DNA of 64,000 nucleotides from an uncultured Planctomycetales bacterium (lineage in GTDB: Bacteria; Omnitrophota; Gorgyraeia; Gygaellales; Profunditerraquicolaceae): contig CAZIUK010000001.1 in NCBI GenBank assembly GCA_964542785.1, positions 197,115-261,114 on the forward strand. Reading direction: 5' to 3'. Every line of letters starts with the position of its first letter. Within the stretch, counting starts at the first letter, position 1. Made by a program: the position numbers and the translations under genes. The notes beneath the pieces are model-generated. The model saw only the letters and a program-made list of their open reading frames with translations. It was not told the origin of the DNA and searched no databases. Below are positions 1 through 64,000 of the stretch, piece by piece.

Positions 1-1
1 T

Positions 2-1093
2 ACAGCTTCACATAATCCGGCAGAATACAATGGATTTAAAATTAAAAATTCATCCGGAGGCGGGGCAAGTCTTGAATTAACCTCTCAGGTAGAAAGTCTT
101 TTAGGGAAAAGCCCGGTAAAGGATAACGTTGCCTTAGAAAGTATAAAACCAATAGATATAACAAAAGACTACATTAAGTTTATGCGCAATTACATAAACT
201 TAAAAAAAATAAAGAATAAAAAGTTTAAGGTCCTTGTTGATGCAATGTACGGCTCGGGAGATAGTTTTATCGCGCAGGTTTTAAAAGGGACAAATATTAG
301 AATAGAGTTTTTACGCAACAGCATAAACCCTTCTTTTGGGGGAGTAAGGCCTGAGCCTTTAGAGGAGAACTTAAGGGAGTTAAAGGAGCGGGTAAAAAAA
401 GAAAAGTTTGATTTAGGCGTTGCCTTAGATGGAGATGCAGATAGGATTGCCGCAGTTGCCCCGGGTGGGGTATTTATCCATCCGCAGAAGATATTAGGGC
501 TTTTAGCTCTTCATTTAAATCAAGGCCGCGGCTGGTCCGGAGGATTAGTCAAGACAATCTGCGGTACGACGATGATGGATAATATCGCAAAATATCTAGG
601 GATTAAGCTTTATGAAACACCAGTAGGGTTTAAATATATTTCTAACCTTATGCAGACAGAGGATATCATTGCAGGGGGGGAAGAAGCAGGCGGGATGGGG
701 GTAAAAAACTATATCCCTGAACGTGACGGAACAATGGCAGCACTTATACTTATTGAGATGATGGTTTACCGGAATAAAAATATCTTAAAGATACTCAATG
801 AAACCGAAAAGAAGTTTGGAAGATACTATTATGTGCGCAGGGATTTTCACTTGGCAAAAATGGTTATGCCCAAAAAAGAAAATCTGCCAAACAAACTATT
901 AGGCAAGAAGGTCATCGAGGTTAAAGATTACGACGGAATAAAGCTAATTTGTGAAGATGAAAGTTGGCTTATGTTTCGCGGTTCAGGCACAGAGCCTATA
1001 ATGCGTACTTATTCGGAAGCAAAAAGCCTAAATCAGGCGAATAAACTTTTAAATTTAGCTGAAGGTTTATTGAAAGATGCTTTATCGGTTTAG
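2..1093 (+). CDS. phosphoglucomutase/phosphomannomutase family protein (alpha-D-phosphohexomutase), 5'-partial
   Basis: Frame continues from window start; translation from nt 2 gives the TASHNPAEYNGFK active-site Ser motif, then the GDGDADR Mg-binding motif; C-terminal domain typical of PGM/PMM. Confidence 0.85.
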   Translation, partial: TASHNPAEYNGFKIKNSSGGGASLELTSQVESLLGKSPVKDNVALESIKPIDITKDYIKFMRNYINLKKIKNKKFKVLVDAMYGSGDSFIAQVLKGTNIRIEFLRNSINPSFGGVRPEPLEENLRELKERVKKEKFDLGVALDGDADRIAAVAPGGVFIHPQKILGLLALHLNQGRGWSGGLVKTICGTTMMDNIAKYLGIKLYETPVGFKYISNLMQTEDIIAGGEEAGGMGVKNYIPERDGTMAALILIEMMVYRNKNILKILNETEKKFGRYYYVRRDFHLAKMVMPKKENLPNKLLGKKVIEVKDYDGIKLICEDESWLMFRGSGTEPIMRTYSEAKSLNQANKLLNLAEGLLKDALSV

Positions 1094-1676
1094 CAGGTTT
1101 GTCCTTTTAATATTTTTAAAGTTATTTTTTAAGTTTAAGGTCGAAGGCACAGAGCATATCCCTAAGAGCGGCGGGTTTATCCTTGTTTGTAACCACGTAA
1201 GTTACCTTGACCCGGCTGTCTTAGGAGTTGCCTGTCCACGCCCGGTAAGTTTTATGGCACGCGATACGCTTTACCATAACCGTTTGCTTGGGTTATGGAT
1301 GAAGCTGGTTAATGTTATTCCTGTAAAAAGAGATAGCGCAGATTTTTCTGCGATAAAAAAAGGGTTGCGTGTAGTGCAAAAGGGGAAGGGTTTGGCTATC
1401 TTCCCTGAAGGCACGCGCCGCATCCCTGAAAAAGCATTTATAAACCCTGAGCCGGGAGCAGGTTTTTTAGCGGATAAAGGAAGGGTTCCGGTGATTCCTG
1501 CTTTTGTCTTAGGGACTTACGAGGCATTGCCAAAGGGAGTAAATAAAAAAATATTCTTTGGTAAAAAAATTCTGCTACGCTTCGGAGAAGAAATACACAT
1601 AGAAAGGGGGAAGCCTTATCATCAAATAGCAGAGATGATAATGGTCAGCATTAAAAATTTAGGGGACGGTTTTTAG
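1077..1676 (+). CDS. plsC: 1-acyl-sn-glycerol-3-phosphate acyltransferase
   Basis: NHVSYLDP (HX4D) and FPEGTR acyltransferase motifs; N-terminal TM helix. Confidence 0.75.
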   Translation: MLYRFSRFVLLIFLKLFFKFKVEGTEHIPKSGGFILVCNHVSYLDPAVLGVACPRPVSFMARDTLYHNRLLGLWMKLVNVIPVKRDSADFSAIKKGLRVVQKGKGLAIFPEGTRRIPEKAFINPEPGAGFLADKGRVPVIPAFVLGTYEALPKGVNKKIFFGKKILLRFGEEIHIERGKPYHQIAEMIMVSIKNLGDGF

Positions 1677-1722
1677 TTATACAACCATAATAATTGCAAA
1701 TAGTTACAAGGAGAGCAAGATA

Positions 1723-3264
1723 ATGTCAGAAAAAAGAGCAGAGTTAGAGAAGCTTTACAATGATAGCATCAAAGTAATTAAAGAAGGGGATATCGTAACA
1801 GGTAAAATCGTAGCGATAAAAACCAAAGAGGCCTTAGTGGATGTAGGGTTTAAATCTGAAGGGATTGTCCCTATATCCGAGTTTTCTACCCAAGACTTAG
1901 AGGTAGGGAAAGAACTTGAGTTTTTACTTGAGTCAATTGAAAATGACCACGGGAATATAGTCTTATCCCGCGAAAAGGCAATACGTGTAGCTGGTTGGGA
2001 TAAGATTGTTAAGTTCTCCCAAGATGGAACAATGGTAGAAGGCAGACCGGTTAAGAAGGTAAAAGGAGGATTCCTTATTGATGTTATGGGGATAGAGGGA
2101 TTTTTGCCTTTATCTTTATCAGCATTTAAGAATGTACCGGATAAGGAGATTTTATATAAACCTTATAGTTTTAAAATTGTGAAAATAAACAATTTAAGGC
2201 GTAGTATTATCTTAAGCCGCCGTGAAGCAGTCCAAAAAGAGAGGGATGTTGCTAAGGATAAGGTATGGTCAGAGCTTAAGATAGGAAATATCGCTACAGG
2301 CACAGTTAAGGCAATCACTGATTTTGGAGCTTTCATTGACTTAGGTGGGGTTGACGGGCTTTTACACATTACAGATATGTCATGGTCAAAGATAAGCCAC
2401 CCTTCAGAGGTTGTTGCTTTAGGCGATCGGATAGAGGTTATGATTCTTAACATGGATAAAGATTCAGGCAAAGTCTCTTTGGGCCTAAAACAGCGTATGC
2501 CTGATCCATGGGCAGATATCGCTGATAAATTTACCGTTGGTTTAAAGGTAAAGGGTAAAGTAGTTAATATCTTGCCCTATGGTGTTTTTGTTGAGCTTGA
2601 AAAGGGGGTAGAAGGGTTGATTCATGTCTCTGAGATTTCTTGGACTAAGCGCATTAATAACCCAGGAGAGATGTTTTCCGTCGGTGAAACCGTTGAGGCA
2701 CAGATAATTAGCGTTGACGCTGATTCGCGTAGGATTTCGCTTAGCTTAAAACAGCTTGAGCAGAATCCTTGGCTTGAGGCAGAAGAGAAATACAAAGAAG
2801 GCTCTAAGGTATCGGGCAAGGTGCGTGGGTTTACTGATTACGGAGCTTTTGTCGAGTTGGATTCTACCCTTGAAGGGATGATTCATGTCTCTGATATTTC
2901 CTGGACTAAGAGGATTAACCATCCGCAAGATGTCTTAAAGAAAGGGCAGGTAATTGATGTTGTTGTCCTTTCTGTTGATGCGCAAAACAGGCGTATATCT
3001 TTAGGGTTAAAACAATTAGAGGATAGTCCTTGGGAAAAGATTGCTGAAAAATATCCTTTGGACATGGTTCTTGAGGCAGAGGTTGTAAGCATAACTGATT
3101 TTGGTGTTTTTGTTAAGATAGAAGAGGATCTTGAGGGATTGGTTTACTCAAGCGAGATAGATAAAGAGGCAGTAGCGAATCTTAAACCCGGAGATAAGAT
3201 CCAAGTAAAGATAATCAAGGTGGATGTGGAGCAGGCCAAGATCGGCCTTACCGCCCGCCTCTAA
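1723..3264 (+). CDS. rpsA: 30S ribosomal protein S1
   Basis: Multiple tandem S1 domains (repeated G.V.G.V..I..FGAFV.L..G..GL.H.S.IS motifs). Confidence 0.9.
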   Translation: MSEKRAELEKLYNDSIKVIKEGDIVTGKIVAIKTKEALVDVGFKSEGIVPISEFSTQDLEVGKELEFLLESIENDHGNIVLSREKAIRVAGWDKIVKFSQDGTMVEGRPVKKVKGGFLIDVMGIEGFLPLSLSAFKNVPDKEILYKPYSFKIVKINNLRRSIILSRREAVQKERDVAKDKVWSELKIGNIATGTVKAITDFGAFIDLGGVDGLLHITDMSWSKISHPSEVVALGDRIEVMILNMDKDSGKVSLGLKQRMPDPWADIADKFTVGLKVKGKVVNILPYGVFVELEKGVEGLIHVSEISWTKRINNPGEMFSVGETVEAQIISVDADSRRISLSLKQLEQNPWLEAEEKYKEGSKVSGKVRGFTDYGAFVELDSTLEGMIHVSDISWTKRINHPQDVLKKGQVIDVVVLSVDAQNRRISLGLKQLEDSPWEKIAEKYPLDMVLEAEVVSITDFGVFVKIEEDLEGLVYSSEIDKEAVANLKPGDKIQVKIIKVDVEQAKIGLTARL

Positions 3265-3269
3265 TTTGA

Positions 3270-3374
3270 GGGACGCTTCCGAAGGTACCACTCTCCAACG
3301 GTTTTTGGCTAAAAACAGCTAAAAATTGTTAAAAATAATATATTTTTTAGCGGAGCGGCACCTCGGGAGGCGTC
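3270..3374. mobile_element. MITE-like inverted-repeat element, copy A (rpsA-tyrS intergenic)
   Basis: Left end GGGACGCTTCCGAAGGTACCACTCTCCAACGG, AT-rich core with AAAAACAGCTAAAAATTGTT, right end GGCACCTCGGGAGGCGTC is the reverse complement of the left end. Confidence 0.7.
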
Positions 3375-3383
3375 TTCAAGAAG

Positions 3384-4544
3384 ATGATGGAAGAGCAATT
3401 AGCTATAATTAAGCGCGGTGCAGTTGATATTATTTCTGAAGAAGAGTTGCGCAAGAAGCTTAAAGAAAGCATTAAAACCAAAAGGCCGCTTAAAGTAAAA
3501 GCAGGCTTTGACCCCACTGCTCCTGACTTACATTTAGGGCATACTGTTCTTTTACGTAAGCTCCGTCAATTCCAAGATTTAGGCCATGAGGTCTATTTTT
3601 TAATCGGAGATTTTACCGGAATGATTGGCGACCCTACTGGCCGCTCTGAGATAAGAAAGCAACTCACCCGACAAGAAGTTGCTCGCAATGCCTTAACTTA
3701 TAAAAAACAGGTTGCAAAGATTCTAAATTTACGCAAGTTAAAAATAGTCTTTAACAGCAGATGGTTTAGCCGTTTTTCAGGCACAGATATCTTAAAATTA
3801 ACTACTCACTCCTCAATCTCTCAGATTTTAGCCCGCGATGATTTTAAAAAACGCTATACCTTAGGAGAGAATATCTCTATGTTGGAGTTTATGTATCCTT
3901 TGCTGCAAGGTTATGATTCGGTTGTCTTAAAGGCGGATATTGAAATTGGCGGGACTGATCAGATATTCAACCTTCTTGTTGGACGCGATATGCAAAAGGA
4001 CTTTAACCAACCTCAGCAGGTAGTTTTGACTATGCCGCTTTTAGAAGGTACCGATGGTACCCAAAAGATGAGCAAATCCTATTGTAACTATATCGGTATT
4101 AACGAACCGGCAAAAGAGATATTTGGTAAGGTTATGTCTATCTCAGATAACCTGATGCTTAAGTATTACGAACTGCTTACCGATGAGGATTTGGATAAAA
4201 TTAAAGGGATGCATCCGCGCGAGGCCAAAGTTAACCTTGCTAAAATTATCATTACCCAGTATCATTCTAGCGAAGCAGCGCAAAAAGAGGCGGATGAGTT
4301 TACGCGCGTTTTTTCTTTAAAAGAAATCCCGCAGGATATTCCAACATTTAAGGCAGACGCTACAAAAAATATAATAACAATACTTACGGAAAGTAAGCTT
4401 GCCTTAAGCGGAAATGAAGCGCGCCGTTTAGTTAAGCAGGGGGCTGTAAGTTTTAATAACATAAAAGTAGAGAATGAGGATTTTATCCCTAAGGAATCAG
4501 GCGTATTAAAAGTCGGCTCCCGCCGCTTCCTCAAAATCCTCTAG
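3384..4544 (+). CDS. tyrS: tyrosine--tRNA ligase
   Basis: HLGH (HIGH) and KMSKS class-I motifs; C-terminal S4-like domain. Confidence 0.93.
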
Positions 4545-4576
4545 GGGACGCTCCCCAAGGTACCACTCTCCAAAGG
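4544..4576. repeat. solo MITE terminal repeat (left-end type)
   Basis: GGGGACGCTCCCCAAGGTACCACTCTCCAAAGG, identical to the left TIR of the full copies; ends 8 nt before the next ATG. Confidence 0.6.
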
Positions 4577-4584
4577 ATTTTAGC

Positions 4585-4875
4585 ATGTTTTGGACCATAA
4601 TTGGCTCAACAGCAGCAACTCTAACCATGCTTTCTTTTATCCCGCAGATAGTTCGCTCCTATAAAAGCAAGCATGTTAAAGATATCAGCCCGGTTATGCT
4701 CTTTCAGCTCTCTTTAGGTGTCTCTTTATGGATAGCCTACGGCATACACCGCAAAGACCCTATAATTATCATCGCAAACTCCACAACCCTGCTTACGCTC
4801 TTAATCCTCATCTCAATGTATTTTCAGTATGGGGGACGCTCCCCAAGGAGCCACTCTCCAAAGGATTTTGAGTAA
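4585..4875 (+). CDS. SemiSWEET (PQ-loop) sugar transporter; last ~14 codons encoded by MITE copy C
   Basis: 96 aa, 3 TM; the PQ motif (LSFIPQIVRSYKSKHVKDIS) and YGIHRKDPIIIIAN match bacterial SemiSWEETs closely; C-terminus GGRSPRSHSPKDFE is translated from the MITE TIR. Confidence 0.8.
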   Translation: MFWTIIGSTAATLTMLSFIPQIVRSYKSKHVKDISPVMLFQLSLGVSLWIAYGIHRKDPIIIIANSTTLLTLLILISMYFQYGGRSPRSHSPKDFE

Positions 4876-4943
4876 AATCGTATAAAAAAATGCAAAAAAT
4901 CGGTCATTTTCGAAGAAGAGTGGTACCTCGGAGAGCGTCCCCC
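4832..4943. mobile_element. MITE-like element, copy C
   Basis: GGGGACGCTCCCCAAGGAGCCACTCTCCAAAGG ... GAAGAGTGGTACCTCGGAGAGCGTCCCCC. Confidence 0.7.
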
Positions 4944-5711
4944 AGGAGCAGGTTTATTCTTGCTGAATCTGACGGGCTTGTCCTTGAAACTATTCAGACC
5001 TATAGCGCTAACCCTCCCCGCAGAGGCCAGCCTCCAATAGAAACAAAAGGCATTGCCTCCAAACAAGAGTTACGTCTTCTTAAACTCAAAGGCACTTGGC
5101 GCGCCAACCCCTACAACGAGCTTGTATTTGAAGCCTCCGGCCGCAAAGGGAAGCCTGAAAAATTTACCTTCAAAGGCGCTTGGAAGTTAAATAAAAACCA
5201 ACATATTGAATACAAGACTGAAAATAACCGCGATACTCTAACCTTCAAAGGCCATTGGAAAATCCTCTCAGATAAAAAGCTCGTCTATATTTTAGAGGGG
5301 AGCTCAAAGTCAAAATTTGAGTTTAAGGCCCAATTTGAATCTGCCTCAATGCACCCTAAAAAAGGCGCAATCCGTTATCGTATCGGCATTGGAGCGCGCA
5401 GGCGCAGTAGAATCTCTCCGCATAAACTTTTAATACTCTACGGCGAATGGAAATTCAGCCGCAACTTAGGCCTTCTCTTTAATATAGATTACGGGTACAA
5501 CAGAATACAAGCAATATCCCTTGGCGCAGTAGTAACCTTCAGCCCCAACAAAATCGAACTCGCCTTAAGAAATGAATTTGGCAAGCCAATAGGAATTACT
5601 CTTACCTTAACTCGCAAGCTCTTCAAATCCCTTAATGCAAAAGCCTATCTAAGGCTTACCCACCGCCGCCAAGAAAAAGCAATTGAATCCGGCATCACCA
5701 TCCCCTTTTAG
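4890..5711 (+). CDS. hypothetical protein, beta-rich with C-terminal Phe (possible outer-membrane beta-barrel remnant); start uncertain (ATG lies inside the MITE)
   Basis: Only long ORF here; alternating hydrophobic pattern and terminal ...GITIPF; no signal peptide; first ATG is inside MITE copy C; C-rich codon usage unlike neighbours. Confidence 0.4.
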   Translation: MQKIGHFRRRVVPRRASPRSRFILAESDGLVLETIQTYSANPPRRGQPPIETKGIASKQELRLLKLKGTWRANPYNELVFEASGRKGKPEKFTFKGAWKLNKNQHIEYKTENNRDTLTFKGHWKILSDKKLVYILEGSSKSKFEFKAQFESASMHPKKGAIRYRIGIGARRRSRISPHKLLILYGEWKFSRNLGLLFNIDYGYNRIQAISLGAVVTFSPNKIELALRNEFGKPIGITLTLTRKLFKSLNAKAYLRLTHRRQEKAIESGITIPF

Positions 5712-5740
5712 GGGGACGGTTCCTCGCTTCTCAACTCCAG
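5711..5740. repeat. degenerate solo MITE end
   Basis: GGGGACGGTTCCTCGCTTCTCAACTCCAG resembles the TIR with several mismatches. Confidence 0.25.
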
Positions 5741-5816
5741 TAATTACATTACCTTACAACAACATCAAAATATTAGCTGATCCAACCCTCAACAAAAGGA
5801 GGGGAAAATCCCTTAA

Positions 5817-6076
5817 ATGAAGCCTAATAAAATTTTAACCCTTCTCTTTCTCTTCAGCATCGCGTTCTTCCTGCCCAACGCCTCTGCTCAACCCTTATTC
5901 GGCAAAGACTACCTGCAAACCCTTGATAAACACCTAACCCAATCCAAAGACTCTATCACCGTAGCCATGTATTTTATTATAATCACCCCCGAAGACAACC
6001 CAACCCCGGCTAACCAACTCGTAAATTCCCTCATCGCCGCAAAGAATCGCGGAGTAAAAATAAAGGTAATCTTAAA
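5817..6076 (+). pseudogene. PLD-family Nuc-like endonuclease/phospholipase D gene truncated by MITE copy E
   Basis: Signal peptide then KDSITVAMYFI...ANQLVNSLIAAKNRGVKIKVIL matches the N-terminal half of Nuc-type PLD proteins; reading frame runs into the MITE just before where the HxK(x)4D motif would be. Confidence 0.6.
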
Positions 6077-6187
6077 GGGGACGCTCCCCAAGGTACCATG
6101 CTTCGGAGGTTTTTGCCCTAAAACCGCGTAATTTTTAATAAAAACAGTTGATTTTGGAGGGAGAGTGGCACCTCGGAGAGCGTCCCC
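6077..6187. mobile_element. MITE-like element, copy E
   Basis: GGGGACGCTCCCCAAGGTACCATGCTTCGGAGG ... AAAAACAGTTGATTTTGGAGGGAGAGTGGCACCTCGGAGAGCGTCCCC; 111 bp. Confidence 0.75.
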
Positions 6188-6212
6188 AAGGACTGAAGGA
6201 TACATAATTAAC

Positions 6213-6240
6213 TTGACAAATCATATTTGTATTGTATAAT
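6213..6240 (+). promoter_or_regulatory. sigma70-like promoter TTGACA-N16-TATAAT, -10 box ends 6 nt before the ATG (leaderless or near-leaderless)
   Basis: TTGACA at 6213-6218, TATAAT at 6235-6240, ATG at 6247. Confidence 0.5.
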
Positions 6241-6246
6241 TTAAGT

Positions 6247-7425
6247 ATGAAATACTTCAGCAGGAATATAGAAGGCGCGCTTAAGCAGGCAGTGAAGCAA
6301 TTCCGCGTTTTAGTTCTAACCGGGATGCGCCAGACAGGAAAATCCACGCTTCTTTGGCACCTTTTTAAAAAAACGCACCGTTATGTTTCTTTGGATAATC
6401 CCCGCGATTTAAAACTTGCCCAGGAAGACCCTGAGTTATTTTTTGATGAATACAGAGAGCCTTTGATAATAGATGAAATCCAGTATGCCCCGCAGCTTTT
6501 AGCGTATATTAAAATAAAAGTAGATAAATCCGCAAAAAGAGGCCAGTTTATTCTTACTGGTTCTCAACAGTTTACGATGACTTATAATCTGCAAGAGACT
6601 TTAGCGGGCAGAGCGGCGATCTTTAATCTTTTTCCTATGGCTATTACTGAGGCAAAAATCGCTACGCAGAATTATGTTTTTCGCGTCATCAATGGCTCAT
6701 ATCCGGAGTTGATTGTAAGGCGAAGCCATGACCCGCAGCGCTGGTTCGGGTCTTATGTGGCTACATATATTGAAAAGGATATCCAGCCTTTCTACCGGCT
6801 GGAGAAGGCGGCTTATTTTCGCAACCTTCTTTTTCTTTTAGCTGCCCGTTCATCTCAAGCATTAAATTACCAGTCTCTTTCTAATGATTTAGGCGTCTCA
6901 ATTCAAGCAGTAAAATTTTGGATTAATATTCTTGAAATATCGCAGGTTATATACTTGCTTAGGCCGTATCATAGCAATTTAGGAAGCCGTATTGTAAAAT
7001 CCCCAAAAGTCTATTTTACCGATGCCGGATTAGTGAATTATTTAATAGGCAATCAATCAAAAACCGCTTTGGTGCGCGGCGCGCAGGCAGGGGCTATCTT
7101 TGAAAATTTTGTAGTTCAGGAGTTATTAAAACATTATCATAACCTCGGGTTAACCCCGCCTCTTTACTATTACCGGACAAATAACGGGCTGGAAATAGAT
7201 ATAATTATTGAAGAAAGAGCAGGAGTAATCAGGCCTTGTGAAATTAAATTAACTAAAACGCCGAATTCAGGAATGGTTAATTCAATAGAGCGGTTTTGCA
7301 ATTTAAATAAAAGTAAGAAATTATCCATATTGGACGGTTGTGTTATATCGCTTGTTGATAAGTCTTTTCCTCTTACTAAAACTGTCAGGGCGTATAATTT
7401 AAAAGAGTTTCTGTCGGTTATTTAA
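6247..7425 (+). CDS. AAA+ ATPase with DUF4143 domain
   Basis: Walker A GMRQTGKST, Walker B LIIDEIQ; typical AAA_14/DUF4143 architecture. The ORF track starts at TTG 6232; ATG 6247 preferred. Confidence 0.8.
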   Translation: MKYFSRNIEGALKQAVKQFRVLVLTGMRQTGKSTLLWHLFKKTHRYVSLDNPRDLKLAQEDPELFFDEYREPLIIDEIQYAPQLLAYIKIKVDKSAKRGQFILTGSQQFTMTYNLQETLAGRAAIFNLFPMAITEAKIATQNYVFRVINGSYPELIVRRSHDPQRWFGSYVATYIEKDIQPFYRLEKAAYFRNLLFLLAARSSQALNYQSLSNDLGVSIQAVKFWINILEISQVIYLLRPYHSNLGSRIVKSPKVYFTDAGLVNYLIGNQSKTALVRGAQAGAIFENFVVQELLKHYHNLGLTPPLYYYRTNNGLEIDIIIEERAGVIRPCEIKLTKTPNSGMVNSIERFCNLNKSKKLSILDGCVISLVDKSFPLTKTVRAYNLKEFLSVI

Positions 7426-7436
7426 ATACGTCCCCT

Positions 7437-7547
7437 GGGGGACGCTCCCCAAGGTACCATGCTTCGGAGGTTTTGCCCTAAAACCGCGTAATTTTTAATA
7501 AAAACAGCTGATTTTGGAGGGAGAGTGGCACCTCGGAGAGCGTCCCC
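7437..7547. mobile_element. MITE-like element, copy F (near-identical to copy E)
   Basis: Differs from copy E by about 2 indels/substitutions; preceded at 7428-7435 by a CGTCCCC fragment of another right end. Confidence 0.75.
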
Positions 7548-7599
7548 AAGGTGGGGACTGTCCCTAAATTTAAGATAGTTATCCAACTTCCTTTAACTA

Positions 7600-7627
7600 T
7601 TGCCATATCTATAATTTATTGTATAAT
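7600..7627 (+). promoter_or_regulatory. candidate promoter TTGCCA-N16-TATAAT upstream of the glycan locus
   Basis: Sequence match only. Confidence 0.35.
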
Positions 7628-7710
7628 ATGGTTTTACAAAACTTAAGTAAAGTATTGCAGGGTATGTTCTATCTGCAAGGAAGTTAAAGTTTATCTAAAG
7701 GAGAAATAGA

Positions 7711-8478
7711 ATGAAAGTAGTTATATTAGCAGGAGGCAGGGGCACACGCATTAGCGAAGAGACAGAAGTTTTGCCAAAGCCGATGATTCAGATAGGAGGC
7801 AGGCCTGTGCTTTGGCATATAATGAAACTATACTCCCACTATGGCTTTAATGATTTTATTATCTGCTTAGGGTATAAGGGTTTTGTGATTAAAGAATATT
7901 TTGCAAATTACTTCCTGCACTCCTCTGACATAACCATAGACCTAAATAATAATAAAATAGAGGTTATCGGTTCAAAGGCAGAGCCTTGGAAGGTTACTCT
8001 TATTGATACGGGTTTAGAGACGATGACCGGAGGCAGGATTAAGCGGATAGAAAAATATACGCAAGATAAACCCTTTCTTTTAACTTACGGCGACGGGGTA
8101 GGGGATGTAAATATAAAAGAATTAGTAGAGTTCCATAAATCAAAAAACAAGCTTGCCACAGTAACTGCCGTACAATTAGAAGGAAGGTTCGGCGCTTTAA
8201 ATATTGAAAAAGAAGATGAGGTCTCTTCCTTTGCGGAAAAACCCCGCGGCGACGGAGCTTGGATAAACGGCGGATTTTTTGTTTTAGAGCCGGGGATATT
8301 CAAATATATCAAGGACGATACTATTATTTGGGAGCATGGGCCATTAGAAAAGCTAGCCAAAGACAATCAGCTAAACGCCTACAAGCATAAAGGTTTTTGG
8401 AAGTGTATGGATACCTTAAGGGATAAGGTTGAGTTTGATCTTCTATGGAGTGCCGGGAAAACCCCTTGGATAAAATAG
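7711..8478 (+). CDS. rfbF: glucose-1-phosphate cytidylyltransferase
   Basis: N-term MKVVILAGGRGTRISEETEVLPKPMIQIGGRPVLWHIM matches RfbF/DdhA; 255 aa. Confidence 0.9.
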   Translation: MKVVILAGGRGTRISEETEVLPKPMIQIGGRPVLWHIMKLYSHYGFNDFIICLGYKGFVIKEYFANYFLHSSDITIDLNNNKIEVIGSKAEPWKVTLIDTGLETMTGGRIKRIEKYTQDKPFLLTYGDGVGDVNIKELVEFHKSKNKLATVTAVQLEGRFGALNIEKEDEVSSFAEKPRGDGAWINGGFFVLEPGIFKYIKDDTIIWEHGPLEKLAKDNQLNAYKHKGFWKCMDTLRDKVEFDLLWSAGKTPWIK

Positions 8479-8489
8479 CAAGAGTATTT

Positions 8490-9461
8490 ATGAATAGAAA
8501 GTTTTGGGAAAATAAGAGAGTTTTAATTACTGGCTTTGAAGGATTTTTGGGCTCTAACCTTACAAAAGAACTTCTTAAGACAAAAGCCAAGATAGTAGGG
8601 TTAGATATTAAAACCTTCCGTAAGGAAACAATTTTATCCCGCGATGATTATAAAAGGTTTACCGTATATAAAGGTAGTGTAGCTAACTTTAACCTCGTTA
8701 AAAAGATACTCCGTAAGCACTCTATAAACGTAATTTTTCACTTAGCCGCAGAGGCGACTGTTGGCAGTAGCCACAGCCACCCTCGTAAGGCGTTTAAGTC
8801 CAATATAACCGGGACTTGGGAGGTATTAGAGTCAACGCGTAACCAAGGGAAGATAGAGGCAATAGTAGTCGCTTCAAGCGATAAGGCGTATGGAAGCCAT
8901 AAAAAACTCCCTTACCGCGAGGATGCGCCTTTAATAGCCAACCACCCTTATGACGTATCCAAAAGTTGCGCTGACTTGATAGCGCAAACTTATGCTTATA
9001 CCTATGATTTGCCGATAGCAGTTACCCGTTGTGGGAATATATTCGGCCCCGGGGACTTTAACTTTACCCGCCTTATACCGGATGCTATCCGCTCTGCGCT
9101 TAAAAACCGCTTCTTTTTTATCCGCAGTAACGGAAAGTTTATACGCGACTATATCTATGTAAGCGATATAGTAGATGGGTATATACTCTTAGCTGAAAAG
9201 ATAAGAAAACTAAAACTTAAAGGAGAGGCATTTAATTTTAGCGATGAGAAGCCAAAGAGGGTATTAGAGGTGGTAGAAAAAATTTATCAACTGATGAAGA
9301 AAGAAAAGCGCTATAAAATATTAAACAAAGCAGAGTATGAGATAAAGAATCAATACTTATCTTCTAAAAAATCCAAAAGGATATTAGGTTGGAAGCCGCG
9401 CTATTCCTTTGAGTCGGGGTTAAAAGAGACGATTAAGTTTCTGCGTAAGGAATTATTATGA
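8490..9461 (+). CDS. rfbG: CDP-glucose 4,6-dehydratase
   Basis: FWENKRVLITGFEGFLGSNL Rossmann motif, YDVSK catalytic motif; follows rfbF. ATG 8490 preferred over the track start 8445. Confidence 0.85.
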   Translation: MNRKFWENKRVLITGFEGFLGSNLTKELLKTKAKIVGLDIKTFRKETILSRDDYKRFTVYKGSVANFNLVKKILRKHSINVIFHLAAEATVGSSHSHPRKAFKSNITGTWEVLESTRNQGKIEAIVVASSDKAYGSHKKLPYREDAPLIANHPYDVSKSCADLIAQTYAYTYDLPIAVTRCGNIFGPGDFNFTRLIPDAIRSALKNRFFFIRSNGKFIRDYIYVSDIVDGYILLAEKIRKLKLKGEAFNFSDEKPKRVLEVVEKIYQLMKKEKRYKILNKAEYEIKNQYLSSKKSKRILGWKPRYSFESGLKETIKFLRKELL

Positions 9462-10504
9462 GTTTGATTGAACGGGATTTAGCCCACATATTAGATAAAA
9501 CTAAATTTTTATGGAGAGAAGTAAAGGGAAAGAAGATATTTGTTACCGGAGGCACGGGTTTTATCGGGCGCTGGCTCTTAGAGAGTTTTGCCTTTGCTAA
9601 TAAAGAGTTAAACCTTAATGCCTCTCTTGTGCTCCTTACAAGAGACCCAAGGCGTTTTGAAAAGAAAGCTAAAAATATTGTTGCTGATAAGTCTATAAAT
9701 TTGCTCAAAGGAGATGCCGTAAGTTTTACTTTCCCAAAAGGAAAATTTGATTTTGTCATCCACGCGGCAACAGAGGACAGGTATCCTTTAAATTCTTTAG
9801 AGTTGTATGAGAGTAATGTAAAAGGAACGCAGAGGGTTTTAGATTTTGCGGTAAGGTGCGGGTGTAAAAAGTTTTTATTTACCAGTTCCGGAGCTGTCTA
9901 TGGAGTTCAACCTATAAATATAGCTAATCTGCCTGAAGATTATCCGGGGGCGCCTAAGCCAAATGAAATAAATTATGCTTATGGGCATAGCAAGAGGATA
10001 TCTGAGTTTTACTGCGCGCAATATGCGAAAAAATTCGGCTTTGGGGTAAAGATTGCTCGCTGTTTTGCTTTTTTAGGGCCCTATCTTCCTTTAGACTTAA
10101 ACTACGCAGTAGGCAACTTTATAAGGGATGCCCTTACTAGGAAGAGCATAATCGTCAAGACAAATAACCGCGTGTATCGCTCTTATTTATACTCTGCTGA
10201 TTTGGCAATTTGGCTTTGGACTATTTTGTTTAAAGGTGAGAATAACTTGCCCTATAATGTCGGTTCTTCCAAGCCGATAACTATTTTAGATTTGGCTAAA
10301 AAGATAACCCGTATTTTAGGAGTATCAAAAAAGATTGTAATACTAAAGAAGGGTAAGCGCATAAAGACAGAGCGCTATATCCCGGATGTTAAATTAGCGC
10401 AAACTACCCTTAACTTAAAAGAGTTTATTGGTTTAGGCCAAGGCATCCGCAGGATGTCAGAGTTTTATTCAAGCGCAACTTGTATAAATAGCGGGTGTCA
10501 ATAA
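9458..10504 (+). CDS. NAD-dependent sugar epimerase/reductase (SDR family)
   Basis: VTGGTGFIGRWL and the YGHSK YxxxK motif. Confidence 0.8.
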   Translation: MSLIERDLAHILDKTKFLWREVKGKKIFVTGGTGFIGRWLLESFAFANKELNLNASLVLLTRDPRRFEKKAKNIVADKSINLLKGDAVSFTFPKGKFDFVIHAATEDRYPLNSLELYESNVKGTQRVLDFAVRCGCKKFLFTSSGAVYGVQPINIANLPEDYPGAPKPNEINYAYGHSKRISEFYCAQYAKKFGFGVKIARCFAFLGPYLPLDLNYAVGNFIRDALTRKSIIVKTNNRVYRSYLYSADLAIWLWTILFKGENNLPYNVGSSKPITILDLAKKITRILGVSKKIVILKKGKRIKTERYIPDVKLAQTTLNLKEFIGLGQGIRRMSEFYSSATCINSGCQ

Positions 10505-10518
10505 AAAAAGGAGAAGAT

Positions 10519-11388
10519 ATGAGTGAAGTCAAGATTGCTAATGTTTTAGTAGGGGATAATCATCCTTGTTATATTGTCGCTGAAATAGGGATTAACCATA
10601 ACGGAGATATTGATATAGCTAAGATGCTCATTGATGTTGCGATAAAGTTTGGATGTAATGCCGTTAAATTCCAAAAGAGGACCGTTGGTGTCGTCTATTC
10701 TGCTGAAGAGCTTGCCCGGCCAAGAGAGAGCCCTTTTGGCTCTACTAATGGCGATTTAAAATATGGGTTAGAGTTTGAATTAGAGGATTATCAGGAGATT
10801 GATAATTATTGTCGCCAAAAAGGCATTGTTTGGTTTGCTTCTTGCTGGGATGAGGCATCTGTTGATTTTATACAGCAGTTTGATGTCCCTTGTTTTAAGA
10901 TTGCCTCAGCTACCCTTACTGACAGCAAGCTCTTAAGCCACCACAGGTCTAAGGCAAAGCCCATCATATTAGGGACAGGGATGAGCACGATTGAACAGAT
11001 TGACCGCGCGGTAGAGGTTCTTGGCAAGAAGGACTTAATTATACTTCATTCTACAAGCACGTACCCTGCAAATTACGATGAACTAAACTTAAAAGTAATC
11101 AGCGTCCTTCAAAAAAGATACGGGGTTCCGATAGGTTATTCCGGCCATGAAACCGGCGTCCCTGCCTCTGTCGCAGCTGCGGCTTTAGGCGCTTGTATGA
11201 TTGAGCGCCATATAACTTTAGACCGGGCAATGTGGGGTTCGGATCAGGCAGCATCTTTAGGGCCTTCGGGAGTTGAGCAATTAATACGCGATATCAGGTT
11301 AGTAGAGATGTCTATGGGAGACGGAGTAAAGAAGGTTTATGAGAGGGAGTACCCAATCCTAAAAAAACTTCGCAGAGTCCACTCTTAA
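10519..11388 (+). CDS. NeuB-family (N-acylneuraminate/nonulosonate synthase-like) protein lacking the C-terminal SAF domain
   Basis: CYIVAEIGINHNGDIDIAKMLIDVA..GCNAVKFQ NeuB signature; ends about 50 aa short of canonical NeuB; RBS AAAGGAGAAG before ATG 10519. Confidence 0.75.
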   Translation: MSEVKIANVLVGDNHPCYIVAEIGINHNGDIDIAKMLIDVAIKFGCNAVKFQKRTVGVVYSAEELARPRESPFGSTNGDLKYGLEFELEDYQEIDNYCRQKGIVWFASCWDEASVDFIQQFDVPCFKIASATLTDSKLLSHHRSKAKPIILGTGMSTIEQIDRAVEVLGKKDLIILHSTSTYPANYDELNLKVISVLQKRYGVPIGYSGHETGVPASVAAAALGACMIERHITLDRAMWGSDQAASLGPSGVEQLIRDIRLVEMSMGDGVKKVYEREYPILKKLRRVHS

Positions 11389-11393
11389 AAAAA

Positions 11394-13187
11394 ATGATAA
11401 AGGTCTCAGATTACATAATGAAATTCTTGGTATCTAAAGGGGTACGCAATGTCTTTATGCTCCCGGGAGGAGGGGCTATGCATTTAGTTGACTCCCTTGG
11501 CAGGTGTAAAGAGCTAACCTATACCTCTTTTTTGCACGAACAGGCATTGGCTATTGCAGTAGAATCCTTTAGCCAATTCTCAGGTTTTGTTGGAGTAGGG
11601 CTGGTTACTTCTGGTCCCGGCGGGACGAATACGATTACCGGAGTAACTGCTGCTTATCTTGATTCTACCCCTTGCATCTTTATCTCCGGGCAGGTAAAGC
11701 GTTCGGACTTAAAGTTAAAGAGTAGGCTGCGTCAAAAAGGCCCGCAAGAAGTGGACATTATCTCGCTGGTTTCTCCTATTACAAAATATTCAGTTATGGT
11801 CTTAGAGCCAAAGGATATACGTTATCACTTAGAAAAGGCATGGGTATTAGCAACAACTGCAAGAAAAGGCCCTGTTTGGTTAGATATCCCTTTAGATGTC
11901 CAGTCTGCGCTTATTGATGAGGATAAGTTAAAGGGTTTTTCTCTTAGGCCCAAAGCAAGACAGAGGGGTTTGACTAATAAGGTTAAAAGAGTTATTTCTC
12001 TTCTAAATAAGTCAAAATGCCCTTTGATTTTAGCCGGCAATGGGGTGAGGCTTTCAGAAGCACAAGAGCTTTTAAGCAATTTTATAGAGGTTAATCAGAT
12101 ACCTGTTTTGCTTACTTGGAAGGCAATTGACTTTTTTGATAGCGCTCATACTTTAAATTTCGGCAGCCCCGGTATTATGGGCAGCCGTTTTGCTAACTTT
12201 ATAGTGCAAAATTGCGACCTTTTGCTTATATTAGGAAGCAGGTTAGATCCCAGTATTACTGCTTTTAATAGTAGGGAGTTTGGGAAGAATGCAACAAGGG
12301 TTATGGTTGATATTGATAGGAGAGAGATTTCTAAGATACCTAACCTTGATTTAGGCGTTGTAGCAGATATGGGCGAGTTTTTAACGACTTTACAAAATAA
12401 CCAGAGATTGATAAACCTTAAGCCCCGCTTAGAGTGGCTTTCATATTGTAAGGGGCTTAAAGAAAAATACCCGGTTGTCCTAAAGGATTATTCCGATAGT
12501 AAAGATAATATAAATCTTTATTATTTTATTGATACTCTTTTTAAGGAGTTATCTTCAGATGATGTTATTACGCCTGAGAGTTCAGGCTCTGCCGGAGAGG
12601 TTACTTATCAGGCAATTAACGTTAAAAAAGGGCAAAAAATAAGAAATGCCGCGGGTTTAGGGTCAATGGGTTTTGGCCTGCCTTATGCAATAGGCGCTTG
12701 TATTGCCACAGGCATTAAGCGCACTATACTCATAAATGGCGATGGGGCTTTTCAGTTAAATATCCAAGAGTTAGAGGTTGTTGCGCGCTTAAAATTGCCT
12801 ATTAAGATGTTTATACTGGAGAATAACGGATACGGTAGTATTATGGCTACACAAAGAAATATCTTTAATGGTTTTTATGTAGGCGCTCATCCTGAAAGCG
12901 GGCTTACCCTGCCTAATTTATCTAAAATTGCCAATACCTATGGGATTACTTATGTAGAAGCAACTAACCATAATGACTTAACCCCTGCCATAAAACGTTC
13001 TTTGCAGGCAGACGGCCCTGTTTTATGCGCGGTCAAGGCTAAAAATCACATAACTTCTCCAAGGGTTCAATCATTAAAACTTTCCAACGGCGGGATGATT
13101 TCAAAACCCTTAGAGGATATGTGGCCGTATTTATCGCCTGAGGAGATAAAAGAGAATATGTTAAAAAAGGACTATATATATGATTAA
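11394..13187 (+). CDS. thiamine-diphosphate enzyme, acetolactate-synthase-large-subunit-like (YerE-like candidate)
   Basis: GPGGTNTITGVTAAYLDSTPCIFISGQV and the ThDP motif GDGAFQLNIQELE..ILENNGYG. Confidence 0.85.
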   Translation: MIKVSDYIMKFLVSKGVRNVFMLPGGGAMHLVDSLGRCKELTYTSFLHEQALAIAVESFSQFSGFVGVGLVTSGPGGTNTITGVTAAYLDSTPCIFISGQVKRSDLKLKSRLRQKGPQEVDIISLVSPITKYSVMVLEPKDIRYHLEKAWVLATTARKGPVWLDIPLDVQSALIDEDKLKGFSLRPKARQRGLTNKVKRVISLLNKSKCPLILAGNGVRLSEAQELLSNFIEVNQIPVLLTWKAIDFFDSAHTLNFGSPGIMGSRFANFIVQNCDLLLILGSRLDPSITAFNSREFGKNATRVMVDIDRREISKIPNLDLGVVADMGEFLTTLQNNQRLINLKPRLEWLSYCKGLKEKYPVVLKDYSDSKDNINLYYFIDTLFKELSSDDVITPESSGSAGEVTYQAINVKKGQKIRNAAGLGSMGFGLPYAIGACIATGIKRTILINGDGAFQLNIQELEVVARLKLPIKMFILENNGYGSIMATQRNIFNGFYVGAHPESGLTLPNLSKIANTYGITYVEATNHNDLTPAIKRSLQADGPVLCAVKAKNHITSPRVQSLKLSNGGMISKPLEDMWPYLSPEEIKENMLKKDYIYD

Positions 13188-13650
13188 GCTCTTATTACTT
13201 GATATTGACGGCGTGTTAACAGACGGAAAGGTTACGGTTGATTCAAAAGGCAACGAATATAAAACCATAAGCTTTAAAGATATTGATGCAATATTTGAGG
13301 CAAAGCGCAAAAACATACTGGTAGGCCTTATTACCGGCGAAGATACCCCGGTTACGCTTTTTTTCCGCAGGCGTTTTAAGCCGGATTTTTTTTACAAGGG
13401 GTGTAAAGATAAGGTAAGAGCGCTTAAGGAGATTATGCGCAAAACCAAAATAGGGATTAATGAAATTTGTTATATCGGCGACTCTAAGCACGATATTCCT
13501 GTTATGAAATTGATAAAGTTCTCTGCTTGTCCGTCTGATGCTTTAACTGAAGTAAAAAGAATAGCAAAGATACGCCTTAAATCTACCGGAGGAGAGGGCT
13601 GTGTCCGGGAAGTTTTAACCTATATTTTTAACTTATATATTGAAAGGTAA
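13180..13650 (+). CDS. HAD-IIIA phosphatase, KdsC/YrbI-like (sugar-acid phosphate phosphatase)
   Basis: LLLDIDGVLTDGKV DxDG motif; GDSKHD; 156 aa. Confidence 0.7.
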   Translation: MIKLLLLDIDGVLTDGKVTVDSKGNEYKTISFKDIDAIFEAKRKNILVGLITGEDTPVTLFFRRRFKPDFFYKGCKDKVRALKEIMRKTKIGINEICYIGDSKHDIPVMKLIKFSACPSDALTEVKRIAKIRLKSTGGEGCVREVLTYIFNLYIER

Positions 13651-13655
13651 AGCCT

Positions 13656-14774
13656 ATGAAGATAAATTATAATGATATTCAACTAAAAAAATATCTTTTG
13701 AAGTTATTTAGAGAAAAGAGAAATTATAAAAAAGAGCTTAAGGGCTTAATAGATAAATATAATTTTGTGGTATTTTATGGTTGTGGAATGATTTTAAGTA
13801 GTATTATAGAAACATGGGACAAACAAATAAACAGGAAGATATCTTATTTGTGTGATAGCGATAGCAGAAAATGGGGAAAGTATTTTCACGGGATAAAGTG
13901 TTTATCGCCTAAAGAGTTGATTGCTATAAAAAACGACCCTGTGGTCTTTGTTACTATAGGAGATTACAAGGAGGTATTTAATTCTTTGAAAAAGAAGAAA
14001 TTTCCCTCGGTAAATTTATTATATAAATATGATTTAGAAGCATCGCGTTTTTTAATCAATTGCAATATTTTGGATGTGGTCGGCAAATTGATCAGGGTTT
14101 ATAGTTATTTATCCGACGCTCAATCTAAACGGGTGTTTTTATCTATAATTAACCGGGTTTTGGATGAAAAAGCTCCGGTAAATATAATGGCAGGTGTTTA
14201 CGAACCGGATCAGTATTTTCCTTCAGATGTAATTAACCTTACAAAAAATGAGAGCTTTGTTGATATTGGCGCTTTTGACGGAGATACTATCAGGGATTTT
14301 ATAAAGAGGGTTCGGGGAAGATTTGATAATATCTTTTCCTTTGAGGTTAATAAAAACAACTTTAAGTTATTAAGGAAGAGCATTGATAATATTCCTAATA
14401 ATTCTAAAATAAAGATTTATAACTTTGGCATTTCTGATAAAGAGTATGATATTAGGTATAGTTTTGGTGATTCTCAAAGCACTATAGGTGTTGGAACCGG
14501 TAAGGGGCATGTTAAGCCATTAGATAATGTTTTATCAAAGAAAAAAGTTACATTTATAAAGATGGATATAGAGGGAGCGGAGCTCAATGCCTTGCGTGGT
14601 TCAAAGGAGATAATTAAATCCCAAAAACCGAAATTGGCTATAAGCGTTTACCATGACTTTAAACATCTGTGGGAAGTTCCATTATATATAAAAAAACTTG
14701 TTCCGGATTACAAGATTTATTTTCGTCATCATACAAACTTAGAATATGAAACAGTTTGTTATGCTATTCTTTAA
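13656..14774 (+). CDS. FkbM-family methyltransferase
   Basis: FVDIGAFDGDT and IKMDIEGAELNAL FkbM motifs. Confidence 0.8.
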   Translation: MKINYNDIQLKKYLLKLFREKRNYKKELKGLIDKYNFVVFYGCGMILSSIIETWDKQINRKISYLCDSDSRKWGKYFHGIKCLSPKELIAIKNDPVVFVTIGDYKEVFNSLKKKKFPSVNLLYKYDLEASRFLINCNILDVVGKLIRVYSYLSDAQSKRVFLSIINRVLDEKAPVNIMAGVYEPDQYFPSDVINLTKNESFVDIGAFDGDTIRDFIKRVRGRFDNIFSFEVNKNNFKLLRKSIDNIPNNSKIKIYNFGISDKEYDIRYSFGDSQSTIGVGTGKGHVKPLDNVLSKKKVTFIKMDIEGAELNALRGSKEIIKSQKPKLAISVYHDFKHLWEVPLYIKKLVPDYKIYFRHHTNLEYETVCYAIL

Positions 14775-14798
14775 TTATATTTTTATTTTGGAGGGGTT

Positions 14799-15854
14799 AT
14801 GACTGAAAAAGAGATAGAACAGGCAAAGAGAGAGAAATTGCGGAGAGAAAAGCCATTTGTCTTTGAAAAGGTTATTAATATTGAAAAAAGGCATAAATTA
14901 GGGTTGGCTACGCCAATAATTGATATTGCCTATGATTACCTGTGCAATCTTAAGTGTAGTCATTGCACTGCTTCGCGCTTCTCAAGGAAGGGCGGCCGCA
15001 GTTTAACTGTTGCTGACTTAAGAAGAATCAGCAATGAAGCGCATAAATTAGGGTTCTGTCAATTTTGTATCTCCGGAGGAGAGCCGTTGATTTTCAAGGA
15101 TTTAGATAAGGTGATATTGGCTTTACAGCCGGATAAGTTTCATCTAACTATGAGTACTAACGGGCATTTCTTGACCTTGGAAAGGGCGCGGCATCTAAAA
15201 AATCTTGGTTTGGATAAGGTAAAGATAAGTTTGGATGATTTTCGTGTTGAAGAACACGAAAAGAACCGCAAGAGTAAGGGAGCATATCAAAAAGCAATAG
15301 ATGCCTTATTTAATGCTAAAGAGGCGGGTTTAAGTGTAGTGGTTCAAACAGTTGTAACTCATCAAAATTGCATGAACGGCCAATTAATTGAGATGGCAGA
15401 GTTCGCTACGAAGAACAATTTTATTCTTGATGTTTTAATTGCCCGCGCTTTGGGAGCGTGGGAAGGAAAGCACGAAGTTTTAATTGATGCCAAAGATTCT
15501 GAATATCTTTTAGAATTGCATAAAAAATACCCGTGTTTACACCGTGATACTTTTCCTTCTTATGGGATGGATAAGGGGTGTAGCTGTGTAGATTCAACCT
15601 TGCATATTACAAAATATGGGGATGTTATGCCTTGTGCTTATATTCATATTGCTATAGGCAACATATTCCAAGAGACTTTAGAGGAGATTGTTAAAAGAGG
15701 CCAAAGTATTAAGCATTTTAAGAAATATAGTAGATTATGCCTCTCAGGGGAAGACAGGGATTTTATTAATAATTATATGACCAAGTTTTACGGCAAGCCA
15801 TTGCCTATACATTGGTCAGAAGCTTTTAAAGGAGAGGATTTTTGTGAAGATTAA
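14799..15854 (+). CDS. radical SAM protein with C-terminal SPASM/twitch domain
   Basis: CNLKCSHC CX3CX2C; C-terminal Cys-rich CSCVDS...GDVMPC. Confidence 0.8.
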   Translation: MTEKEIEQAKREKLRREKPFVFEKVINIEKRHKLGLATPIIDIAYDYLCNLKCSHCTASRFSRKGGRSLTVADLRRISNEAHKLGFCQFCISGGEPLIFKDLDKVILALQPDKFHLTMSTNGHFLTLERARHLKNLGLDKVKISLDDFRVEEHEKNRKSKGAYQKAIDALFNAKEAGLSVVVQTVVTHQNCMNGQLIEMAEFATKNNFILDVLIARALGAWEGKHEVLIDAKDSEYLLELHKKYPCLHRDTFPSYGMDKGCSCVDSTLHITKYGDVMPCAYIHIAIGNIFQETLEEIVKRGQSIKHFKKYSRLCLSGEDRDFINNYMTKFYGKPLPIHWSEAFKGEDFCED

Positions 15855-16866
15855 ATATACTGCCCTTAAATCAACTAACCGGCAAAACCTAAAGGAGATC
15901 CTGCCCCTTAAAAAGCCGTTTACCCTTTTGATAGAGCCATCTAGTTTATGTAATTTTAGATGCATCCAATGCTTTCAGTCTCTTACAATAGATAACTACT
16001 TTACAAGGACTAAGATGAATATGCCCATTAATCGCTTTAAGCAGATATTAGGGCAATTAAAAATCTGGAAAGGGCCTAATCTTAAAGTTCTTAAATTAAA
16101 CTTGTATGGCGAGCCATTTATGAGCCCTGATTTTTACGCTATGCTTAAACTTGCCAAAGAAGCGGATATCGCAGAGCGGATAGAGACAACCACTAATGCT
16201 TTTTTATTAAATGAGCGTATAGCCGAAGAGTTAGTGCGTCTTCAACTTGATTATGTCAGGGTATCTATCTATGCTGTTGACCAGAAGACGCATGAAGAGC
16301 GCACAGGGGTAAAGGCGGATTTCCGTATTATTTATGAAAACCTAAAAGCCCTTAAAAATATAAAAAGAAGGGTTAATTCTTTAAGCCCGTTTGTTAGTTG
16401 CAAGATGTTGGATTCTTTTGGAGAGGAGAATAAACGTTTTGAAGATACATACAGAGAGGTTTGTGATGAAGTTTACATAGAAAAGCCGCATAATTGGCTT
16501 AAGGTAGAGGGTGTAAACTTTATGCAAAACTATTATCAAGATGATATTAATAAGGCAGTTAATGATTTTACGGCTCATACCTCAAGAAGGATTGCTTGCC
16601 CTATGCCTTTTACTACTATGGCTGTGCGCTCTAATGGGGATGTATCTCCTTGTTGTGTGGATTTTATCGGCGGGACTAACTTAGGTAATGTTGATAAAAA
16701 CTCTTTAGAAGAGATATGGAACTCAGATAAATGGTTTGAGTTTCAAAAGATGCAGTTAGAGGATAGAAAGCAGGAGAATTACTCTTGCGCAAGATGCGAT
16801 ATCTATCTAAATGACTACTACACCTTAGATAATATTGATGGTTTTCCCGTTGAAAAATTAAGGTAA
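15844..16866 (+). CDS. radical SAM protein with C-terminal SPASM domain (GTG start)
   Basis: CNFRCIQC motif; C-terminal CPMPF...GDVSPCC...; overlaps the previous stop. Confidence 0.8.
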   Translation: MKIKYTALKSTNRQNLKEILPLKKPFTLLIEPSSLCNFRCIQCFQSLTIDNYFTRTKMNMPINRFKQILGQLKIWKGPNLKVLKLNLYGEPFMSPDFYAMLKLAKEADIAERIETTTNAFLLNERIAEELVRLQLDYVRVSIYAVDQKTHEERTGVKADFRIIYENLKALKNIKRRVNSLSPFVSCKMLDSFGEENKRFEDTYREVCDEVYIEKPHNWLKVEGVNFMQNYYQDDINKAVNDFTAHTSRRIACPMPFTTMAVRSNGDVSPCCVDFIGGTNLGNVDKNSLEEIWNSDKWFEFQKMQLEDRKQENYSCARCDIYLNDYYTLDNIDGFPVEKLR

Positions 16867-16901
16867 GTAAATAGGGTTATTTTTCTTAAGGAGGATACTT
16901 A

Positions 16902-17843
16902 ATGACTAATAAGTTGTTAATAAGCATAGTAAGCGGATGTTACAACGAAGAGGGGAATCTCCAGGAGTTTTATGACCGAATTATAAAGATTTTAAGAGGA
17001 TTCCCGCACTATTCGTATGAAATAATTATCGCAGATAATTACTCTACGGATAAGAGCAAGGAAATATTAAGACGGATTGCTTTAAAAGATAAAAACTTTA
17101 AGGTAATTTTTAATTCTAATAATTTTGGGCATATCCGCTCAGGATATAATGCGTTATTGCAGGCAACCGGGGATGCGGTTATTTTGTTAAGTTCTGATTT
17201 ACAAGACCCGATAGAACTTATACCGTCTTTAATTAAAAAGTGGGAAGAGGGATTCCAGGTAGTTGTGGCTTTAGGAAAGAAAAAATACGGAAACCCTCTT
17301 ATTCTCTTATTAAAGAAGGCCTATTATTACTTGCTCTCTAAAGATTCCAAAGAAACTGATGTTATACCGAATTTTTATGGTTTTGGTTTATACGGTCGTA
17401 AATTTATGCAGGCATTGCGTAAGTATAATGAGCCGGAGCCGTATTTCCGTAATTTAATCAGTGAAATTGGTTTTCGGCGTGCTGAGATTGAATTTGTTCA
17501 ACCGCCTAGAAAATGCGGGAACTCAAAGTACAACTTCTTTACTCTATATGATTTAGCCATGCTTGGGTTTATTAATCAATCTAAATTGTTGTTGAGATTG
17601 CCGGTTTTTCTTGCTTTTTTACTGGGGGGCATTAGTTTATTTTCAATTTCTATTATTATGATATATAAACTTATACATTGGGGGTGGGTTTTACCGGGAT
17701 CAATTTTATTTTTCTTAATCTTTTTATTTGCTTTTTCTGTGCAGATAATATTTATCGGTGTTATCGGAGAATACTTATCTGTTATTTTGTCTCAAGTTAA
17801 AAATAAGCCCCTTGTAATAGAGGAGGAGAGGATTAATTTTTAA
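16902..17843 (+). CDS. GT2 glycosyltransferase, polyprenyl-phosphate sugar synthase-like (ArnC/GtrB type) with C-terminal TM helices
   Basis: SIVSGCYNEEGNL, DNYSTDKS, DLQDP motifs; two C-terminal TM helices. Confidence 0.8.
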   Translation: MTNKLLISIVSGCYNEEGNLQEFYDRIIKILRGFPHYSYEIIIADNYSTDKSKEILRRIALKDKNFKVIFNSNNFGHIRSGYNALLQATGDAVILLSSDLQDPIELIPSLIKKWEEGFQVVVALGKKKYGNPLILLLKKAYYYLLSKDSKETDVIPNFYGFGLYGRKFMQALRKYNEPEPYFRNLISEIGFRRAEIEFVQPPRKCGNSKYNFFTLYDLAMLGFINQSKLLLRLPVFLAFLLGGISLFSISIIMIYKLIHWGWVLPGSILFFLIFLFAFSVQIIFIGVIGEYLSVILSQVKNKPLVIEEERINF

Positions 17844-17857
17844 AAAAGGAGAATGAA

Positions 17858-18997
17858 GTGCCGGTTTTTGCCTGTCGGGTTTGTAAAAATAATTTTTTTG
17901 ATAAGCCGTTATTATCTTATAAAGATATGCCTAAGGGAGCGCAGAACTTTCCGGATTCTTGCTCCTTAAAATCAGATGCAGGTGTTGATATATCAATTTA
18001 TCAATGCTCCGGGTGCGGGCTTGTGCAATTAAGCAATGACCCTGTTCCCTATTATAGGGAGGTAATAAGGGCTGTGGCTTTTTCAGATGTTATTAAGGCC
18101 GCAAAAACCAAACAATTTATGGATTTTATCAATAAATATTCTCTTAAGGATAAGAAAATCATAGAGATTGGTTGCGGCCGCGGGGAGTTTCTTTCTTTAT
18201 TAAAGCCTTTAGATGTAATGGCTTATGGTTTAGAGTTTTCAGATAATTCTGTTGGCTATTGTAAAAAAAACGGGCTTAATGTGCAAAAAGGATATTTAGA
18301 TGATAGCAATATTAAATTAAAGAATAGCCCATTTGACGCTTTTTTATTACTGATGTTTTTAGAGCATATGCCTGACCCGAACACTGCGTTAAGAGCGGTG
18401 TATAATAATTTATCAGAAGGCGGGGTGGGTATAGTTGAAGTCCCGAATTTTGATATGTTTTTAAGGAATAAGCTCTTTTCAGAGTTTGTGATTGACCATT
18501 TGCTTTATTTTGTCAAGGATACTTTAAGGGTAACTTTATTTTTAAATGGATTTGAGGTCCTTGAAAGCAATGAATTGCGCGATGATTATGTTATCTCTTT
18601 TGTCGTTAAAAAAAGAGCAAAAACAGATATTAAGCAATTTTATGATTACCAGTTAAAAATAACTTCAGAGATTAACGAATATATAAACCGTTTTGGAAAA
18701 AAGAGAATTGCTATATGGGGGGCAAGCCATCAGGCGCTTTTTATTATTTCTTTGACAAAAATATCCGATAAAATTAAATATGTCATAGATTCGGCTCTTT
18801 TTAAGCAGGGAAAATATACCCCTGCTACCCATGTGCCTGTTGTTTCTCCTGACCTTCTTGATTCTGACCCGGTTGATGCGGTTATCATTATGGCGGCTAG
18901 CTATTCTGATGAGGTATTGGGCATAATACGGCAGCGTTTTAGCAAAGATATATCCATAGCTATATTGCGGGATTTTGGGCTGGAGATATGTAATTAA
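17858..18997 (+). CDS. NDP-sugar C-methyltransferase (TylCIII-like: Zn-ribbon + SAM MTase + C-MT C-terminal domain); GTG start
   Basis: CRVCKNN...CSGCG zinc ribbon, IIEIGCGRGEFL SAM motif; length and architecture of sugar 3-C-methyltransferases. Confidence 0.7.
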   Translation: MPVFACRVCKNNFFDKPLLSYKDMPKGAQNFPDSCSLKSDAGVDISIYQCSGCGLVQLSNDPVPYYREVIRAVAFSDVIKAAKTKQFMDFINKYSLKDKKIIEIGCGRGEFLSLLKPLDVMAYGLEFSDNSVGYCKKNGLNVQKGYLDDSNIKLKNSPFDAFLLLMFLEHMPDPNTALRAVYNNLSEGGVGIVEVPNFDMFLRNKLFSEFVIDHLLYFVKDTLRVTLFLNGFEVLESNELRDDYVISFVVKKRAKTDIKQFYDYQLKITSEINEYINRFGKKRIAIWGASHQALFIISLTKISDKIKYVIDSALFKQGKYTPATHVPVVSPDLLDSDPVDAVIIMAASYSDEVLGIIRQRFSKDISIAILRDFGLEICN

Positions 18998-19006
18998 GTT
19001 TTTTAA

Positions 19007-20542
19007 ATGGATAATACATTTTTAACTAACCAAAAAAGAGTCAATTTCTTTCCTAAAGCATTGGTAATTATATCTATTTTCCTTATTACTTTTATTATCT
19101 TTGGTTTTTTTTCTACTATTGGCGTTGATCCGCATCATGATGGATTAATGTTTAAGACGGCATTGGATGTTGCTAAGGGTAAGATGTTATTTAGGGATAC
19201 CTTTACTCAATATGGAGTGCTTGTTCATATAATTCATGCTTTATTACTGAATATTTTAGGGGAGTATTTAATTGTCATAAAAATTGCTACTGTTTTTTTC
19301 TATGCTTTGATATTTGTTTTTTTATTTTTAGTCCTAAAAAGAATTATACCGCGGATACTTACGGTTATTTCTATCGTAGTTTGGCTATTATTAGCCCCAT
19401 TTTATATTATGATTTTTTTGCCTTGGCCTTCGGTTTACGCGCTTTTTTTCCAATTATTATGCGTATGGCTTTTGATGCGTTGGTTAGAAACAAGGTTGAG
19501 TTTATATATTTTTTTAACAGGTATTACTACGGCTTTAGTTTTTTTATGCCGGCAGCCGGTAGGTTTTTTTACCTTTACTGCTATGGCCTTTTTTTATCTC
19601 TATCTTTTTTTACAAAGAGAAATCAGCATATTTGAATTTAGAAAGATTCTTTTAAATTATGCAGCAGCTTATTTTGCGATTTTTTCAATTTTTTTAATCT
19701 GGTTATTAATTAACAACGCTTTGATAGATTGGTGGAAGCAATCCATTATTATGCCTTTTCTTTGGGCGGTTAAACAGCCAGCCGGTATTAACATAGGAAG
19801 TTCTTCTGCAGCTGTTTCTCAGCCCTTTATTGGGCTTGATAACCTTGGCATTGGTTTAGTTAGCACTAGGGGGTTTTATGTTGAAAGAGCTGGATTATTT
19901 TTATACTTAGCCCGGGCAATTGTTTATTTTTGGTTTTTACTTCCTTTTTTATCATTTATAAGGAACCGTAAGAACATCCCTATAGTTTTATTTTCTATTA
20001 TTTGTATTGCTTCTGGTTTACAAATTTATCCGGTTCGCGATATTCGTCATATTTATTGGTCATTTGTTTTGATGCCGGGTATAATTGCCCTATTGGTTTA
20101 TCAGTTTACCGGAAAGTTCTTTAAGTATAACCCTAAAGTTTCAAAAAAGGCAGTACTTTTCATAAGTGCTAGTATTTTTATACTCATTTTTTTGCTTCTC
20201 ACCGCAGTATATCTTATAAGGGGCATAGACAAGGCAAAGGATGAGTATTATTTTGCTGATAAACCCCTTGTTTTAAAAGGCATGCGTTTAACTAAAAAAG
20301 AGAGGGATTTTTACCAGCGGGTCTACCAAAAAATAGAAAAATATTTTATGGGTAATCCTTCAGGTAATGTCCTTATTGATAGTGGAAATATGATTTTTTT
20401 AACCTTTGATAACAGGATAAAAAATATACATCCTATATATTTTAATTTATCTTATTCTCCTTGCTATCCGGAGTATCAAAAAATAAGAAATGAATATATC
20501 TTATCTAATAACCCTTTAATACTTCTTGATAATTTAGAATGA
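19007..20542 (+). CDS. polytopic membrane protein (>=10 TM), possibly a GT-C type glycosyltransferase or polymerase
   Basis: Hydrophobicity only; no recognisable motif. Confidence 0.5.
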   Translation: MDNTFLTNQKRVNFFPKALVIISIFLITFIIFGFFSTIGVDPHHDGLMFKTALDVAKGKMLFRDTFTQYGVLVHIIHALLLNILGEYLIVIKIATVFFYALIFVFLFLVLKRIIPRILTVISIVVWLLLAPFYIMIFLPWPSVYALFFQLLCVWLLMRWLETRLSLYIFLTGITTALVFLCRQPVGFFTFTAMAFFYLYLFLQREISIFEFRKILLNYAAAYFAIFSIFLIWLLINNALIDWWKQSIIMPFLWAVKQPAGINIGSSSAAVSQPFIGLDNLGIGLVSTRGFYVERAGLFLYLARAIVYFWFLLPFLSFIRNRKNIPIVLFSIICIASGLQIYPVRDIRHIYWSFVLMPGIIALLVYQFTGKFFKYNPKVSKKAVLFISASIFILIFLLLTAVYLIRGIDKAKDEYYFADKPLVLKGMRLTKKERDFYQRVYQKIEKYFMGNPSGNVLIDSGNMIFLTFDNRIKNIHPIYFNLSYSPCYPEYQKIRNEYILSNNPLILLDNLE

Positions 20543-20558
20543 AGCATATATTTATGTT

Positions 20559-21875
20559 ATGAGCAAAGCCAATGAAGTTAAGAGCAGGATTTTTAGGTTA
20601 GTTAAAGAGTTTTATTGTAAGCAGAAATGTAATAAACCCTTTTCCTTCGGAGAAAGTAGGGTTGAATACGGGGGAAGGGTCTATGATGAAAAAGAGATTA
20701 TTAACCTTGTTGATTCTGCGCTTGAGTTTTGGTTAACTGCCGGCCGTTATACAAAGGAGTTTGAAAGCGCGTTAGCAAGGTTTATTAAAATTAAGCATTG
20801 CCTTTTGACAAACTCCGGCTCTTCAGCCAACCTTTTAGCCATGACTGCCCTAACCTCGCCCTTATTAAAAGAAAGGCGCCTTAAGCCAAAGGACGAGGTT
20901 ATAACTACTGCCTGTGGTTTTCCTACTACGCTTAACCCTATTTTGCAAAATAATCTTACTCCTATATTTATTGATATAGAGTTAGGAAATTATAATATTG
21001 ATGTAAATAAAATTAAAAGAGCTATCTCTAAGAGGACAAGGGCAATTTTTACTGCGCATACTTTAGGTAATCCCATAAACATTGATGAGATAAAAAAATT
21101 AGTAAAAAAACATAAACTCTGGTGGATTGAAGATAATTGCGATGCCTTGGGCTCAAGGTATCGCGGTAAATATACAGGCGGCTTTGGCGATATTTCTACC
21201 TGCAGTTTTTATCCTCCGCATCATATTACTATGGGAGAAGGGGGAGCGGTTTTAACAAACAATCCTCTTTTAAGAAGAATTGTATTATCTTTGCGTGATT
21301 GGGGTAGGGATTGCTGGTGTGAGCCAGGCAAGGATGATACCTGTAAAAGAAGGTTTAGCCAAAAATTCGGCACCCTACCCTATGGGTATGACCATAAGTA
21401 TGTATATTCACATATCGGCTATAATTTAAAAGTTACTGATATGCAGGCGGCAATAGGTTGCGCGCAATTAGATAAACTGCTTAAGTTTATTTTAGTAAGA
21501 AAGGCTAATTTTAAGGCCATATACGGGTTCTTTAAGAAATACGAAGATTATTTTATACTGCCTCAAGCGCAAGAATATTCAAGCCCAAGTTGGTTTGGTT
21601 TTCCAGTGTTAGTTAAAGAAGGCGCGCCTTTCAAAAGAAATGATATAGTTAATTATTTAGAGTCGCATAAGATTGCTACAAGGATGCTTTTTGGGGGGAA
21701 TTTATTAAGACAGCCGGCTTATAAGGGTATAAAATGCCGCATAGTTGGAAACTTAAAGAATACTGACTTAGTTATGAATAATCTTTTTTGGATTGGCGTT
21801 TATCCGGGGTTAACTAAAGAAAAACTTTGCTATATAGAAAAAACTTTATCTGATTTTATGAGGAGGCATAGATGA
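20559..21875 (+). CDS. rfbH: CDP-4-keto-6-deoxy-D-glucose-3-dehydrase (E1, RfbH/DdhC type)
   Basis: DegT-fold protein; His-His (FYPPHHITMGEGG) replaces the PLP lysine; CWCEPGKDDTC fits the CXCX7C 2Fe-2S motif of E1; 438 aa. Confidence 0.85.
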   Translation: MSKANEVKSRIFRLVKEFYCKQKCNKPFSFGESRVEYGGRVYDEKEIINLVDSALEFWLTAGRYTKEFESALARFIKIKHCLLTNSGSSANLLAMTALTSPLLKERRLKPKDEVITTACGFPTTLNPILQNNLTPIFIDIELGNYNIDVNKIKRAISKRTRAIFTAHTLGNPINIDEIKKLVKKHKLWWIEDNCDALGSRYRGKYTGGFGDISTCSFYPPHHITMGEGGAVLTNNPLLRRIVLSLRDWGRDCWCEPGKDDTCKRRFSQKFGTLPYGYDHKYVYSHIGYNLKVTDMQAAIGCAQLDKLLKFILVRKANFKAIYGFFKKYEDYFILPQAQEYSSPSWFGFPVLVKEGAPFKRNDIVNYLESHKIATRMLFGGNLLRQPAYKGIKCRIVGNLKNTDLVMNNLFWIGVYPGLTKEKLCYIEKTLSDFMRRHR

Positions 21876-22567
21876 AGCTTAGCATAATTATAGCTTGCCT
21901 AAATGAAAAGCCCACTATAGCAGAAGTTATCAAAGAAGCAAAGGCATCGCCTATAGATAAAGAGATAATAGTCATAGATAATTATTCTACTGACGGAACA
22001 AGGGAGATATTAGAAGGCTTTAAGGAAGATAAGGAGTTAAAAATTATACTCCATTCAAGGAATATGGGCATAGGGTATTCTGGGCGCGAAGGTCTTCAGT
22101 TAGCACAAGGAAAATATTTTTATGGCATAGGAGCTGATAAGGAATACAGATTAGCCGATGCTATTAAAATGGTAGATAAGGCAGAGGCAGAAGGGCTGGA
22201 TGCAGTATTTGGCTCGCGGCTTTTAGATAGGAAGAATGTCTCTAAATTAGAACTTGTTAGAGAAAGGCATTTTTGGTTAGGCAGTATTATCTCAACTGCT
22301 TTAGTAAACTTCTTATATCAAAGAAAGTTTACGGATATTATAGGCAGTAAGATAATAAAAGCAGATGTTATGAGGAGCTTGGAATTAAAATCTGATACAC
22401 ATACTGTTGATTTTGAATCGGTAAGTAAATTATGCAAGAGAAGGTATAAAATAGGTGAAGTTCCTGTTTGGTATAAGCCGCGCACGCATAAGGAAGGCAA
22501 GACAATCAGGGCTTTAGATATTATCCCTGCCCTATGGGCAATTATTAAGGTGAAGTTTTTTAATTAG
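21872..22567 (+). CDS. GT2 glycosyltransferase (short)
   Basis: SIIIACLNE...IVIDNYSTDGT GT2 N-terminal motifs. Confidence 0.7.
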   Translation: MKLSIIIACLNEKPTIAEVIKEAKASPIDKEIIVIDNYSTDGTREILEGFKEDKELKIILHSRNMGIGYSGREGLQLAQGKYFYGIGADKEYRLADAIKMVDKAEAEGLDAVFGSRLLDRKNVSKLELVRERHFWLGSIISTALVNFLYQRKFTDIIGSKIIKADVMRSLELKSDTHTVDFESVSKLCKRRYKIGEVPVWYKPRTHKEGKTIRALDIIPALWAIIKVKFFN

Positions 22568-22607
22568 ATATAAGATTTTATTGCAAGATTATAGAGGAAG
22601 GGTTTTA

Positions 22608-23417
22608 ATGGCGCAAAGGAATAAATTAAGATTAGTTCTTTTGGCAGTATTGTTGCTTGGTATATTTATATTAGGCGCGTATTATTTTTGGCTCGCCCCA
22701 AAATACACAGTTCCGATATTAATGTATCATTCAATAGGGTATGAAGAGGGTAGTTTCTTTGTTTCGCCTGAAAACTTTAACCGTCAGATGAGGTATTTGA
22801 AGGATAAGGGTTATGAGGTGATATCTTTAGATGAATTGGTTAAAAGTATAGAGAGTAAAAAAAGAGTAAGAAGAAACAAGGTCGTAATTACCTTTGATGA
22901 CGGGTATAAAGATAATTTTACTTATGCTTATCCTGTTCTTAAGCGTTATAATTTCCCTGCGACTATTTTTTTGATAACGGATTATATAGGGACAAAATCT
23001 AATCCCGGCGAAAAGGAGTTTATGTTATGGGAAGATGTGGTGGTTATGTCTAATAATGGTATAAGCTTTGGTGGCCATACTAAGTCTCATATTACTCTTG
23101 GGTTAATGGTAGATGAAAAGCAGGCATTTGAGGAGATAGCCGGCTCAAAGGAAGCGCTTGAAAAAAAGATAGATGGAAGAGTTGACTATTTTTGTTATCC
23201 GGTAGGTGCTTTTAACGAAAGAATAAAGGAGTTAGTAAGAAAAGCTGGTTATAAGGGTGCCTGCGCAACGAACCGTGGATATGTAAAGTATAACCGTGAT
23301 GTTTATGAGTTAAAGAGGATTAAGGTAACTAACTCTGATACAAATAAGCCTTTTAGTTTTTGGGCAAAATTATCAGGATATTATATGCTTTTTGATAGAG
23401 AAAGGAGTCCTTACTAA
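22608..23417 (+). CDS. polysaccharide deacetylase (NodB-domain) with N-terminal TM anchor
   Basis: VITFDDGYKDNF NodB motif 1, HTKSH motif; ATG 22608 with RBS GAGGAAG preferred over the track start. Confidence 0.8.
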   Translation: MAQRNKLRLVLLAVLLLGIFILGAYYFWLAPKYTVPILMYHSIGYEEGSFFVSPENFNRQMRYLKDKGYEVISLDELVKSIESKKRVRRNKVVITFDDGYKDNFTYAYPVLKRYNFPATIFLITDYIGTKSNPGEKEFMLWEDVVVMSNNGISFGGHTKSHITLGLMVDEKQAFEEIAGSKEALEKKIDGRVDYFCYPVGAFNERIKELVRKAGYKGACATNRGYVKYNRDVYELKRIKVTNSDTNKPFSFWAKLSGYYMLFDRERSPY

Positions 23418-24658
23418 TGCAAAAAGTACTCAAAATTGTAACTGCGGTTAATTATTGGGCGATTGTTTTATTGCCTTTTTCAGTAGGTATTGCTCCGGGT
23501 TTTGCAAATACAGTTATTGGGGTTATATTTGCTTCGTTTTTTATTGAAAAGATTATCAAGAAAGAGAAGATATTTAATTTTTCATTACCAGTGGCGTTAT
23601 TTTTACTTTTTATCTTGATTAGTTTACTTTCTTTTTTTAATACGTCTAATTTAAAGGATAGTGTTCACGGCATAACAAAACTGTTAAAGTTTTTCTTTTT
23701 ATTTACTATTTGTAGCCAAAACATTAAGGATAAAAAGCATTTTGAGAGGATAGCAATATCTATAGCGTGTGCCGTATCTCTTTTGGGTATTGATGCTATT
23801 TGGCAGATTATAACCGGTAAGGATTTCATTCGAGGTAATGCTTTACAGGATCGTATAGGGTTGGTAAGAGCTACAGCGGCATTTCCGGGATGTAATGGAT
23901 TGGGAGTTTACCTTACGGGGTTAACTCCGATTATTGCAGGTATAGCGTTATTTGTAAAAGAGAAGAGGTGGAGGGTTATTTTTGCTTTAGTCGCTTTAAT
24001 TGGAAGTATTGGGGTTTATCTTACTTTATCGCGTGGAGCAGGGATAGGTTTATTTGTAAGTGTTTTATTTTTAAGCATTGTTAGGAGGAATAAGCTTGTA
24101 ATTACTGCGTTAATCTTTTTAATCATAGCGTATCCATTTATTATGCCAAAGAATATTAAGGACTGGGTAAGAAGTGTTAATTATAATCCGGTAGTTGTAC
24201 TGCTTAACGAGGACAGGATAGGTATTTATAGAAACACGATTCGCATGATAAAAAAACATCCTTTTGTAGGGATAGGAATAAATACTTTTTCTAAAAAATA
24301 TAGTGATTATAGGGATCCAGAAGTAGAAAGAACCAATCCTACAGCTGATGGGTATTATGCGCATAATAACTTTTTACATATGGCTGGAGAGGTTGGGCTT
24401 TTTGGGTTGGGTGTTTTCTTGTTATTTTTGTTTTTTGTATTTAAGTCTATTTGGGCGGCTTTTAAGAAAAACACAGATTATTGTTTAAAAGCTTTTGCTG
24501 TTTCTATTTTTGCAGGGCTTTTAGCGTATCTTATAAACGGGCTTACTGAAACCAGCCTTTATTATTCACGTATTGTTATGATTTTTTACTTTATGGTAGG
24601 CTTAGGCCTTGCGCTTACAAAACTTACCGATAAAAATGAAACTGCAAAAAATCAGTAA
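23417..24658 (+). CDS. O-antigen ligase / Wzy_C-family membrane protein
   Basis: About 10 TM; HNNFLHMAGEVGLFG Wzy_C-type motif in a periplasmic loop. Confidence 0.7.
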   Translation: MQKVLKIVTAVNYWAIVLLPFSVGIAPGFANTVIGVIFASFFIEKIIKKEKIFNFSLPVALFLLFILISLLSFFNTSNLKDSVHGITKLLKFFFLFTICSQNIKDKKHFERIAISIACAVSLLGIDAIWQIITGKDFIRGNALQDRIGLVRATAAFPGCNGLGVYLTGLTPIIAGIALFVKEKRWRVIFALVALIGSIGVYLTLSRGAGIGLFVSVLFLSIVRRNKLVITALIFLIIAYPFIMPKNIKDWVRSVNYNPVVVLLNEDRIGIYRNTIRMIKKHPFVGIGINTFSKKYSDYRDPEVERTNPTADGYYAHNNFLHMAGEVGLFGLGVFLLFLFFVFKSIWAAFKKNTDYCLKAFAVSIFAGLLAYLINGLTETSLYYSRIVMIFYFMVGLGLALTKLTDKNETAKNQ

Positions 24659-24852
24659 AGATATATAATCTTTCTGGTTGTTAACGTTTGAATTTTAAGT
24701 CTGCTGATAGTAGTTTTATTTAGAAATGATTTGTCGGGAAAGACAGCTAAGAGGTGGGGGCCGTGGGGAGAGGGGCATAAGGTGATTGAAGGAAGTAAGT
24801 TAGAAGATGTAAGTGTGGACCGAGTAATGGAGGCTATTTCAGGGGGATAAGT

Positions 24853-25628
24853 ATGACATACGCAGTTATATTAGCAGGCGGGGTAGGGAGCAGGTTTTGG
24901 CCATTTTCGCGGGAGCTTGAGCCAAAGCAGTTTATGAAGATAGTAGGCGAAGAGAGCCTCTTGCAATCTACTATTAAGCGCGTAGAGGGAGTAGTTCTTC
25001 AGAAGAATATCTTTATAGTTACAAATAGTATCTACTTTTATGAGGTTTTAAATCAGATAAAAGGATTTAAGATTCCTGAGCAGAATATAATCTTAGAGCC
25101 GGAAGGAAAAAATACAGCCCCGGCTGTTGGGTTGTGCGCTCGTTTGATACTTAAAAAAGACAAAGATGCGGTTTTACTGGTTTTGCCTGCAGACCACTAT
25201 ATTAAAGATAATCTTAAATTCAGGCAGGTTATTAATAAGGCGGTTGAATGCGCGCGTAAGGATTTATTAAACGTAAAGAGCGTGTTACACATTTAACAGA
25301 AAGAAGGCCTTGGGGGTCTTTTACAGTCCTGCAGGCAGGATTGGGTTTTAAGATAAAGTTAATTGAGATTAGCCCGGGCAAGCGCTTAAGCTTGCAGAGG
25401 CATCAAAAGAGAGCAGAGCATTGGGTGGTTGTCTCCGGGGTAGCTAAGGTTATAAGTGGGAATAAGGTTAAGCTAGTGCGCAGCAATGAGAGTATCTATA
25501 TACCAAAGGGAATTAAACATAGGCTTGAAAATAAAGGAAGGGTTCCGTTAAAGATAGTTGAGGTTCAGACCGGCTCTTATCTTGAGGAAGATGATATAGA
25601 GCGGTTTGATGATGATTTTAGGCGGTAA
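24853..25628 (+). pseudogene. manC: mannose-1-phosphate guanylyltransferase gene with central ~200-codon deletion
   Basis: N-term AVILAGGVGSRFWPFSRELEPKQF (24853-25296) and the C-terminal cupin IEISPGKRLSLQRHQKRAEHWVVVSG...VQTGSYLEEDDIERF (25341-25628) are both ManC-like but are separated by a stop; about 220 aa of the middle are missing. Confidence 0.75.
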
Positions 25629-25683
25629 AAAACATTTCTTATTAGTGTTATTTTTAGCACTTTAGAGAAATACATAAATTATA

Positions 25684-26769
25684 ATGATTAATAGGATTCT
25701 TATTATTAATCCCTTTGGCATAGGGGATGTTCTTTTTACTGCACCGGTTATTAGGGCATTAAAAGAAGTATATCCTGAGAGTTTTATCGGGTTTTGGTGT
25801 AATCTAAGGGTAAAGCCGTTACTGGAAAATACTCTTAAGATTAACAAAGTGTTTGCCTTATCGCGAGGAGATATTAAAAAATTATACAAGGAGTCGTTTT
25901 TTAAAGGGTTTTTAGGTTCCTTAAACCTTATCTTGGCCCTTAAAAAAGAGCGTTTTAATCTTTGTCTTGATTTTTCCCTTGACCACCGTTATGGCTTATT
26001 AGCAAAATTAATTGGCATAAAAAAACGGATTGGTTTTAACTATAAAGGCAGGGGTAGGTTTTTAACTGATAAAATTGATATTATCGGTTATAATGATAAG
26101 CACGCTGTAGAGTATTATCTTGATTTATTGCGTTTTTTGGATATAGCCCCTAAAAGGAAAGATTTGGATTTAAATATCCCTGCTTCTTTAAAAGCAAAAG
26201 CCAAGGATATGCTTAGTAAGGCAGGGGTAAGAGATGGTGATTTATTAGTTGGCATTGCGCCCGGAGCAGGCGGGAGTTGGGGCAAGGACGCAGTTTATAA
26301 GCACTGGCCGGTATTAAATTTTGCGCAGATAGCTGATAGATTGGCTGAAAGGTTTAAGGCAAGGATATTATTGCTTGGCGATGAGAGCGATAAACATTTA
26401 GCAGATATAATTACTAATACTATGCGTAGTAAGCCTATAGATTTTACAGGTAAGATAGGGCTTAATTTATTGCCGGCAATAATAAATAATTGCGGGCTTT
26501 TTATTAGTAATGACGGTGGGCCAATGCATATTGCAGTTGGCTTGGGAATTAAGACAGTAACAGTTATGGGACCTGCGGATGAAAAGGTTTATGGGCCATT
26601 TCCTTTAGATAATAATCATAAAGTTTTAACGTGGGGGGGGGATTGTAGGCCGTGTTATAGGAATTTCAGGCTGCCTGTGTGCGAGCGGGATAGGGAGTGT
26701 TTGAAGGGGATAAGCGTTGATGAGGTTTATGAGGCAGCAGCTCAATTATTGAATGAAGGGGCTGTATAG
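25684..26769 (+). CDS. ADP-heptose:LPS heptosyltransferase (GT9)
   Basis: ILIINPFGIGDVLFTAP N-term, DGGPMHIAVGLG C-terminal motif. Confidence 0.85.
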   Translation: MINRILIINPFGIGDVLFTAPVIRALKEVYPESFIGFWCNLRVKPLLENTLKINKVFALSRGDIKKLYKESFFKGFLGSLNLILALKKERFNLCLDFSLDHRYGLLAKLIGIKKRIGFNYKGRGRFLTDKIDIIGYNDKHAVEYYLDLLRFLDIAPKRKDLDLNIPASLKAKAKDMLSKAGVRDGDLLVGIAPGAGGSWGKDAVYKHWPVLNFAQIADRLAERFKARILLLGDESDKHLADIITNTMRSKPIDFTGKIGLNLLPAIINNCGLFISNDGGPMHIAVGLGIKTVTVMGPADEKVYGPFPLDNNHKVLTWGGDCRPCYRNFRLPVCERDRECLKGISVDEVYEAAAQLLNEGAV

Positions 26770-26800
26770 GGACAGTCCCCATAAAAAGGGGACAGTCCCT
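26762..26800. repeat. pair of GGGACAGTCCC(C) hairpin motifs
   Basis: TAGGGACAGTCCCCATAAAAAGGGGACAGTCCCTAAAGG; the same motif recurs at 7551-7566. Confidence 0.4.
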
Positions 26801-26811
26801 AAAGGAGAAGA

Positions 26812-27933
26812 ATGAAAATACCGGCATTAAATTTAAAAAGGCAGATTTCTCCGATTCGCAAAGAAATTGATAAAGCGATAGCAGAAGTTATTAATAATGC
26901 TTCGTTTATTTTAGGTAAGGCAGTTGAGGAGTTTGAGGAGAGTGTTGTTAAATACTGCGGTTGTAATTATGCCTTAGGCGTATCTAATGGGACTGATTCA
27001 ATCTCTTTAAGTTTGCTTTCTTTAGGGATAAATCCGGGGGAGGGTGTGATTTGTCCGGCGTTTACTTATTATGCTACTGCAGGAGCAATTTCAGCTATTG
27101 GGGCTATACCGGTCTTTACGGATATTGACCCGGATACTTATAATATTTCCCTTGATAGTGTAGAGAAGATATTAAAGAGAAAGAATAAAATAAAAGCCAT
27201 TATTTCCGTTCATCTTTATGGCCAATGCGCGGATATGGGTGGGGTTATGAAGATAGCGCGTAAGTATAAATTAAAGGTTGTTGAAGATACAGCGCAGGCA
27301 TTCGGAGCGGAATATTGTGGAAAAAAAGCCGGGACAATCGGAGACTGCGGGAGCGTTAGTTTTTATCCGGGGAAGAACTTAGGCGCATTTGGGGATGCAG
27401 GAATGGTTTTGACTAATAGTAAAACTATAGCAGAGAAGATAAGGATATTGTGCAATCAAGGGAATAAAGATAAATACATTCATCTTTTATTAGGGCGCAA
27501 TAACCGTATGGATGGAATTCAAGGCGCGGTTCTTAATCTTAAGTTAAAGTATTTGGATAAATGGAATAAAGAGAGGCAGGCGTTGGCAGGGTATTATAAT
27601 AAAGGTTTGGCGGGTTTACCGGTAACAACACCTTTTGTTAGCAACTACTCAACGCACATTTATCATCAGTATGTATTAAGGGTAGCTAAAAATAGAGACG
27701 AATTGCTTAAATTTCTTAAAAGCAAAGGCATTGACTCGCGGGTGTTTTATCCGATTCCCTTACATTTACAGAAGTGTTTTGCTTATTTAGGATACAGAAG
27801 AGGAGATTTTCCTGAGGCAGAGAAGGCTTCAAGCCAAACGCTTACTTTGCCTATAGGCCCTGAGCTTACCTTGAAAGAAAGAAAATATATTATTTGTTCA
27901 GTAAGAGGATATTATGAAAAAGAAGAAACGTAA
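26812..27933 (+). CDS. DegT/DnrJ/EryC1/StrS family sugar aminotransferase
   Basis: SFYPGKNLGAFGDAGMV with PLP lysine. Confidence 0.85.
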   Translation: MKIPALNLKRQISPIRKEIDKAIAEVINNASFILGKAVEEFEESVVKYCGCNYALGVSNGTDSISLSLLSLGINPGEGVICPAFTYYATAGAISAIGAIPVFTDIDPDTYNISLDSVEKILKRKNKIKAIISVHLYGQCADMGGVMKIARKYKLKVVEDTAQAFGAEYCGKKAGTIGDCGSVSFYPGKNLGAFGDAGMVLTNSKTIAEKIRILCNQGNKDKYIHLLLGRNNRMDGIQGAVLNLKLKYLDKWNKERQALAGYYNKGLAGLPVTTPFVSNYSTHIYHQYVLRVAKNRDELLKFLKSKGIDSRVFYPIPLHLQKCFAYLGYRRGDFPEAEKASSQTLTLPIGPELTLKERKYIICSVRGYYEKEET

Positions 27934-28196
27934 TTTTCTTTTAGAGTCAGTAGTTCGTATTTTTAGCGATATTTCTAGCGGTATCAAGAATTGGAGTATT
28001 TATTGGTTCAAAGCAAATTGGAGGTTATACGTTTCTTTACCGATAAGAGAAAGGTCAACTTTTATTTTCTATTATTTCCTATTATGTTCTTTTAGTCTAA
28101 ATTAAAAGAAAGGCGTTTTAAGGAAATTAGCGGTCCTTGTGCTACGATTAATTGTTGTTACTAACTATTACTTTTTCCTAAGGGCAATAAAACAAA

Positions 28197-28718
28197 ATGA
28201 AAAAAGTTAAAAAACTGATTATTGGCAGTGCAGGGAAAAAGCATTTAGACGCGGTTACTCTTGATATTGAAGAAGCGCACAATCCTGATGTAGTTCATAA
28301 TTTAATGAATGCGCCGTATCCGTTTGAAGATAATGCTTTTGATGAAATTGTAGCTCACCATGTTTTAGAGCACATGGATGACATTTCTTGCGTTATGAGC
28401 GAGCTTCATCGGACATGTTCACCTCAGGGTAAAATATTTATTGAAGTGCCTCATCATACTTCGTGCTATGCCCACAATCCTTTCCATAAGATTTATTTTA
28501 GTTCTTTTTCTTTTGATGGGTTTATAGAAAACAATCAAACTTGGATTGTCGGAAAGAAATATCGCTGCTTAAAAAAAGAAGTAACTTTTCATAAGTATTA
28601 CCGTATGTTATTTTTGCATAAATTGTTTAACAGGTATCCGTTAATGTATGAAAGGTTTTTCTGTTATATATTTCCTGCTGAACATTTTAAGATTTGCTTA
28701 CAGCCTTTGAAAAAATGA
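28197..28718 (+). CDS. class I SAM-dependent methyltransferase (Methyltransf_11-like)
   Basis: VAHHVLEHMDD motif. Confidence 0.6.
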   Translation: MKKVKKLIIGSAGKKHLDAVTLDIEEAHNPDVVHNLMNAPYPFEDNAFDEIVAHHVLEHMDDISCVMSELHRTCSPQGKIFIEVPHHTSCYAHNPFHKIYFSSFSFDGFIENNQTWIVGKKYRCLKKEVTFHKYYRMLFLHKLFNRYPLMYERFFCYIFPAEHFKICLQPLKK

Positions 28719-28989
28719 TATTTTATTAGGGTTAGGCAGCAGCGCGGATAAAAAACAAGCATATTATCTGGTAAGGTAAGGGATAAGGAATATGGCAAAA
28801 AAGAAGAATTATTTATTAGAAAAGGTCGTTGAGATTATATTATGTTTTTTCAGTCTAAATTAAAAGAAAGGCGTGTTCGGAAAAAAGGCGGGGTTGGTTT
28901 TTCTCGGATGAATAAAATAATCTTGTCTAAAGATATGCTGTTGGGGAGGCATTTGATTATTAAAGCAAATAAGCAACAGGGGGAATAAA

Positions 28990-29790
28990 TTGATGAATAA
29001 GATAAAGTTATCAGTAGTGGTTATAACAAAGAATGAGGAGGCGCGTATTAGAGCGTGTCTTGAGTCTGTTAAATGGGCAGATGAAATTATAGTAGTTGAT
29101 GATGAGAGTACGGATAAGACAGTAGAGGTTGTTAAGGGGTTTGGGGCTAAGGTTTTTGTAAGGATGATGGATGTTGAAGGAACTCATAGGAATTGGGCGT
29201 ATGCGCAGGCAAAGAATGAGTGGGTGTTAAGTTTAGATTCGGATGAGCAGGTTACAGAGGAGCTAAGAGAAGAGATTGGTAGGGTATTAGCCAACAAGCC
29301 GAGGAAGTTACTGTGCATCCACGCGCATTTTTAGATGGAACCTGCGGCCATTTAAAGTCAGATATTATTCATTATTCCTATCGGAGTTTTGAAGATTTTT
29401 TAGCTAAGCTTAACCGCCAGACTACTTGGGAGGCGCAAAAGTGGTATAATGCGAATAAACCAATGACATTAGGCCGCTTTTTATGGCGGACTTATGACCG
29501 CTTTATGCGTTCTTATTTTGGTAAAAAAGGATACAAGATGGGATTTATGGGTTTTGTGATTGCTTATTTTGCCGCGTTGTATCAATTTGTAAGCTACTTG
29601 AAATACCGCGAAATAATCCTTAATGGCGGACTTATGACCGCTTTATGCGTTCTTATTTTGGTAAAAAAGGATACAAGATGGGATTTATGGGTTTTGTGAT
29701 TGCTTATTTTGCCGCGTTGTATCAATTTGTAAGCTACTTGAAATACCGCGAAATAATCCTTAACAGGGACACCCAATCTGCTAAAGCTGC
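28990..29790 (+). pseudogene. waaE/kdtX-like GT2 LPS-core glycosyltransferase paralog, frameshifted, internally deleted and carrying a tandem duplication
   Basis: About 80% identical to the intact copy at 31021; frame breaks after ...LANKPRK; about 45 codons missing; same 3' end CTTAACAGGGACACCCAATCTGCTAAAG. Confidence 0.75.
29484..29763 (+). repeat. tandem direct duplication, 2 x 140 bp
   Basis: TGGCGGACTTATGACCGCTTTATGCG...GAAATAATCCTTAA repeated exactly; the period is not a multiple of 3. Confidence 0.85.
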
Positions 29791-29876
29791 GGGTGTCCCC
29801 AAATAGAAAGGAACGGGGACAGCCGTCCGATTGGCAAGTTGGGTGTCCCTAATATGAGGGTTGTGTTTTGGTCTTG

Positions 29877-29987
29877 GGGACATCCTCCAAGGTGCCAGGC
29901 TCCTTGTAAAAAAGGGGAATTTTGAAGAAAAATCCTTCAAAAACAGCCAAAAATCGTTGGAGAGTGGATACTTGGAGAGCGTCCCCC
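29877..29987. mobile_element. MITE-like element, copy G
   Basis: GGGGACATCCTCCAAGGTGCCAGGCTCC ... AAAAACAGCCAAAAATCGTTGGAGAGTGGATACTTGGAGAGCGTCCCCC; ends 7 nt before ATG 29995. Confidence 0.7.
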
Positions 29988-29994
29988 AGGTTTT

Positions 29995-31020
29995 ATGAAG
30001 AAAATAGAAGATAAAAAGATTAAAAAGATTTTAATAATTGGGCATCGTAATATCGGTGATGCCTGTTGCGACCTTGTTGTGGTCGGGCCGCTGCGCCGTA
30101 AGTTTAAGAACGCGGAGATTGTTTTCTTAACTTCTGCGGTTTCACAAGATATAGTTGAGGGATATAAGGGGTTAGACAGGGTTATTGTCTTTGACAAATA
30201 TGGCGTAGATAAAGGTATCCGGAGGCGTTTGCGCCTGTTATTGTTATTGAGAGGTGAGCGTTTTGACCTTGTGGTGGCACTATCTTCCACCTGGATGTAT
30301 AAATATGTCGGAGGCACATATCAATGGAGCGTTAGAAAGTATCTTGGGTGTTTGCCGCAAGATAAAAAAATGCATATCGCTGATATATATCTTGAATTCC
30401 TGCGCTCCTTTGGCGTGGAAACAGAAAGGGAACACTGGGATTTTAATGTGGAAGGGGAAGATAATTTTTGCGATGAGTTTTTAAGAAAAGCTGGCGTAAA
30501 CAATGGGGACAGAATAGCCGGGATTTTACCCTATAGCGGTTGGCTTTTAAAGGACTGGCCGGTTGAAAGATGGAACGAGCTGGCTAATTTATTAAACAGT
30601 AAGTATAATATTAAAGTTATTGCTTTTGGCAGGGTTGCCGATGATATTAAAGGGAAAGAGAAATTAATACAACTGTCACCTTTGATTATATCCGCGGTTA
30701 ATAAGACCACTTTAAAGCAGGCACTATCTTTAATTAAGCGCTGTAATCTTTTTATAGGGGTAGATTCCAGCCTTCTGCATTTAGCAAGCTGTGTGGGGGT
30801 GGAAACAATCGGTTTATTCGGGGCAACTTCAAAAGAATATATTTACCCGTATTTTCATTATTCTAATGTAATTACCCCTGCGCAAAAGCGCTATTGCATG
30901 CCTTGTTATCCCGGGTTAAATCCTTGTCCATGTATGAAGAATAAGCTCGTCCGCAGCCCTTGTATGGAAGATATTTCTGTGGAAAGTGTAATGCAATTAG
31001 TAAAACAAAGGAGTATGTAA
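29995..31020 (+). CDS. ADP-heptose:LPS heptosyltransferase (GT9)
   Basis: KILIIGHRNIGDACC, GVDSSLLHLASCVG. Confidence 0.85.
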   Translation: MKKIEDKKIKKILIIGHRNIGDACCDLVVVGPLRRKFKNAEIVFLTSAVSQDIVEGYKGLDRVIVFDKYGVDKGIRRRLRLLLLLRGERFDLVVALSSTWMYKYVGGTYQWSVRKYLGCLPQDKKMHIADIYLEFLRSFGVETEREHWDFNVEGEDNFCDEFLRKAGVNNGDRIAGILPYSGWLLKDWPVERWNELANLLNSKYNIKVIAFGRVADDIKGKEKLIQLSPLIISAVNKTTLKQALSLIKRCNLFIGVDSSLLHLASCVGVETIGLFGATSKEYIYPYFHYSNVITPAQKRYCMPCYPGLNPCPCMKNKLVRSPCMEDISVESVMQLVKQRSM

Positions 31021-31788
31021 ATGGCTAATTTATCGGTAGTAGTTTTAACAAAGAATGAAGAGGCATGTATTGCAGAGTGTCTTGAGTCGGTGAAGTGGGC
31101 GGATGAAATAATCGTAGTAGATGATGAGAGTACTGATAAAACTTTAGAGATTGTTAAGCAATTTAACGCGAAGGTTTTTGTAAGGAAGATGGATGTTGAA
31201 GGAACTCATAGGAATTGGGCGTATGCGCAGGCGCGTAATCCTTGGGTTTTAAGTTTAGACGCGGATGAGTCTGTAACACCTGAGTTAAAGACAGAGATTG
31301 AACAAGCAATGAAGTCTGAGGAGTTTGTGGCGTTTAGTATTCCGTTACGTAATTATATTAGTAATTATTGGGTAAGGTATGGGGGGTGGTATCCTGCTTC
31401 TAAGGTACGGTTATTTAGGAGAGATAAGTTTAGGTATGAAGAAGTTGAGGTGCACCCTAGGGCTTTTATTGAAGGGAAGTGTGGGCATTTAAAATCGGAT
31501 ATAATTCATAAAGGATACCCTGATTTAGAGCACTTTCTTAATAGCGTTAATCGTCAGTCCACTTTGGAGGCAAAAAAGTGGATTAATACAGGGCGTAAGA
31601 TGAGCTTGGGGCATATAATTTGGAGGGCAGTAGATCGTTTCTTCAGGCGTTACCTGCGCAAGAAGGCCTATAAAGACGGGATGTACGGGTTTATAATCGC
31701 ATTTTTTGATACTTTATATCAAATATTAAGTTACGTAAAATACAAAGAAATGCTTAACAGGGACACCCAATCTGCTAAAGATATATGA
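31021..31788 (+). CDS. waaE: LPS core biosynthesis glycosyltransferase WaaE/KdtX-like (GT2)
   Basis: LSVVVLTKNEE...DEIIVVDDESTDKT...SLDADE matches KdtX/WaaE; 255 aa. Confidence 0.8.
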   Translation: MANLSVVVLTKNEEACIAECLESVKWADEIIVVDDESTDKTLEIVKQFNAKVFVRKMDVEGTHRNWAYAQARNPWVLSLDADESVTPELKTEIEQAMKSEEFVAFSIPLRNYISNYWVRYGGWYPASKVRLFRRDKFRYEEVEVHPRAFIEGKCGHLKSDIIHKGYPDLEHFLNSVNRQSTLEAKKWINTGRKMSLGHIIWRAVDRFFRRYLRKKAYKDGMYGFIIAFFDTLYQILSYVKYKEMLNRDTQSAKDI

Positions 31789-32348
31789 GGGTTGCGTTTT
31801 TGGATAGAGACGGGGTTATAAATAAATATCCGGGAGATAAGGCTTATGTAACATCTCTGCGGAAGTTTAAATTTTTACCCGGGGCAAAGAAGGCGATAGC
31901 GCTGTTAAGCAGGGGAGGGTATAAGATATTTGTTGCCTCTAATCAGGCAGGGGTTGGCAGGGGCATATATAGCCAAAAGACTTTAGACAAAATAACCTCT
32001 TTTATGCTTTTAGAGGTTAAAAAAGCAGGCGGGCATATTGATAAGGTTTATTACTGCACCCACCATAAGAAAGCAGGTTGCTCTTGCCGTAAGCCAAGGC
32101 CGGGGATGCTTAAGAAAGCTAAGCGCGAGTTTAAGATTAACCTTAAAAACGCTTATTTTATCGGCGATACAATCCGCGATGTGCTTGCCGCTAAAAACGC
32201 CGGGTGTAAGTCTATTCTTGTCTTCTCAGGGAAAGAGAAATTAAGGAATAAACTTAAGTGGGAGGTTGCCCCTGATTTTACCTTTAAGGACCTCTATAGC
32301 GCGGCAAAACACCTCTTAAAAGTTAAAAAAACTTTAATTAAATCTTGA
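31785..32348 (+). CDS. gmhB: D-glycero-D-manno-heptose 1,7-bisphosphate phosphatase
   Basis: FLDRDGVIN HAD motif; zinc motif C-x-H...C-x-C (CTHHKKAGCSCRKP). Confidence 0.9.
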   Translation: MRVAFLDRDGVINKYPGDKAYVTSLRKFKFLPGAKKAIALLSRGGYKIFVASNQAGVGRGIYSQKTLDKITSFMLLEVKKAGGHIDKVYYCTHHKKAGCSCRKPRPGMLKKAKREFKINLKNAYFIGDTIRDVLAAKNAGCKSILVFSGKEKLRNKLKWEVAPDFTFKDLYSAAKHLLKVKKTLIKS

Positions 32349-32406
32349 CAGGGGCTAGAATATCAGGTATAGTTAATTAACATAAATGTTAACTAACTAT
32401 GCTTAG

Positions 32407-33000
32407 ATGAATTACCTTAAAATCAGTAGATTAAGCAAGTTTTACTTTTCTTACCGCGATATCGCCAAGGCCCGCTGTATATCCTTGCCCTCAGCGCGGG
32501 TTGCCTTAAGCCGCCTTGTAAAAAGCGGAAGCATTATCCGCCTTAAAAGGGGCTTGTATGTTTTAGCCCAAAGGTTAAATTACTCTTCTCTTGAAGAGAA
32601 GTTTTTATTAGCCAACCTTATTCAGCCTGCTTCTTATATTTCTTTTATGACTGCTTTGAGTTTTTACGAAGTTACAACGCAACTTCAACGCAACTTTATA
32701 GAATCAGCAGGTTACCTAAGGACTAAGGAGGTAGAGGCAGGAGGGAATCTTTTTAACTATGTTAAGATAAAAAAAGATATTTACTTTGGGTTTATAAAGA
32801 CAAGCGGGTATTTTATCGCTACCCCGGAAAAGGCGTTCTTAGACGCTTTTTATCTAAAATCTTTAAAAAGGTATAACTTTGACCTTGCTTCAATTAATTT
32901 TAAGCGGCTTAATAAGGATAAACTTTTTCAGTTATCCCGCAAATACCCTTTACTAGCCCGCAAACTCTTATTAAAATATGGATACATTAAGAAGGCATGA
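32407..33000 (+). CDS. AbiEi-like antitoxin / transcriptional regulator (type IV TA)
   Basis: N-terminal wHTH-like (...ALSRLVKSGSIIRLKRGLYVL); overlaps the downstream AbiEii gene by 23 nt. Confidence 0.5.
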   Translation: MNYLKISRLSKFYFSYRDIAKARCISLPSARVALSRLVKSGSIIRLKRGLYVLAQRLNYSSLEEKFLLANLIQPASYISFMTALSFYEVTTQLQRNFIESAGYLRTKEVEAGGNLFNYVKIKKDIYFGFIKTSGYFIATPEKAFLDAFYLKSLKRYNFDLASINFKRLNKDKLFQLSRKYPLLARKLLLKYGYIKKA

Positions 33001-33625
33001 GATATTTGAGATAGAGGTTTTAAAGAAGCTTAAAGATAGGCAGCTTCTCTTGCCGCTCGTCTTTGTCGGCGGGACAATGCTTCGGCTCTGTTATGACCTT
33101 AATAGGTATTCAACGGATCTTGATTTTTGGTTTTTAAAAAAAGTAGAGCAAAGAGGGTATTTTAAAAAATTAAAAGATGCCTTAAGCGGCTATCAGATAA
33201 CTGATTCTAAATTAAAATTCAATACTATTCTCTTGGAGGTTCGGAGTAAAAATTATCCTAAACGGCTTAAGATAGAGATAAGAAGGCAGGTTAAAGATTT
33301 AGACCTTCAGGAGAGGATTGCCTTTTCTAAGTTTACTACTCTTCAGGTTGCGTTAAAGGCGCTTACTTTGCAGGGGGCAATGAAAGCTAAGATTGAGGCA
33401 GGGTTAGATAGAAAAGATATCAGGGATTTTTATGATATGGAGTTTTTGTGCCGTCAGGGAGCAGAGGTTAAGGCAGGAGAGAAGGAGTTAGAGAAGTTAA
33501 AGGAAATTATCTTAAGTTTTAAGGCGCAAGATTACAAGGTTGCCTTAGGCTCACTCCTTGAAGAGGAAGAACGAAAGTATTACGTAAAGAATGGGTTTGA
33601 GTATCTATTAAGCAGGCTATCCTAG
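32978..33625 (+). CDS. AbiEii-family nucleotidyltransferase toxin (DUF1814)
   Basis: LVFVGGTMLRLCYDLNRYSTDLDFW matches the KGGTAL..RFSEDLDF NTase motif. Confidence 0.75.
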   Translation: MDTLRRHEIFEIEVLKKLKDRQLLLPLVFVGGTMLRLCYDLNRYSTDLDFWFLKKVEQRGYFKKLKDALSGYQITDSKLKFNTILLEVRSKNYPKRLKIEIRRQVKDLDLQERIAFSKFTTLQVALKALTLQGAMKAKIEAGLDRKDIRDFYDMEFLCRQGAEVKAGEKELEKLKEIILSFKAQDYKVALGSLLEEEERKYYVKNGFEYLLSRLS

Positions 33626-33735
33626 GGGACGCTCCCCAAGGTACCACTCCGCTTTCAAAAATGCCTGTTTTTGATAAAAATTATTCAATTTTTGCCCAAA
33701 AGTCAATGGAGAGTGGCTCCTCAGGGAGCGTCCCC
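33625..33735. mobile_element. MITE-like element, copy H
   Basis: GGGGACGCTCCCCAAGGTACCACTCC ... GTCAATGGAGAGTGGCTCCTCAGGGAGCGTCCCC; starts at the AbiEii stop codon. Confidence 0.75.
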
Positions 33736-33754
33736 AAGGTTAAAGGATAGGCGT

Positions 33755-34846
33755 ATGAGGGTATTGATTGTTTATGCTTCAGCAGGCGCGGGGCACAGGC
33801 GCGCAGCAGAGGCAGTTTATGATTATTTAAAGGCTAATCGTCCGGATTTATCTTTAAAGATTATTGACGCCTTAGATAGGACGAATGCTCTGTTTAGGTT
33901 TGATTATACCGTAGGGTATTCTTTTCTTGTTAGGTATGCGGTTGGGCTTTGGAGGTTTGCTTTTTGGTTGACAGAGTTTAAGGCCTTTCGTTTTTTAAGC
34001 GCGCCGATTGCTACATTTGTAAATAATATCAACTCTTTAAGCTTTATCCGCTACCTTATCCGCAAAAACCCCGACTATATTATCTCTACTCATTTTCTCT
34101 CAGCGGATATTGCCGCGTTATTAAAGCGCAAGAAAAAGATTACCTCAAAGTTGATAACGATTATTACTGACTTTGGCGTTCATCCTTATTGGATTGCCCA
34201 AGGGACTGATTTTTATGTTGTGGCGTCTGATTTTACTAGAAGGCGGCTTTTAAGCGAGGGGGTTAGGGAAGAAAGGATAAAAGTATTCGGCCTTCCTTTT
34301 CATCAGAAGTTTTTGAAAGACTTTGACCGCAAGGCGCTGGCAGAGAAAATCGGGATTAATCCGGATAAGTTTACGGTTATGCTTATGACCGGAAGTTTTG
34401 GCACTGGGCCGTTAAAGAAGATTGCCCGGATGCTTTCTTTTAAGGCGCAGGTGTTGGTGGTTTGCGCGTCTAATGAGAAGTTGCGCAAGGGGTTTTTAAG
34501 GGAGAGATTGCCAAATGTGAAGGCCTTTGGGTATATAAATAATACTGAAGAGCTTATGGCGGTTTCTGATTGCATTGTGACAAAGGCAGGGGGCTCTACT
34601 ATAGCTGAGATTATTAATATGGGGTTAGTCCCGATTTTTATCTCTATTATCCCGGGACAGGAGTCTGGAAATGTTGAAGCAATGCAGGATATGGGGGTTG
34701 GTTTTGTCCCGAAAAACCTTAAAGAGTTAAGGGATATAATTATAGTTTTGAAGAATAACCCTGCCAAACTTGAAGAGATGCAAGAGAGGATAGAGGGGGT
34801 AAAAAAACCTTTTGTCTGCCAGGAGATATCTAATGTTATACGTTAA
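33755..34846 (+). CDS. MGDG-synthase/UgtP-like glycosyltransferase (GT28)
   Basis: MRVLIVYASAGAGHRRAAEAV N-term; C-terminal GT28 motif TKAGGSTIAE. The ORF track start 33671 lies inside the MITE; ATG 33755 preferred. Confidence 0.75.
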   Translation: MRVLIVYASAGAGHRRAAEAVYDYLKANRPDLSLKIIDALDRTNALFRFDYTVGYSFLVRYAVGLWRFAFWLTEFKAFRFLSAPIATFVNNINSLSFIRYLIRKNPDYIISTHFLSADIAALLKRKKKITSKLITIITDFGVHPYWIAQGTDFYVVASDFTRRRLLSEGVREERIKVFGLPFHQKFLKDFDRKALAEKIGINPDKFTVMLMTGSFGTGPLKKIARMLSFKAQVLVVCASNEKLRKGFLRERLPNVKAFGYINNTEELMAVSDCIVTKAGGSTIAEIINMGLVPIFISIIPGQESGNVEAMQDMGVGFVPKNLKELRDIIIVLKNNPAKLEEMQERIEGVKKPFVCQEISNVIR

Positions 34847-36644
34847 GGTTGTTTTAGGGTTGCCGTTGGATTGTTCTTTTGATTATTTTGTGCCGAAAGA
34901 ATTAGAAAAGGAGGTTTCTGTTGGCGCAAGGGTCTGGGTTAATTTCCGTAATAAAAAGTCAGTCGGGTATATAGTTGGATTAGCAAAGAGGACAAAGATA
35001 AAGAAGGTTAAAGAGGTTTTAGGGTTGATTGATAAGAGTCCTTTGTTAAGCAAGAATTTGCTTAAGCTCGCTCGTAATTTAGCTGATTATTACTGCTCTT
35101 CTTACGGCGAAGCGATAGAGGCAATGTTGCCTCAACCATTCCGTCAAGGTAAGCCGGGGGACGCTCTCCAAGGTGCCAGGCTTCCTTTGTCGGAGAGTGG
35201 TTCCTTAGGGAGCGTCCCCCAGGTATTAGAGGGGAGAGAGCCGAGTAAGAGGTGGGAGTTTTATATAAAAGAGTTAAAGAAGGCAGAAAGCGAAGGCAAC
35301 TCCGCAATAGTACTATTCAGCGATATGCAGACACTCTTAAAAGCAAAAGACATTTTTGAGAAAGCCCAAATTAAAGATATCTTCATTTTTCACCGCAAAG
35401 AGAAAGATGAGTCTTTGATTTGGCAGGAGGCGCGCCTTAAACAAAGGTGTGTTGTTTTAGGGACTCGCTCGGCTATCTTTGCTCCGCTTAATAACTTAAA
35501 ATTAATTATCATAGATCGTGAGGAAGATTCAGTTTATAAACAGGAGCAATCTCCTCATTATCATGCCCGCCAAATAGCCTTTATGCGCGCAAAAATAGAG
35601 GATGCCCAAGTTATTTTAGAAAGCACAAGCCCTTCTGTGGAAAGTTTTTTTCTTACACAAGAAAAGAAAGCTATCTATCAAATCTTAAACAGATTAAAGC
35701 CGTATCCACAGATATCTATAGTAGATACCAAGCGTATGCCCTATGCTGAGCGAAGAAGTAAGGCGATATTTCCAAGGGTACTAACAGATGCTATATTTTC
35801 TACTCTCTCCCAAGAGGGTAAAGTGCTTGTTTTTATAAACCGCAGGGGTTTTGCAACTTTTTCTGCTTGCCATAACTGTGGTAAGGCATTAAAATGCCCG
35901 GCGTGCAATACAAGCTTAGTCTATCACTATGACCAGAGTTTGTTAAAATGTCGTCATTGCGCTTTTAAAATGGCGCTTCCTGATATCTGTCCAAACTGTA
36001 ATGCCGGCTATATTAAGTATTCTGGTTTAGGGACGGATAAAGTTGAAAGCGAGCTTGCGCGCATATTCCCTCAAGCGCGTATTGGAGATGATATTATTGC
36101 CTCAGCAAGCGCAATACTAAAGGAAGAGGATAAGGATTTTGACTTAATCTGTGTCTTAAATATTGACAATGCCTTAAACCGCGTTGATTTTATGGCTGCA
36201 GAGAAGGTTTTTTATTTATTATCAGGGTTAGTTGCCTTAACATCTAAAAAAATAATTATCTTAACAACTTACCCCCGGCACCATATTTTTAAGTCTTTAG
36301 AAAAAAAAGACCCGCAGATTTTTTACGCGCAGGAGTTAAAGTTTAGGAAACAACTTAAATACCCTCCTTTTAGAAGTATGGCACTCTTAAAGCTTCGTGG
36401 AAGGGCTGAAGATAAGGTTAAAAAAGCAGCAGAAGGTCTATTTGAAAAGTTAAAAGAAGGTAGCAGAGGCATAGAAGCTCTCTCTGTAAATCCGGGGGAG
36501 CCCCCAAAACTGCGCAGTAATTATTACTGGCAGATATTATTTACCGCCTCAAGCCCGCTAACCTTAAGCAAGTTCTTAAAAAATAATTTAAAGGATGTAA
36601 AGTATTCGGGTATAATAGTTACGATTGATATAAACCCAATCTAG
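34833..36644 (+). CDS. priA: primosomal protein N' (PriA) homolog with degenerate helicase motifs and an in-frame MITE insertion
   Basis: N-term ...LPLDCSFDYFVP (3' DNA-binding domain), Cys-rich zinc region CHNCGKALKCPACN...CRHCAF...CPNCN; Walker A reads GREPSKRW and DEEH reads DREE. Confidence 0.8.
   Translation: MLYVKVVLGLPLDCSFDYFVPKELEKEVSVGARVWVNFRNKKSVGYIVGLAKRTKIKKVKEVLGLIDKSPLLSKNLLKLARNLADYYCSSYGEAIEAMLPQPFRQGKPGDALQGARLPLSESGSLGSVPQVLEGREPSKRWEFYIKELKKAESEGNSAIVLFSDMQTLLKAKDIFEKAQIKDIFIFHRKEKDESLIWQEARLKQRCVVLGTRSAIFAPLNNLKLIIIDREEDSVYKQEQSPHYHARQIAFMRAKIEDAQVILESTSPSVESFFLTQEKKAIYQILNRLKPYPQISIVDTKRMPYAERRSKAIFPRVLTDAIFSTLSQEGKVLVFINRRGFATFSACHNCGKALKCPACNTSLVYHYDQSLLKCRHCAFKMALPDICPNCNAGYIKYSGLGTDKVESELARIFPQARIGDDIIASASAILKEEDKDFDLICVLNIDNALNRVDFMAAEKVFYLLSGLVALTSKKIIILTTYPRHHIFKSLEKKDPQIFYAQELKFRKQLKYPPFRSMALLKLRGRAEDKVKKAAEGLFEKLKEGSRGIEALSVNPGEPPKLRSNYYWQILFTASSPLTLSKFLKNNLKDVKYSGIIVTIDINPI
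35157..35219. mobile_element. 63-bp mini-MITE (two TIRs, no core) inserted in-frame in priA
   Basis: GGGGACGCTCTCCAAGGTGCCAGGCTTCC-TTTGTC-GGAGAGTGGTTCCTTAGGGAGCGTCCCC; translated as GDALQGARLPLSESGSLGSVP. Confidence 0.7.
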
Positions 36645-36667
36645 TAAACTGTAAGATAGTATATAGC

Positions 36668-37612
36668 ATGAAAATAGCATTTTTCGGCAGTTCATATTTC
36701 GCTGTCCCGGCACTTGAGGCGCTTATTAAAAATAAGCATAAAGTTTTTTGCGTTGTTACCCAGTCGGATAAGAAAAAGGGTAGGTACTTGCGTTTAGGGT
36801 ATACTGATATTAAGGCGAAAGCATTAGAGGCAAACCTAAAGGTTTTTCAACCAGAGAACGTCAATACCCCTAAGTCAGTTGAGTATTTAAAAAAGCTTAA
36901 CGTGGATATTTTTGTAATAGTCTCCTATGGCCAGATTTTGTCGCAGGAAGTTTTAGATATTCCAAAGGTATTCCCTTTAAATATTCACGCTTCACTCTTG
37001 CCTAAATACCGTGGTGCAGCGCCTATAAATTGGGCAGTGATAAATGGCGAAAAGGTTACGGGTGTAACTATTATGCAGGTAACTAAAAAGATGGACTCCG
37101 GCCCGATAATCTTACAGCAAAAAATAGATATTTTAAATACGGATGATTCTTGTTCTTTGGAATTTAAACTGCGTGATTTAGGCGCGGATTTGTTGTTAAA
37201 AGCTCTTTCCTTGATAAAGGGTAAGAATTATAAATTAATAGAACAGGATGAAAGAGAGGTTGTCTTTGCCCCTAAGCTTAAAAAAAGCGACGGGCTTATT
37301 AATTGGGAGATGCCTGCGCAAGAGATAGCCAATCTTATCCGCGGGGTTCAGCCTTGGCCGGGAGCTTCTACATGTTATAACGGAAAACTATTAAAGATTT
37401 ATAAAGCAAAGCCTCTTGACTGTAAGTTACCTCAAGTCGATTCTTGTTCTTTTGGAGGAATAGTGTTGGTGGGTAAAGAAGGGATAACCGTAAAAACAGG
37501 AAAAGGATTTTTACTGATTGAGGAGTTACAGCTTGAAGGCAAAAAAAGGCTGACCGCAGGAGAGTTTCTCTTAGGCCACGAGATTAAAATGGGGACAGCG
37601 ACTTTTTTTTAA
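36668..37612 (+). CDS. fmt: methionyl-tRNA formyltransferase
   Basis: N-term MKIAFFGSSYFAVPAL; formyltransferase SLLP/HASLLPKYRG motif; C-terminal domain. Confidence 0.92.
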   Translation: MKIAFFGSSYFAVPALEALIKNKHKVFCVVTQSDKKKGRYLRLGYTDIKAKALEANLKVFQPENVNTPKSVEYLKKLNVDIFVIVSYGQILSQEVLDIPKVFPLNIHASLLPKYRGAAPINWAVINGEKVTGVTIMQVTKKMDSGPIILQQKIDILNTDDSCSLEFKLRDLGADLLLKALSLIKGKNYKLIEQDEREVVFAPKLKKSDGLINWEMPAQEIANLIRGVQPWPGASTCYNGKLLKIYKAKPLDCKLPQVDSCSFGGIVLVGKEGITVKTGKGFLLIEELQLEGKKRLTAGEFLLGHEIKMGTATFF

Positions 37613-37629
37613 AAAAAGTCGCTGTCCCC
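37591..37629. terminator. perfect 19-bp-stem palindrome GGGGACAGCGACTTTTTTT/AAAAAAAGTCGCTGTCCCC (repeat family, cf. 60304)
   Basis: Inverted repeat with A/T tracts; overlaps the last 7 codons and stop of fmt; a partial third arm follows at 37632-37650. Confidence 0.6.
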
Positions 37630-37703
37630 CTGTCAAAAGTCGCTGTTCCCAAAAAAGCAAAAAAGGATTGCATAATTAATAGCTTGTGCTATAATTTTTT
37701 TCT

Positions 37704-38729
37704 ATGCCAGAACTTAGAAAAGATCCGGTTATTGGTAGGTGGGTTATAATCGCTACAGAAAGGGCGCGTAGGCCTGATTATTTTAACGGCGAGAGTCATG
37801 AGCCTGTAGTAGAGAAGTCTTGCCCATTTTGTGAAGGGTTAGAAGAGCAGACCCCTAAAGAGATTTATGCCTTAAGGCCGCGGGGGACTGCGCCTAATAG
37901 CCCTGGGTGGGATTTAAGGGTTGTACCGAGCATAGCCCCTTTTTTAAAGGTAGAAGGAGAGTTAGACCGCCAAGGAAAAGGCCTTTATGACATAATGAGC
38001 GGGATTGGCGCTCATGAGATAATTATTGAAACTAACAAGCATATTGCTAATATAGCTGATTTAACCTTAGATCAGATTACTAAGGTTTTAAAGTGCTATA
38101 CGGATAGGATTTTAGATTTAGAGAAGGATGAGCGTTTTAAATATGTTTTGGCTTTTAAGAATTATGGCGGGGCTGCAGGTGGAAGCAAGATAAGGCATGC
38201 GCGTTCGCAGTTGATAGCTACTCCTGTAAACCCTAAGAGGGTAAAAGAAGAACTTGCTGGAGCAAGACGTTACTTTGATCACCATGAAAGGTGTGTTTTT
38301 TGCGACCTTATCAGGCAGGAGCTTGAACAGAAGTCGCGTTTAATTTTAGATCTAGACGGGTTTGTTGCGGTTAGCCCATTTGCCGCAAGGTTTCCTTTTG
38401 AGACTTGGATACTTCCAAAAAAACACAGCCCTGATTTTACTTCTCAGGATAGTAAGTCCTTAGAAAATCTTGCTAAAATGATGAAGATCGTACTTTTAAA
38501 ATTAAAGAAGGGTTTAAATGACCCGTCTTATAATTATATTATTCATACTGCTCCTTTTAGGCGTAAAAAAGTCGGCTATTGGAAGACGATTGAGCATGAT
38601 TATCATTGGCATATTGAGATTATGCCACGCCTTACACGCATCGCAGGTTTTGAATGGGGGACAGGGTTTTACATTTGCCCGATAGCTCCAGAGGAAGCGG
38701 CTAAATTTTTAAGAGAGGTAGAAGTATAA
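37704..38729 (+). CDS. galactose-1-phosphate uridylyltransferase-like (GalT/HIT family) paralog 1, HPH motif changed to HAR
   Basis: DPVIGRWVII..RP, CPFCEG zinc motif; IRHARSQLIA where GalT has HPHGQ. Confidence 0.75.
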   Translation: MPELRKDPVIGRWVIIATERARRPDYFNGESHEPVVEKSCPFCEGLEEQTPKEIYALRPRGTAPNSPGWDLRVVPSIAPFLKVEGELDRQGKGLYDIMSGIGAHEIIIETNKHIANIADLTLDQITKVLKCYTDRILDLEKDERFKYVLAFKNYGGAAGGSKIRHARSQLIATPVNPKRVKEELAGARRYFDHHERCVFCDLIRQELEQKSRLILDLDGFVAVSPFAARFPFETWILPKKHSPDFTSQDSKSLENLAKMMKIVLLKLKKGLNDPSYNYIIHTAPFRRKKVGYWKTIEHDYHWHIEIMPRLTRIAGFEWGTGFYICPIAPEEAAKFLREVEV

Positions 38730-38730
38730 A

Positions 38731-39726
38731 ATGGGAGAGTTAAGGCGTGATCCTATTGTTGGCAGGTGGGTGATTGTAGATAAAAGTAATACCCCAGCCA
38801 TAAAAGATTTTCAATATGAGAAGAATACCTCTAAAGGTGGGGTATGCCCTTTTTGTTACGGTAATGAAGCTATGGTTCCTCCTGAAGTAGAGTGTTTTAG
38901 AGAACCTGGGACAAGCCCTAATACCTCAGGCTGGTATGTAAGGACTGTGCCGAATAGGTTTCCTGCTTTGCAGATAGAAGGAGATTTAGACAAAAGGCCG
39001 GTAGGGCTTTATGATATGTCTAATGGAGTTGGCGCCCATGAGATAATTATTGAAAGCCCTTATCATGCTAAAGATATTTCAGACCTATTGCCCCATGAAG
39101 TAGAAAATTATATAAGGATGTGCCGTAACCGCGCCTTTGATTTGGCTAAGGATAAGCGTTTTAAATACTTAATGTTTTTCAGGAATTTTGGGCATGGAGC
39201 AGGCGCTTCTTTAGAGCATCCGCATACACAGTTAATCGCTCTGCCTATGGTCCCAAAAAATGTGGCAGAGGAGATTATTGGAGCAAAGAGTTATTTTGAT
39301 TATAAGGAGCGTTGTATCTTCTGTGATATGATAAGGCAAGAGATGCAGGAGAAAGAGCGCATAATATTTGAGAATAAGTATTTTTTGTCCTTTTGCCCTT
39401 TTGTTTCACGTTTTCCTTTTGAGATTTGGATTATGCCTAAAAAGCACAACGCTTACCTTCGTTTTGTTTCAGATGAAGAGATAAAGCTCTTAGCTGAAAT
39501 TTTAAAAGATACGGTAAGCAGGGTAAAAAATATTTTTCCGGATATTTCTTATAATTATATACTTCATGTTGCACCCATTAACGGAGATGTTGATGTAGAG
39601 TATTATCATTGGCATATTGAGTTTATGCCTAAATTAACACAAGTTGCAGGTTTTGAATGGGGGACGGGGTTTTATATTAGCCCGATTACGCCTGAGCGAG
39701 CTGCAAAATATTTAAAAGGAGGGTAA
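38731..39726 (+). CDS. galT: galactose-1-phosphate uridylyltransferase-like paralog 2 (canonical HPH)
   Basis: [17 protein letters not shown]. Confidence 0.8.
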
Positions 39727-39730
39727 TAGA

Positions 39731-40783
39731 ATGGCAGTAAAGGTAGGTATCAATGGTTTTGGGAGGATTGGCAGATTAGTTGCCCGAGCGATATTAGAGA
39801 GAGGCTCTAAAGATATAGAGTTGGTGGCGGTAAATGACTTAACAGATGCAAAGTCAAACGCATACCTTTTTAAATATGACTCCGTACACGGAAGGTTTAA
39901 TGGAGAGGTTAATGCTATTTCGGGTGATACAATCTCAGTCAACGGAAAAGAGATTAAGGTTTTAAGTAAGAGAGACCCTTCAGAGTTACCTTGGAAGGAT
40001 TTAGGGGTTGAGATAGTGGTTGAGTCAACCGGGCTTTTTACCGTCAAAAAAGATGGAGTGAATAAAAAGGGTAAGGAGGTAAAGGGCGCTGAGAATCATA
40101 TAACTAAAGGTGGGGCAAAGAAGGTTATTATTTCTGCTCCGGCTGAAGGCGAGGATATAACTATTGTTATGGGGGTGAATGAGGGTAAGTATGACCCTAA
40201 GAACCATAATGTTTTATCTAACGCCTCTTGTACGACTAATTGCTTAGCACCGGTTGCTAAGGTTATCAATGATAATTGGGGGATAGTAAAGGGATTGATG
40301 ACTACTATCCATGCTTATACTAATGACCAGAAGATTCAGGATATGGCGCATTCGGATTTACGCCGCGCGCGCGCTGCCGCAGTCTCGATGATACCTACTT
40401 CTACGGGTGCGGCTAAGGCGATATCATTGGTTATTCCGGAGCTAAAAGGTAAACTTGATGGTTTTGCAATCCGGGTACCGACACCTAATGTTTCTGTGGT
40501 GGATTTAACCCTTTCTTTAGCAAAGAAAGCTACGGCTGAAGAGTTAAACGCAGCACTTAAGGCAGCTTCAGAAGGTGCCATGAAAGGTATTTTAGGTTAT
40601 ACCGAAGACCCTGTAGTTTCAATTGACTTTAATCATTGCCAATTAAGTTCAGTAGTTGATGCTAAGAGTACCAAGATTATACAGGATGATTTTGTAAAGG
40701 TACTTTCTTGGTATGATAATGAGTGGGGTTATTCAAACCGCGTAGTTGACCTTTGCGAATACATCATCCGCAAAGGCCTCTAA
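39731..40783 (+). CDS. gap: glyceraldehyde-3-phosphate dehydrogenase
   Basis: [22 protein letters not shown] active-site motif. Confidence 0.95.
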
Positions 40784-40795
40784 AACCTAATCTTG

Positions 40796-40835
40796 GGGGA
40801 CAGGCACTTGGAGAGCGTCCCCTAGGGGACAGGTT
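40796..40835. repeat. MITE fragment (right-end type) plus GGGGACAGG motifs
   Basis: GGGGGACAGGCACTTGGAGAGCGTCCCCTAGGGGACAGG. Confidence 0.4.
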
Positions 40836-40860
40836 TGGTTTTGGGATGAGGGGGTAAGGA

Positions 40861-42042
40861 ATGGGTAAGTTAACGCTAAGGGATTTAGAGTTAAAAGGAA
40901 GAGTTGTTTTGATGCGCGCTGATTTTAATGTGCCGCAGGACAAAGAGCTGAAGATAACTGATGATACGCGTATAAGGGCAACCCTTCCGACAATAAAGTA
41001 TATATTAGAAAACAGCGCAAAAAAACTTATTCTTATAAGCCATTTAGGCAGGCCTGAGGGGAAAGTAGTAGAAAAGTATAGTCTAAAACCGGTATCTTTG
41101 CGTTTAACAGAGCTTTTAGGCGAAGAGGTCTTGTTTTTAAATGATTGCGTAGGGGTAAGTATTAAAGAGTCGGTTCAGTCTGCTAAGGAGCGGGTAATCC
41201 TTTTAGAGAATCTTCGTTTCTATCCACAGGAAGAGGCAAATGATCCTAATTTTGCTAAAGAGTTAGCTTCTTTAGCTGAGGTATTTGTTAATGATGCCTT
41301 TGGTACTGCCCACCGCGCCCATGCTTCTACTGAAGGGGTAACGCATTTTTTAAAATCAGCCGCAGGTTTTCTTTTAGAAAAAGAGATAGAATATTTAGGC
41401 AGGGTAATCATAAATCCGGCAAAGCCATTTATGGTTATTTTAGGAGGGGCAAAGGTTTCAGACAAAATCGCTATGATTGAGAACCTTCTGCCTAAGGCAG
41501 ATGCGTTTATTATTGGCGGCGGGATGGCATACACATTTTTAAAAGCACAAGGAAAAGAGATAGGCAATTCAAAGCTTGAAAAAGAAAGGATAGATTTAGC
41601 AAAGAGTATCCTTAGCCAAGCAAAAGAACAGGGTAAAGATATACTCTTGCCGGTTGATAATATTGTAGTAGAATCAATTGATGCAAATGCCAAGAGTGAA
41701 TTAGTAGGAGAGGATATCCCTGATGGGAAGATAGCCGTTGATATTGGTCCAAAGACAGTAGAGCTTTTTAGCGCAAAGCTAAAAAATGCAAAAACTATAG
41801 TTTGGAATGGGCCTTTAGGGATTTTTGAGATGGATGCCTTTGCCAAAGGCACAAGAGAAGTTGCTAAATTTATTTCAGGGTTAGACTGCATCTCTATTAT
41901 TGGAGGCGGGGATACTGCAGCAGCAATAGCTAAGTTTAGATTAGAAGATAAGATGACGCATATCTCAACTGGAGGCGGAGCAAGCTTAGAATACTTGGAA
42001 GGTAAAATCCTTCCCGGGGTAGCAGCGCTCACAGACAAATAA
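40861..42042 (+). CDS. pgk: phosphoglycerate kinase
   Basis: RADFNVP, GGGASLE motifs. Confidence 0.95.
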   Translation: MGKLTLRDLELKGRVVLMRADFNVPQDKELKITDDTRIRATLPTIKYILENSAKKLILISHLGRPEGKVVEKYSLKPVSLRLTELLGEEVLFLNDCVGVSIKESVQSAKERVILLENLRFYPQEEANDPNFAKELASLAEVFVNDAFGTAHRAHASTEGVTHFLKSAAGFLLEKEIEYLGRVIINPAKPFMVILGGAKVSDKIAMIENLLPKADAFIIGGGMAYTFLKAQGKEIGNSKLEKERIDLAKSILSQAKEQGKDILLPVDNIVVESIDANAKSELVGEDIPDGKIAVDIGPKTVELFSAKLKNAKTIVWNGPLGIFEMDAFAKGTREVAKFISGLDCISIIGGGDTAAAIAKFRLEDKMTHISTGGGASLEYLEGKILPGVAALTDK

Positions 42043-42043
42043 G

Positions 42044-42817
42044 ATGAGAAGGACGATTATCGCTGGAAACTGGAAGATGTATAAGACAATTAAAGAAGCG
42101 ATTGAATTAACCAATGGCTTAAAAAGGGAACTGTTTAAGATTAATAGCGATGCCTTGGATATAGTCCTATGCCCGTCTTTTACTGCGCTTTCTGATGTTG
42201 CGGAGGTAATTAATGAAACGGGGATAAAATTAGGAGGGCAGGATTTATACTGGGTAGATGAGGGTGCTTTCACCGGAGAGGTATCGGGTAAGATGTTAAA
42301 AGATGTTGGGTGTAGTTATGTTATTATTGGGCATTCTGAGCGCAGGCAATTTTTTGGCGAAACTAACGAGAGCGTGAATAGGAAGATTAAAAGTGCTCTT
42401 TCCAATGGGTTAATTCCTATAGTCTGTGTGGGCGAGATGCTTGCTGAGCGTGAGGCAGGGAAAACCTTCGATATCCTTAAAAACCATGTAGAGGGCGCAT
42501 TAAGCGGGCTCTTAGAGGAAGATGTTTTAAAAATAGTTATTGCTTATGAACCGGTTTGGGCAATAGGCACAGGTAAGACAGCAACCCCTCAACAGGCGCA
42601 AGAGGTGCATAAATATATCCGTCAGTTATTGTGTAAGTTGTATAATCAAGAGGTTGCCTCTGAGGTAAGGATACAATACGGAGGCAGTGTCAAGCCTGAT
42701 AATATAGTAGAATTAATGAGAGAGCCTGATGTTGACGGCGCATTAGTGGGGGGTGCTAGCCTTAAAGTCGATACATTTTCAGAGATAGTTACTAAAGCTT
42801 CCGAGGTGTTAAAATGA
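42044..42817 (+). CDS. tpiA: triosephosphate isomerase
   Basis: AGNWKM, IGHSERR, AYEPVWAIGTG. Confidence 0.95.
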   Translation: MRRTIIAGNWKMYKTIKEAIELTNGLKRELFKINSDALDIVLCPSFTALSDVAEVINETGIKLGGQDLYWVDEGAFTGEVSGKMLKDVGCSYVIIGHSERRQFFGETNESVNRKIKSALSNGLIPIVCVGEMLAEREAGKTFDILKNHVEGALSGLLEEDVLKIVIAYEPVWAIGTGKTATPQQAQEVHKYIRQLLCKLYNQEVASEVRIQYGGSVKPDNIVELMREPDVDGALVGGASLKVDTFSEIVTKASEVLK

Positions 42818-43143
42818 TGGGATTAGTTATTACAATTCATATTATTGCATGTTTACTTCTTATTATTTTAGTTTTGATTCAAAGGGGTAGAGGTAGTGGT
42901 TTAGTTGAAAGCTTTGCCGGTGTTGAGTCAATGTTTGGGACTAAGACGAGCGATTTTTTGACGCGCGCAACTACTATTTGCGCTATAATATTTTTTCTTA
43001 CTTGTTTAGTGCTTGCTATTCTATCCGTCAGGCAGAGTAAGTCCTTATTAGCCAAAGTTAAGCCCCCAGCTACTAGTGTTAAAGAGAGCAAACTTCCTGC
43101 TGTAGATCAATCAACGCCTATTACAGGTGCAGCTGAAGAATAA
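42814..43143 (+). CDS. secG: preprotein translocase subunit SecG
   Basis: Two TM helices; LIQRGRGSGL motif. Confidence 0.85.
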   Translation: MMGLVITIHIIACLLLIILVLIQRGRGSGLVESFAGVESMFGTKTSDFLTRATTICAIIFFLTCLVLAILSVRQSKSLLAKVKPPATSVKESKLPAVDQSTPITGAAEE

Positions 43144-44284
43144 AAAACTATTCTGGATATATGCTTTAAGTAGTTCTGTTTATTTTACTCAAGGCATTGA
43201 AGCGCTTCCTTCCCAAGGTTTATTTTACTATCTTAAAGAAACCCTTAATTTTTCTCCACAAAAAATAATGGTTATCTTAAGTATCCCAGCCTTTGCTTGG
43301 ATGGTTAAGCCTTTTATCGGTTATGTAATTGATAATTTTTTTAGCAAGAGAAGATGGATTTTTATCTCTCTTGTTTTGGATATTTTAATGGTTTTGGCTT
43401 TAGGGTTAATACAGATGCCTTTGATGACGTTAATTATTTTGTTAGCCATTAACTCCGCTGATTCTGCTTTTCGTGATGTGGCGGTTGACGGGGTTATGTG
43501 CGTTGAAGGGAAAAAATATAATGCCACGGGAAAAATTCAGAGTATTCAATGGATTGCTTTATCCGTAGCAGGGATTATTACCGGGACTGGCGGAGGCTAC
43601 CTTGCGCAGATATGGGGGTACAGGGGCGCGTTTCTTTGCCTTATACCAATTTATATTATAGTTATGCTGCCTGCTTATTTTTATCGTGAGACGATAGTAA
43701 GGCAAGAGAGTAAGCGCAGAAGTTTAATCGATGATTTAAAAACACTTATTTATGATAAATACCTTTTAGCGGTAGCGCTCTTTATTTTTCTTTATAAATT
43801 TTCTCCTTCTTTTGGGGCTCCGCTCTTTTTTATTCAGCGCGATAATTTTGGCTGGGGGAAGGTTTGGATAGGAACTTTGAGTACTATCGGGACTATTTTT
43901 GCTATTATCGGCTCAATATTTTATTTTAAATTAAGCGAGAAGATCAATATAAAAAAGTGGTTATTTGTCTCGGTATTCTTAGGCGCGGTTACTACTTTAA
44001 GTTATCTTTATTATACGCCGGTTACTGCGGTTATTTACGATGTAGTTTATAGCTTTATCGGCATGTTTATTTTTATTATGGTGATGGATTTTATGGCGAG
44101 GAGTTCTATTAAGGGCTTAGAGGCGACTTCTTTTGCGCTTTTATGCAGTGTAAGTAATTTAGCGCTTGTTTTAAGTAACCTCTCTGGCGCATATCTATTA
44201 CCTAAAACAGGTTTAAGCTGGCTTATTATAATTTCTTCGCTTGCTAGTTTTCTTTGCCTTCCTTTAATCCGTAAGATAAGATAG
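43127..44284 (+). CDS. MFS-type transporter (BT1/AmpG-like); GTG start
   Basis: About 12 TM; family assignment tentative. Confidence 0.55.
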   Translation: MQLKNKKLFWIYALSSSVYFTQGIEALPSQGLFYYLKETLNFSPQKIMVILSIPAFAWMVKPFIGYVIDNFFSKRRWIFISLVLDILMVLALGLIQMPLMTLIILLAINSADSAFRDVAVDGVMCVEGKKYNATGKIQSIQWIALSVAGIITGTGGGYLAQIWGYRGAFLCLIPIYIIVMLPAYFYRETIVRQESKRRSLIDDLKTLIYDKYLLAVALFIFLYKFSPSFGAPLFFIQRDNFGWGKVWIGTLSTIGTIFAIIGSIFYFKLSEKINIKKWLFVSVFLGAVTTLSYLYYTPVTAVIYDVVYSFIGMFIFIMVMDFMARSSIKGLEATSFALLCSVSNLALVLSNLSGAYLLPKTGLSWLIIISSLASFLCLPLIRKIR

Positions 44285-44345
44285 GCTAGGAGTGTGGAAT
44301 GTGTTACAATAAGTAAGGATAAAGCTAAAGTATAAAGGAGGAGAG

Positions 44346-44474
44346 ATGGCAAATGTAAAAAGTGTCGGAGAGGTTTATAAATGTAGTATCTGTGGGAATG
44401 TAGTTGAGGTAAAAGAAGTTGGCGGAGGGGAATTAGTTTGTTGCGGTAAGCCGATGGAGAAGATTGTAGGGTAA
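44346..44474 (+). CDS. desulforedoxin (42 aa), absent from the ORF track
   Basis: [42 protein letters not shown]; C-x2-C...CC FeS4 motif close to D. gigas desulforedoxin; strong RBS AAAGGAGGAG. Confidence 0.85.
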
Positions 44475-44477
44475 GGG

Positions 44478-45422
44478 TTGGGCAAAGACATTAAGATACT
44501 TGTTACTGGGGCGACAGGCTTTATCGGAAGGTATCTTATCCTTGAATTGTTGTCGCGCGGATATACTAATATAACTGCCTTAGTGCGGCACACTTCCGAT
44601 GTATCTTTTTTAAAAACGAATAGGATAAAGATTGCCTTTGGGGATATAACAGATAAGATTTCCATTGATTCTTTAGGAGATTATTACGAAGTTTTATTTC
44701 ACTGCGCTGGATTTGTAGCTGATGAGGATTTAGAGGCTTTACATAGGGTAAATGTTTTAGGAACCCAAAATTTATGCTCTTGGGCTTTAGAAAATAAGCT
44801 TAAAAAAGTTGTTTATACCAGTTCAGTTGCGGTTAATTCCGGGAATCTCCAAACTCCCCTTACAGAGGATAAACCCTATTTAGCTACTAATAGATACGGG
44901 GAATCAAAATTAGAAGCAGAGAAGATTGCAGTTGAGTTTCAGGGTAAAGGGTTGCCTCTTGTTATTGTCCGGCCTTGCATGGTTTATGGAGAAGGGGAGC
45001 CGCATATGCTTTCTCTTTTAGTCCGGCTCTTAAGGTTAAGGCTACTTATTTTACCTGGCTTAGGAGAGCCTAAGTTGCATCTTGTTTCTGTGCGTAATGT
45101 TGCCGCTTTCTTAGCGCATTGTATGGAGGATGAGCGGGCTGTGGCAGGGGTATTTCATATAGCGGATAAAGAGGTCCTAAGCCTTAAAGATATTTTTAGT
45201 ATATTTGCTAAAAGTTTAGAGTTAAAAGAACCGCTCTTACTTTCGCCTTTCTTGACAAAGATCCTCTCCTTTCTTCCTTTTATCGGAAAGAGAATTAGGT
45301 TTCTATCCAAGGGGAGAGTTTATAGTTTAGAGAGGATAGAAAAAATCCTTAATTTTATTCCTCCTTATTCAGCCTATCAAGAATTAAGGCTTTCAGTAAA
45401 AAATTTTTCAAAAAAACCTTGA
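44478..45422 (+). CDS. NAD-dependent epimerase/dehydratase family protein (TTG start)
   Basis: ILVTGATGFIGRYL. Confidence 0.75.
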   Translation: MGKDIKILVTGATGFIGRYLILELLSRGYTNITALVRHTSDVSFLKTNRIKIAFGDITDKISIDSLGDYYEVLFHCAGFVADEDLEALHRVNVLGTQNLCSWALENKLKKVVYTSSVAVNSGNLQTPLTEDKPYLATNRYGESKLEAEKIAVEFQGKGLPLVIVRPCMVYGEGEPHMLSLLVRLLRLRLLILPGLGEPKLHLVSVRNVAAFLAHCMEDERAVAGVFHIADKEVLSLKDIFSIFAKSLELKEPLLLSPFLTKILSFLPFIGKRIRFLSKGRVYSLERIEKILNFIPPYSAYQELRLSVKNFSKKP

Positions 45423-45464
45423 CAACCCTTATAAAGGGTGTATACTTGTAAATGGAAACCATTT
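45419..45464 (+). promoter_or_regulatory. TTGACA-N16-TATACT promoter followed by the 7-1-7 palindrome AAATGGAAACCATTT (candidate Fur-family operator)
   Basis: Promoter at 45419-45446; palindrome at 45450-45464, immediately upstream of the Fur-family gene. Confidence 0.45.
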
Positions 45465-45480
45465 TCATTTAGAGGGAATA

Positions 45481-45951
45481 ATGTATAGAGAGGATTGGGG
45501 CAGACACGGTTGGTGGCAAGGGAAATTTAGAGGTTGTGGCTATAGAATTACCTTAGGCAGGGAAGCTGTCTTAGATGTCCTCTCTAAATCAGATAAACAT
45601 TTAAGCGCAGAAGAGATATATAAAAAAATCCGCGCAAGGTTCCCAAGTGTCGGCTTAACTACCGTTTATAGGACGCTGGATGTTTTAGTAAACTTAGGGC
45701 TTGTCTTTAAGTTTGACTTCGGCGATAAAAGGGCACGTTTTGAGTTAGCAGAAGGCCCTAAGGGGGTAAGACATCATCACCATTTAATCTGTACTAACTG
45801 TAAGCGTGTTATAGATTATACTGATTTTATTGATGAAGAGGTTGAATTATTAAACCAGACAGAGAGAGGCTTAAGCGAAAAATACGGGTTTAAAATTACT
45901 AATCATCTGATTCAATTTTATGGCTTATGCGGTACTTGCAGAAAGCCTTAA
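45481..45951 (+). CDS. Fur-family transcriptional regulator (Fur/PerR/Zur type)
   Basis: wHTH ...LDVLSKSDKHLSAEEIYKKI..., HHHHLIC-x-C and CGTC metal sites. Confidence 0.85.
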   Translation: MYREDWGRHGWWQGKFRGCGYRITLGREAVLDVLSKSDKHLSAEEIYKKIRARFPSVGLTTVYRTLDVLVNLGLVFKFDFGDKRARFELAEGPKGVRHHHHLICTNCKRVIDYTDFIDEEVELLNQTERGLSEKYGFKITNHLIQFYGLCGTCRKP

Positions 45952-45965
45952 AAAATTTTAATTAT

Positions 45966-45980
45966 AAATGAAAATCATTT
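45966..45980 (+). promoter_or_regulatory. second copy of the 7-1-7 palindrome AAATGAAAATCATTT upstream of the DUF5320/NifX cluster
   Basis: One mismatch from the site at 45450. Confidence 0.4.
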
Positions 45981-46015
45981 CCAGTAAAACTATTTTTTTT
46001 AGGAGGAGTTAAATT

Positions 46016-46525
46016 ATGCCGAGGTTTGACGGAAGCGGGCCTTTAGGTAAAGGGCCTTTTACAGGCAGGGGAAAAGGATTCTGTGTTTTGAAATTAACAG
46101 ATAAAGAGAAGGGTAAGGTTAATAATGGAAAGGGGGTGGCTGATATGCCAAGAGGAGACGGAACAGGCCCAATGGGGCAGGGACCAATGACAGGAAGAGG
46201 TGGTGGGTATTGCGCTGGTTTTTCTACTCCTGGGTATGCTAATCCTATTGCTGGTAGGGGTTATTTTGGCAGGGGGATGGGTTTTGGCCGGGGAGCTAGA
46301 AGAGGATGGCGTAATTGGTATTACGCTACAGGCCTTGCCGGTTGGCAGAGGGCTTCAATGGGTATGCCTGCTTTTGGCGGAGCATATCCTTATGCGCCTG
46401 AGATAACTCCGGAAGAAGAGGTGAATATCTTAAAGAGCGAAGCTGAAGTTTTAAAAAGAGAGCTTGAAGATATTCAAGGGCGTATTGAAAGCTTAGAGAA
46501 AGCACAGGCAAACAAGGCTAAATAG
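46016..46525 (+). CDS. DUF5320-like glycine-rich protein (two MPRxDGxGPxGxGPxTGRGxGxC motifs) with C-terminal coiled coil
   Basis: MPRFDGSGPLGKGPFTGRGKGFC and MPRGDGTGPMGQGPMTGRGGGYC. Confidence 0.6.
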   Translation: MPRFDGSGPLGKGPFTGRGKGFCVLKLTDKEKGKVNNGKGVADMPRGDGTGPMGQGPMTGRGGGYCAGFSTPGYANPIAGRGYFGRGMGFGRGARRGWRNWYYATGLAGWQRASMGMPAFGGAYPYAPEITPEEEVNILKSEAEVLKRELEDIQGRIESLEKAQANKAK

Positions 46526-46537
46526 CCATTTCTGTTA

Positions 46538-46572
46538 AAAAAAAGGGGGGGGTAGAATCCCTCCCTTTTATA
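46538..46572 (+). terminator. candidate rho-independent terminator
   Basis: AAAGGGGGGGG-TAGAAT-CCCTCCCTTTT hairpin then a T-rich tract. Confidence 0.35.
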
Positions 46573-46598
46573 AAAATTTATAATTAAAGGGAGAGAAG

Positions 46599-46991
46599 AT
46601 GCGAATCGCTATATCTACAGACGGAGACTTTGTTTCCGCACATTTTGGGAGATGCCCGTTTTTTACCATCGTTGATATTGAGGGAGAGAAAATAGTAAAA
46701 AAAGAGAAGGTAGCTAATCCCGGGCATATGCCGGGGGCTATACCGCAATTCTTACACCAAAAAAATGTAGAGTGTATAATCGCCGGCGGGATGGGTATGC
46801 GTGCCAGCGGCTTTTTTGAAGATTTTGGAATAAAAGCAGTTATGGGTATAAGCGGTAGAGTCGATGATGTTATTGGACAGATTCAAAAAGGGACCTTACA
46901 GGGAGGGGAGAGCCTTTGTAAGCCGGGGTCGGGCAAAGGGTATGGATTAGATAAAGGGGTTTGTGACCACCCGGAAGAAAAGAACTGTTAA
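46599..46991 (+). CDS. NifX/NifB-C-terminal-like (dinitrogenase FeMo-cofactor-binding domain) protein
   Basis: MRIAISTDGD..VSAHFGRCPFFTIVDIE... signature. Confidence 0.8.
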   Translation: MRIAISTDGDFVSAHFGRCPFFTIVDIEGEKIVKKEKVANPGHMPGAIPQFLHQKNVECIIAGGMGMRASGFFEDFGIKAVMGISGRVDDVIGQIQKGTLQGGESLCKPGSGKGYGLDKGVCDHPEEKNC

Positions 46992-47011
46992 GAAAAGGAG
47001 AGTAAAAAGAG

Positions 47012-47389
47012 ATGAAGATATGTGTTACTTCAGAGGGAAAGTCTTTAGATTCTAATGTTGACTTGCGTTTTGGAAGGTGTCAGTATTTTATAATTGCGGA
47101 TATTGATTCTTTAGAGTTTGAAGTTTTAGAGAATCCGAATATTGATACTATGGGAGGCGCAGGTATCCAGTCTGCGCAGTTAGTAGCTTCAAAGCAGGTA
47201 ACGGCAGTTTTAACCGGTAATGTAGGGCCGAATGCATTTCAAACCTTACAGGCAGCAGGGGTAGAGGTTTTTATTGGCGCTTCAGGAACGATTAAGGAAG
47301 CGATAGAGAGATATAAGAAGGGTGAATTTCAGTCAGTTAAAAGCGCAAATGTAGGTTCAAAATTCGGAATGCCGGGTAAAAGTAATTAG
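47012..47389 (+). CDS. NifX/NifB-like domain protein (second paralog)
   Basis: DLRFGRCQYFIIADI signature. Confidence 0.8.
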   Translation: MKICVTSEGKSLDSNVDLRFGRCQYFIIADIDSLEFEVLENPNIDTMGGAGIQSAQLVASKQVTAVLTGNVGPNAFQTLQAAGVEVFIGASGTIKEAIERYKKGEFQSVKSANVGSKFGMPGKSN

Positions 47390-47396
47390 GAGGTGG

Positions 47397-47624
47397 GTGA
47401 TGCCAAGAGGAGATGGAACAGGACCTGCCGGAAGAGGCAGGGGTTTAGGTAGAGGGATGGGTAGAGGTTTAGGCCGGGGCCGTATGGGTGGGAATAGAGC
47501 TGGAGCTGGGCCAGGGGGAGATTGCATTTGTTTAAGTTGCGGAATAAAAGTAGCGCATAAGGCAGGCGTGCCTTGTGCTACGATTAGTTGCCCAAAGTGC
47601 GGGATGAATATGGTAAGAGGATAG
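47397..47624 (+). CDS. DUF5320-like protein with C-terminal CxxC...CxxC zinc ribbon
   Basis: MMPRGDGTGPAGRGRGLGRG...CICLSCG...CPKCG. Confidence 0.6.
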   Translation: MMPRGDGTGPAGRGRGLGRGMGRGLGRGRMGGNRAGAGPGGDCICLSCGIKVAHKAGVPCATISCPKCGMNMVRG

Positions 47625-47639
47625 GGTTCTTAAAAAAAA

Positions 47640-48257
47640 TTGGAAAGCAAGGTTTTAGAGAATCATAAACTATATTTAGAGAGAGTTAACTTTTATCGCA
47701 GTTTCGGTTATGACTTAGAATTAGAGAGGGATTTTATAATTGATAAATCCCTCCCTATTCTTGGGGAGATTTTAGAGATAGGAACTGGTAAAGGCCATTT
47801 TGCGCTCGCCTTAGCAAAGAGGGGGTATATTTTTAGAAGTATTGATATTTCAAAAGAAGGCCAGGAGATCGCCTTACTTAATTTAAAGTATTTTAAGTTA
47901 GAGAAGAATGTAGATTTAAGTATTGAGGATGCCCGTTTTTTAAGTTTTAGAAGCAAAAGTTTTGATACGATATTTTCCATAAACGTATTTCACCATTTAG
48001 AAGAGCCTTTAAAAGTATTAAAAGAGATAACCCGGGTTTTAACTCCTTTTGGCAAGGTTATTTTAAGCGATTTTACGGATAAAGGTTTAGGGGTGATTAA
48101 TACCTGCCATACCCAAGAGAACCGTAGGCATGATTATTTCAAGCACAATTTAGACGAGGCTAAAGAGTATTTTTTTGCCTTAGGTTTTGAAGTTAAAGAG
48201 TTTGAAAGCCAACTTCAAAGAGTCCTTGTGGTCAAAAAGGAAGAGAAAGGTAAGTAA
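47640..48257 (+). CDS. class I SAM-dependent methyltransferase (TTG start)
   Basis: LEIGTGKGHFALALAKRG. Confidence 0.65.
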   Translation: MESKVLENHKLYLERVNFYRSFGYDLELERDFIIDKSLPILGEILEIGTGKGHFALALAKRGYIFRSIDISKEGQEIALLNLKYFKLEKNVDLSIEDARFLSFRSKSFDTIFSINVFHHLEEPLKVLKEITRVLTPFGKVILSDFTDKGLGVINTCHTQENRRHDYFKHNLDEAKEYFFALGFEVKEFESQLQRVLVVKKEEKGK

Positions 48258-49111
48258 TGATTATTTCTATTGCCAGCGGTAAAGGCGGCACTGGTAAAAC
48301 AACAGTAGCGGTTAACCTCGCTTTATCTATAGATAACACACAGCTCATTGACGCGGATGTAGAAGAGCCGAATGCCCATATCTTTCTTAATCCTAAGATA
48401 TCCTTCCAAGAGAAAGGTTATATCCCCGTTCCTAGAATAGATGAGTCAAAATGTGATTATTGCGGTAAGTGCGCTAAGGTTTGCGTTTATAATGCGATAG
48501 CTGTTTTGCCCGGGAAAGACAAAAAAGATAAGGGAAAGGTTTTAGTCTTTGATCAACTTTGTCATGGTTGCGGGGCTTGTAGCGCTCTTTGTCCTAAAGG
48601 AGCTATTTATGAAGAGGATAGAGAAATTGGGGTTGTAGAAAAAGGGGAGAGTAATGACATGGAGTTTATCCATGGCAGGCTTAATATTGGTGAAGCTATG
48701 TCTCCGCCTTTAATACGCAAGGTTAAAAGTTTTATTAATGATAAAAAGAATGTGATTATTGACGCTCCTCCAGGGACTTCTTGTCCGGTTGTTGCCTCTT
48801 CAAAAAAGAGCGATTATGCTATTTTAGTTACAGAACCTACACCTTTTGGGTTAAATGATTTAATTTTGGCTGTAGAGGTATTAAGGAAGATGCAAATTCC
48901 TTTTGGCGCGGTGATTAACCGTTCGGATTTAGGAAATAAAGAAACAGAAGAATACTGCTTAAAAGAAGCTATACCTGTTTTAATGCGCATACCTTTTAAC
49001 AGGGATATAGCAGTTGCCTATTCTAAGGGGATTCCTTTGGTTGATGCCTTTCCTGCTTATAAAAAAGAGTTTAGGGAGCTTTTTGATAAAATAATCCAAA
49101 GCAAGGGCTAA
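48257..49111 (+). CDS. MinD/Mrp-superfamily P-loop ATPase with inserted 2x[4Fe-4S] ferredoxin domain
   Basis: IASGKGGTGKTT; CDYCGKCAKVC and CHGCGACSALC. Confidence 0.85.
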   Translation: MIISIASGKGGTGKTTVAVNLALSIDNTQLIDADVEEPNAHIFLNPKISFQEKGYIPVPRIDESKCDYCGKCAKVCVYNAIAVLPGKDKKDKGKVLVFDQLCHGCGACSALCPKGAIYEEDREIGVVEKGESNDMEFIHGRLNIGEAMSPPLIRKVKSFINDKKNVIIDAPPGTSCPVVASSKKSDYAILVTEPTPFGLNDLILAVEVLRKMQIPFGAVINRSDLGNKETEEYCLKEAIPVLMRIPFNRDIAVAYSKGIPLVDAFPAYKKEFRELFDKIIQSKG

Positions 49112-49135
49112 TCAGGGTTTTTTAATGGAGCTATT

Positions 49136-50002
49136 ATGATGAAGGTAAAGCAGATAGTGGTTATTAGCGGTAAGGGCGGGACAGGGAAGACTGTAATTAC
49201 AGGCGCTTTTGCGGCATTGGCAAGAAATAAGGTTATGGCTGATTGCGATGTAGATGCGGCTGATTTGCATTTGTTGCTTAAGCCAAAAATTAAAGAACGT
49301 CATGATTTTAAAAGCGGCTTAAGCGCTATCATAGATAAAAAAGCTTGTATTGAGTGTGGGAAGTGTGTTTCTATTTGTAGATTCTCTGCCATAAGTAATG
49401 ATTATGTAGTTGACCCTATAGCATGCGAGGGGTGCGCTTTCTGTAGCCACGTCTGCCCGGTAGGCGCAATAAAGATGGAAGAGTGTTTGGCAGGAGAGTG
49501 GTTTATATCAGAGACACGCTTTGGGCCCTTGGTGCATGCAAAATTAGGCATTGCCGAAGAGAATTCCGGGAAGTTAGTATCTTTGGTAAGAAAGCAGGCA
49601 AAAGATTTAGCTAAGAAGAATAACTGCGATTGGGTGATTATTGACGGGGCTCCGGGGATAGGTTGCCCTGTAATAGCTTCTCTTTCGGGGATAGATTATG
49701 CAGTAGTAGTTACTGAACCGACTTTATCAGGTTTGCATGATGCTTCAAGGGTGATAGAAGTAACTAAGCATTTTAAGGTTAAACCGGCGATGGTAATTAA
49801 TAAGCACGATTTGAATTGTGAGGTAACCAAAAGAATAGAAGAGTATTGCCAAAAGAAAGATATACCTTTATTGGGAAAGGTTTCTTTTGATAAAGCTGTT
49901 GTGGAGGCCATGGTAGAGGGCAAGACTATTATTGAATATCAAGATTCTTTAGCAAAAGAGGAGGTTAAGAGAATCTGGGCTAATCTACAGGGGTATTTAT
50001 GA
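49136..50002 (+). CDS. MinD/Mrp-superfamily P-loop ATPase with ferredoxin domain (paralog)
   Basis: ISGKGGTGKT; CIECGKCVSIC, CEGCAFCSHVC. Confidence 0.85.
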   Translation: MMKVKQIVVISGKGGTGKTVITGAFAALARNKVMADCDVDAADLHLLLKPKIKERHDFKSGLSAIIDKKACIECGKCVSICRFSAISNDYVVDPIACEGCAFCSHVCPVGAIKMEECLAGEWFISETRFGPLVHAKLGIAEENSGKLVSLVRKQAKDLAKKNNCDWVIIDGAPGIGCPVIASLSGIDYAVVVTEPTLSGLHDASRVIEVTKHFKVKPAMVINKHDLNCEVTKRIEEYCQKKDIPLLGKVSFDKAVVEAMVEGKTIIEYQDSLAKEEVKRIWANLQGYL

Positions 50003-50838
50003 AAAGAGGAGTAAAAAAAGACCTGCATATCTTAAGGTATTGTTCCTCTTTGGTAAGCGTTTCTTTTGGAAAGGTTGTTTATGTCTCTATGCCTAGGATA
50101 GATTTTTGTCCGATGGCAAGGCGTTTTTACAAAGATATCATTAAAAAAGATATTAATAAAAAACAGCAACAAAAAGCGATAAAAAAAATAATAGAGTTTA
50201 AGATTAAGAGGTTTGGTTTTTTTACAGATAAGAGAAGTTTTAGTCTACAAAGAACGCAGGTTCCTTTCGGGGCATCTGAGATGCTCATGCGCGCTTTAGA
50301 GAATAAAATTATTGACGCTGCAGTGATAGTATGCGATGGAGCAGGGACAGTTATTACTGATTCAGCTAAGGCGCTGCAGGGTATTGGTGCTAGAATGCAT
50401 AATATAGTAATGACTTCTCCTATAGATAAAGTTATGCGTAAGCTTGATTCATTAGGATGCTTTGTATTGTCCAAAGATGCTCTTATTGATCAACTTTTAG
50501 GAGTACGCAAGGCGATAGATTTAGGGTATAAGTCTATAGGAGTTACTTTAAATAGCAGTAGCGCTTTAAAGTTAGAGAGTTTAAGGGCAATAGAGAAAGT
50601 TAAGGCAGTTAAAATAACCGCACTTATTACCTGCACTAGCGGGATAAGGGAGGGAGCGGTAGTAAAGATAAAGCGGTATGGAGATTTAGTCTGGAGTTGT
50701 TCGTCTAAAGAGGTCCGTATGTTGATAGCTCCTATTGCTAAAAAGCAGTTATCCGAACTTATGCCTGTTTATGTTATTAGCAAGAAGGGTTTAAAGTTTG
50801 CCACTGCAAGCGATAATATCTTAAAAAAGAGGAGGTAA
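49999..50838 (+). CDS. hypothetical protein, possibly DUF2099-like
   Basis: PRIDFCP and VIVCDGAGTVITD are reminiscent of DUF2099; weak. Confidence 0.35.
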   Translation: MKRGVKKDLHILRYCSSLVSVSFGKVVYVSMPRIDFCPMARRFYKDIIKKDINKKQQQKAIKKIIEFKIKRFGFFTDKRSFSLQRTQVPFGASEMLMRALENKIIDAAVIVCDGAGTVITDSAKALQGIGARMHNIVMTSPIDKVMRKLDSLGCFVLSKDALIDQLLGVRKAIDLGYKSIGVTLNSSSALKLESLRAIEKVKAVKITALITCTSGIREGAVVKIKRYGDLVWSCSSKEVRMLIAPIAKKQLSELMPVYVISKKGLKFATASDNILKKRR

Positions 50839-50844
50839 GATTCG

Positions 50845-51723
50845 GTGAGGACTTATTTAGAGTGTATTCCTTGTTTTTTCCGTCAGGCGCTGGAAGGAAG
50901 TAGGCGCGCAGGATTATCCGTAAAGAAGCAGAAAAAAGTTTTGGATGGCTTTGCTGCGCTAATCCCTAAGTCCTCTTTAAAATTACCCCCGCCACAGATA
51001 GCCCGCGCAGGCTATTCTATCCTAAATAAATATTCTTCTATACCTGACCCATACAAAAAGATAAAAAGAGAAAGCAATAGGCTTGCCTTAAGATTATTAG
51101 GTAAATTAAAAAATAAGGTGGATAGGTCAAAGGACAGCCTTTTGGCGGCAGTAGAGCTGGCTATTGCAGGGAATATAATAGATTTTGGGGTTAAGAACCG
51201 CCTAAACATTAAAGAAGAGCTAAAGAGGTTAACCGCAGAAAAGGTTAAGGCTAAAAGAAGGAATCAGATATTTCGTTATCCTGCATTTAAGAAGAGTTTA
51301 AAGAGAGCTAAGAGCATCTTATATTTAGCGGATAATGCCGGAGAAGTTGTCTTTGACCGTATCTTGATAGAAGAGATAAAAAATAAATACCCGGAAAAAA
51401 TTATTTTTTATGCGGTTAAAGAAAAGCCGATTATTAATGATGCTTTATTAGAAGATGCTTTATTCTGTGGGATTGATAGGGTAGCAAGGATTATTTCTAA
51501 TGGTGCGGATGCACCTGGGACTATATTGAGTTTATGTTCTTTGGATTTTAAAAAGATTTATAAGAGTGCGGATATGGTTATCAGCAAGGGGCAGGGAAAC
51601 TTTGAGTCGCTCTCAAAAGCAAAAAAAAAGATCTTCTTTTTGTTTATGGTTAAATGTCCAGTTGTTGCAAGAGAGGTTAAAGGAAGAATGGGAGATTACG
51701 TGTTGCTATATAACAAGGCTTAA
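50845..51723 (+). CDS. DUF89 (ARMT1-like damage-control phosphatase) family protein; GTG start
   Basis: ADNAGEVVFD and SKGQGNFE motifs. Confidence 0.7.
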   Translation: MRTYLECIPCFFRQALEGSRRAGLSVKKQKKVLDGFAALIPKSSLKLPPPQIARAGYSILNKYSSIPDPYKKIKRESNRLALRLLGKLKNKVDRSKDSLLAAVELAIAGNIIDFGVKNRLNIKEELKRLTAEKVKAKRRNQIFRYPAFKKSLKRAKSILYLADNAGEVVFDRILIEEIKNKYPEKIIFYAVKEKPIINDALLEDALFCGIDRVARIISNGADAPGTILSLCSLDFKKIYKSADMVISKGQGNFESLSKAKKKIFFLFMVKCPVVAREVKGRMGDYVLLYNKA

Positions 51724-51743
51724 CTTAAAAAAAGGTTAAAGTT

Positions 51744-52457
51744 ATGAAAGTAAAGGTATTATTTGATAAGGTTGCGGGAAAGAAAGAATTGATTACTGGC
51801 TGGGGGGTTTCTTTTTTAATAGGAGACGAGGTATTATTTGATACTGGAGAAAATGGAGAGTGGCTTGTTAAGAATATTAGGGAGTTAAAAGTAGATATAG
51901 ATAAGATTAAGGCAGTAGTTATTTCTCATGACCATTGGGATCATACAGGAGGGCTTAAAGCGATATTTAATTTGAATCCTAATATAAAGATATATTCTCC
52001 TTTTAGGTTTAGCAAGGAGTTTGAAGAAGAGTTAGGTTCTTTAAAAAAGAACTTAATAGAGGTAGAAGAGCTTCTAGAGATTTCTAAGGGTATTTTTATA
52101 ACTGGTAAAATTCCCGGAGAATACCGTGGTAAAGATATGCCGGAACAGGCAGTAGTATTAGATACAGATAAAGGACTTGCGATTATTACCGGATGCGCAC
52201 ATCCGGGGGTAATAAAAATAATAGAAAAGGTAAGAGATAGGTTTTTAGGAAAGAGCATTTATGCTGTTTTCGGCGGTTTCCATATGATAGAATCAAGCAA
52301 AGATGATGTAGAGAGCGTGGTAAAAAAATTTAAGGCATTAGGCGTAATAAAAGCAGGGCCTACTCATTGTTCAGGAGATTTAGCTGAAGAAGAGTTTAGA
52401 AGAGAATATAAAGACAACTTTATAGATGTAGTAGTAGGAAAAGAGTTGGAGGTTTAA
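51744..52457 (+). CDS. MBL-fold metallo-hydrolase
   Basis: SHDHWDHTGG. Confidence 0.75.
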   Translation: MKVKVLFDKVAGKKELITGWGVSFLIGDEVLFDTGENGEWLVKNIRELKVDIDKIKAVVISHDHWDHTGGLKAIFNLNPNIKIYSPFRFSKEFEEELGSLKKNLIEVEELLEISKGIFITGKIPGEYRGKDMPEQAVVLDTDKGLAIITGCAHPGVIKIIEKVRDRFLGKSIYAVFGGFHMIESSKDDVESVVKKFKALGVIKAGPTHCSGDLAEEEFRREYKDNFIDVVVGKELEV

Positions 52458-52459
52458 TT

Positions 52460-52777
52460 ATGGCTGACTTTAAGCAGATAGATGAGGCTAGGAGATTGTT
52501 AGGTTTAGATGAAGAGGCTACTATGGGAGAGATCAAGGAAGCCTTCCGGGGTTTGGCGGTTAAATACCATCCTGATAAGCATAGGGGAAAAGAAAAGAAA
52601 GAGCATGAGGAGTCTTTTAAAAAGATAAGTGACGCAAAGGATATAATCTTAAATTATTGCGCAAGTTACCGCTTTTCCTTTAGAGAAAAAGACGTTAAGA
52701 AGAATACGATGTCTAGAGAAGAGTATGAATACCTAAAAAGATTTTACGGCGGGTTTTTTGATGATTTGGGGATATGA
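52460..52777 (+). CDS. J-domain (DnaJ-like) protein
   Basis: KYHPDKH HPD motif. Confidence 0.65.
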   Translation: MADFKQIDEARRLLGLDEEATMGEIKEAFRGLAVKYHPDKHRGKEKKEHEESFKKISDAKDIILNYCASYRFSFREKDVKKNTMSREEYEYLKRFYGGFFDDLGI

Positions 52778-53391
52778 AAAGGGTATTTGATAAATATTAC
52801 AAGAAGTTCGATGCTTGGTATGACAAGAATAGGTTTGTTTTTCTCTCGGAGGTAAGGGTTTTAAAAAAAGCCCTTCCTAAAAGAGGGGAGGGTTTGGAGA
52901 TAGGTGTTGGCACAGGGAGGTTCGCGTCATCTTTAGGGATTAAAAATGGCATAGATCCTTCTTTGAATATGCTTAAAGTTGCTAAAAGAAGGGGCGTTAA
53001 TGTTCGCTTAGGCAAGGGAGAGAAGGTTTCCTTTAAGGATGAGTCTTTTGATTACGTTGCGATCATAATTACTCTATGTTTTGTTAGGGATGTAAATAAA
53101 GTAATAAGCGAGGCAAGACGGGTTTTAAGGCCTAAGGGAAAGATAATTATCGCTATTGTAGATAGGGAGAGCTTTTTAGGGGTTTATTATAGAAATAAAA
53201 AGAGCATTTTTTATAAGAAGGCTAAGTTTTTTAGCGTAGGCGAGGTTAAGATGATCTTAAGTAGGATAGGTTTTAAGAAGTTTTCTTTTTATCAAACCCT
53301 CTCTAAATTACCCCAAGATTTAACTTCTGTAGAAGCCCCAAAAGAAGGATACGGCAGAGGTGGATTTGTAGTGATATCTGCCGTAAAATAA
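52774..53391 (+). CDS. class I SAM-dependent methyltransferase
   Basis: LEIGVGTGRF. Confidence 0.7.
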   Translation: MKRVFDKYYKKFDAWYDKNRFVFLSEVRVLKKALPKRGEGLEIGVGTGRFASSLGIKNGIDPSLNMLKVAKRRGVNVRLGKGEKVSFKDESFDYVAIIITLCFVRDVNKVISEARRVLRPKGKIIIAIVDRESFLGVYYRNKKSIFYKKAKFFSVGEVKMILSRIGFKKFSFYQTLSKLPQDLTSVEAPKEGYGRGGFVVISAVK

Positions 53392-53409
53392 TCCCTTTAG
53401 CTTTTCTCA

Positions 53410-53437
53410 TTGTAAGACGTGTATTTTATGTTACAAT
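53410..53437 (+). promoter_or_regulatory. candidate promoter TTGTAA-N16-TACAAT upstream of hldD
   Basis: Sequence match only. Confidence 0.3.
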
Positions 53438-53486
53438 AGTAAAGCCCATTTTAATAATTTGTTTAATTTTAAGTTAGAGGTATTAA

Positions 53487-54449
53487 ATGGTTATTTTAAC
53501 CGGTGGTGCCGGATTTATCGGGAGCTGTTTTTTATGGAAGTTGAACCAAGAGGGTGTTAAGGATATTATAATCGTAGATAACCTTGACTCTGAACTTAAA
53601 GAAAAAAATCTTTTAGGGAAAAAATATACTGATTACATCAAAAAAGAGGATTTTTTAAAGTTATTAGAGTCCGGCAAGTTCCTTAAAGTGAATAAGATTA
53701 TCCATATGGGAGCTTGCAGCTCAACGATATTGGATGATGCCGATTACTACCGTCAAAATAATTACGAGTATTCAAAACGCCTTGCTAAGTGGGCGGTTAA
53801 TAATAGGATATATTTTATTTATGCTTCATCTGCGGCAACCTATGGAGATGGAGTTTTAGGGTATGATGATGCCGAAAACCTTATTCCGTCTTTAAAGCCA
53901 TTAAACTTATACGGAGAATCAAAGCAGCAGTTTGACCTTTGGGTTTTAGAACAGGGTTTGTTTAAGGAATTTGTGGGATTAAAGTTCTTTAATGTCTTTG
54001 GGCCTAATGAGTATCATAAGGAAGAGATGATGAGTGTAATTTGTAAGCGCTTTGATGATTTAAAAAGCGGCAAGCCCATGCGCTTATTTAAATCTTACCG
54101 CGATGATTTTAAAGACGGAGAGCAGAAACGGGATTTTATCTACGTGAAAGACGCTGTAGAGGTTATGTATTTTTTTTATCAGGATCAAACTAAGGCAGGG
54201 ATATATAATTTAGGTACAGGAAGGGCTCGTAGTTGGAATGATGTGGCAAAGGCTATGTTTTCTTCGTTAGGGATAGATGTAGCTATAGAGTATATTCAGA
54301 TGCCTGAGGCGATAAAAGGGCAGTATCAGTATTTTACGCAGGCTAAGATGGAGAAATTAAGGTCCGTAGGTTGTTTGTATAGGTTTACTTCTTTAGAAGA
54401 GGCAGTTAGAGATTATTCAACATACCTAAAAGATAAAGTACACCTGTAA
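53487..54449 (+). CDS. hldD: ADP-L-glycero-D-manno-heptose 6-epimerase
   Basis: MVILTGGAGFIGS; YASSAATYG; near collinear with E. coli HldD. Confidence 0.92.
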   Translation: MVILTGGAGFIGSCFLWKLNQEGVKDIIIVDNLDSELKEKNLLGKKYTDYIKKEDFLKLLESGKFLKVNKIIHMGACSSTILDDADYYRQNNYEYSKRLAKWAVNNRIYFIYASSAATYGDGVLGYDDAENLIPSLKPLNLYGESKQQFDLWVLEQGLFKEFVGLKFFNVFGPNEYHKEEMMSVICKRFDDLKSGKPMRLFKSYRDDFKDGEQKRDFIYVKDAVEVMYFFYQDQTKAGIYNLGTGRARSWNDVAKAMFSSLGIDVAIEYIQMPEAIKGQYQYFTQAKMEKLRSVGCLYRFTSLEEAVRDYSTYLKDKVHL

Positions 54450-54471
54450 AGGTAAATTTTTTAAAAGCAAA

Positions 54472-55566
54472 GTGGAGAATAGTAGTAACCTTAAATTAAC
54501 CCCCATTATAGAGAAGCATAAGGAATTAGGCGCAAGATTAGCTCCTTTTGGTGGATGGCTTATGCCTATACAGTATAGCGGTATTATTGAGGAGCATAAT
54601 TGGGTGCGTTCTTTTGCCGGGGTATTTGATACCTGCCATATGGGGATTCTTGAGGTTGAGGCGGATTTAGATAATAGCAATATTGAAGAGCTTGTTACGG
54701 TTAATCTTAAAAACTTAAGTTTAAATAGTTGTGGGTATGGTTTTATATTAAATGAGGATGCAGGGGTTATAGATGACTTGATAGTCTATAAGCTCTCTTT
54801 AAATAAGTGGCTCTTTGTGGTCAATGCCGCAACAACTGAAGGGGATTTAAATTACCTGCAGGGTAAATTTAAGGGGAGTGTGAGTATAAAGAATATATCC
54901 GGTAATTTAGGTAAGGTTGATTTGCAAGGGCCTTTATCAAGGGATGTGTTGCAAGGGTTGCTTAAAAAAGATATTGGCCTTAAATATTTTCATTTTGATT
55001 ATTTTAATCTTTTGGGTGAAGAGATAATTATAAGCCGCACCGGATACACAGGAGAATTAGGGTTTGAGTTTTATATGCCTAAGACAAAGATACCTTTACT
55101 TTGGGATGAGATACTAAAAGATAAAAGGGTAAAACCTGCTGGTCTTGGCGCGCGCGATACATTACGCCTTGAGATGGGGTATAGTTTATACGGGCAGGAT
55201 ATAGATAGCAAAACTACTCCTTTAGAAGCCGGATTAAAATTATTTATTGATTGGGATAAGGAGTTTATCGGTAAGGAAGCTTTATTAAAAGATAAGGAGA
55301 GTGGGCTAAAGCGTAGGTTAGTTTCTTTTGAGGCAAACTCACGCCGCGCTCCCCGCCACAATTACCGTATAAATTATAAAGATAAAGATATAGGTTTTGT
55401 AACGAGCGGTTCTTTTTCTCCGAGCTTAGGGGTTGGTATAGGCTTAGGCTATATTACTGAAAAATTGGCAGTTGGGGAAGATATAACCCTTACTGATAAT
55501 GCTGTTAAAATAGAAGCAAAGATAGTTAAGAGGCCTTTTTATAAAAAAGGGAGTGTTAAAAATTAA
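54472..55566 (+). CDS. gcvT: glycine cleavage system T protein (aminomethyltransferase); GTG start
   Basis: TPL...H..LGA....FGGW.MP.QY N-term. Confidence 0.9.
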   Translation: MENSSNLKLTPIIEKHKELGARLAPFGGWLMPIQYSGIIEEHNWVRSFAGVFDTCHMGILEVEADLDNSNIEELVTVNLKNLSLNSCGYGFILNEDAGVIDDLIVYKLSLNKWLFVVNAATTEGDLNYLQGKFKGSVSIKNISGNLGKVDLQGPLSRDVLQGLLKKDIGLKYFHFDYFNLLGEEIIISRTGYTGELGFEFYMPKTKIPLLWDEILKDKRVKPAGLGARDTLRLEMGYSLYGQDIDSKTTPLEAGLKLFIDWDKEFIGKEALLKDKESGLKRRLVSFEANSRRAPRHNYRINYKDKDIGFVTSGSFSPSLGVGIGLGYITEKLAVGEDITLTDNAVKIEAKIVKRPFYKKGSVKN

Positions 55567-55580
55567 AAAAAGAGGAGTTG

Positions 55581-55964
55581 ATGATGGATAGTCTTTTGTT
55601 TACTAAGGAGCATGAGTGGGTAAGAATAACAGGAGAGAGTGCTACTGTAGGGATAACGGATTTTGCGCAAGAGTCATTGGGGGATATAACTTTTATAGAT
55701 TTACCTAAGCCAGGTCAAGAGTTAGCGCAGTTTGGCTTGTGTGCAACAGTGGAATCAGTTAAGGCAGCCTCTGATATATATTCTCCTTTATCCGGCGAGG
55801 TTGTAAAGATAAATGAAGAGTTGGTTAATAAGCCTGAGCTAATCAATAAATCCCCTTATAATTTAGGCTGGTTGGTAGAGATTAAGATAAAAGACTTAAA
55901 AGAAAAAGATAATCTTTTAGATGCAGAAAAATATAAAGGATATTTAAGCACCCTTTCTAAATGA
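55581..55964 (+). CDS. gcvH: glycine cleavage system H protein
   Basis: Lipoyl-lysine motif VESVKAASD. Confidence 0.9.
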   Translation: MMDSLLFTKEHEWVRITGESATVGITDFAQESLGDITFIDLPKPGQELAQFGLCATVESVKAASDIYSPLSGEVVKINEELVNKPELINKSPYNLGWLVEIKIKDLKEKDNLLDAEKYKGYLSTLSK

Positions 55965-57298
55965 ATTACTCCCCGCATACTAACGAAGATAAGAAGAAGA
56001 TGCTTGAAGTAATAGGAGTCAAGAGTATTGATGAGCTTTTTAAGGTTATCCCCGAGTCTTTAAAGCCTAAATCATTTAATATTCCTTTCGGTAGGTCAGA
56101 GTTTGAAGTAATGGAGCACTTAAGAGTTTTGGCGGGCAAGAATAATGTCTCGCTTGTTAATTTTATAGGAGGGGGGTTTTACGACCATTATATTCCCGCA
56201 GCAGTAGATGCCTTATCTATTCGCTCTGAATTTTATACTGCTTATACCCCCTATCAGCCGGAATGTTCTCAGGGTTGGCTTCAGGCAATTTATGAATATC
56301 AGACGGTGATATGCGAATTAACCGGTTTAGATGTTTCCAATGCCTCTTTATATGACGGAGGAACTGCCTTGTATGAAGCAGTGATGATAGCGCTAAGGCA
56401 TACTAAAAGAAAAAAGATTGTTCTAGATAGCGGGGTAAACCCAATCTACCGCATTATGCTTTATACTCATATTTCAAATCTTGATATTGAATTAGTTGAA
56501 ACACCGGTTACCCATGGGCAAAGCTCTCGTGAAGATATATATAAGGTTTTAGATGATAAGACAGCAGCAGTAGTCTTACAGAACCCTAATTTTTTCGGGG
56601 GAGTTGATGATTTCTCTGACATTGCAAAAGAGGCGCAAAGAGTTGGCGCTTTAACAATAGCCTCAGTTTATCCGGTTTCCTTAGGGCTTTTAAAGACTCC
56701 TTCAGAGATGGGGTTTGATATAGCTACTGGAGAAGGCCAGAGCTTGGGGATTCCATTGTCTTTTGGAGGGCCGTATTTAGGTTTTATAGCCCTTAAAGAG
56801 AAGTTTATGCGTCAGATGCCGGGCAGGGTTGTAGGAGTAACAGAGGATAAAGATAAAAAAAGGGGGTTTGTCCTTACTTTACAAGCACGTGAACAGCATA
56901 TCCGTAGGGAGAGGGCAACTTCTAATATTTGTTCAAATGAATCACTCTGTGCTTTAAGGGCTTTAATTTTTACTTGCCTGTTGGGCAAAAAAGGTATTCA
57001 TGATTTAGCGGTTATGAATTATCAAAAGGCAGAGTTTGCTAAATCGCTATTTGAAAAGATACCCGGGGTAAAAGTAAAGAAAAGTGCTCCGACATTTAAT
57101 GAGTTTACAATAGAGCTTCCTCAAACCGCTGAAAGGGCTGTCTCTTTAATGATTGATAGGGGATTTACCTGCGGTTTGCCATTAGGGAAGTTCTATAAAG
57201 ATATGGAGAATTTTCTTTTAGTTGCGGTAACTGAAAAGCGCACAAAGCAAGAGATAGTTAAGTTTGCAGAGAACCTGGAGTCAGCCTTATGCAGTTAA
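55961..57298 (+). CDS. gcvPA: glycine dehydrogenase (decarboxylating) subunit 1
   Basis: TAYTPYQPE..SQG. Confidence 0.93.
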   Translation: MNYSPHTNEDKKKMLEVIGVKSIDELFKVIPESLKPKSFNIPFGRSEFEVMEHLRVLAGKNNVSLVNFIGGGFYDHYIPAAVDALSIRSEFYTAYTPYQPECSQGWLQAIYEYQTVICELTGLDVSNASLYDGGTALYEAVMIALRHTKRKKIVLDSGVNPIYRIMLYTHISNLDIELVETPVTHGQSSREDIYKVLDDKTAAVVLQNPNFFGGVDDFSDIAKEAQRVGALTIASVYPVSLGLLKTPSEMGFDIATGEGQSLGIPLSFGGPYLGFIALKEKFMRQMPGRVVGVTEDKDKKRGFVLTLQAREQHIRRERATSNICSNESLCALRALIFTCLLGKKGIHDLAVMNYQKAEFAKSLFEKIPGVKVKKSAPTFNEFTIELPQTAERAVSLMIDRGFTCGLPLGKFYKDMENFLLVAVTEKRTKQEIVKFAENLESALCS

Positions 57299-58737
57299 TA
57301 TTTGAGAAGAGTGTTGATAATAGAAGAGGTTTTAGCCTCCCTAAGTTAGATGTCCCTATATCTTCGGGGTTACCTAAAGAATATTGCAGAAAAGAATTAG
57401 CTAATTTACCTGAAGTATCAGAGTTGGATGTAGTGCGTCACTTTTCAAATTTATCAAGGATGAATTTTTCTGTTGATACTAATTTTTATCCTTTAGGTTC
57501 TTGCACGATGAAGTATAACCCTAAGTTTACAGAAAAGGTGGCTTCTTTAGAAGGTTTTTTAAATCTTCATCCCTTAATCCCGCAGCTGCCTTTTGGCGCT
57601 GGCCTTACACAGGGAGCGCTTGAGATTTTATACAATATAGAGCAGTTGCTTGCGGAGATAACCGGTATGCATGCTTTTACCTTGCAACCTTTAGCAGGCG
57701 CGCATGGTGAGTTAACCGGAGTTATGCTTATCTTCGCGTATCATAAATTAAGGGGAGAAAAAAGAAAGTTTGTTATTATTCCAGACTCTTCCCACGGGAC
57801 AAACCCGGCGAGCGCGGCAATTGCCGGATATGAAGTAGTTGTTATCCCGACGGATAAAGAAGGGTATCTGGATATGGAAGAATATAAAAAAGCGTTAAAT
57901 AAAGATACGGCTGCGGTTATGCTTACCTGCCCGGATACTTTAGGGTTATTTAACCTGAAGATAAAAGAGATAGCGGATTTAGCTCATAAAGTAGGCGCCT
58001 TGATGTATTATGATGGAGCGAATTTAAATGCTATTATGGGTAAGTGTCGGCCTGGAGATATCGGTTTTGATATAGTCCATCTAAATTTACATAAGACTTT
58101 CGGAACTCCGCATGGAGGAGGCGGACCCGGAGCAGGGCCGATAGGGGTTTGTAAAGAATTAGTTGATTTTCTTCCTATACCTTGTGTTATGCGTAAAGAT
58201 GACGGGACGTATTACCTTGACTATCAAAAGAAGAATACTATTGGTTATATAGCTCCATTTTATGGAAACTTTGGAGTAATTCTAAAAGCATATGCATATA
58301 TTTTAGCTTTAGGCAAAGAGGGTTTAATCGAGGCAAGCGAGAGCGCAGTCTTAAGTGCAAATTATTGTTTAAGTAGGTTAAAAAAATATTTTGTAGTACC
58401 ATTTGATAAGATTTGTATGCATGAGTGTGTCTTATCTGCTCTGCGTCAGGTAAAAAATGGAGTGCATGCTTTAGATATCGCTAAATATTTAATAGATAAA
58501 GGTTTCCATCCGCCTACTATATATTTTCCTCTTATTGTTAAAGAAGCGATGATGATAGAGCCTACGGAAACAGAGAGTAAGGAGATTATTGATAGTTTTA
58601 TTGAGGCGATGATTGAGGCAGCTAATTTTGCCGAAAGTAACCCTGAAGTTTTGCGTTCGTCTCCTGCCAAAATGCCTGTTAAAAGGCTTGATGAGACTAA
58701 AGCAGCACGGGAGCCAAACCTTCGCTGGAAGTCTTAA
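57289..58737 (+). CDS. gcvPB: glycine dehydrogenase (decarboxylating) subunit 2
   Basis: HLNLHKTF PLP-lysine motif. Confidence 0.93.
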   Translation: MQLIFEKSVDNRRGFSLPKLDVPISSGLPKEYCRKELANLPEVSELDVVRHFSNLSRMNFSVDTNFYPLGSCTMKYNPKFTEKVASLEGFLNLHPLIPQLPFGAGLTQGALEILYNIEQLLAEITGMHAFTLQPLAGAHGELTGVMLIFAYHKLRGEKRKFVIIPDSSHGTNPASAAIAGYEVVVIPTDKEGYLDMEEYKKALNKDTAAVMLTCPDTLGLFNLKIKEIADLAHKVGALMYYDGANLNAIMGKCRPGDIGFDIVHLNLHKTFGTPHGGGGPGAGPIGVCKELVDFLPIPCVMRKDDGTYYLDYQKKNTIGYIAPFYGNFGVILKAYAYILALGKEGLIEASESAVLSANYCLSRLKKYFVVPFDKICMHECVLSALRQVKNGVHALDIAKYLIDKGFHPPTIYFPLIVKEAMMIEPTETESKEIIDSFIEAMIEAANFAESNPEVLRSSPAKMPVKRLDETKAAREPNLRWKS

Positions 58738-58743
58738 AAAATA

Positions 58744-59487
58744 ATGAAAAAATTTAAACTTATCCGTTCAAAACCTGCTAATGCCTCTTTTAATATGTCT
58801 ATGGATGAGGGGATATTTTTGCGCTATCTTGAAGATAGGGTGCCGGTATTTCGTATTTATAGTTGGAGTACCCCTTCATTTACCTATGGGTTTTCACAAA
58901 AACCAAAAGAAGAGTTGGACATCTCTTTGTGCAATAAAGACGGGATAGGCATTGCTAAGAGGTTAACCGGAGGCGGGATATTGTTTCATAATAATGAAGT
59001 TACTTATAGTATTGCCTGCTCAAAGTCAGATATAGAAGAAGATGAGGGTGTTTTTGTCTCTTACCGGAAGACCTGCGCATTTTTGATAAACTTCTATAAG
59101 TCTTTAGGTCTAAACCCTATTTTTGCGCTTGAGTCCGTGGGATTTAAGCTTAAGGCTTCTCCTTCTAGGCTCTGTGCAGCCTCTTACGAAAAGTTTGATA
59201 TTACTATAAACGGCAAAAAGATAGGGGGTAATGCGCAAAAGAGAAGGCGGGACGTGATATTTCAGCACGGTTCAATACCTATAGATATGGATTTTAATCT
59301 TATGCGAAAGTATCTGCGTTATTTTTCTGAAAGCGTAGCTTCGGGGGTTACTTTTTTAGCTAAAGAGTTAAAAGGTAATTTAGATAAAGATGCTATTGAA
59401 GAAAAGCTAATAGAATCGTTTAAAAAGACTTTTAATGTTGAGTTTATCAAAGATGAGAGTTTAAATGAAACCGTCTTGGTTAGATAA
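58744..59487 (+). CDS. lipoate-protein ligase / octanoyltransferase family (LplA/LipM-like catalytic domain)
   Basis: RLTGGGILFHNNE; INGKKIGGNAQKR lysine motif. Confidence 0.8.
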   Translation: MKKFKLIRSKPANASFNMSMDEGIFLRYLEDRVPVFRIYSWSTPSFTYGFSQKPKEELDISLCNKDGIGIAKRLTGGGILFHNNEVTYSIACSKSDIEEDEGVFVSYRKTCAFLINFYKSLGLNPIFALESVGFKLKASPSRLCAASYEKFDITINGKKIGGNAQKRRRDVIFQHGSIPIDMDFNLMRKYLRYFSESVASGVTFLAKELKGNLDKDAIEEKLIESFKKTFNVEFIKDESLNETVLVR

Positions 59488-60298
59488 AAAAATCTCCTTA
59501 AAAGATTGCGCTACTCTTAAGGAGATATTAAAGAGAAGGTCTTTACATACTGTATGCGAGGAAGCGCAGTGTCCTAATATAGGGGAATGTTTTGCTAAGA
59601 AGCAGGCGACTTTTTTAATTTTAGGGGATACCTGCACGCGCGGATGTAGTTTTTGCGGGGTAAAAAGAGGAGTTCCGCCTGCAGTAGATTCAAACGAGCC
59701 TTTTAGAATAGCAGAGTGTATAGTTGAATTAGGATTAAAACATGTTGTGATTACTAGTGTCACAAGAGATGATCTGTTTGATTATGGGGTGAGTGGGTTT
59801 GTTAATACCATCAAAGCTATAAGGGCTTTCAATGATAAGGTGAAGATAGAAGTGCTTATTCCTGACTTTAATGCGGATAAAAAAGCGTTAATAGGGTTAT
59901 TAGAGAGCAAGCCGGATATTATCGCTCATAACGTAGAGACTGTGCCAAGTTTATATAAAAAGGTGCGCAAAGGCGCTTCCTATAATAGGTCTTTGGAAGT
60001 TTTTAAAATAATTAAATCATTGAATTTAGATATACCTTTAAAGTCTGGGTTAATGTTAGGTTTAGGAGAAAGAAAGGAAGAGGTTTATCAGGTTTTTGAG
60101 GATTTGGTTGAGGTAGGGTGTATTTATTTAAGTATTGGCCAGTATTTATCGCCGAGTAAATCGCATTATCCGGTGAAAGAGTATATTCGGCCTGAGATTT
60201 TTGAGGAGTATCGCCTAAAAGCTTTATGCGTGGGATTTTCTTTTGTTAAAAGCGCTCCTTATGTGCGTAGTTCTTATCTTGCACATGAATATAAATAG
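59465..60298 (+). CDS. lipA: lipoyl synthase
   Basis: CPNIGEC and CTRGCSFC cluster motifs. Confidence 0.93.
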   Translation: MKPSWLDKKISLKDCATLKEILKRRSLHTVCEEAQCPNIGECFAKKQATFLILGDTCTRGCSFCGVKRGVPPAVDSNEPFRIAECIVELGLKHVVITSVTRDDLFDYGVSGFVNTIKAIRAFNDKVKIEVLIPDFNADKKALIGLLESKPDIIAHNVETVPSLYKKVRKGASYNRSLEVFKIIKSLNLDIPLKSGLMLGLGERKEEVYQVFEDLVEVGCIYLSIGQYLSPSKSHYPVKEYIRPEIFEEYRLKALCVGFSFVKSAPYVRSSYLAHEYK

Positions 60299-60303
60299 GT
60301 AAA

Positions 60304-60344
60304 TAGGGGACAGCGACTTTTTATAAAAAGTCGCTGTCCCCTAT
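60304..60344. terminator. palindrome GGGGACAGCGACTTTTTAT/AAAAAGTCGCTGTCCCC after lipA (same family as 37591)
   Basis: 19-bp perfect stem, 6 nt after the lipA stop. Confidence 0.65.
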
Positions 60345-60366
60345 TAAAAAGCCTGTTTAATATTCC

Positions 60367-60394
60367 TTGCTAAAATAGGCTATTGTTATATAAT
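60367..60394 (+). promoter_or_regulatory. candidate promoter TTGCTA-N16-TATAAT for rubrerythrin
   Basis: Sequence match only. Confidence 0.35.
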
Positions 60395-60446
60395 TAATTG
60401 GAATTTATCTATTCTTTAAAATAAAAGTAAAAGGAGGTAACAGAAG

Positions 60447-61025
60447 ATGAGTAAGTCAGTAAAAGGAACCCAGACAGAAAAAAATCTTTTAGCGGCTTTT
60501 GCCGGAGAATCACAGGCAAGAAACCGCTATACTTATTTTGCCAGTGTAGCAAAAAAAGAAGGATATGAGCAGATTTCGCGCTTTTTTATAGAGACTGCGG
60601 ATAATGAAAAAGAGCATGCTAAGGTATTTTTTAAATATTTAGAGGGTGGAGAGGTAGAGATAACCTCAAGTTATCCGGCGGGGATGATTAAAGATACTAA
60701 GACTAACCTAGATGAAGCGGCTAAGGGAGAAAACTTAGAGTGGACAACCCTTTATCAGGATTTTGCAAAGACCGCTAAAGATGAAGGTTTCCCTGAGATA
60801 GCCCGTTCATTTGAGCAAATTGCTAAGGTAGAGAGATTTCATGAGGAGCGTTACCGAAAACTGCGCAGTAATATGGATAAGAGCGAGGTCTTTAAAAAGA
60901 AATCTACTACAAAATGGCACTGTTTAAATTGCGGTTATGTGCATGAGGGGGATGAGGCGCCTAAAGAGTGTCCTGCTTGCAAGCACCCGCAGGTATTTTT
61001 TGAGGTATTGGCTGAGAATTATTAA
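60447..61025 (+). CDS. rbr: rubrerythrin
   Basis: Ferritin-like diiron E..H motifs; C-terminal rubredoxin [10 protein letters not shown]...CPACKHP. Confidence 0.9.
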
Positions 61026-61059
61026 TACTAAATTATAAGTAAATTAAAAATTAGATAGG

Positions 61060-61599
61060 TTGTTAATAGTGAAAAAATATACTATTTTTATTCTTTTATT
61101 GAGCCTATTTATTATAAAGGGCTCTTTTGCTGAAGAAACTGCACAGGATTACTTTAATCAAGGAGTCTTTTATCGTAATAGCAATGAATTAGACCGGGCT
61201 ATATTAGCTTTTACTAAGGCTATTGAAATTGACCCTAATTATTCTGAGGCCTATCTTAAGCGTGGGATTACCTATCGTAATAGGGGTAAGTTTGATGAAG
61301 CTATCGCCGACTTTACTAAGGCAAGCCACCTTGATCTTAGTAACGATCAGATATATAGCAACCGAGGAAGCGCTTATGCTGTTAAAAATAATTATACTCA
61401 AGCCGAATTAGATTATAGTAAGGCTATTGAGCTTAATCCTAATAACGCAGAAATTTATTTCAACCGCGCAAATGCTTATTATTATCAGCAAAAATACGAT
61501 AAGGCTTGGGAGGATGTACGTAAGGCGCAGGGGTTAGGTTATAGCGTTAATATGCGTTTTCTTGATATGTTAAGAGAATCTTCAGGAGTAGATAAATGA
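61060..61599 (+). CDS. TPR-repeat protein with signal peptide
   Basis: Three to four TPR units (..AI..F.KAIE.DPNY..AY..RG..Y). Confidence 0.7.
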   Translation: MLIVKKYTIFILLLSLFIIKGSFAEETAQDYFNQGVFYRNSNELDRAILAFTKAIEIDPNYSEAYLKRGITYRNRGKFDEAIADFTKASHLDLSNDQIYSNRGSAYAVKNNYTQAELDYSKAIELNPNNAEIYFNRANAYYYQQKYDKAWEDVRKAQGLGYSVNMRFLDMLRESSGVDK

Positions 61600-62033
61600 G
61601 GGGTATTTTAGCCAATAGAGGGTTTACCTTTATAGAGTTGATTTTTGCAATCGCAATTTTTGCTTTTGCTATGGCAGGGATATTGCTTCTATTTATAAAC
61701 TGTGCTTTCCTTGATACGGCAAACCGTGAAAAGGCCATTGCAATAAGCCATGCTGAAACTGCGATGGAATATATAAAATATGAAGCAACCAAGAATTTTA
61801 ACAATAAAGCGATAGAACTTTGTTCCGGGGGCAGCGGCATTTATTTGCTTCCCGTAGATTTAGGATTAGATAACAGCTTGACAGAAGAAGTCATTAGCGT
61901 TGTTCCTACTTTAAATTCTTGTAATGCAGTCCCTTTAAATTTATTAGATGTGACTCTTGAAGTTGTTTGGCGCGATGGCAGGCAAAGGGATAGAAGCGTA
62001 TCTTTAAAGACATTGATTTCAAAACCTAAATAG
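61596..62033 (+). CDS. prepilin-type N-terminal cleavage/methylation domain protein (pseudopilin)
   Basis: RGFTFIELIFAIAIF. Confidence 0.6.
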   Translation: MRGILANRGFTFIELIFAIAIFAFAMAGILLLFINCAFLDTANREKAIAISHAETAMEYIKYEATKNFNNKAIELCSGGSGIYLLPVDLGLDNSLTEEVISVVPTLNSCNAVPLNLLDVTLEVVWRDGRQRDRSVSLKTLISKPK

Positions 62034-62036
62034 AAA

Positions 62037-62531
62037 ATGAAGAGAGGTTTTACTTTAATTGAGACATTAGTAATTGTTTTAGTTTTTAGCCTCATCGTAT
62101 CAGGCATGCTTGGACTTTTAAATTATGCGAAAGTTAATTATAATACTAATTTAATTAGACTTAGTCTTCAACAGCAAACAAGGCGAGCTATGGATTTATT
62201 AAGTAGGGAGATAAGAGAAGCCTCTTGGGATTCTATCCCAAATAGTTTCAGTTTTAATAAAGATGATTCTTTTGATACTTTTAAATTTAAAAAAGTCAGT
62301 TATTTTGTTGAAAAAAATACTGCTTCAAGCAAGTCCTTATCTCAGTTAGTCCGTACTTGTTTGACTTGTCCAAAAAAAGTAGTGGCCAACGATATAACAA
62401 AATTAGAAGCTGAGAAAGAAGACCGGACTATTAAAATTACGGTAGAAGCAAGCAAGGATTTTAAGGTTTTTGGGGAAGAGAAAAATATTAGCTTTGCTCT
62501 TGTTGAAAAAGTATTTGTAAGGAACCTTTAA
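62037..62531 (+). CDS. prepilin-type N-terminal cleavage/methylation domain protein (pseudopilin)
   Basis: MKRGFTLIETLVIVLV. Confidence 0.65.
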   Translation: MKRGFTLIETLVIVLVFSLIVSGMLGLLNYAKVNYNTNLIRLSLQQQTRRAMDLLSREIREASWDSIPNSFSFNKDDSFDTFKFKKVSYFVEKNTASSKSLSQLVRTCLTCPKKVVANDITKLEAEKEDRTIKITVEASKDFKVFGEEKNISFALVEKVFVRNL

Positions 62532-62535
62532 GATA

Positions 62536-63786
62536 ATGAATAACCGCGGCGCAGTATTAATTATCAGTTGGATAGTAATAGTAGTTTCTAGTATTTTAGG
62601 GGCTGCTTTTTTGACGCGTAGCATTACTGAAAATAACCTTGCTGGCAAATATTATGATTCCACGCAGGCCTTTTGGTTGGCAGAAGCCGGAATTCAAGGC
62701 GCTCTTTGGGAGTTGAATTATAATGATTGCAAAGGTTGCGTGAAAGAGTGCTATGAGGCAGAAGAGGGAAAAAGTAAATGCATATTTAAACTAACCCTTA
62801 AGCCTTATGGTTATGATGCAGATGTAATTATAGATAAGAATACTAATATCCTTACTTCAACCGGCTCTATCCTTAGAGTAGGAAACTTTAAGCCTGTAGT
62901 TAGGACTCTGGAGGTTAAATTAAGATTGGATAGTCCTTTTAGGGGCGCGGCGTTTGCCCGCAGTAAAATAAGACTCTTAAATAATGCTATGACTGATAGC
63001 TATGATTCTTCACTCGGGCTTTATGGAGTAAATGGCAATGTAAGCCAATATGGCGATGTGGGTACTAATAGTGGATTAGAAAACGATATTACCTTAGGGA
63101 ATAATGCAATAGTAAAAGGAGATGCATCAACGGGTCCAGGCGGAACAGTGCAGATGAATAATAATGCTACAGTTACTGGAGATATAACTCATAGCAACAA
63201 TGTCAGCATCCCCCCGGTAGAAATACCTCCTGACTTAACTAAATTGCCTAATTTAGGAGCTATGAATATAGCTAATAATGGTTCTCGGGAAATTTCTGAA
63301 GATTCTCATTATACTTCTATAAATATGGCTAATAATTCTACGTTAATAATAAACGGTACTGTTAATCTTTATCTCTCAAGTATAACTGATGCGATTACTA
63401 CGCAGAATAACAGTAAGATAATTTTATCAGAAGGGGCTAAGCTTAATCTTTATGTAGGTGGGGTTGTATCTATAAGCAATAATTCTGCTATTAATAATAA
63501 AACCAAGATTCCGGCTAATTTTCAGCTATATAGTGCTTATACAGGATCAAATGGAGTAAGAATATCCAATAATGGTAATTTTTATGGGGCTGTTTATGCT
63601 CCGGGTACAGATATAATTTTAGCTAATAATTCAGATAGTTTTGGCTCATTTGTAGGTAAGACCATTGATCTATCAAATAATGGAAATATTCATTATGATT
63701 TAGCCCTTCAGCAGCTTAGTGCTCCTGGTTTTTCAGGAGGTAGCGGGGTAGCTTCTTATATTTTGGAAAAATGGCAAGAAGTGTGA
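62536..63786 (+). CDS. PilX-N-terminal-domain-like pilus/T2SS-associated protein with Asn-rich beta-helix-like repeats
   Basis: MNNRGAVLIISWIVIVVSSILGAAFLTRS; repetitive NN..V.GD segments. Confidence 0.5.
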   Translation: MNNRGAVLIISWIVIVVSSILGAAFLTRSITENNLAGKYYDSTQAFWLAEAGIQGALWELNYNDCKGCVKECYEAEEGKSKCIFKLTLKPYGYDADVIIDKNTNILTSTGSILRVGNFKPVVRTLEVKLRLDSPFRGAAFARSKIRLLNNAMTDSYDSSLGLYGVNGNVSQYGDVGTNSGLENDITLGNNAIVKGDASTGPGGTVQMNNNATVTGDITHSNNVSIPPVEIPPDLTKLPNLGAMNIANNGSREISEDSHYTSINMANNSTLIINGTVNLYLSSITDAITTQNNSKIILSEGAKLNLYVGGVVSISNNSAINNKTKIPANFQLYSAYTGSNGVRISNNGNFYGAVYAPGTDIILANNSDSFGSFVGKTIDLSNNGNIHYDLALQQLSAPGFSGGSGVASYILEKWQEV

Positions 63787-63824
63787 GATGGCAAAGTAGC
63801 AAGAATAAAAAGAAAACTTATATA

Positions 63825-64000
63825 ATGAAAAATGGCTTTACTTTAATTGAAATTTTGTTAGTGGTTGCAATAATAATAGCATTAACAGGCGTAGCTATAC
63901 CTAATTTACTACAAATTCGTTTAATCTCAAATGAACAAAATGCAATTTCTAATATTCAAGCAATTTCTGTAGCATCCCAGACTTTTTCTTCTATTGAAGG
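63825..64000 (+). CDS. type IV pilin-like protein, 3'-partial
   Basis: MKNGFTLIEILLVVAIIIALTGVAIPNL. Confidence 0.65.
   Translation, partial: MKNGFTLIEILLVVAIIIALTGVAIPNLLQIRLISNEQNAISNIQAISVASQTFSSIE

Follow-up and report, generated by a model that had tools for sequence, protein, structure and literature searches.

The block described here lies in a 64-kb window (CAZIUK010000001.1, 197,115-261,114, forward strand; all coordinates below are positions in this window, and all features given are on its + strand) and extends from a gene for a Fur-family regulator (start, 45481) to that for a second methyltransferase (end, 53391). Its ORFs were all present and each domain call was reproduced, with domain searches (PF17253, PF02579, CbiA/ParA with Fer4, PF09872, PF01937, Lactamase_B, and methyltransferase) returning the genes listed in the original prediction. 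Between 46016 and 52457, where eleven genes had been claimed, we counted 10; a J-domain gene (52460-52777) and the methyltransferase 2 gene (52774-53391) lie just beyond 52457, yet are part of the block. Since the + strand encodes essentially every ORF of ≥100 aa in the window, the co-directionality previously offered as support is no evidence for a unit. We infer the operon structure of the block from gene spacing, which is equally tight on into unrelated glycine-cleavage genes. Flanking genes in the window include gap-pgk-tpi-secG, priA, fmt, polysaccharide genes, the glycine cleavage system, lipA, and rubrerythrin, and neither a nitrogenase nor a hydrogenase is encoded in the 64 kb, as originally noted. 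A desulforedoxin-like gene (44346-44474), formerly placed next to the regulator, sits two genes upstream of fur.

The Fur-family repressor (45481-45951; PF01475, 112 bits, Pfam) belongs to a cluster-specific subfamily marked, in the subfamily alignment, by an N-terminal WW[HQ]G[RK]FRGCG[YF]R extension, an HHHHLxC motif, and two CxxC motifs. It shares PF01475 and the structural CxxC pair with Fur/PerR regulators that recognize 7-1-7 boxes, and its operator, TGAAAATnATTTTCA, is near the classical TGATAATnATTATCA; however, the Trp/Gly/Arg-rich N-terminal extension, with a frequently conserved Cys, sets it apart as a distinct subfamily. A predicted sigma-70-like promoter before fur (TTGACA-16-TATACT; 45419-45446) matches the consensus at 11/12 positions and is the top promoter match of a 16-kb region. 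Directly 3' of its -10 element, ~14 nt ahead of the fur start codon, pattern matching located a predicted Fur-type 7-1-7 operator, TGGAAACCATTTTCA (operator 1; 45453-45467), and a second predicted operator, TGAAAATCATTTCCA (operator 2; 45969-45983), is placed 33 nt ahead of the DUF5320 start codon. These two are the sole matches at ≤1 mismatch in the window, and 17 of the 21 operator matches in 1.12 Mb precede fur or DUF5320. The operator 1 palindrome, in degenerate form, recurs at 11 other loci, either overlapping the called fur start or 5' of it (by 24-43 nt at nine of these loci), and is present in L102 and L103 too, while a second box occurs within the fur-DUF5320 spacer of L084, L007, L010, L021, L022, and L047, plus L099, L102, and L103. 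The last three loci carry the operator although they were left out of its definition. In general form, putative target sites of the Fur homologues read TGRAAAYNRTTTYCA. The fur gene is immediately 5' of DUF5320 in 12 of the 74 loci with enough upstream DNA. Conservation of the operator before both fur and the first DUF5320 gene indicates that the regulatory link proposed originally is real, and control by the subfamily seems confined to its own cluster.

DUF5320 protein A (DUF5320-A, 169 aa; 46016-46525) matches PF17253 in two stretches (128 bits, Pfam) and consists of two MPxxDGxGP...GRGxGxC copies, a cationic, disordered Gly/Arg/aromatic region, and, at the C-terminus, a coiled-coil helix. 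Both the motif and its Cys are invariant across 71 copies. In the AlphaFold2 model, residues 1-124 have pLDDT <50 and the helix (residues 132-167) has pLDDT 82-92. Right after the stop codon lies a terminator- or attenuator-like stem-loop with a U-tract (46542-46568), which was not significant against shuffles (z = -1.3); stable hairpins of unrelated sequence occupy the same position in L103, L084, and L021 (z = -3.2 to -4.8). The second protein, DUF5320-Zn (74 aa; about 47397-47624), starts 7-10 nt past the stop codon of the NifX-B gene described below and carries the family's N-terminal motif, here MPRGDGTGP, despite a PF17253 score of 20 bits, below the cutoff of 27. After the motif come a cationic segment of GRG repeats and, at the C-terminus, a CxCxxC...H...C...CxxC module, of which C43, C45, C48, H54, C60, C65, and C68 are invariant in 33 orthologues.

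Between the two DUF5320 genes are those for two NifX-like proteins. NifX-A (46599-46991; PF02579, 78 bits) is of the cluster-ligating type (Orp5 / MrpORP Di-Nase): it has conserved residues H15, C19, H43, C107, C122, and H124 and scores 90.6 bits against the NCBIfam MrpORP C-terminal domain, and its HFGxC and CDH motifs have been described for MrpORP (PMC6345978). NifX-B (47012-47389; PF02579, 93 bits) is an orthologue of the orange protein (ORP; Orp8), matches the D. gigas ORP structure (PDB 2WFB) at 5e-20, and has no conserved Cys or His in the conservation alignment. Both share PF02579 with the FeMo-cofactor precursor carriers (NifX, NafY, and the NifB C-terminal domain), as well as the idea of carrying a complex metal-sulfur cluster non-covalently or loosely ligated; however, the 64-kb window contains no nif genes, and the best structural relatives are ORP, MTH1175, TM1290, and TM1816, not NifX or NafY.

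Further downstream are two MinD-type ATPases, each with an inserted 2x[4Fe-4S] ferredoxin (CbiA/ParA with 2x Fer4, Pfam): MinD-A (48257-49111), of the Orp3/Orp4 type, and its paralogue MinD-B (49136-50002). MinD-A shows no variation in Walker A (GKGGTGKT), the eight ferredoxin Cys, or C176 of PPGxxCP, and the Cys of MinD-B are likewise invariant. In the SIMIBI metallocluster ATPase families (Mrp/NBP35/ApbC, CooC, and NifH), nucleotide-dependent dimers hold or insert metal clusters. The block ATPases share with these a deviant Walker A (GKGGxGK[ST]) and, past Walker B, a PPGxxCP motif whose Cys is invariant; unlike these, they have the ferredoxin domain inserted past the P-loop and neither the CxxC of Mrp nor the CxC of CooC. 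They score far under the cutoff against MinD, Mrp, and NifH models alike.

DUF5320 is syntenic with the NifX/MinD-ferredoxin core at 80 loci from many phyla. Clustering around DUF5320 far exceeded chance: densities within +/-5 kb, relative to those 5-10 kb away at the same 80 loci in other genomes, were 13-fold higher for NifX-B, 35-fold for DUF5320-Zn, 11-fold for MinD-A, and 9-fold for DUF89. Where at least 6 kb was available downstream of DUF5320 (42 loci), its neighbours were NifX-B in 35, MinD-A and MinD-B in 32 each, DUF5320-Zn in 30, NifX-A in 25, and DUF89 in 14. Omnitrophota L102 and L103 preserve the complete order from Fur to methyltransferase 2, and L099, L100, L008, and L084 preserve parts of it; the Fe-S context in L099, L100, L102, and L103 comprises NifU_N, a Mrp-like ATPase, thioredoxin, HypA, radical SAM, FeoAB, and rubrerythrin. 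The original prediction of a conserved redox/metal-handling cluster was to be abandoned if its genes were syntenic in no other genome and belonged to separate transcription units with unrelated regulation; the block is a conserved unit, syntenic in other genomes, which supports this part of the prediction.

The Desulfovibrio ORP cluster has been under study since 2011. By sequence, its Orp5, Orp8, Orp3, and Orp4 correspond as one-to-one orthologues to NifX-A, NifX-B, and the pair of MinD-ferredoxin ATPases, each core protein having one partner in the best-match pattern against ORP loci: NifX-B, the ORP orthologues (41% identity, 1e-26); NifX-A, the second NifX (35-41%); MinD-A, MinD1 (43-44%); and MinD-B, MinD2 (50%). 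In D. vulgaris Hildenborough, the orp members include Orp3, Orp4, Orp5, Orp8, and Orp9, with orp7 opening one operon, and work on Desulfovibrio has described a pulled-down complex, the Fe-S carrier MrpORP, and a dedicated redox-sensing regulator (PMC6345978, PMC8359166). Orp3/Orp4 receive Fe-S from MrpORP in vitro, and [2Fe-2S] binding has been described for an Orp5 homologue (PMC6345978). Beyond these orthologues, the block and the D. vulgaris cluster have in common a small Gly/Arg-rich protein gene immediately 5' of the ORP gene (close ORP-orthologue loci have the order [GR-rich small protein]-ORP-MinDFer4-MinDFer4-NifX), restriction to anaerobes, and a dedicated local regulator that targets the cluster itself only (PMC8359166, and the block operators). 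In contrast to orp, MrpORP/Orp9 was not found anywhere in the 64-kb window (bona fide MrpORP occurs in DUF5320-anchored loci, at 516 and 557 bits with a cutoff of 450); the block is a putative single co-directional operon rather than two divergent ones; it has a Fur-family repressor with 7-1-7 operators in place of sigma-54 and OrpR, and no sigma-54 promoter stands out in it; and it has two canonical DUF5320 genes and adds methyltransferases, DUF2099, DUF89, a J-protein, and MBL. At no fewer than 15 of the 80 loci, DUF5320 (a GR-rich segment equivalent to that of DUF5320-Zn) is fused to an ORP-type NifX domain (the NifX-B equivalent); proteins combining the two, with or without a ferredoxin domain, score 28-41 bits for DUF5320 (PF17253 cutoff, 27). 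The block shows DUF5320 proteins, themselves uncharacterised, to be integral components of ORP clusters.

The combination had originally been called uncharacterised. Its core is the Desulfovibrio ORP cluster and to that extent already known, whereas its physiological function is indeed still not established: no biochemical function has been established for ORP complexes, and their sole reported phenotype is morphological and was read as a role in cell division (PMC6345978, PMC8359166). New are the DUF5320 synteny and fusions, the resemblance to IssA described below, the Fur subfamily with its operators, and the order of the Omnitrophota extension; the searchable literature yielded nothing on a DUF5320 role, Fur control, or the DUF2099/DUF89/MBL/J-protein extension. 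We put at roughly 60% the probability that the block (45481-53391) is the Omnitrophota version of the anaerobe-specific ORP gene cluster, one locally regulated operon holding and transferring iron-sulfur (metal-sulfide) clusters. Weighing against this reading are the absence from the window of MrpORP, the only component shown to act as an Fe-S carrier, and the native ligand reported for the orange protein, which is a Mo-Cu sulfide cluster instead of an Fe-S species. The earlier carrier-plus-ATPase reading agrees with what the homologues are known for.

A single operon would include the genes set within and after the core. Class I SAM methyltransferase 1 (47640-48257, Pfam) occupies the same position, 3' of the NifX genes and 5' of MinD-A, in L084, L099, L100, L102, and L103 and is rare beyond this lineage (3/80 loci). 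The DUF2099, methanogenesis-marker-8-like protein (49999-50838; PF09872, 237 bits, Pfam) scores 214.8 bits against TIGR03275 (cutoff, 232.7) and has invariant C37, C112, C212, and C234; its AlphaFold2 model (pLDDT 87) matched HCAR, FrhB, and F420-CODH by Foldseek (E = 5e-5 to 1e-3), suggesting a remotely FrhB/HCAR-like fold. It is followed by a DUF89/ARMT1-like metal-dependent phosphatase (50845-51723; PF01937, 230 bits, Pfam), a metallo-beta-lactamase-fold protein of the 7DCK/TM1679 type (MBL; 51744-52457; Lactamase_B), the small J-domain protein (PF00226, HPD motif present), and class I SAM methyltransferase 2 (Pfam), whose gene overlaps that of the J-protein by 4 nt. Conceivably, though improbably, DUF2099, DUF89, MBL, the J-protein, and methyltransferase 2 have no functional tie to the ORP core (DUF5320 through MinD-B) and are simply packed beside it in a genome whose genes all lie on one strand. 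The window's genes are all co-directional and tightly packed, with the same spacing into the glycine-cleavage genes; DUF2099 was found at 0/80 GTDB loci, strong MBL, methyltransferase, or DnaJ matches at few of them, and MBL is not enriched near DUF5320 across this broad set. However, L102 and L103 keep the order MinD-B - DUF2099 - ... - DUF89 - MBL - ... - DnaJ - methyltransferase, including the DnaJ-methyltransferase pair, although their DUF2099 proteins are merely ~50% identical, and the downstream order is partly kept in L008, L034, L099, and L100. DUF2099 comes after MinD-B in L099, L100, L102, and L103; MBL comes after DUF89 in L008, L034, L102, and L103; and a J-protein orthologue (105 aa) lies at the block's end in L008 (146 bits), L102, and L103. 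Moreover, NifX genes occur in 5/5 DUF2099 neighbourhoods looked up and MinD-ferredoxin genes in 4/5, and DUF89, 9-fold enriched across phyla, lies ≤8 kb from DUF5320 in 27/80 loci.

For one iron-sulfur operon, we propose a mechanism whose first two steps are in part demonstrated and whose remaining three we infer. The Fur repressor would bind the two 7-1-7 operators, one overlying the fur promoter and the other preceding the first DUF5320 gene, and release them once it no longer receives its metal or redox signal. Genes under Fur-type repression are usually induced when iron is short, so an emergency assembly or trafficking route would be a better match than a store that fills when iron is plentiful. 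DUF5320-A, predicted to be largely disordered and cationic, with its invariant N-terminal Cys motif and coiled-coil helix, would then probably be produced in excess, given the hairpin 3' of its gene. NifX-B, lacking Cys ligands, may hold an anionic inorganic metal-sulfur species non-covalently, which cationic DUF5320 segments could neutralise or wrap, as proposed for the IssA tail and thioferrate, while NifX-A would ligate a discrete Fe-S cluster through its conserved Cys/His. The paralogous MinD-type ATPases would form a nucleotide-dependent dimer that couples ATP hydrolysis and electron transfer to cluster loading and unloading. DUF2099, the J-protein, DUF89, MBL, and the methyltransferases would be lineage-specific helpers, with the J-protein perhaps recruiting Hsp70 by analogy with HscB. 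The block is most likely a Fur-repressed, ATP- and electron-driven system for handling iron-sulfur clusters.

IssA of Pyrococcus furiosus, a NifX domain with a cationic tail, stores thioferrate and rebuilds ferredoxin clusters (PMC5524996), and NifX/DUF5320 copies it in architecture and composition without detected homology. IssA-like NifX domains are 31-37% identical to NifX-B, and the IssA tail resembles DUF5320-A residues 44-128 in pI (10-11.5 vs. 10.6), Gly (15-27% vs. 28%), Arg (9-13% vs. 10.6%), and aromatic content (17-22% vs. 16.5%), in having no Lys, and in a single Cys in a G-Y-C context; relatives of the block also join the NifX and tail parts in one IssA-like polypeptide. However, the two parts are separate genes in the window, the invariant N-terminal motif and coiled coil of DUF5320 are missing from IssA, and IssA is controlled by SurR/S0 and described without MinD-type ATPases (PMC5524996). 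Because the IssA tail has neither a PF17253 match nor composition-corrected similarity to DUF5320, the link is one of analogy only.

Two further explanations seem to us about equally doubtful. The block might be a cell-division or septum-positioning device, in which MinD-like ATPases oscillate or mark poles, the Fe-S domains are only redox sensors, and NifX-like and DUF5320 proteins are adaptors. The block ATPases are of the MinD/ParA class, and, according to PMC6345978 and a table in PMC4641369, orpR inactivation in D. vulgaris causes morphological defects, MrpORP has a polar location, and Orp3/Orp4 are said to end in a MinD-like amphipathic helix. However, the source papers term the division role 'putative'; MinC, MinE, FtsZ, and other division genes are unlinked in the window and all loci inspected; the genes that recur nearby encode NifU_N, Mrp, thioredoxin, FeoAB, DUF89, and radical SAM; and the Fur-family control and NifX-ferredoxin fusions indicate metal chemistry. 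Alternatively, the system could handle Mo/W thiometallates (with or without Cu), NifX-B binding a [S2MoS2-M-S2MoS2]-type cluster for storage, detoxification, or cofactor supply. Work cited in PMC6345978 isolated the D. gigas orange protein together with a Mo-Cu sulfide cluster bound non-covalently; NifX-B is orthologous to it, both lack Cys ligands, FeMo-cofactor carriers belong to the same Pfam family, and any anionic thiometallate would be well served by a cationic partner. Against this, neither the window nor the inspected relatives have a mod/tup transporter, molybdopterin gene, or Mo/W enzyme, the regulator is Fur-type and not ModE-type, and the metal-related genes that do occur nearby encode Fur, FeoAB, NifU_N, and Zip (NikR/CbiM in one case). 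It is very improbable that DUF5320, although small, with an invariant 26-residue N-terminal motif and Cys, adjoined by methyltransferases, and accompanied by a radical SAM enzyme in relatives, is the precursor or substrate of a RiPP-like or protein-maturation pathway (methyltransferases, radical SAM enzyme, MBL, and DUF89), since conservation covers its whole N-terminal segment with no variable core, no protease or exporter is linked, most DUF5320 loci have neither methyltransferase nor radical SAM genes, and its fusion to NifX and ferredoxin domains is unexpected for a peptide precursor.

ORF listing together with Pfam and NCBIfam scans of the window reproduced every gene named in the original prediction and placed the conserved unit at 45481-53391 on the forward strand. 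The unit opens with a Fur-family regulator (45481-45951), followed by a 169-aa DUF5320 protein with two motif copies (DUF5320-A, 46016-46525), two NifX-like proteins with PF02579 domains (NifX-A, 46599-46991; NifX-B, 47012-47389), a second DUF5320-type protein (DUF5320-Zn, 47397/47400-47624), methyltransferase 1 (47640-48257), two MinD-type ATPases, each with an inserted 2x[4Fe-4S] ferredoxin (MinD-A, 48257-49111; MinD-B, 49136-50002), a DUF2099 protein (49999-50838), a DUF89 protein (50845-51723), a metallo-beta-lactamase-fold (MBL) protein (51744-52457), a 105-aa J-domain protein (52460-52777) and methyltransferase 2 (52774-53391). Gaps between genes, from fur to methyltransferase 2, are -4 to 73 nt. 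Eleven genes had been predicted within 46016-52457; we count 10. They are co-directional and tightly spaced, as claimed, but this carries no evidential weight because nearly all window genes are on the forward strand and the tight packing runs on into the glycine-cleavage genes; the case therefore rests on comparison with other genomes. The strand bias is extreme, with practically every credible gene in the 64 kb on the forward strand, and GC skew is positive throughout except in one 2-kb bin (4001-6000), the cumulative skew reaching 6.8.

The core of the block corresponds to the "orange protein" (ORP) cluster of Desulfovibrio. The first pointer, to MrpORP, came from the NCBIfam scan of the window proteins, and a PDB search matched NifX-B to 2WFB, the orange protein of Desulfovibrio gigas (5e-20). 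Using the 2WFB sequence as query, we then took the neighbourhoods of two close ORP orthologues (L087 and L088) as reference loci, in which the gene order is [Gly/Arg/Gln-rich small protein]-ORP-MinDFer4-MinDFer4-NifX-Zn ribbon. By BLAST, NifX-B is 41% identical to the ORP orthologues (1e-26) vs 25% to the other NifX, NifX-A shares 35-41% identity with the second NifX in L087 and L088, and MinD-A and MinD-B are 43-44% and 50% identical to MinD1 and MinD2 of the ORP loci, respectively. Each window core protein pairs with one ORP-locus partner, and cross-pairs score much lower. Since the core is orthologous to the ORP proteins of Desulfovibrio, the combination that had been called uncharacterised is already described and named; the statement that no function is established for it stands, as ORP is known by name and still not understood. 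In the reference loci, the slot upstream of ORP holds a (GQGRGQ)n-repeat protein with no Pfam match in L088 (7414-7752) and a 217-aa protein that is not GR-rich in L087. A Zn-ribbon_8 gene follows the second NifX in both (L088, 10669-10917; L087, 10651-10905), its product ending CCG...CAGPGxCCGKA, and L088, like two other loci (L100 and L101), has a gene for a DUF134 regulator upstream. Tails on ORP homologues were also considered, and the extra length of the longer proteins P0232, P0228 and P0212 proved to be miscalled N-termini only.

The founding paper on ORP is that of Fievet (2011), and its content is taken here from later papers. In D. vulgaris, the redox-sensing activator OrpR controls two divergent sigma-54 operons, orp3-orp4-orp5 and orp7-orp8-orp9, and Orp3, Orp4, Orp5, Orp8 and Orp9 form one complex; in vitro, Orp3 and Orp4 receive Fe-S clusters from Orp9 (MrpORP), an Orp5 homologue binds [2Fe-2S], and the Mo-Cu sulfide cluster of Orp8-type proteins is bound non-covalently (PMC6345978, PMC8359166). 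Desulfovibrio and the window share an Orp8-type and an Orp5-type PF02579 protein and the paired MinD-ferredoxin ATPases. However, Desulfovibrio has MrpORP/Orp9, which combines a Mrp/NBP35 P-loop with a NifX-like domain, whereas no MrpORP or other Mrp/NBP35 gene was found in the 64-kb window. Control differs as well, with sigma-54 promoters and OrpR in Desulfovibrio and a Fur-family gene with operators in the window block. No enhancer-binding-protein gene occurs in the block, where the Fur-family regulator lies directly upstream of DUF5320-A, and matches to the sigma-54 -24/-12 consensus were at chance level, none of them before the cluster. The NifX/NafY nitrogenase cofactor carriers share the PF02579 domain, but their nif gene context is absent: as originally stated, no nitrogenase or hydrogenase was found in the 64-kb window, and nifHDKENB are likewise missing from it.

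Metal-ligand residues were examined in alignments of the core proteins. NifX-A keeps H15, C19, H43, C107, C122 and H124, i.e., the HFGxC and CDH motifs proposed as [3Fe-4S] ligands in the NifX-like domain of MrpORP (PMC6345978). In NifX-B no Cys or His is conserved, which recalls the non-covalently held cluster of the orange protein. The MinD-type ATPases retain the deviant Walker A and all eight ferredoxin Cys, with one additional invariant Cys in PPGxxCP.

We read the block as a Fur-repressed system for holding and transferring Fe-S or metal-sulfide clusters, with a probability of about 0.6. The inorganic species would be bound by the ORP-type NifX proteins and their cationic DUF5320 partners, and the paired MinD-ferredoxin ATPases would drive its loading or release. 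The earlier interpretation of a conserved, Fur-linked block that handles metal clusters thus survives, but its core is the ORP cluster, already described. Cell division, the physiological role given to ORP only "putatively" (PMC6345978, PMC8359166), is less well supported as an account of this block. Mo or W thiometallate handling, to which the Mo-Cu sulfide cluster of the Orp8-type proteins would point, is also less well supported.

To compare gene order across genomes, GTDB was scanned with a DUF5320 alignment, and all ORFs of the resulting 80 loci were scored with the window proteins. The loci came from Planctomycetota, Actinomycetota, Verrucomicrobiota, Bacillota, Desulfobacterota, Chloroflexota, Spirochaetota, NC10, Acidobacteriota, WOR-3, Zixibacteria, Atribacterota, Omnitrophota and Methanoperedens. 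Genes were counted in those 42 loci that extend 6 kb or more beyond DUF5320 on the downstream side, and enrichment compares the stretch within +/-5 kb of the DUF5320 anchor with the remainder of the loci. NifX-B was present in 35 of the 42 loci (13x enriched), MinD-A and MinD-B in 32 each (11x and 4.6x, respectively), DUF5320-Zn in 30 (35x), NifX-A in 25 (2.1x), DUF89 in 14 (9x), MBL at 100 bits or more in 6 (1.4x), methyltransferase 1 in 3 and DUF2099 in none. MrpORP, full or as its P-loop half, was seen in several of the 80 loci; full forms in DUF5320-anchored loci scored 516 and 557 bits (cutoff 450), and split forms in related DUF5320 loci 350-394 bits. Because MrpORP occurs in them, the DUF5320-anchored loci are ORP clusters by NCBI's own model. 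Cultured organisms with this core include Thermoanaerobacterium sp. DL9XJH110, Thermovorax subterraneus and Syntrophus aciditrophicus (loci L016, L030 and L080).

DUF2099 was found in 0 of the 80 loci of the GTDB survey, a zero that reflects the taxa sampled. The suggestion that DUF2099 is never linked to such clusters was overturned by five DUF2099-anchored look-ups, which returned Omnitrophota-type clusters: all five had a NifX-containing cluster, and four had the MinD-ferredoxin genes too. In two Omnitrophota loci, L102 and L103, the whole block order is kept, with DUF2099 only about 50% identical. The L102 order is Fur-DUF5320-NifX-NifX-small protein-methyltransferase-MinD-(oxidoreductase)-MinD-DUF2099, continuing with NifU_N-radical SAM-DUF89-MBL-...-HypA-thioredoxin-DnaJ-methyltransferase, and the block is flanked by rubrerythrin before and FeoAB after. 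L103 follows the same order with an Mrp-like ATPase in the NifU_N slot after DUF2099, one further NifX gene, NifU_N after the last methyltransferase, and neither FeoAB nor rubrerythrin. The window block is a reduced edition of this L102/L103 block. Because the gene order recurs in other genomes (among them L102 and L103), lack of synteny in any other genome, which the original prediction had named in its refutation, is clearly not the case. An explanation by two unrelated modules, for which the low counts of MBL, methyltransferase 1 and DUF2099 might speak, is less well supported beside the order kept in L102 and L103. One near-identical contig matches the window in gene order. In relatives, the interval between MinD-B and DUF89 is filled by other, recurrent genes (L084, 9436-10050, 10893-11084 and 11084-11863; L008, 8210-8839 and 9666-9917; L034, 12881-13672), which encode a ~205-aa protein (…VRFCEATKEAI…), a small Cys-rich protein (CKWYELCPLKRFYEQG…) and a ~260-aa radical SAM protein; none of these fillers is in the window, where DUF2099 occupies the slot.

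Of the two DUF5320 proteins predicted, DUF5320-A is secure (PF17253, 128 bits); DUF5320-Zn scores 20 bits, below the 27-bit Pfam gathering cutoff, yet has the invariant MPRGDGTGP start. A literature search on DUF5320, DUF2099, PF17253 and COG1149 found no relevant paper. The N-terminal 26 residues of DUF5320 are nearly invariant across phyla, the motif reading M-P-[RG]-G-D-[GR]-T-G-P-x-G-x-G-P-M-T-G-R-[AG]-A-G-[YF]-C-A-G-[YF], and its Cys is kept in 71/71 motif copies. The duplicated motif and coiled coil foreseen for one of the proteins were borne out in DUF5320-A by its two motif copies and by an AlphaFold2 model in which a single confident helix (132-167) follows residues 1-124 without predicted structure. 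In DUF5320-Zn, alignment revealed seven invariant metal-ligand residues (C43, C45, C48, H54, C60, C65 and C68). Fusions tie these proteins to NifX: at least 15 of the 80 loci encode an ORP-type NifX domain that continues into a GMGRG-repeat segment and a coiled coil, with a 2x[4Fe-4S] ferredoxin domain often coming next, and the extension exceeded the PF17253 cutoff in four of five fusion proteins scanned (28-41 bits vs 27). In the window these parts are on separate genes: NifX-B ends ...ANVGSKFGMPGKSN, and DUF5320-Zn starts MPRGDGTGPAGRGRGLGRGMGRG 7-10 nt further on. DUF5320 belongs to the ORP machine. Peptide maturation, with DUF5320 as a RiPP precursor, would draw on its invariant N terminus and ranks low beside these fusions. 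Just downstream of the DUF5320-A stop codon the window has a stem-loop, and so do L103, L084 and L021, with unrelated sequences; the window hairpin is not significant against shuffles (z = -1.3) and carries weight only because it recurs in other loci. This suggests attenuation, by which DUF5320-A would be made in excess.

The Fur-family link that had been predicted was upheld by predicted operators whose position is conserved across loci. The region's best sigma-70-like promoter match (11/12 positions) lies before fur, which encodes a PF01475 protein (112 bits). A palindromic 7-1-7 box, TGGAAACCATTTTCA, at 45453..45467 immediately follows the -10 of this promoter, and a second, TGAAAATCATTTCCA, at 45969..45983 lies 33 nt before the DUF5320-A start codon; a PF01475 domain and palindromic 7-1-7 operators at target promoters are features of the Fur family. 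The predicted binding sequence of the Fur homologue is TGRAAAYNRTTTYCA. Since the operator pattern was built from these two sites, their count in the window is circular, and the test lay in the other loci. In 1.12 Mb of loci, 21 matches with at most one mismatch were found, and 17 of them fall into two places: 11 loci have one at the called fur start or upstream of it (24-43 nt upstream in 9 of the 11), and 6 loci have one in the spacer between fur and DUF5320. One or two operators each also occur in L099, L102 and L103; no operator precedes feoA. The consensus, TGAAAATnATTTTCA, has the form of a classical 7-1-7 box of the Fur family. Aligned with one another, the Fur proteins that accompany the cluster make up a subfamily of their own, with an HHHHLxC motif and a Trp/Gly/Arg-rich N-terminal extension, WW[HQ]G[RK]FRGCG[YF]R, that may be a sensing element. 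The extension lies within Fur residues 1-24 (45481-45552) in the window; its Cys (FRGCGYR) is frequently conserved, and the composition of this segment is like that of the DUF5320 proteins the regulator would control. The protein appears to be an autoregulated repressor dedicated to the cluster, and a functional counterpart of OrpR, whose regulon comprises the orp operons only (PMC8359166). A simple regulatory handle on ORP is thereby added, an apparently dedicated Fur-type repressor with a defined predicted operator.

The same cluster invites comparison with IssA, the thioferrate storage protein of Pyrococcus furiosus, which joins a NifX-like domain (IPR003731/PF02579) to a cationic tail that is disordered, rich in Gly and aromatic residues and has one Cys, the tail criteria being pI >=9, <5 Cys and >=20% Gly in the last 40 residues (PMC5524996). 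IssA-like genes were recovered from vent metagenomes by a pattern based on a published cloning primer (PMC5524996). NifX-B is 31-37% identical to their NifX domains and nearer to ORP (41%), and it has a pI of 5.4 and no tail. In IssA the cationic tail is on the same polypeptide, whereas in the window the cationic segment is on separate genes; fused NifX-DUF5320 relatives, for their part, end in a coiled coil or ferredoxin domain. Residues 44-128 of DUF5320-A resemble the IssA-like tails in pI (10.6 vs 10-11.5 in the tails), Gly (28% vs 15-27%), Arg (10.6% vs 9-13%), Lys (0 in both), aromatic residues (16.5% vs 17-22%) and a single Cys in G-Y-C in both; Pro is 9.4% vs 13-23%. PF17253 did not match three IssA-like proteins or an isolated tail even at E up to 10, and composition-corrected BLAST of the IssA tail against DUF5320 gave E > 0.3. 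Homology of the two was therefore rejected and the analogy kept, the likeness being one of architecture and chemistry. Nine IssA-like genes on vent contigs L090-L098 start MKIAIPTNGGG... and have tails of about 50 to 100 residues, Pro-rich, then with GWGRGRG repeats, ending ...GYCPWTG...FGWW.

A bolder and rather unlikely extension makes ORP clusters an IssA-like store of iron sulfide that is widespread, in which DUF5320 proteins would be free-standing or fused counterparts of the IssA tail and, with the ORP-type NifX, nucleate and coat an anionic thioferrate-like polymer or nanoparticle. Possibly this would take the shape of a condensate that the coiled coil holds together, and the cluster would then encode both a regulated store of Fe-S mineral and the machine, driven by ATP and electrons, that loads and unloads it. 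If so, Fe-S stores of a thioferrate-like kind would not be peculiar to the Thermococcales but common among anaerobic bacteria. Since 2011 the ORP cluster, widely found in anaerobic bacteria and also in some archaea, has gone unexplained; it belongs to a small number of widely conserved gene sets, specific to anaerobes, that still await a function, and iron-sulfur cluster storage and trafficking in strict anaerobes are poorly understood. Gene order, gene fusion and composition now tie together three things described separately, the Desulfovibrio ORP complex, Pyrococcus IssA and DUF5320.

Among the accessory genes, DUF2099 matches PF09872 (237 bits) and TIGR03275, methanogenesis marker 8, at 214.8 bits, below the NCBIfam cutoff of 232.7; its host, to judge by the organisms named for the nearest homologues, is a bacterium of the Candidatus Omnitrophota. 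Its predicted structure (pLDDT 87) has HCAR, FrhB and an F420-reducing CODH subunit as closest solved folds by Foldseek (E = 5e-5 to 1e-3), with low TM scores (0.25-0.37). Since a weak Pfam FrhB_FdhB_N match and four invariant Cys agree with the FrhB-like folds, DUF2099 is tentatively read from this model as a remote FrhB-like Fe-S/flavin redox module. In addition, its residues 69-151 are weakly similar in sequence (E = 5e-5) to the NifX-like domain of IssA-like proteins and may hold a NifX-like subdomain. The J-protein keeps its HPD motif and, by analogy with HscB, may recruit Hsp70 for cluster release. DUF89 matches PF01937 (230 bits) and scores 199 bits against NCBIfam NF040824, below the cutoff of 440, with DNAGE and KGQGN motifs present. 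For the MBL protein (7DCK / TM1679 type), a literature search on PDB 7DCK turned up nothing of use.

Housekeeping genes flank the block (gap-pgk-tpi-secG, priA, fmt, polysaccharide synthesis, gcvTHP, lipA and rubrerythrin), and Rfam and tRNA scans of the window gave no match. The polysaccharide-synthesis region includes a 511-aa ORF (19007-20542) with no Pfam match at E <=1e-5, and adjacent GalT/HIT-like paralogues (DUF4921 / GalP_UDP_transf; 37704-38729 and 38731-39726) precede gap-pgk-tpi. Desulforedoxin had been placed next to the Fur gene, but an epimerase gene stands between the two: the 42-aa desulforedoxin-like gene (44346-44474), whose counterpart in the identical contig L001 is PF06397, is followed after 3 nt by an NAD-dependent epimerase gene (44478-45422) that precedes fur. 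A BT1 (folate-biopterin transporter) family gene (43127-44284) lies upstream. Downstream, 54472-60298 holds a complete glycine cleavage set (gcvT, gcvH, gcvPA and gcvPB), lipoyl synthase and, from its translation only, an apparent lipoate-protein ligase gene. The BT1 and glycine-cleavage regions are tight flanks unrelated to the cluster. A rubrerythrin gene with a C-terminal rubredoxin-like CxxC...CxxC (60447-61025) lies 7 kb downstream of the cluster, and in L102 the rubrerythrin gene is directly upstream of the cluster's fur.
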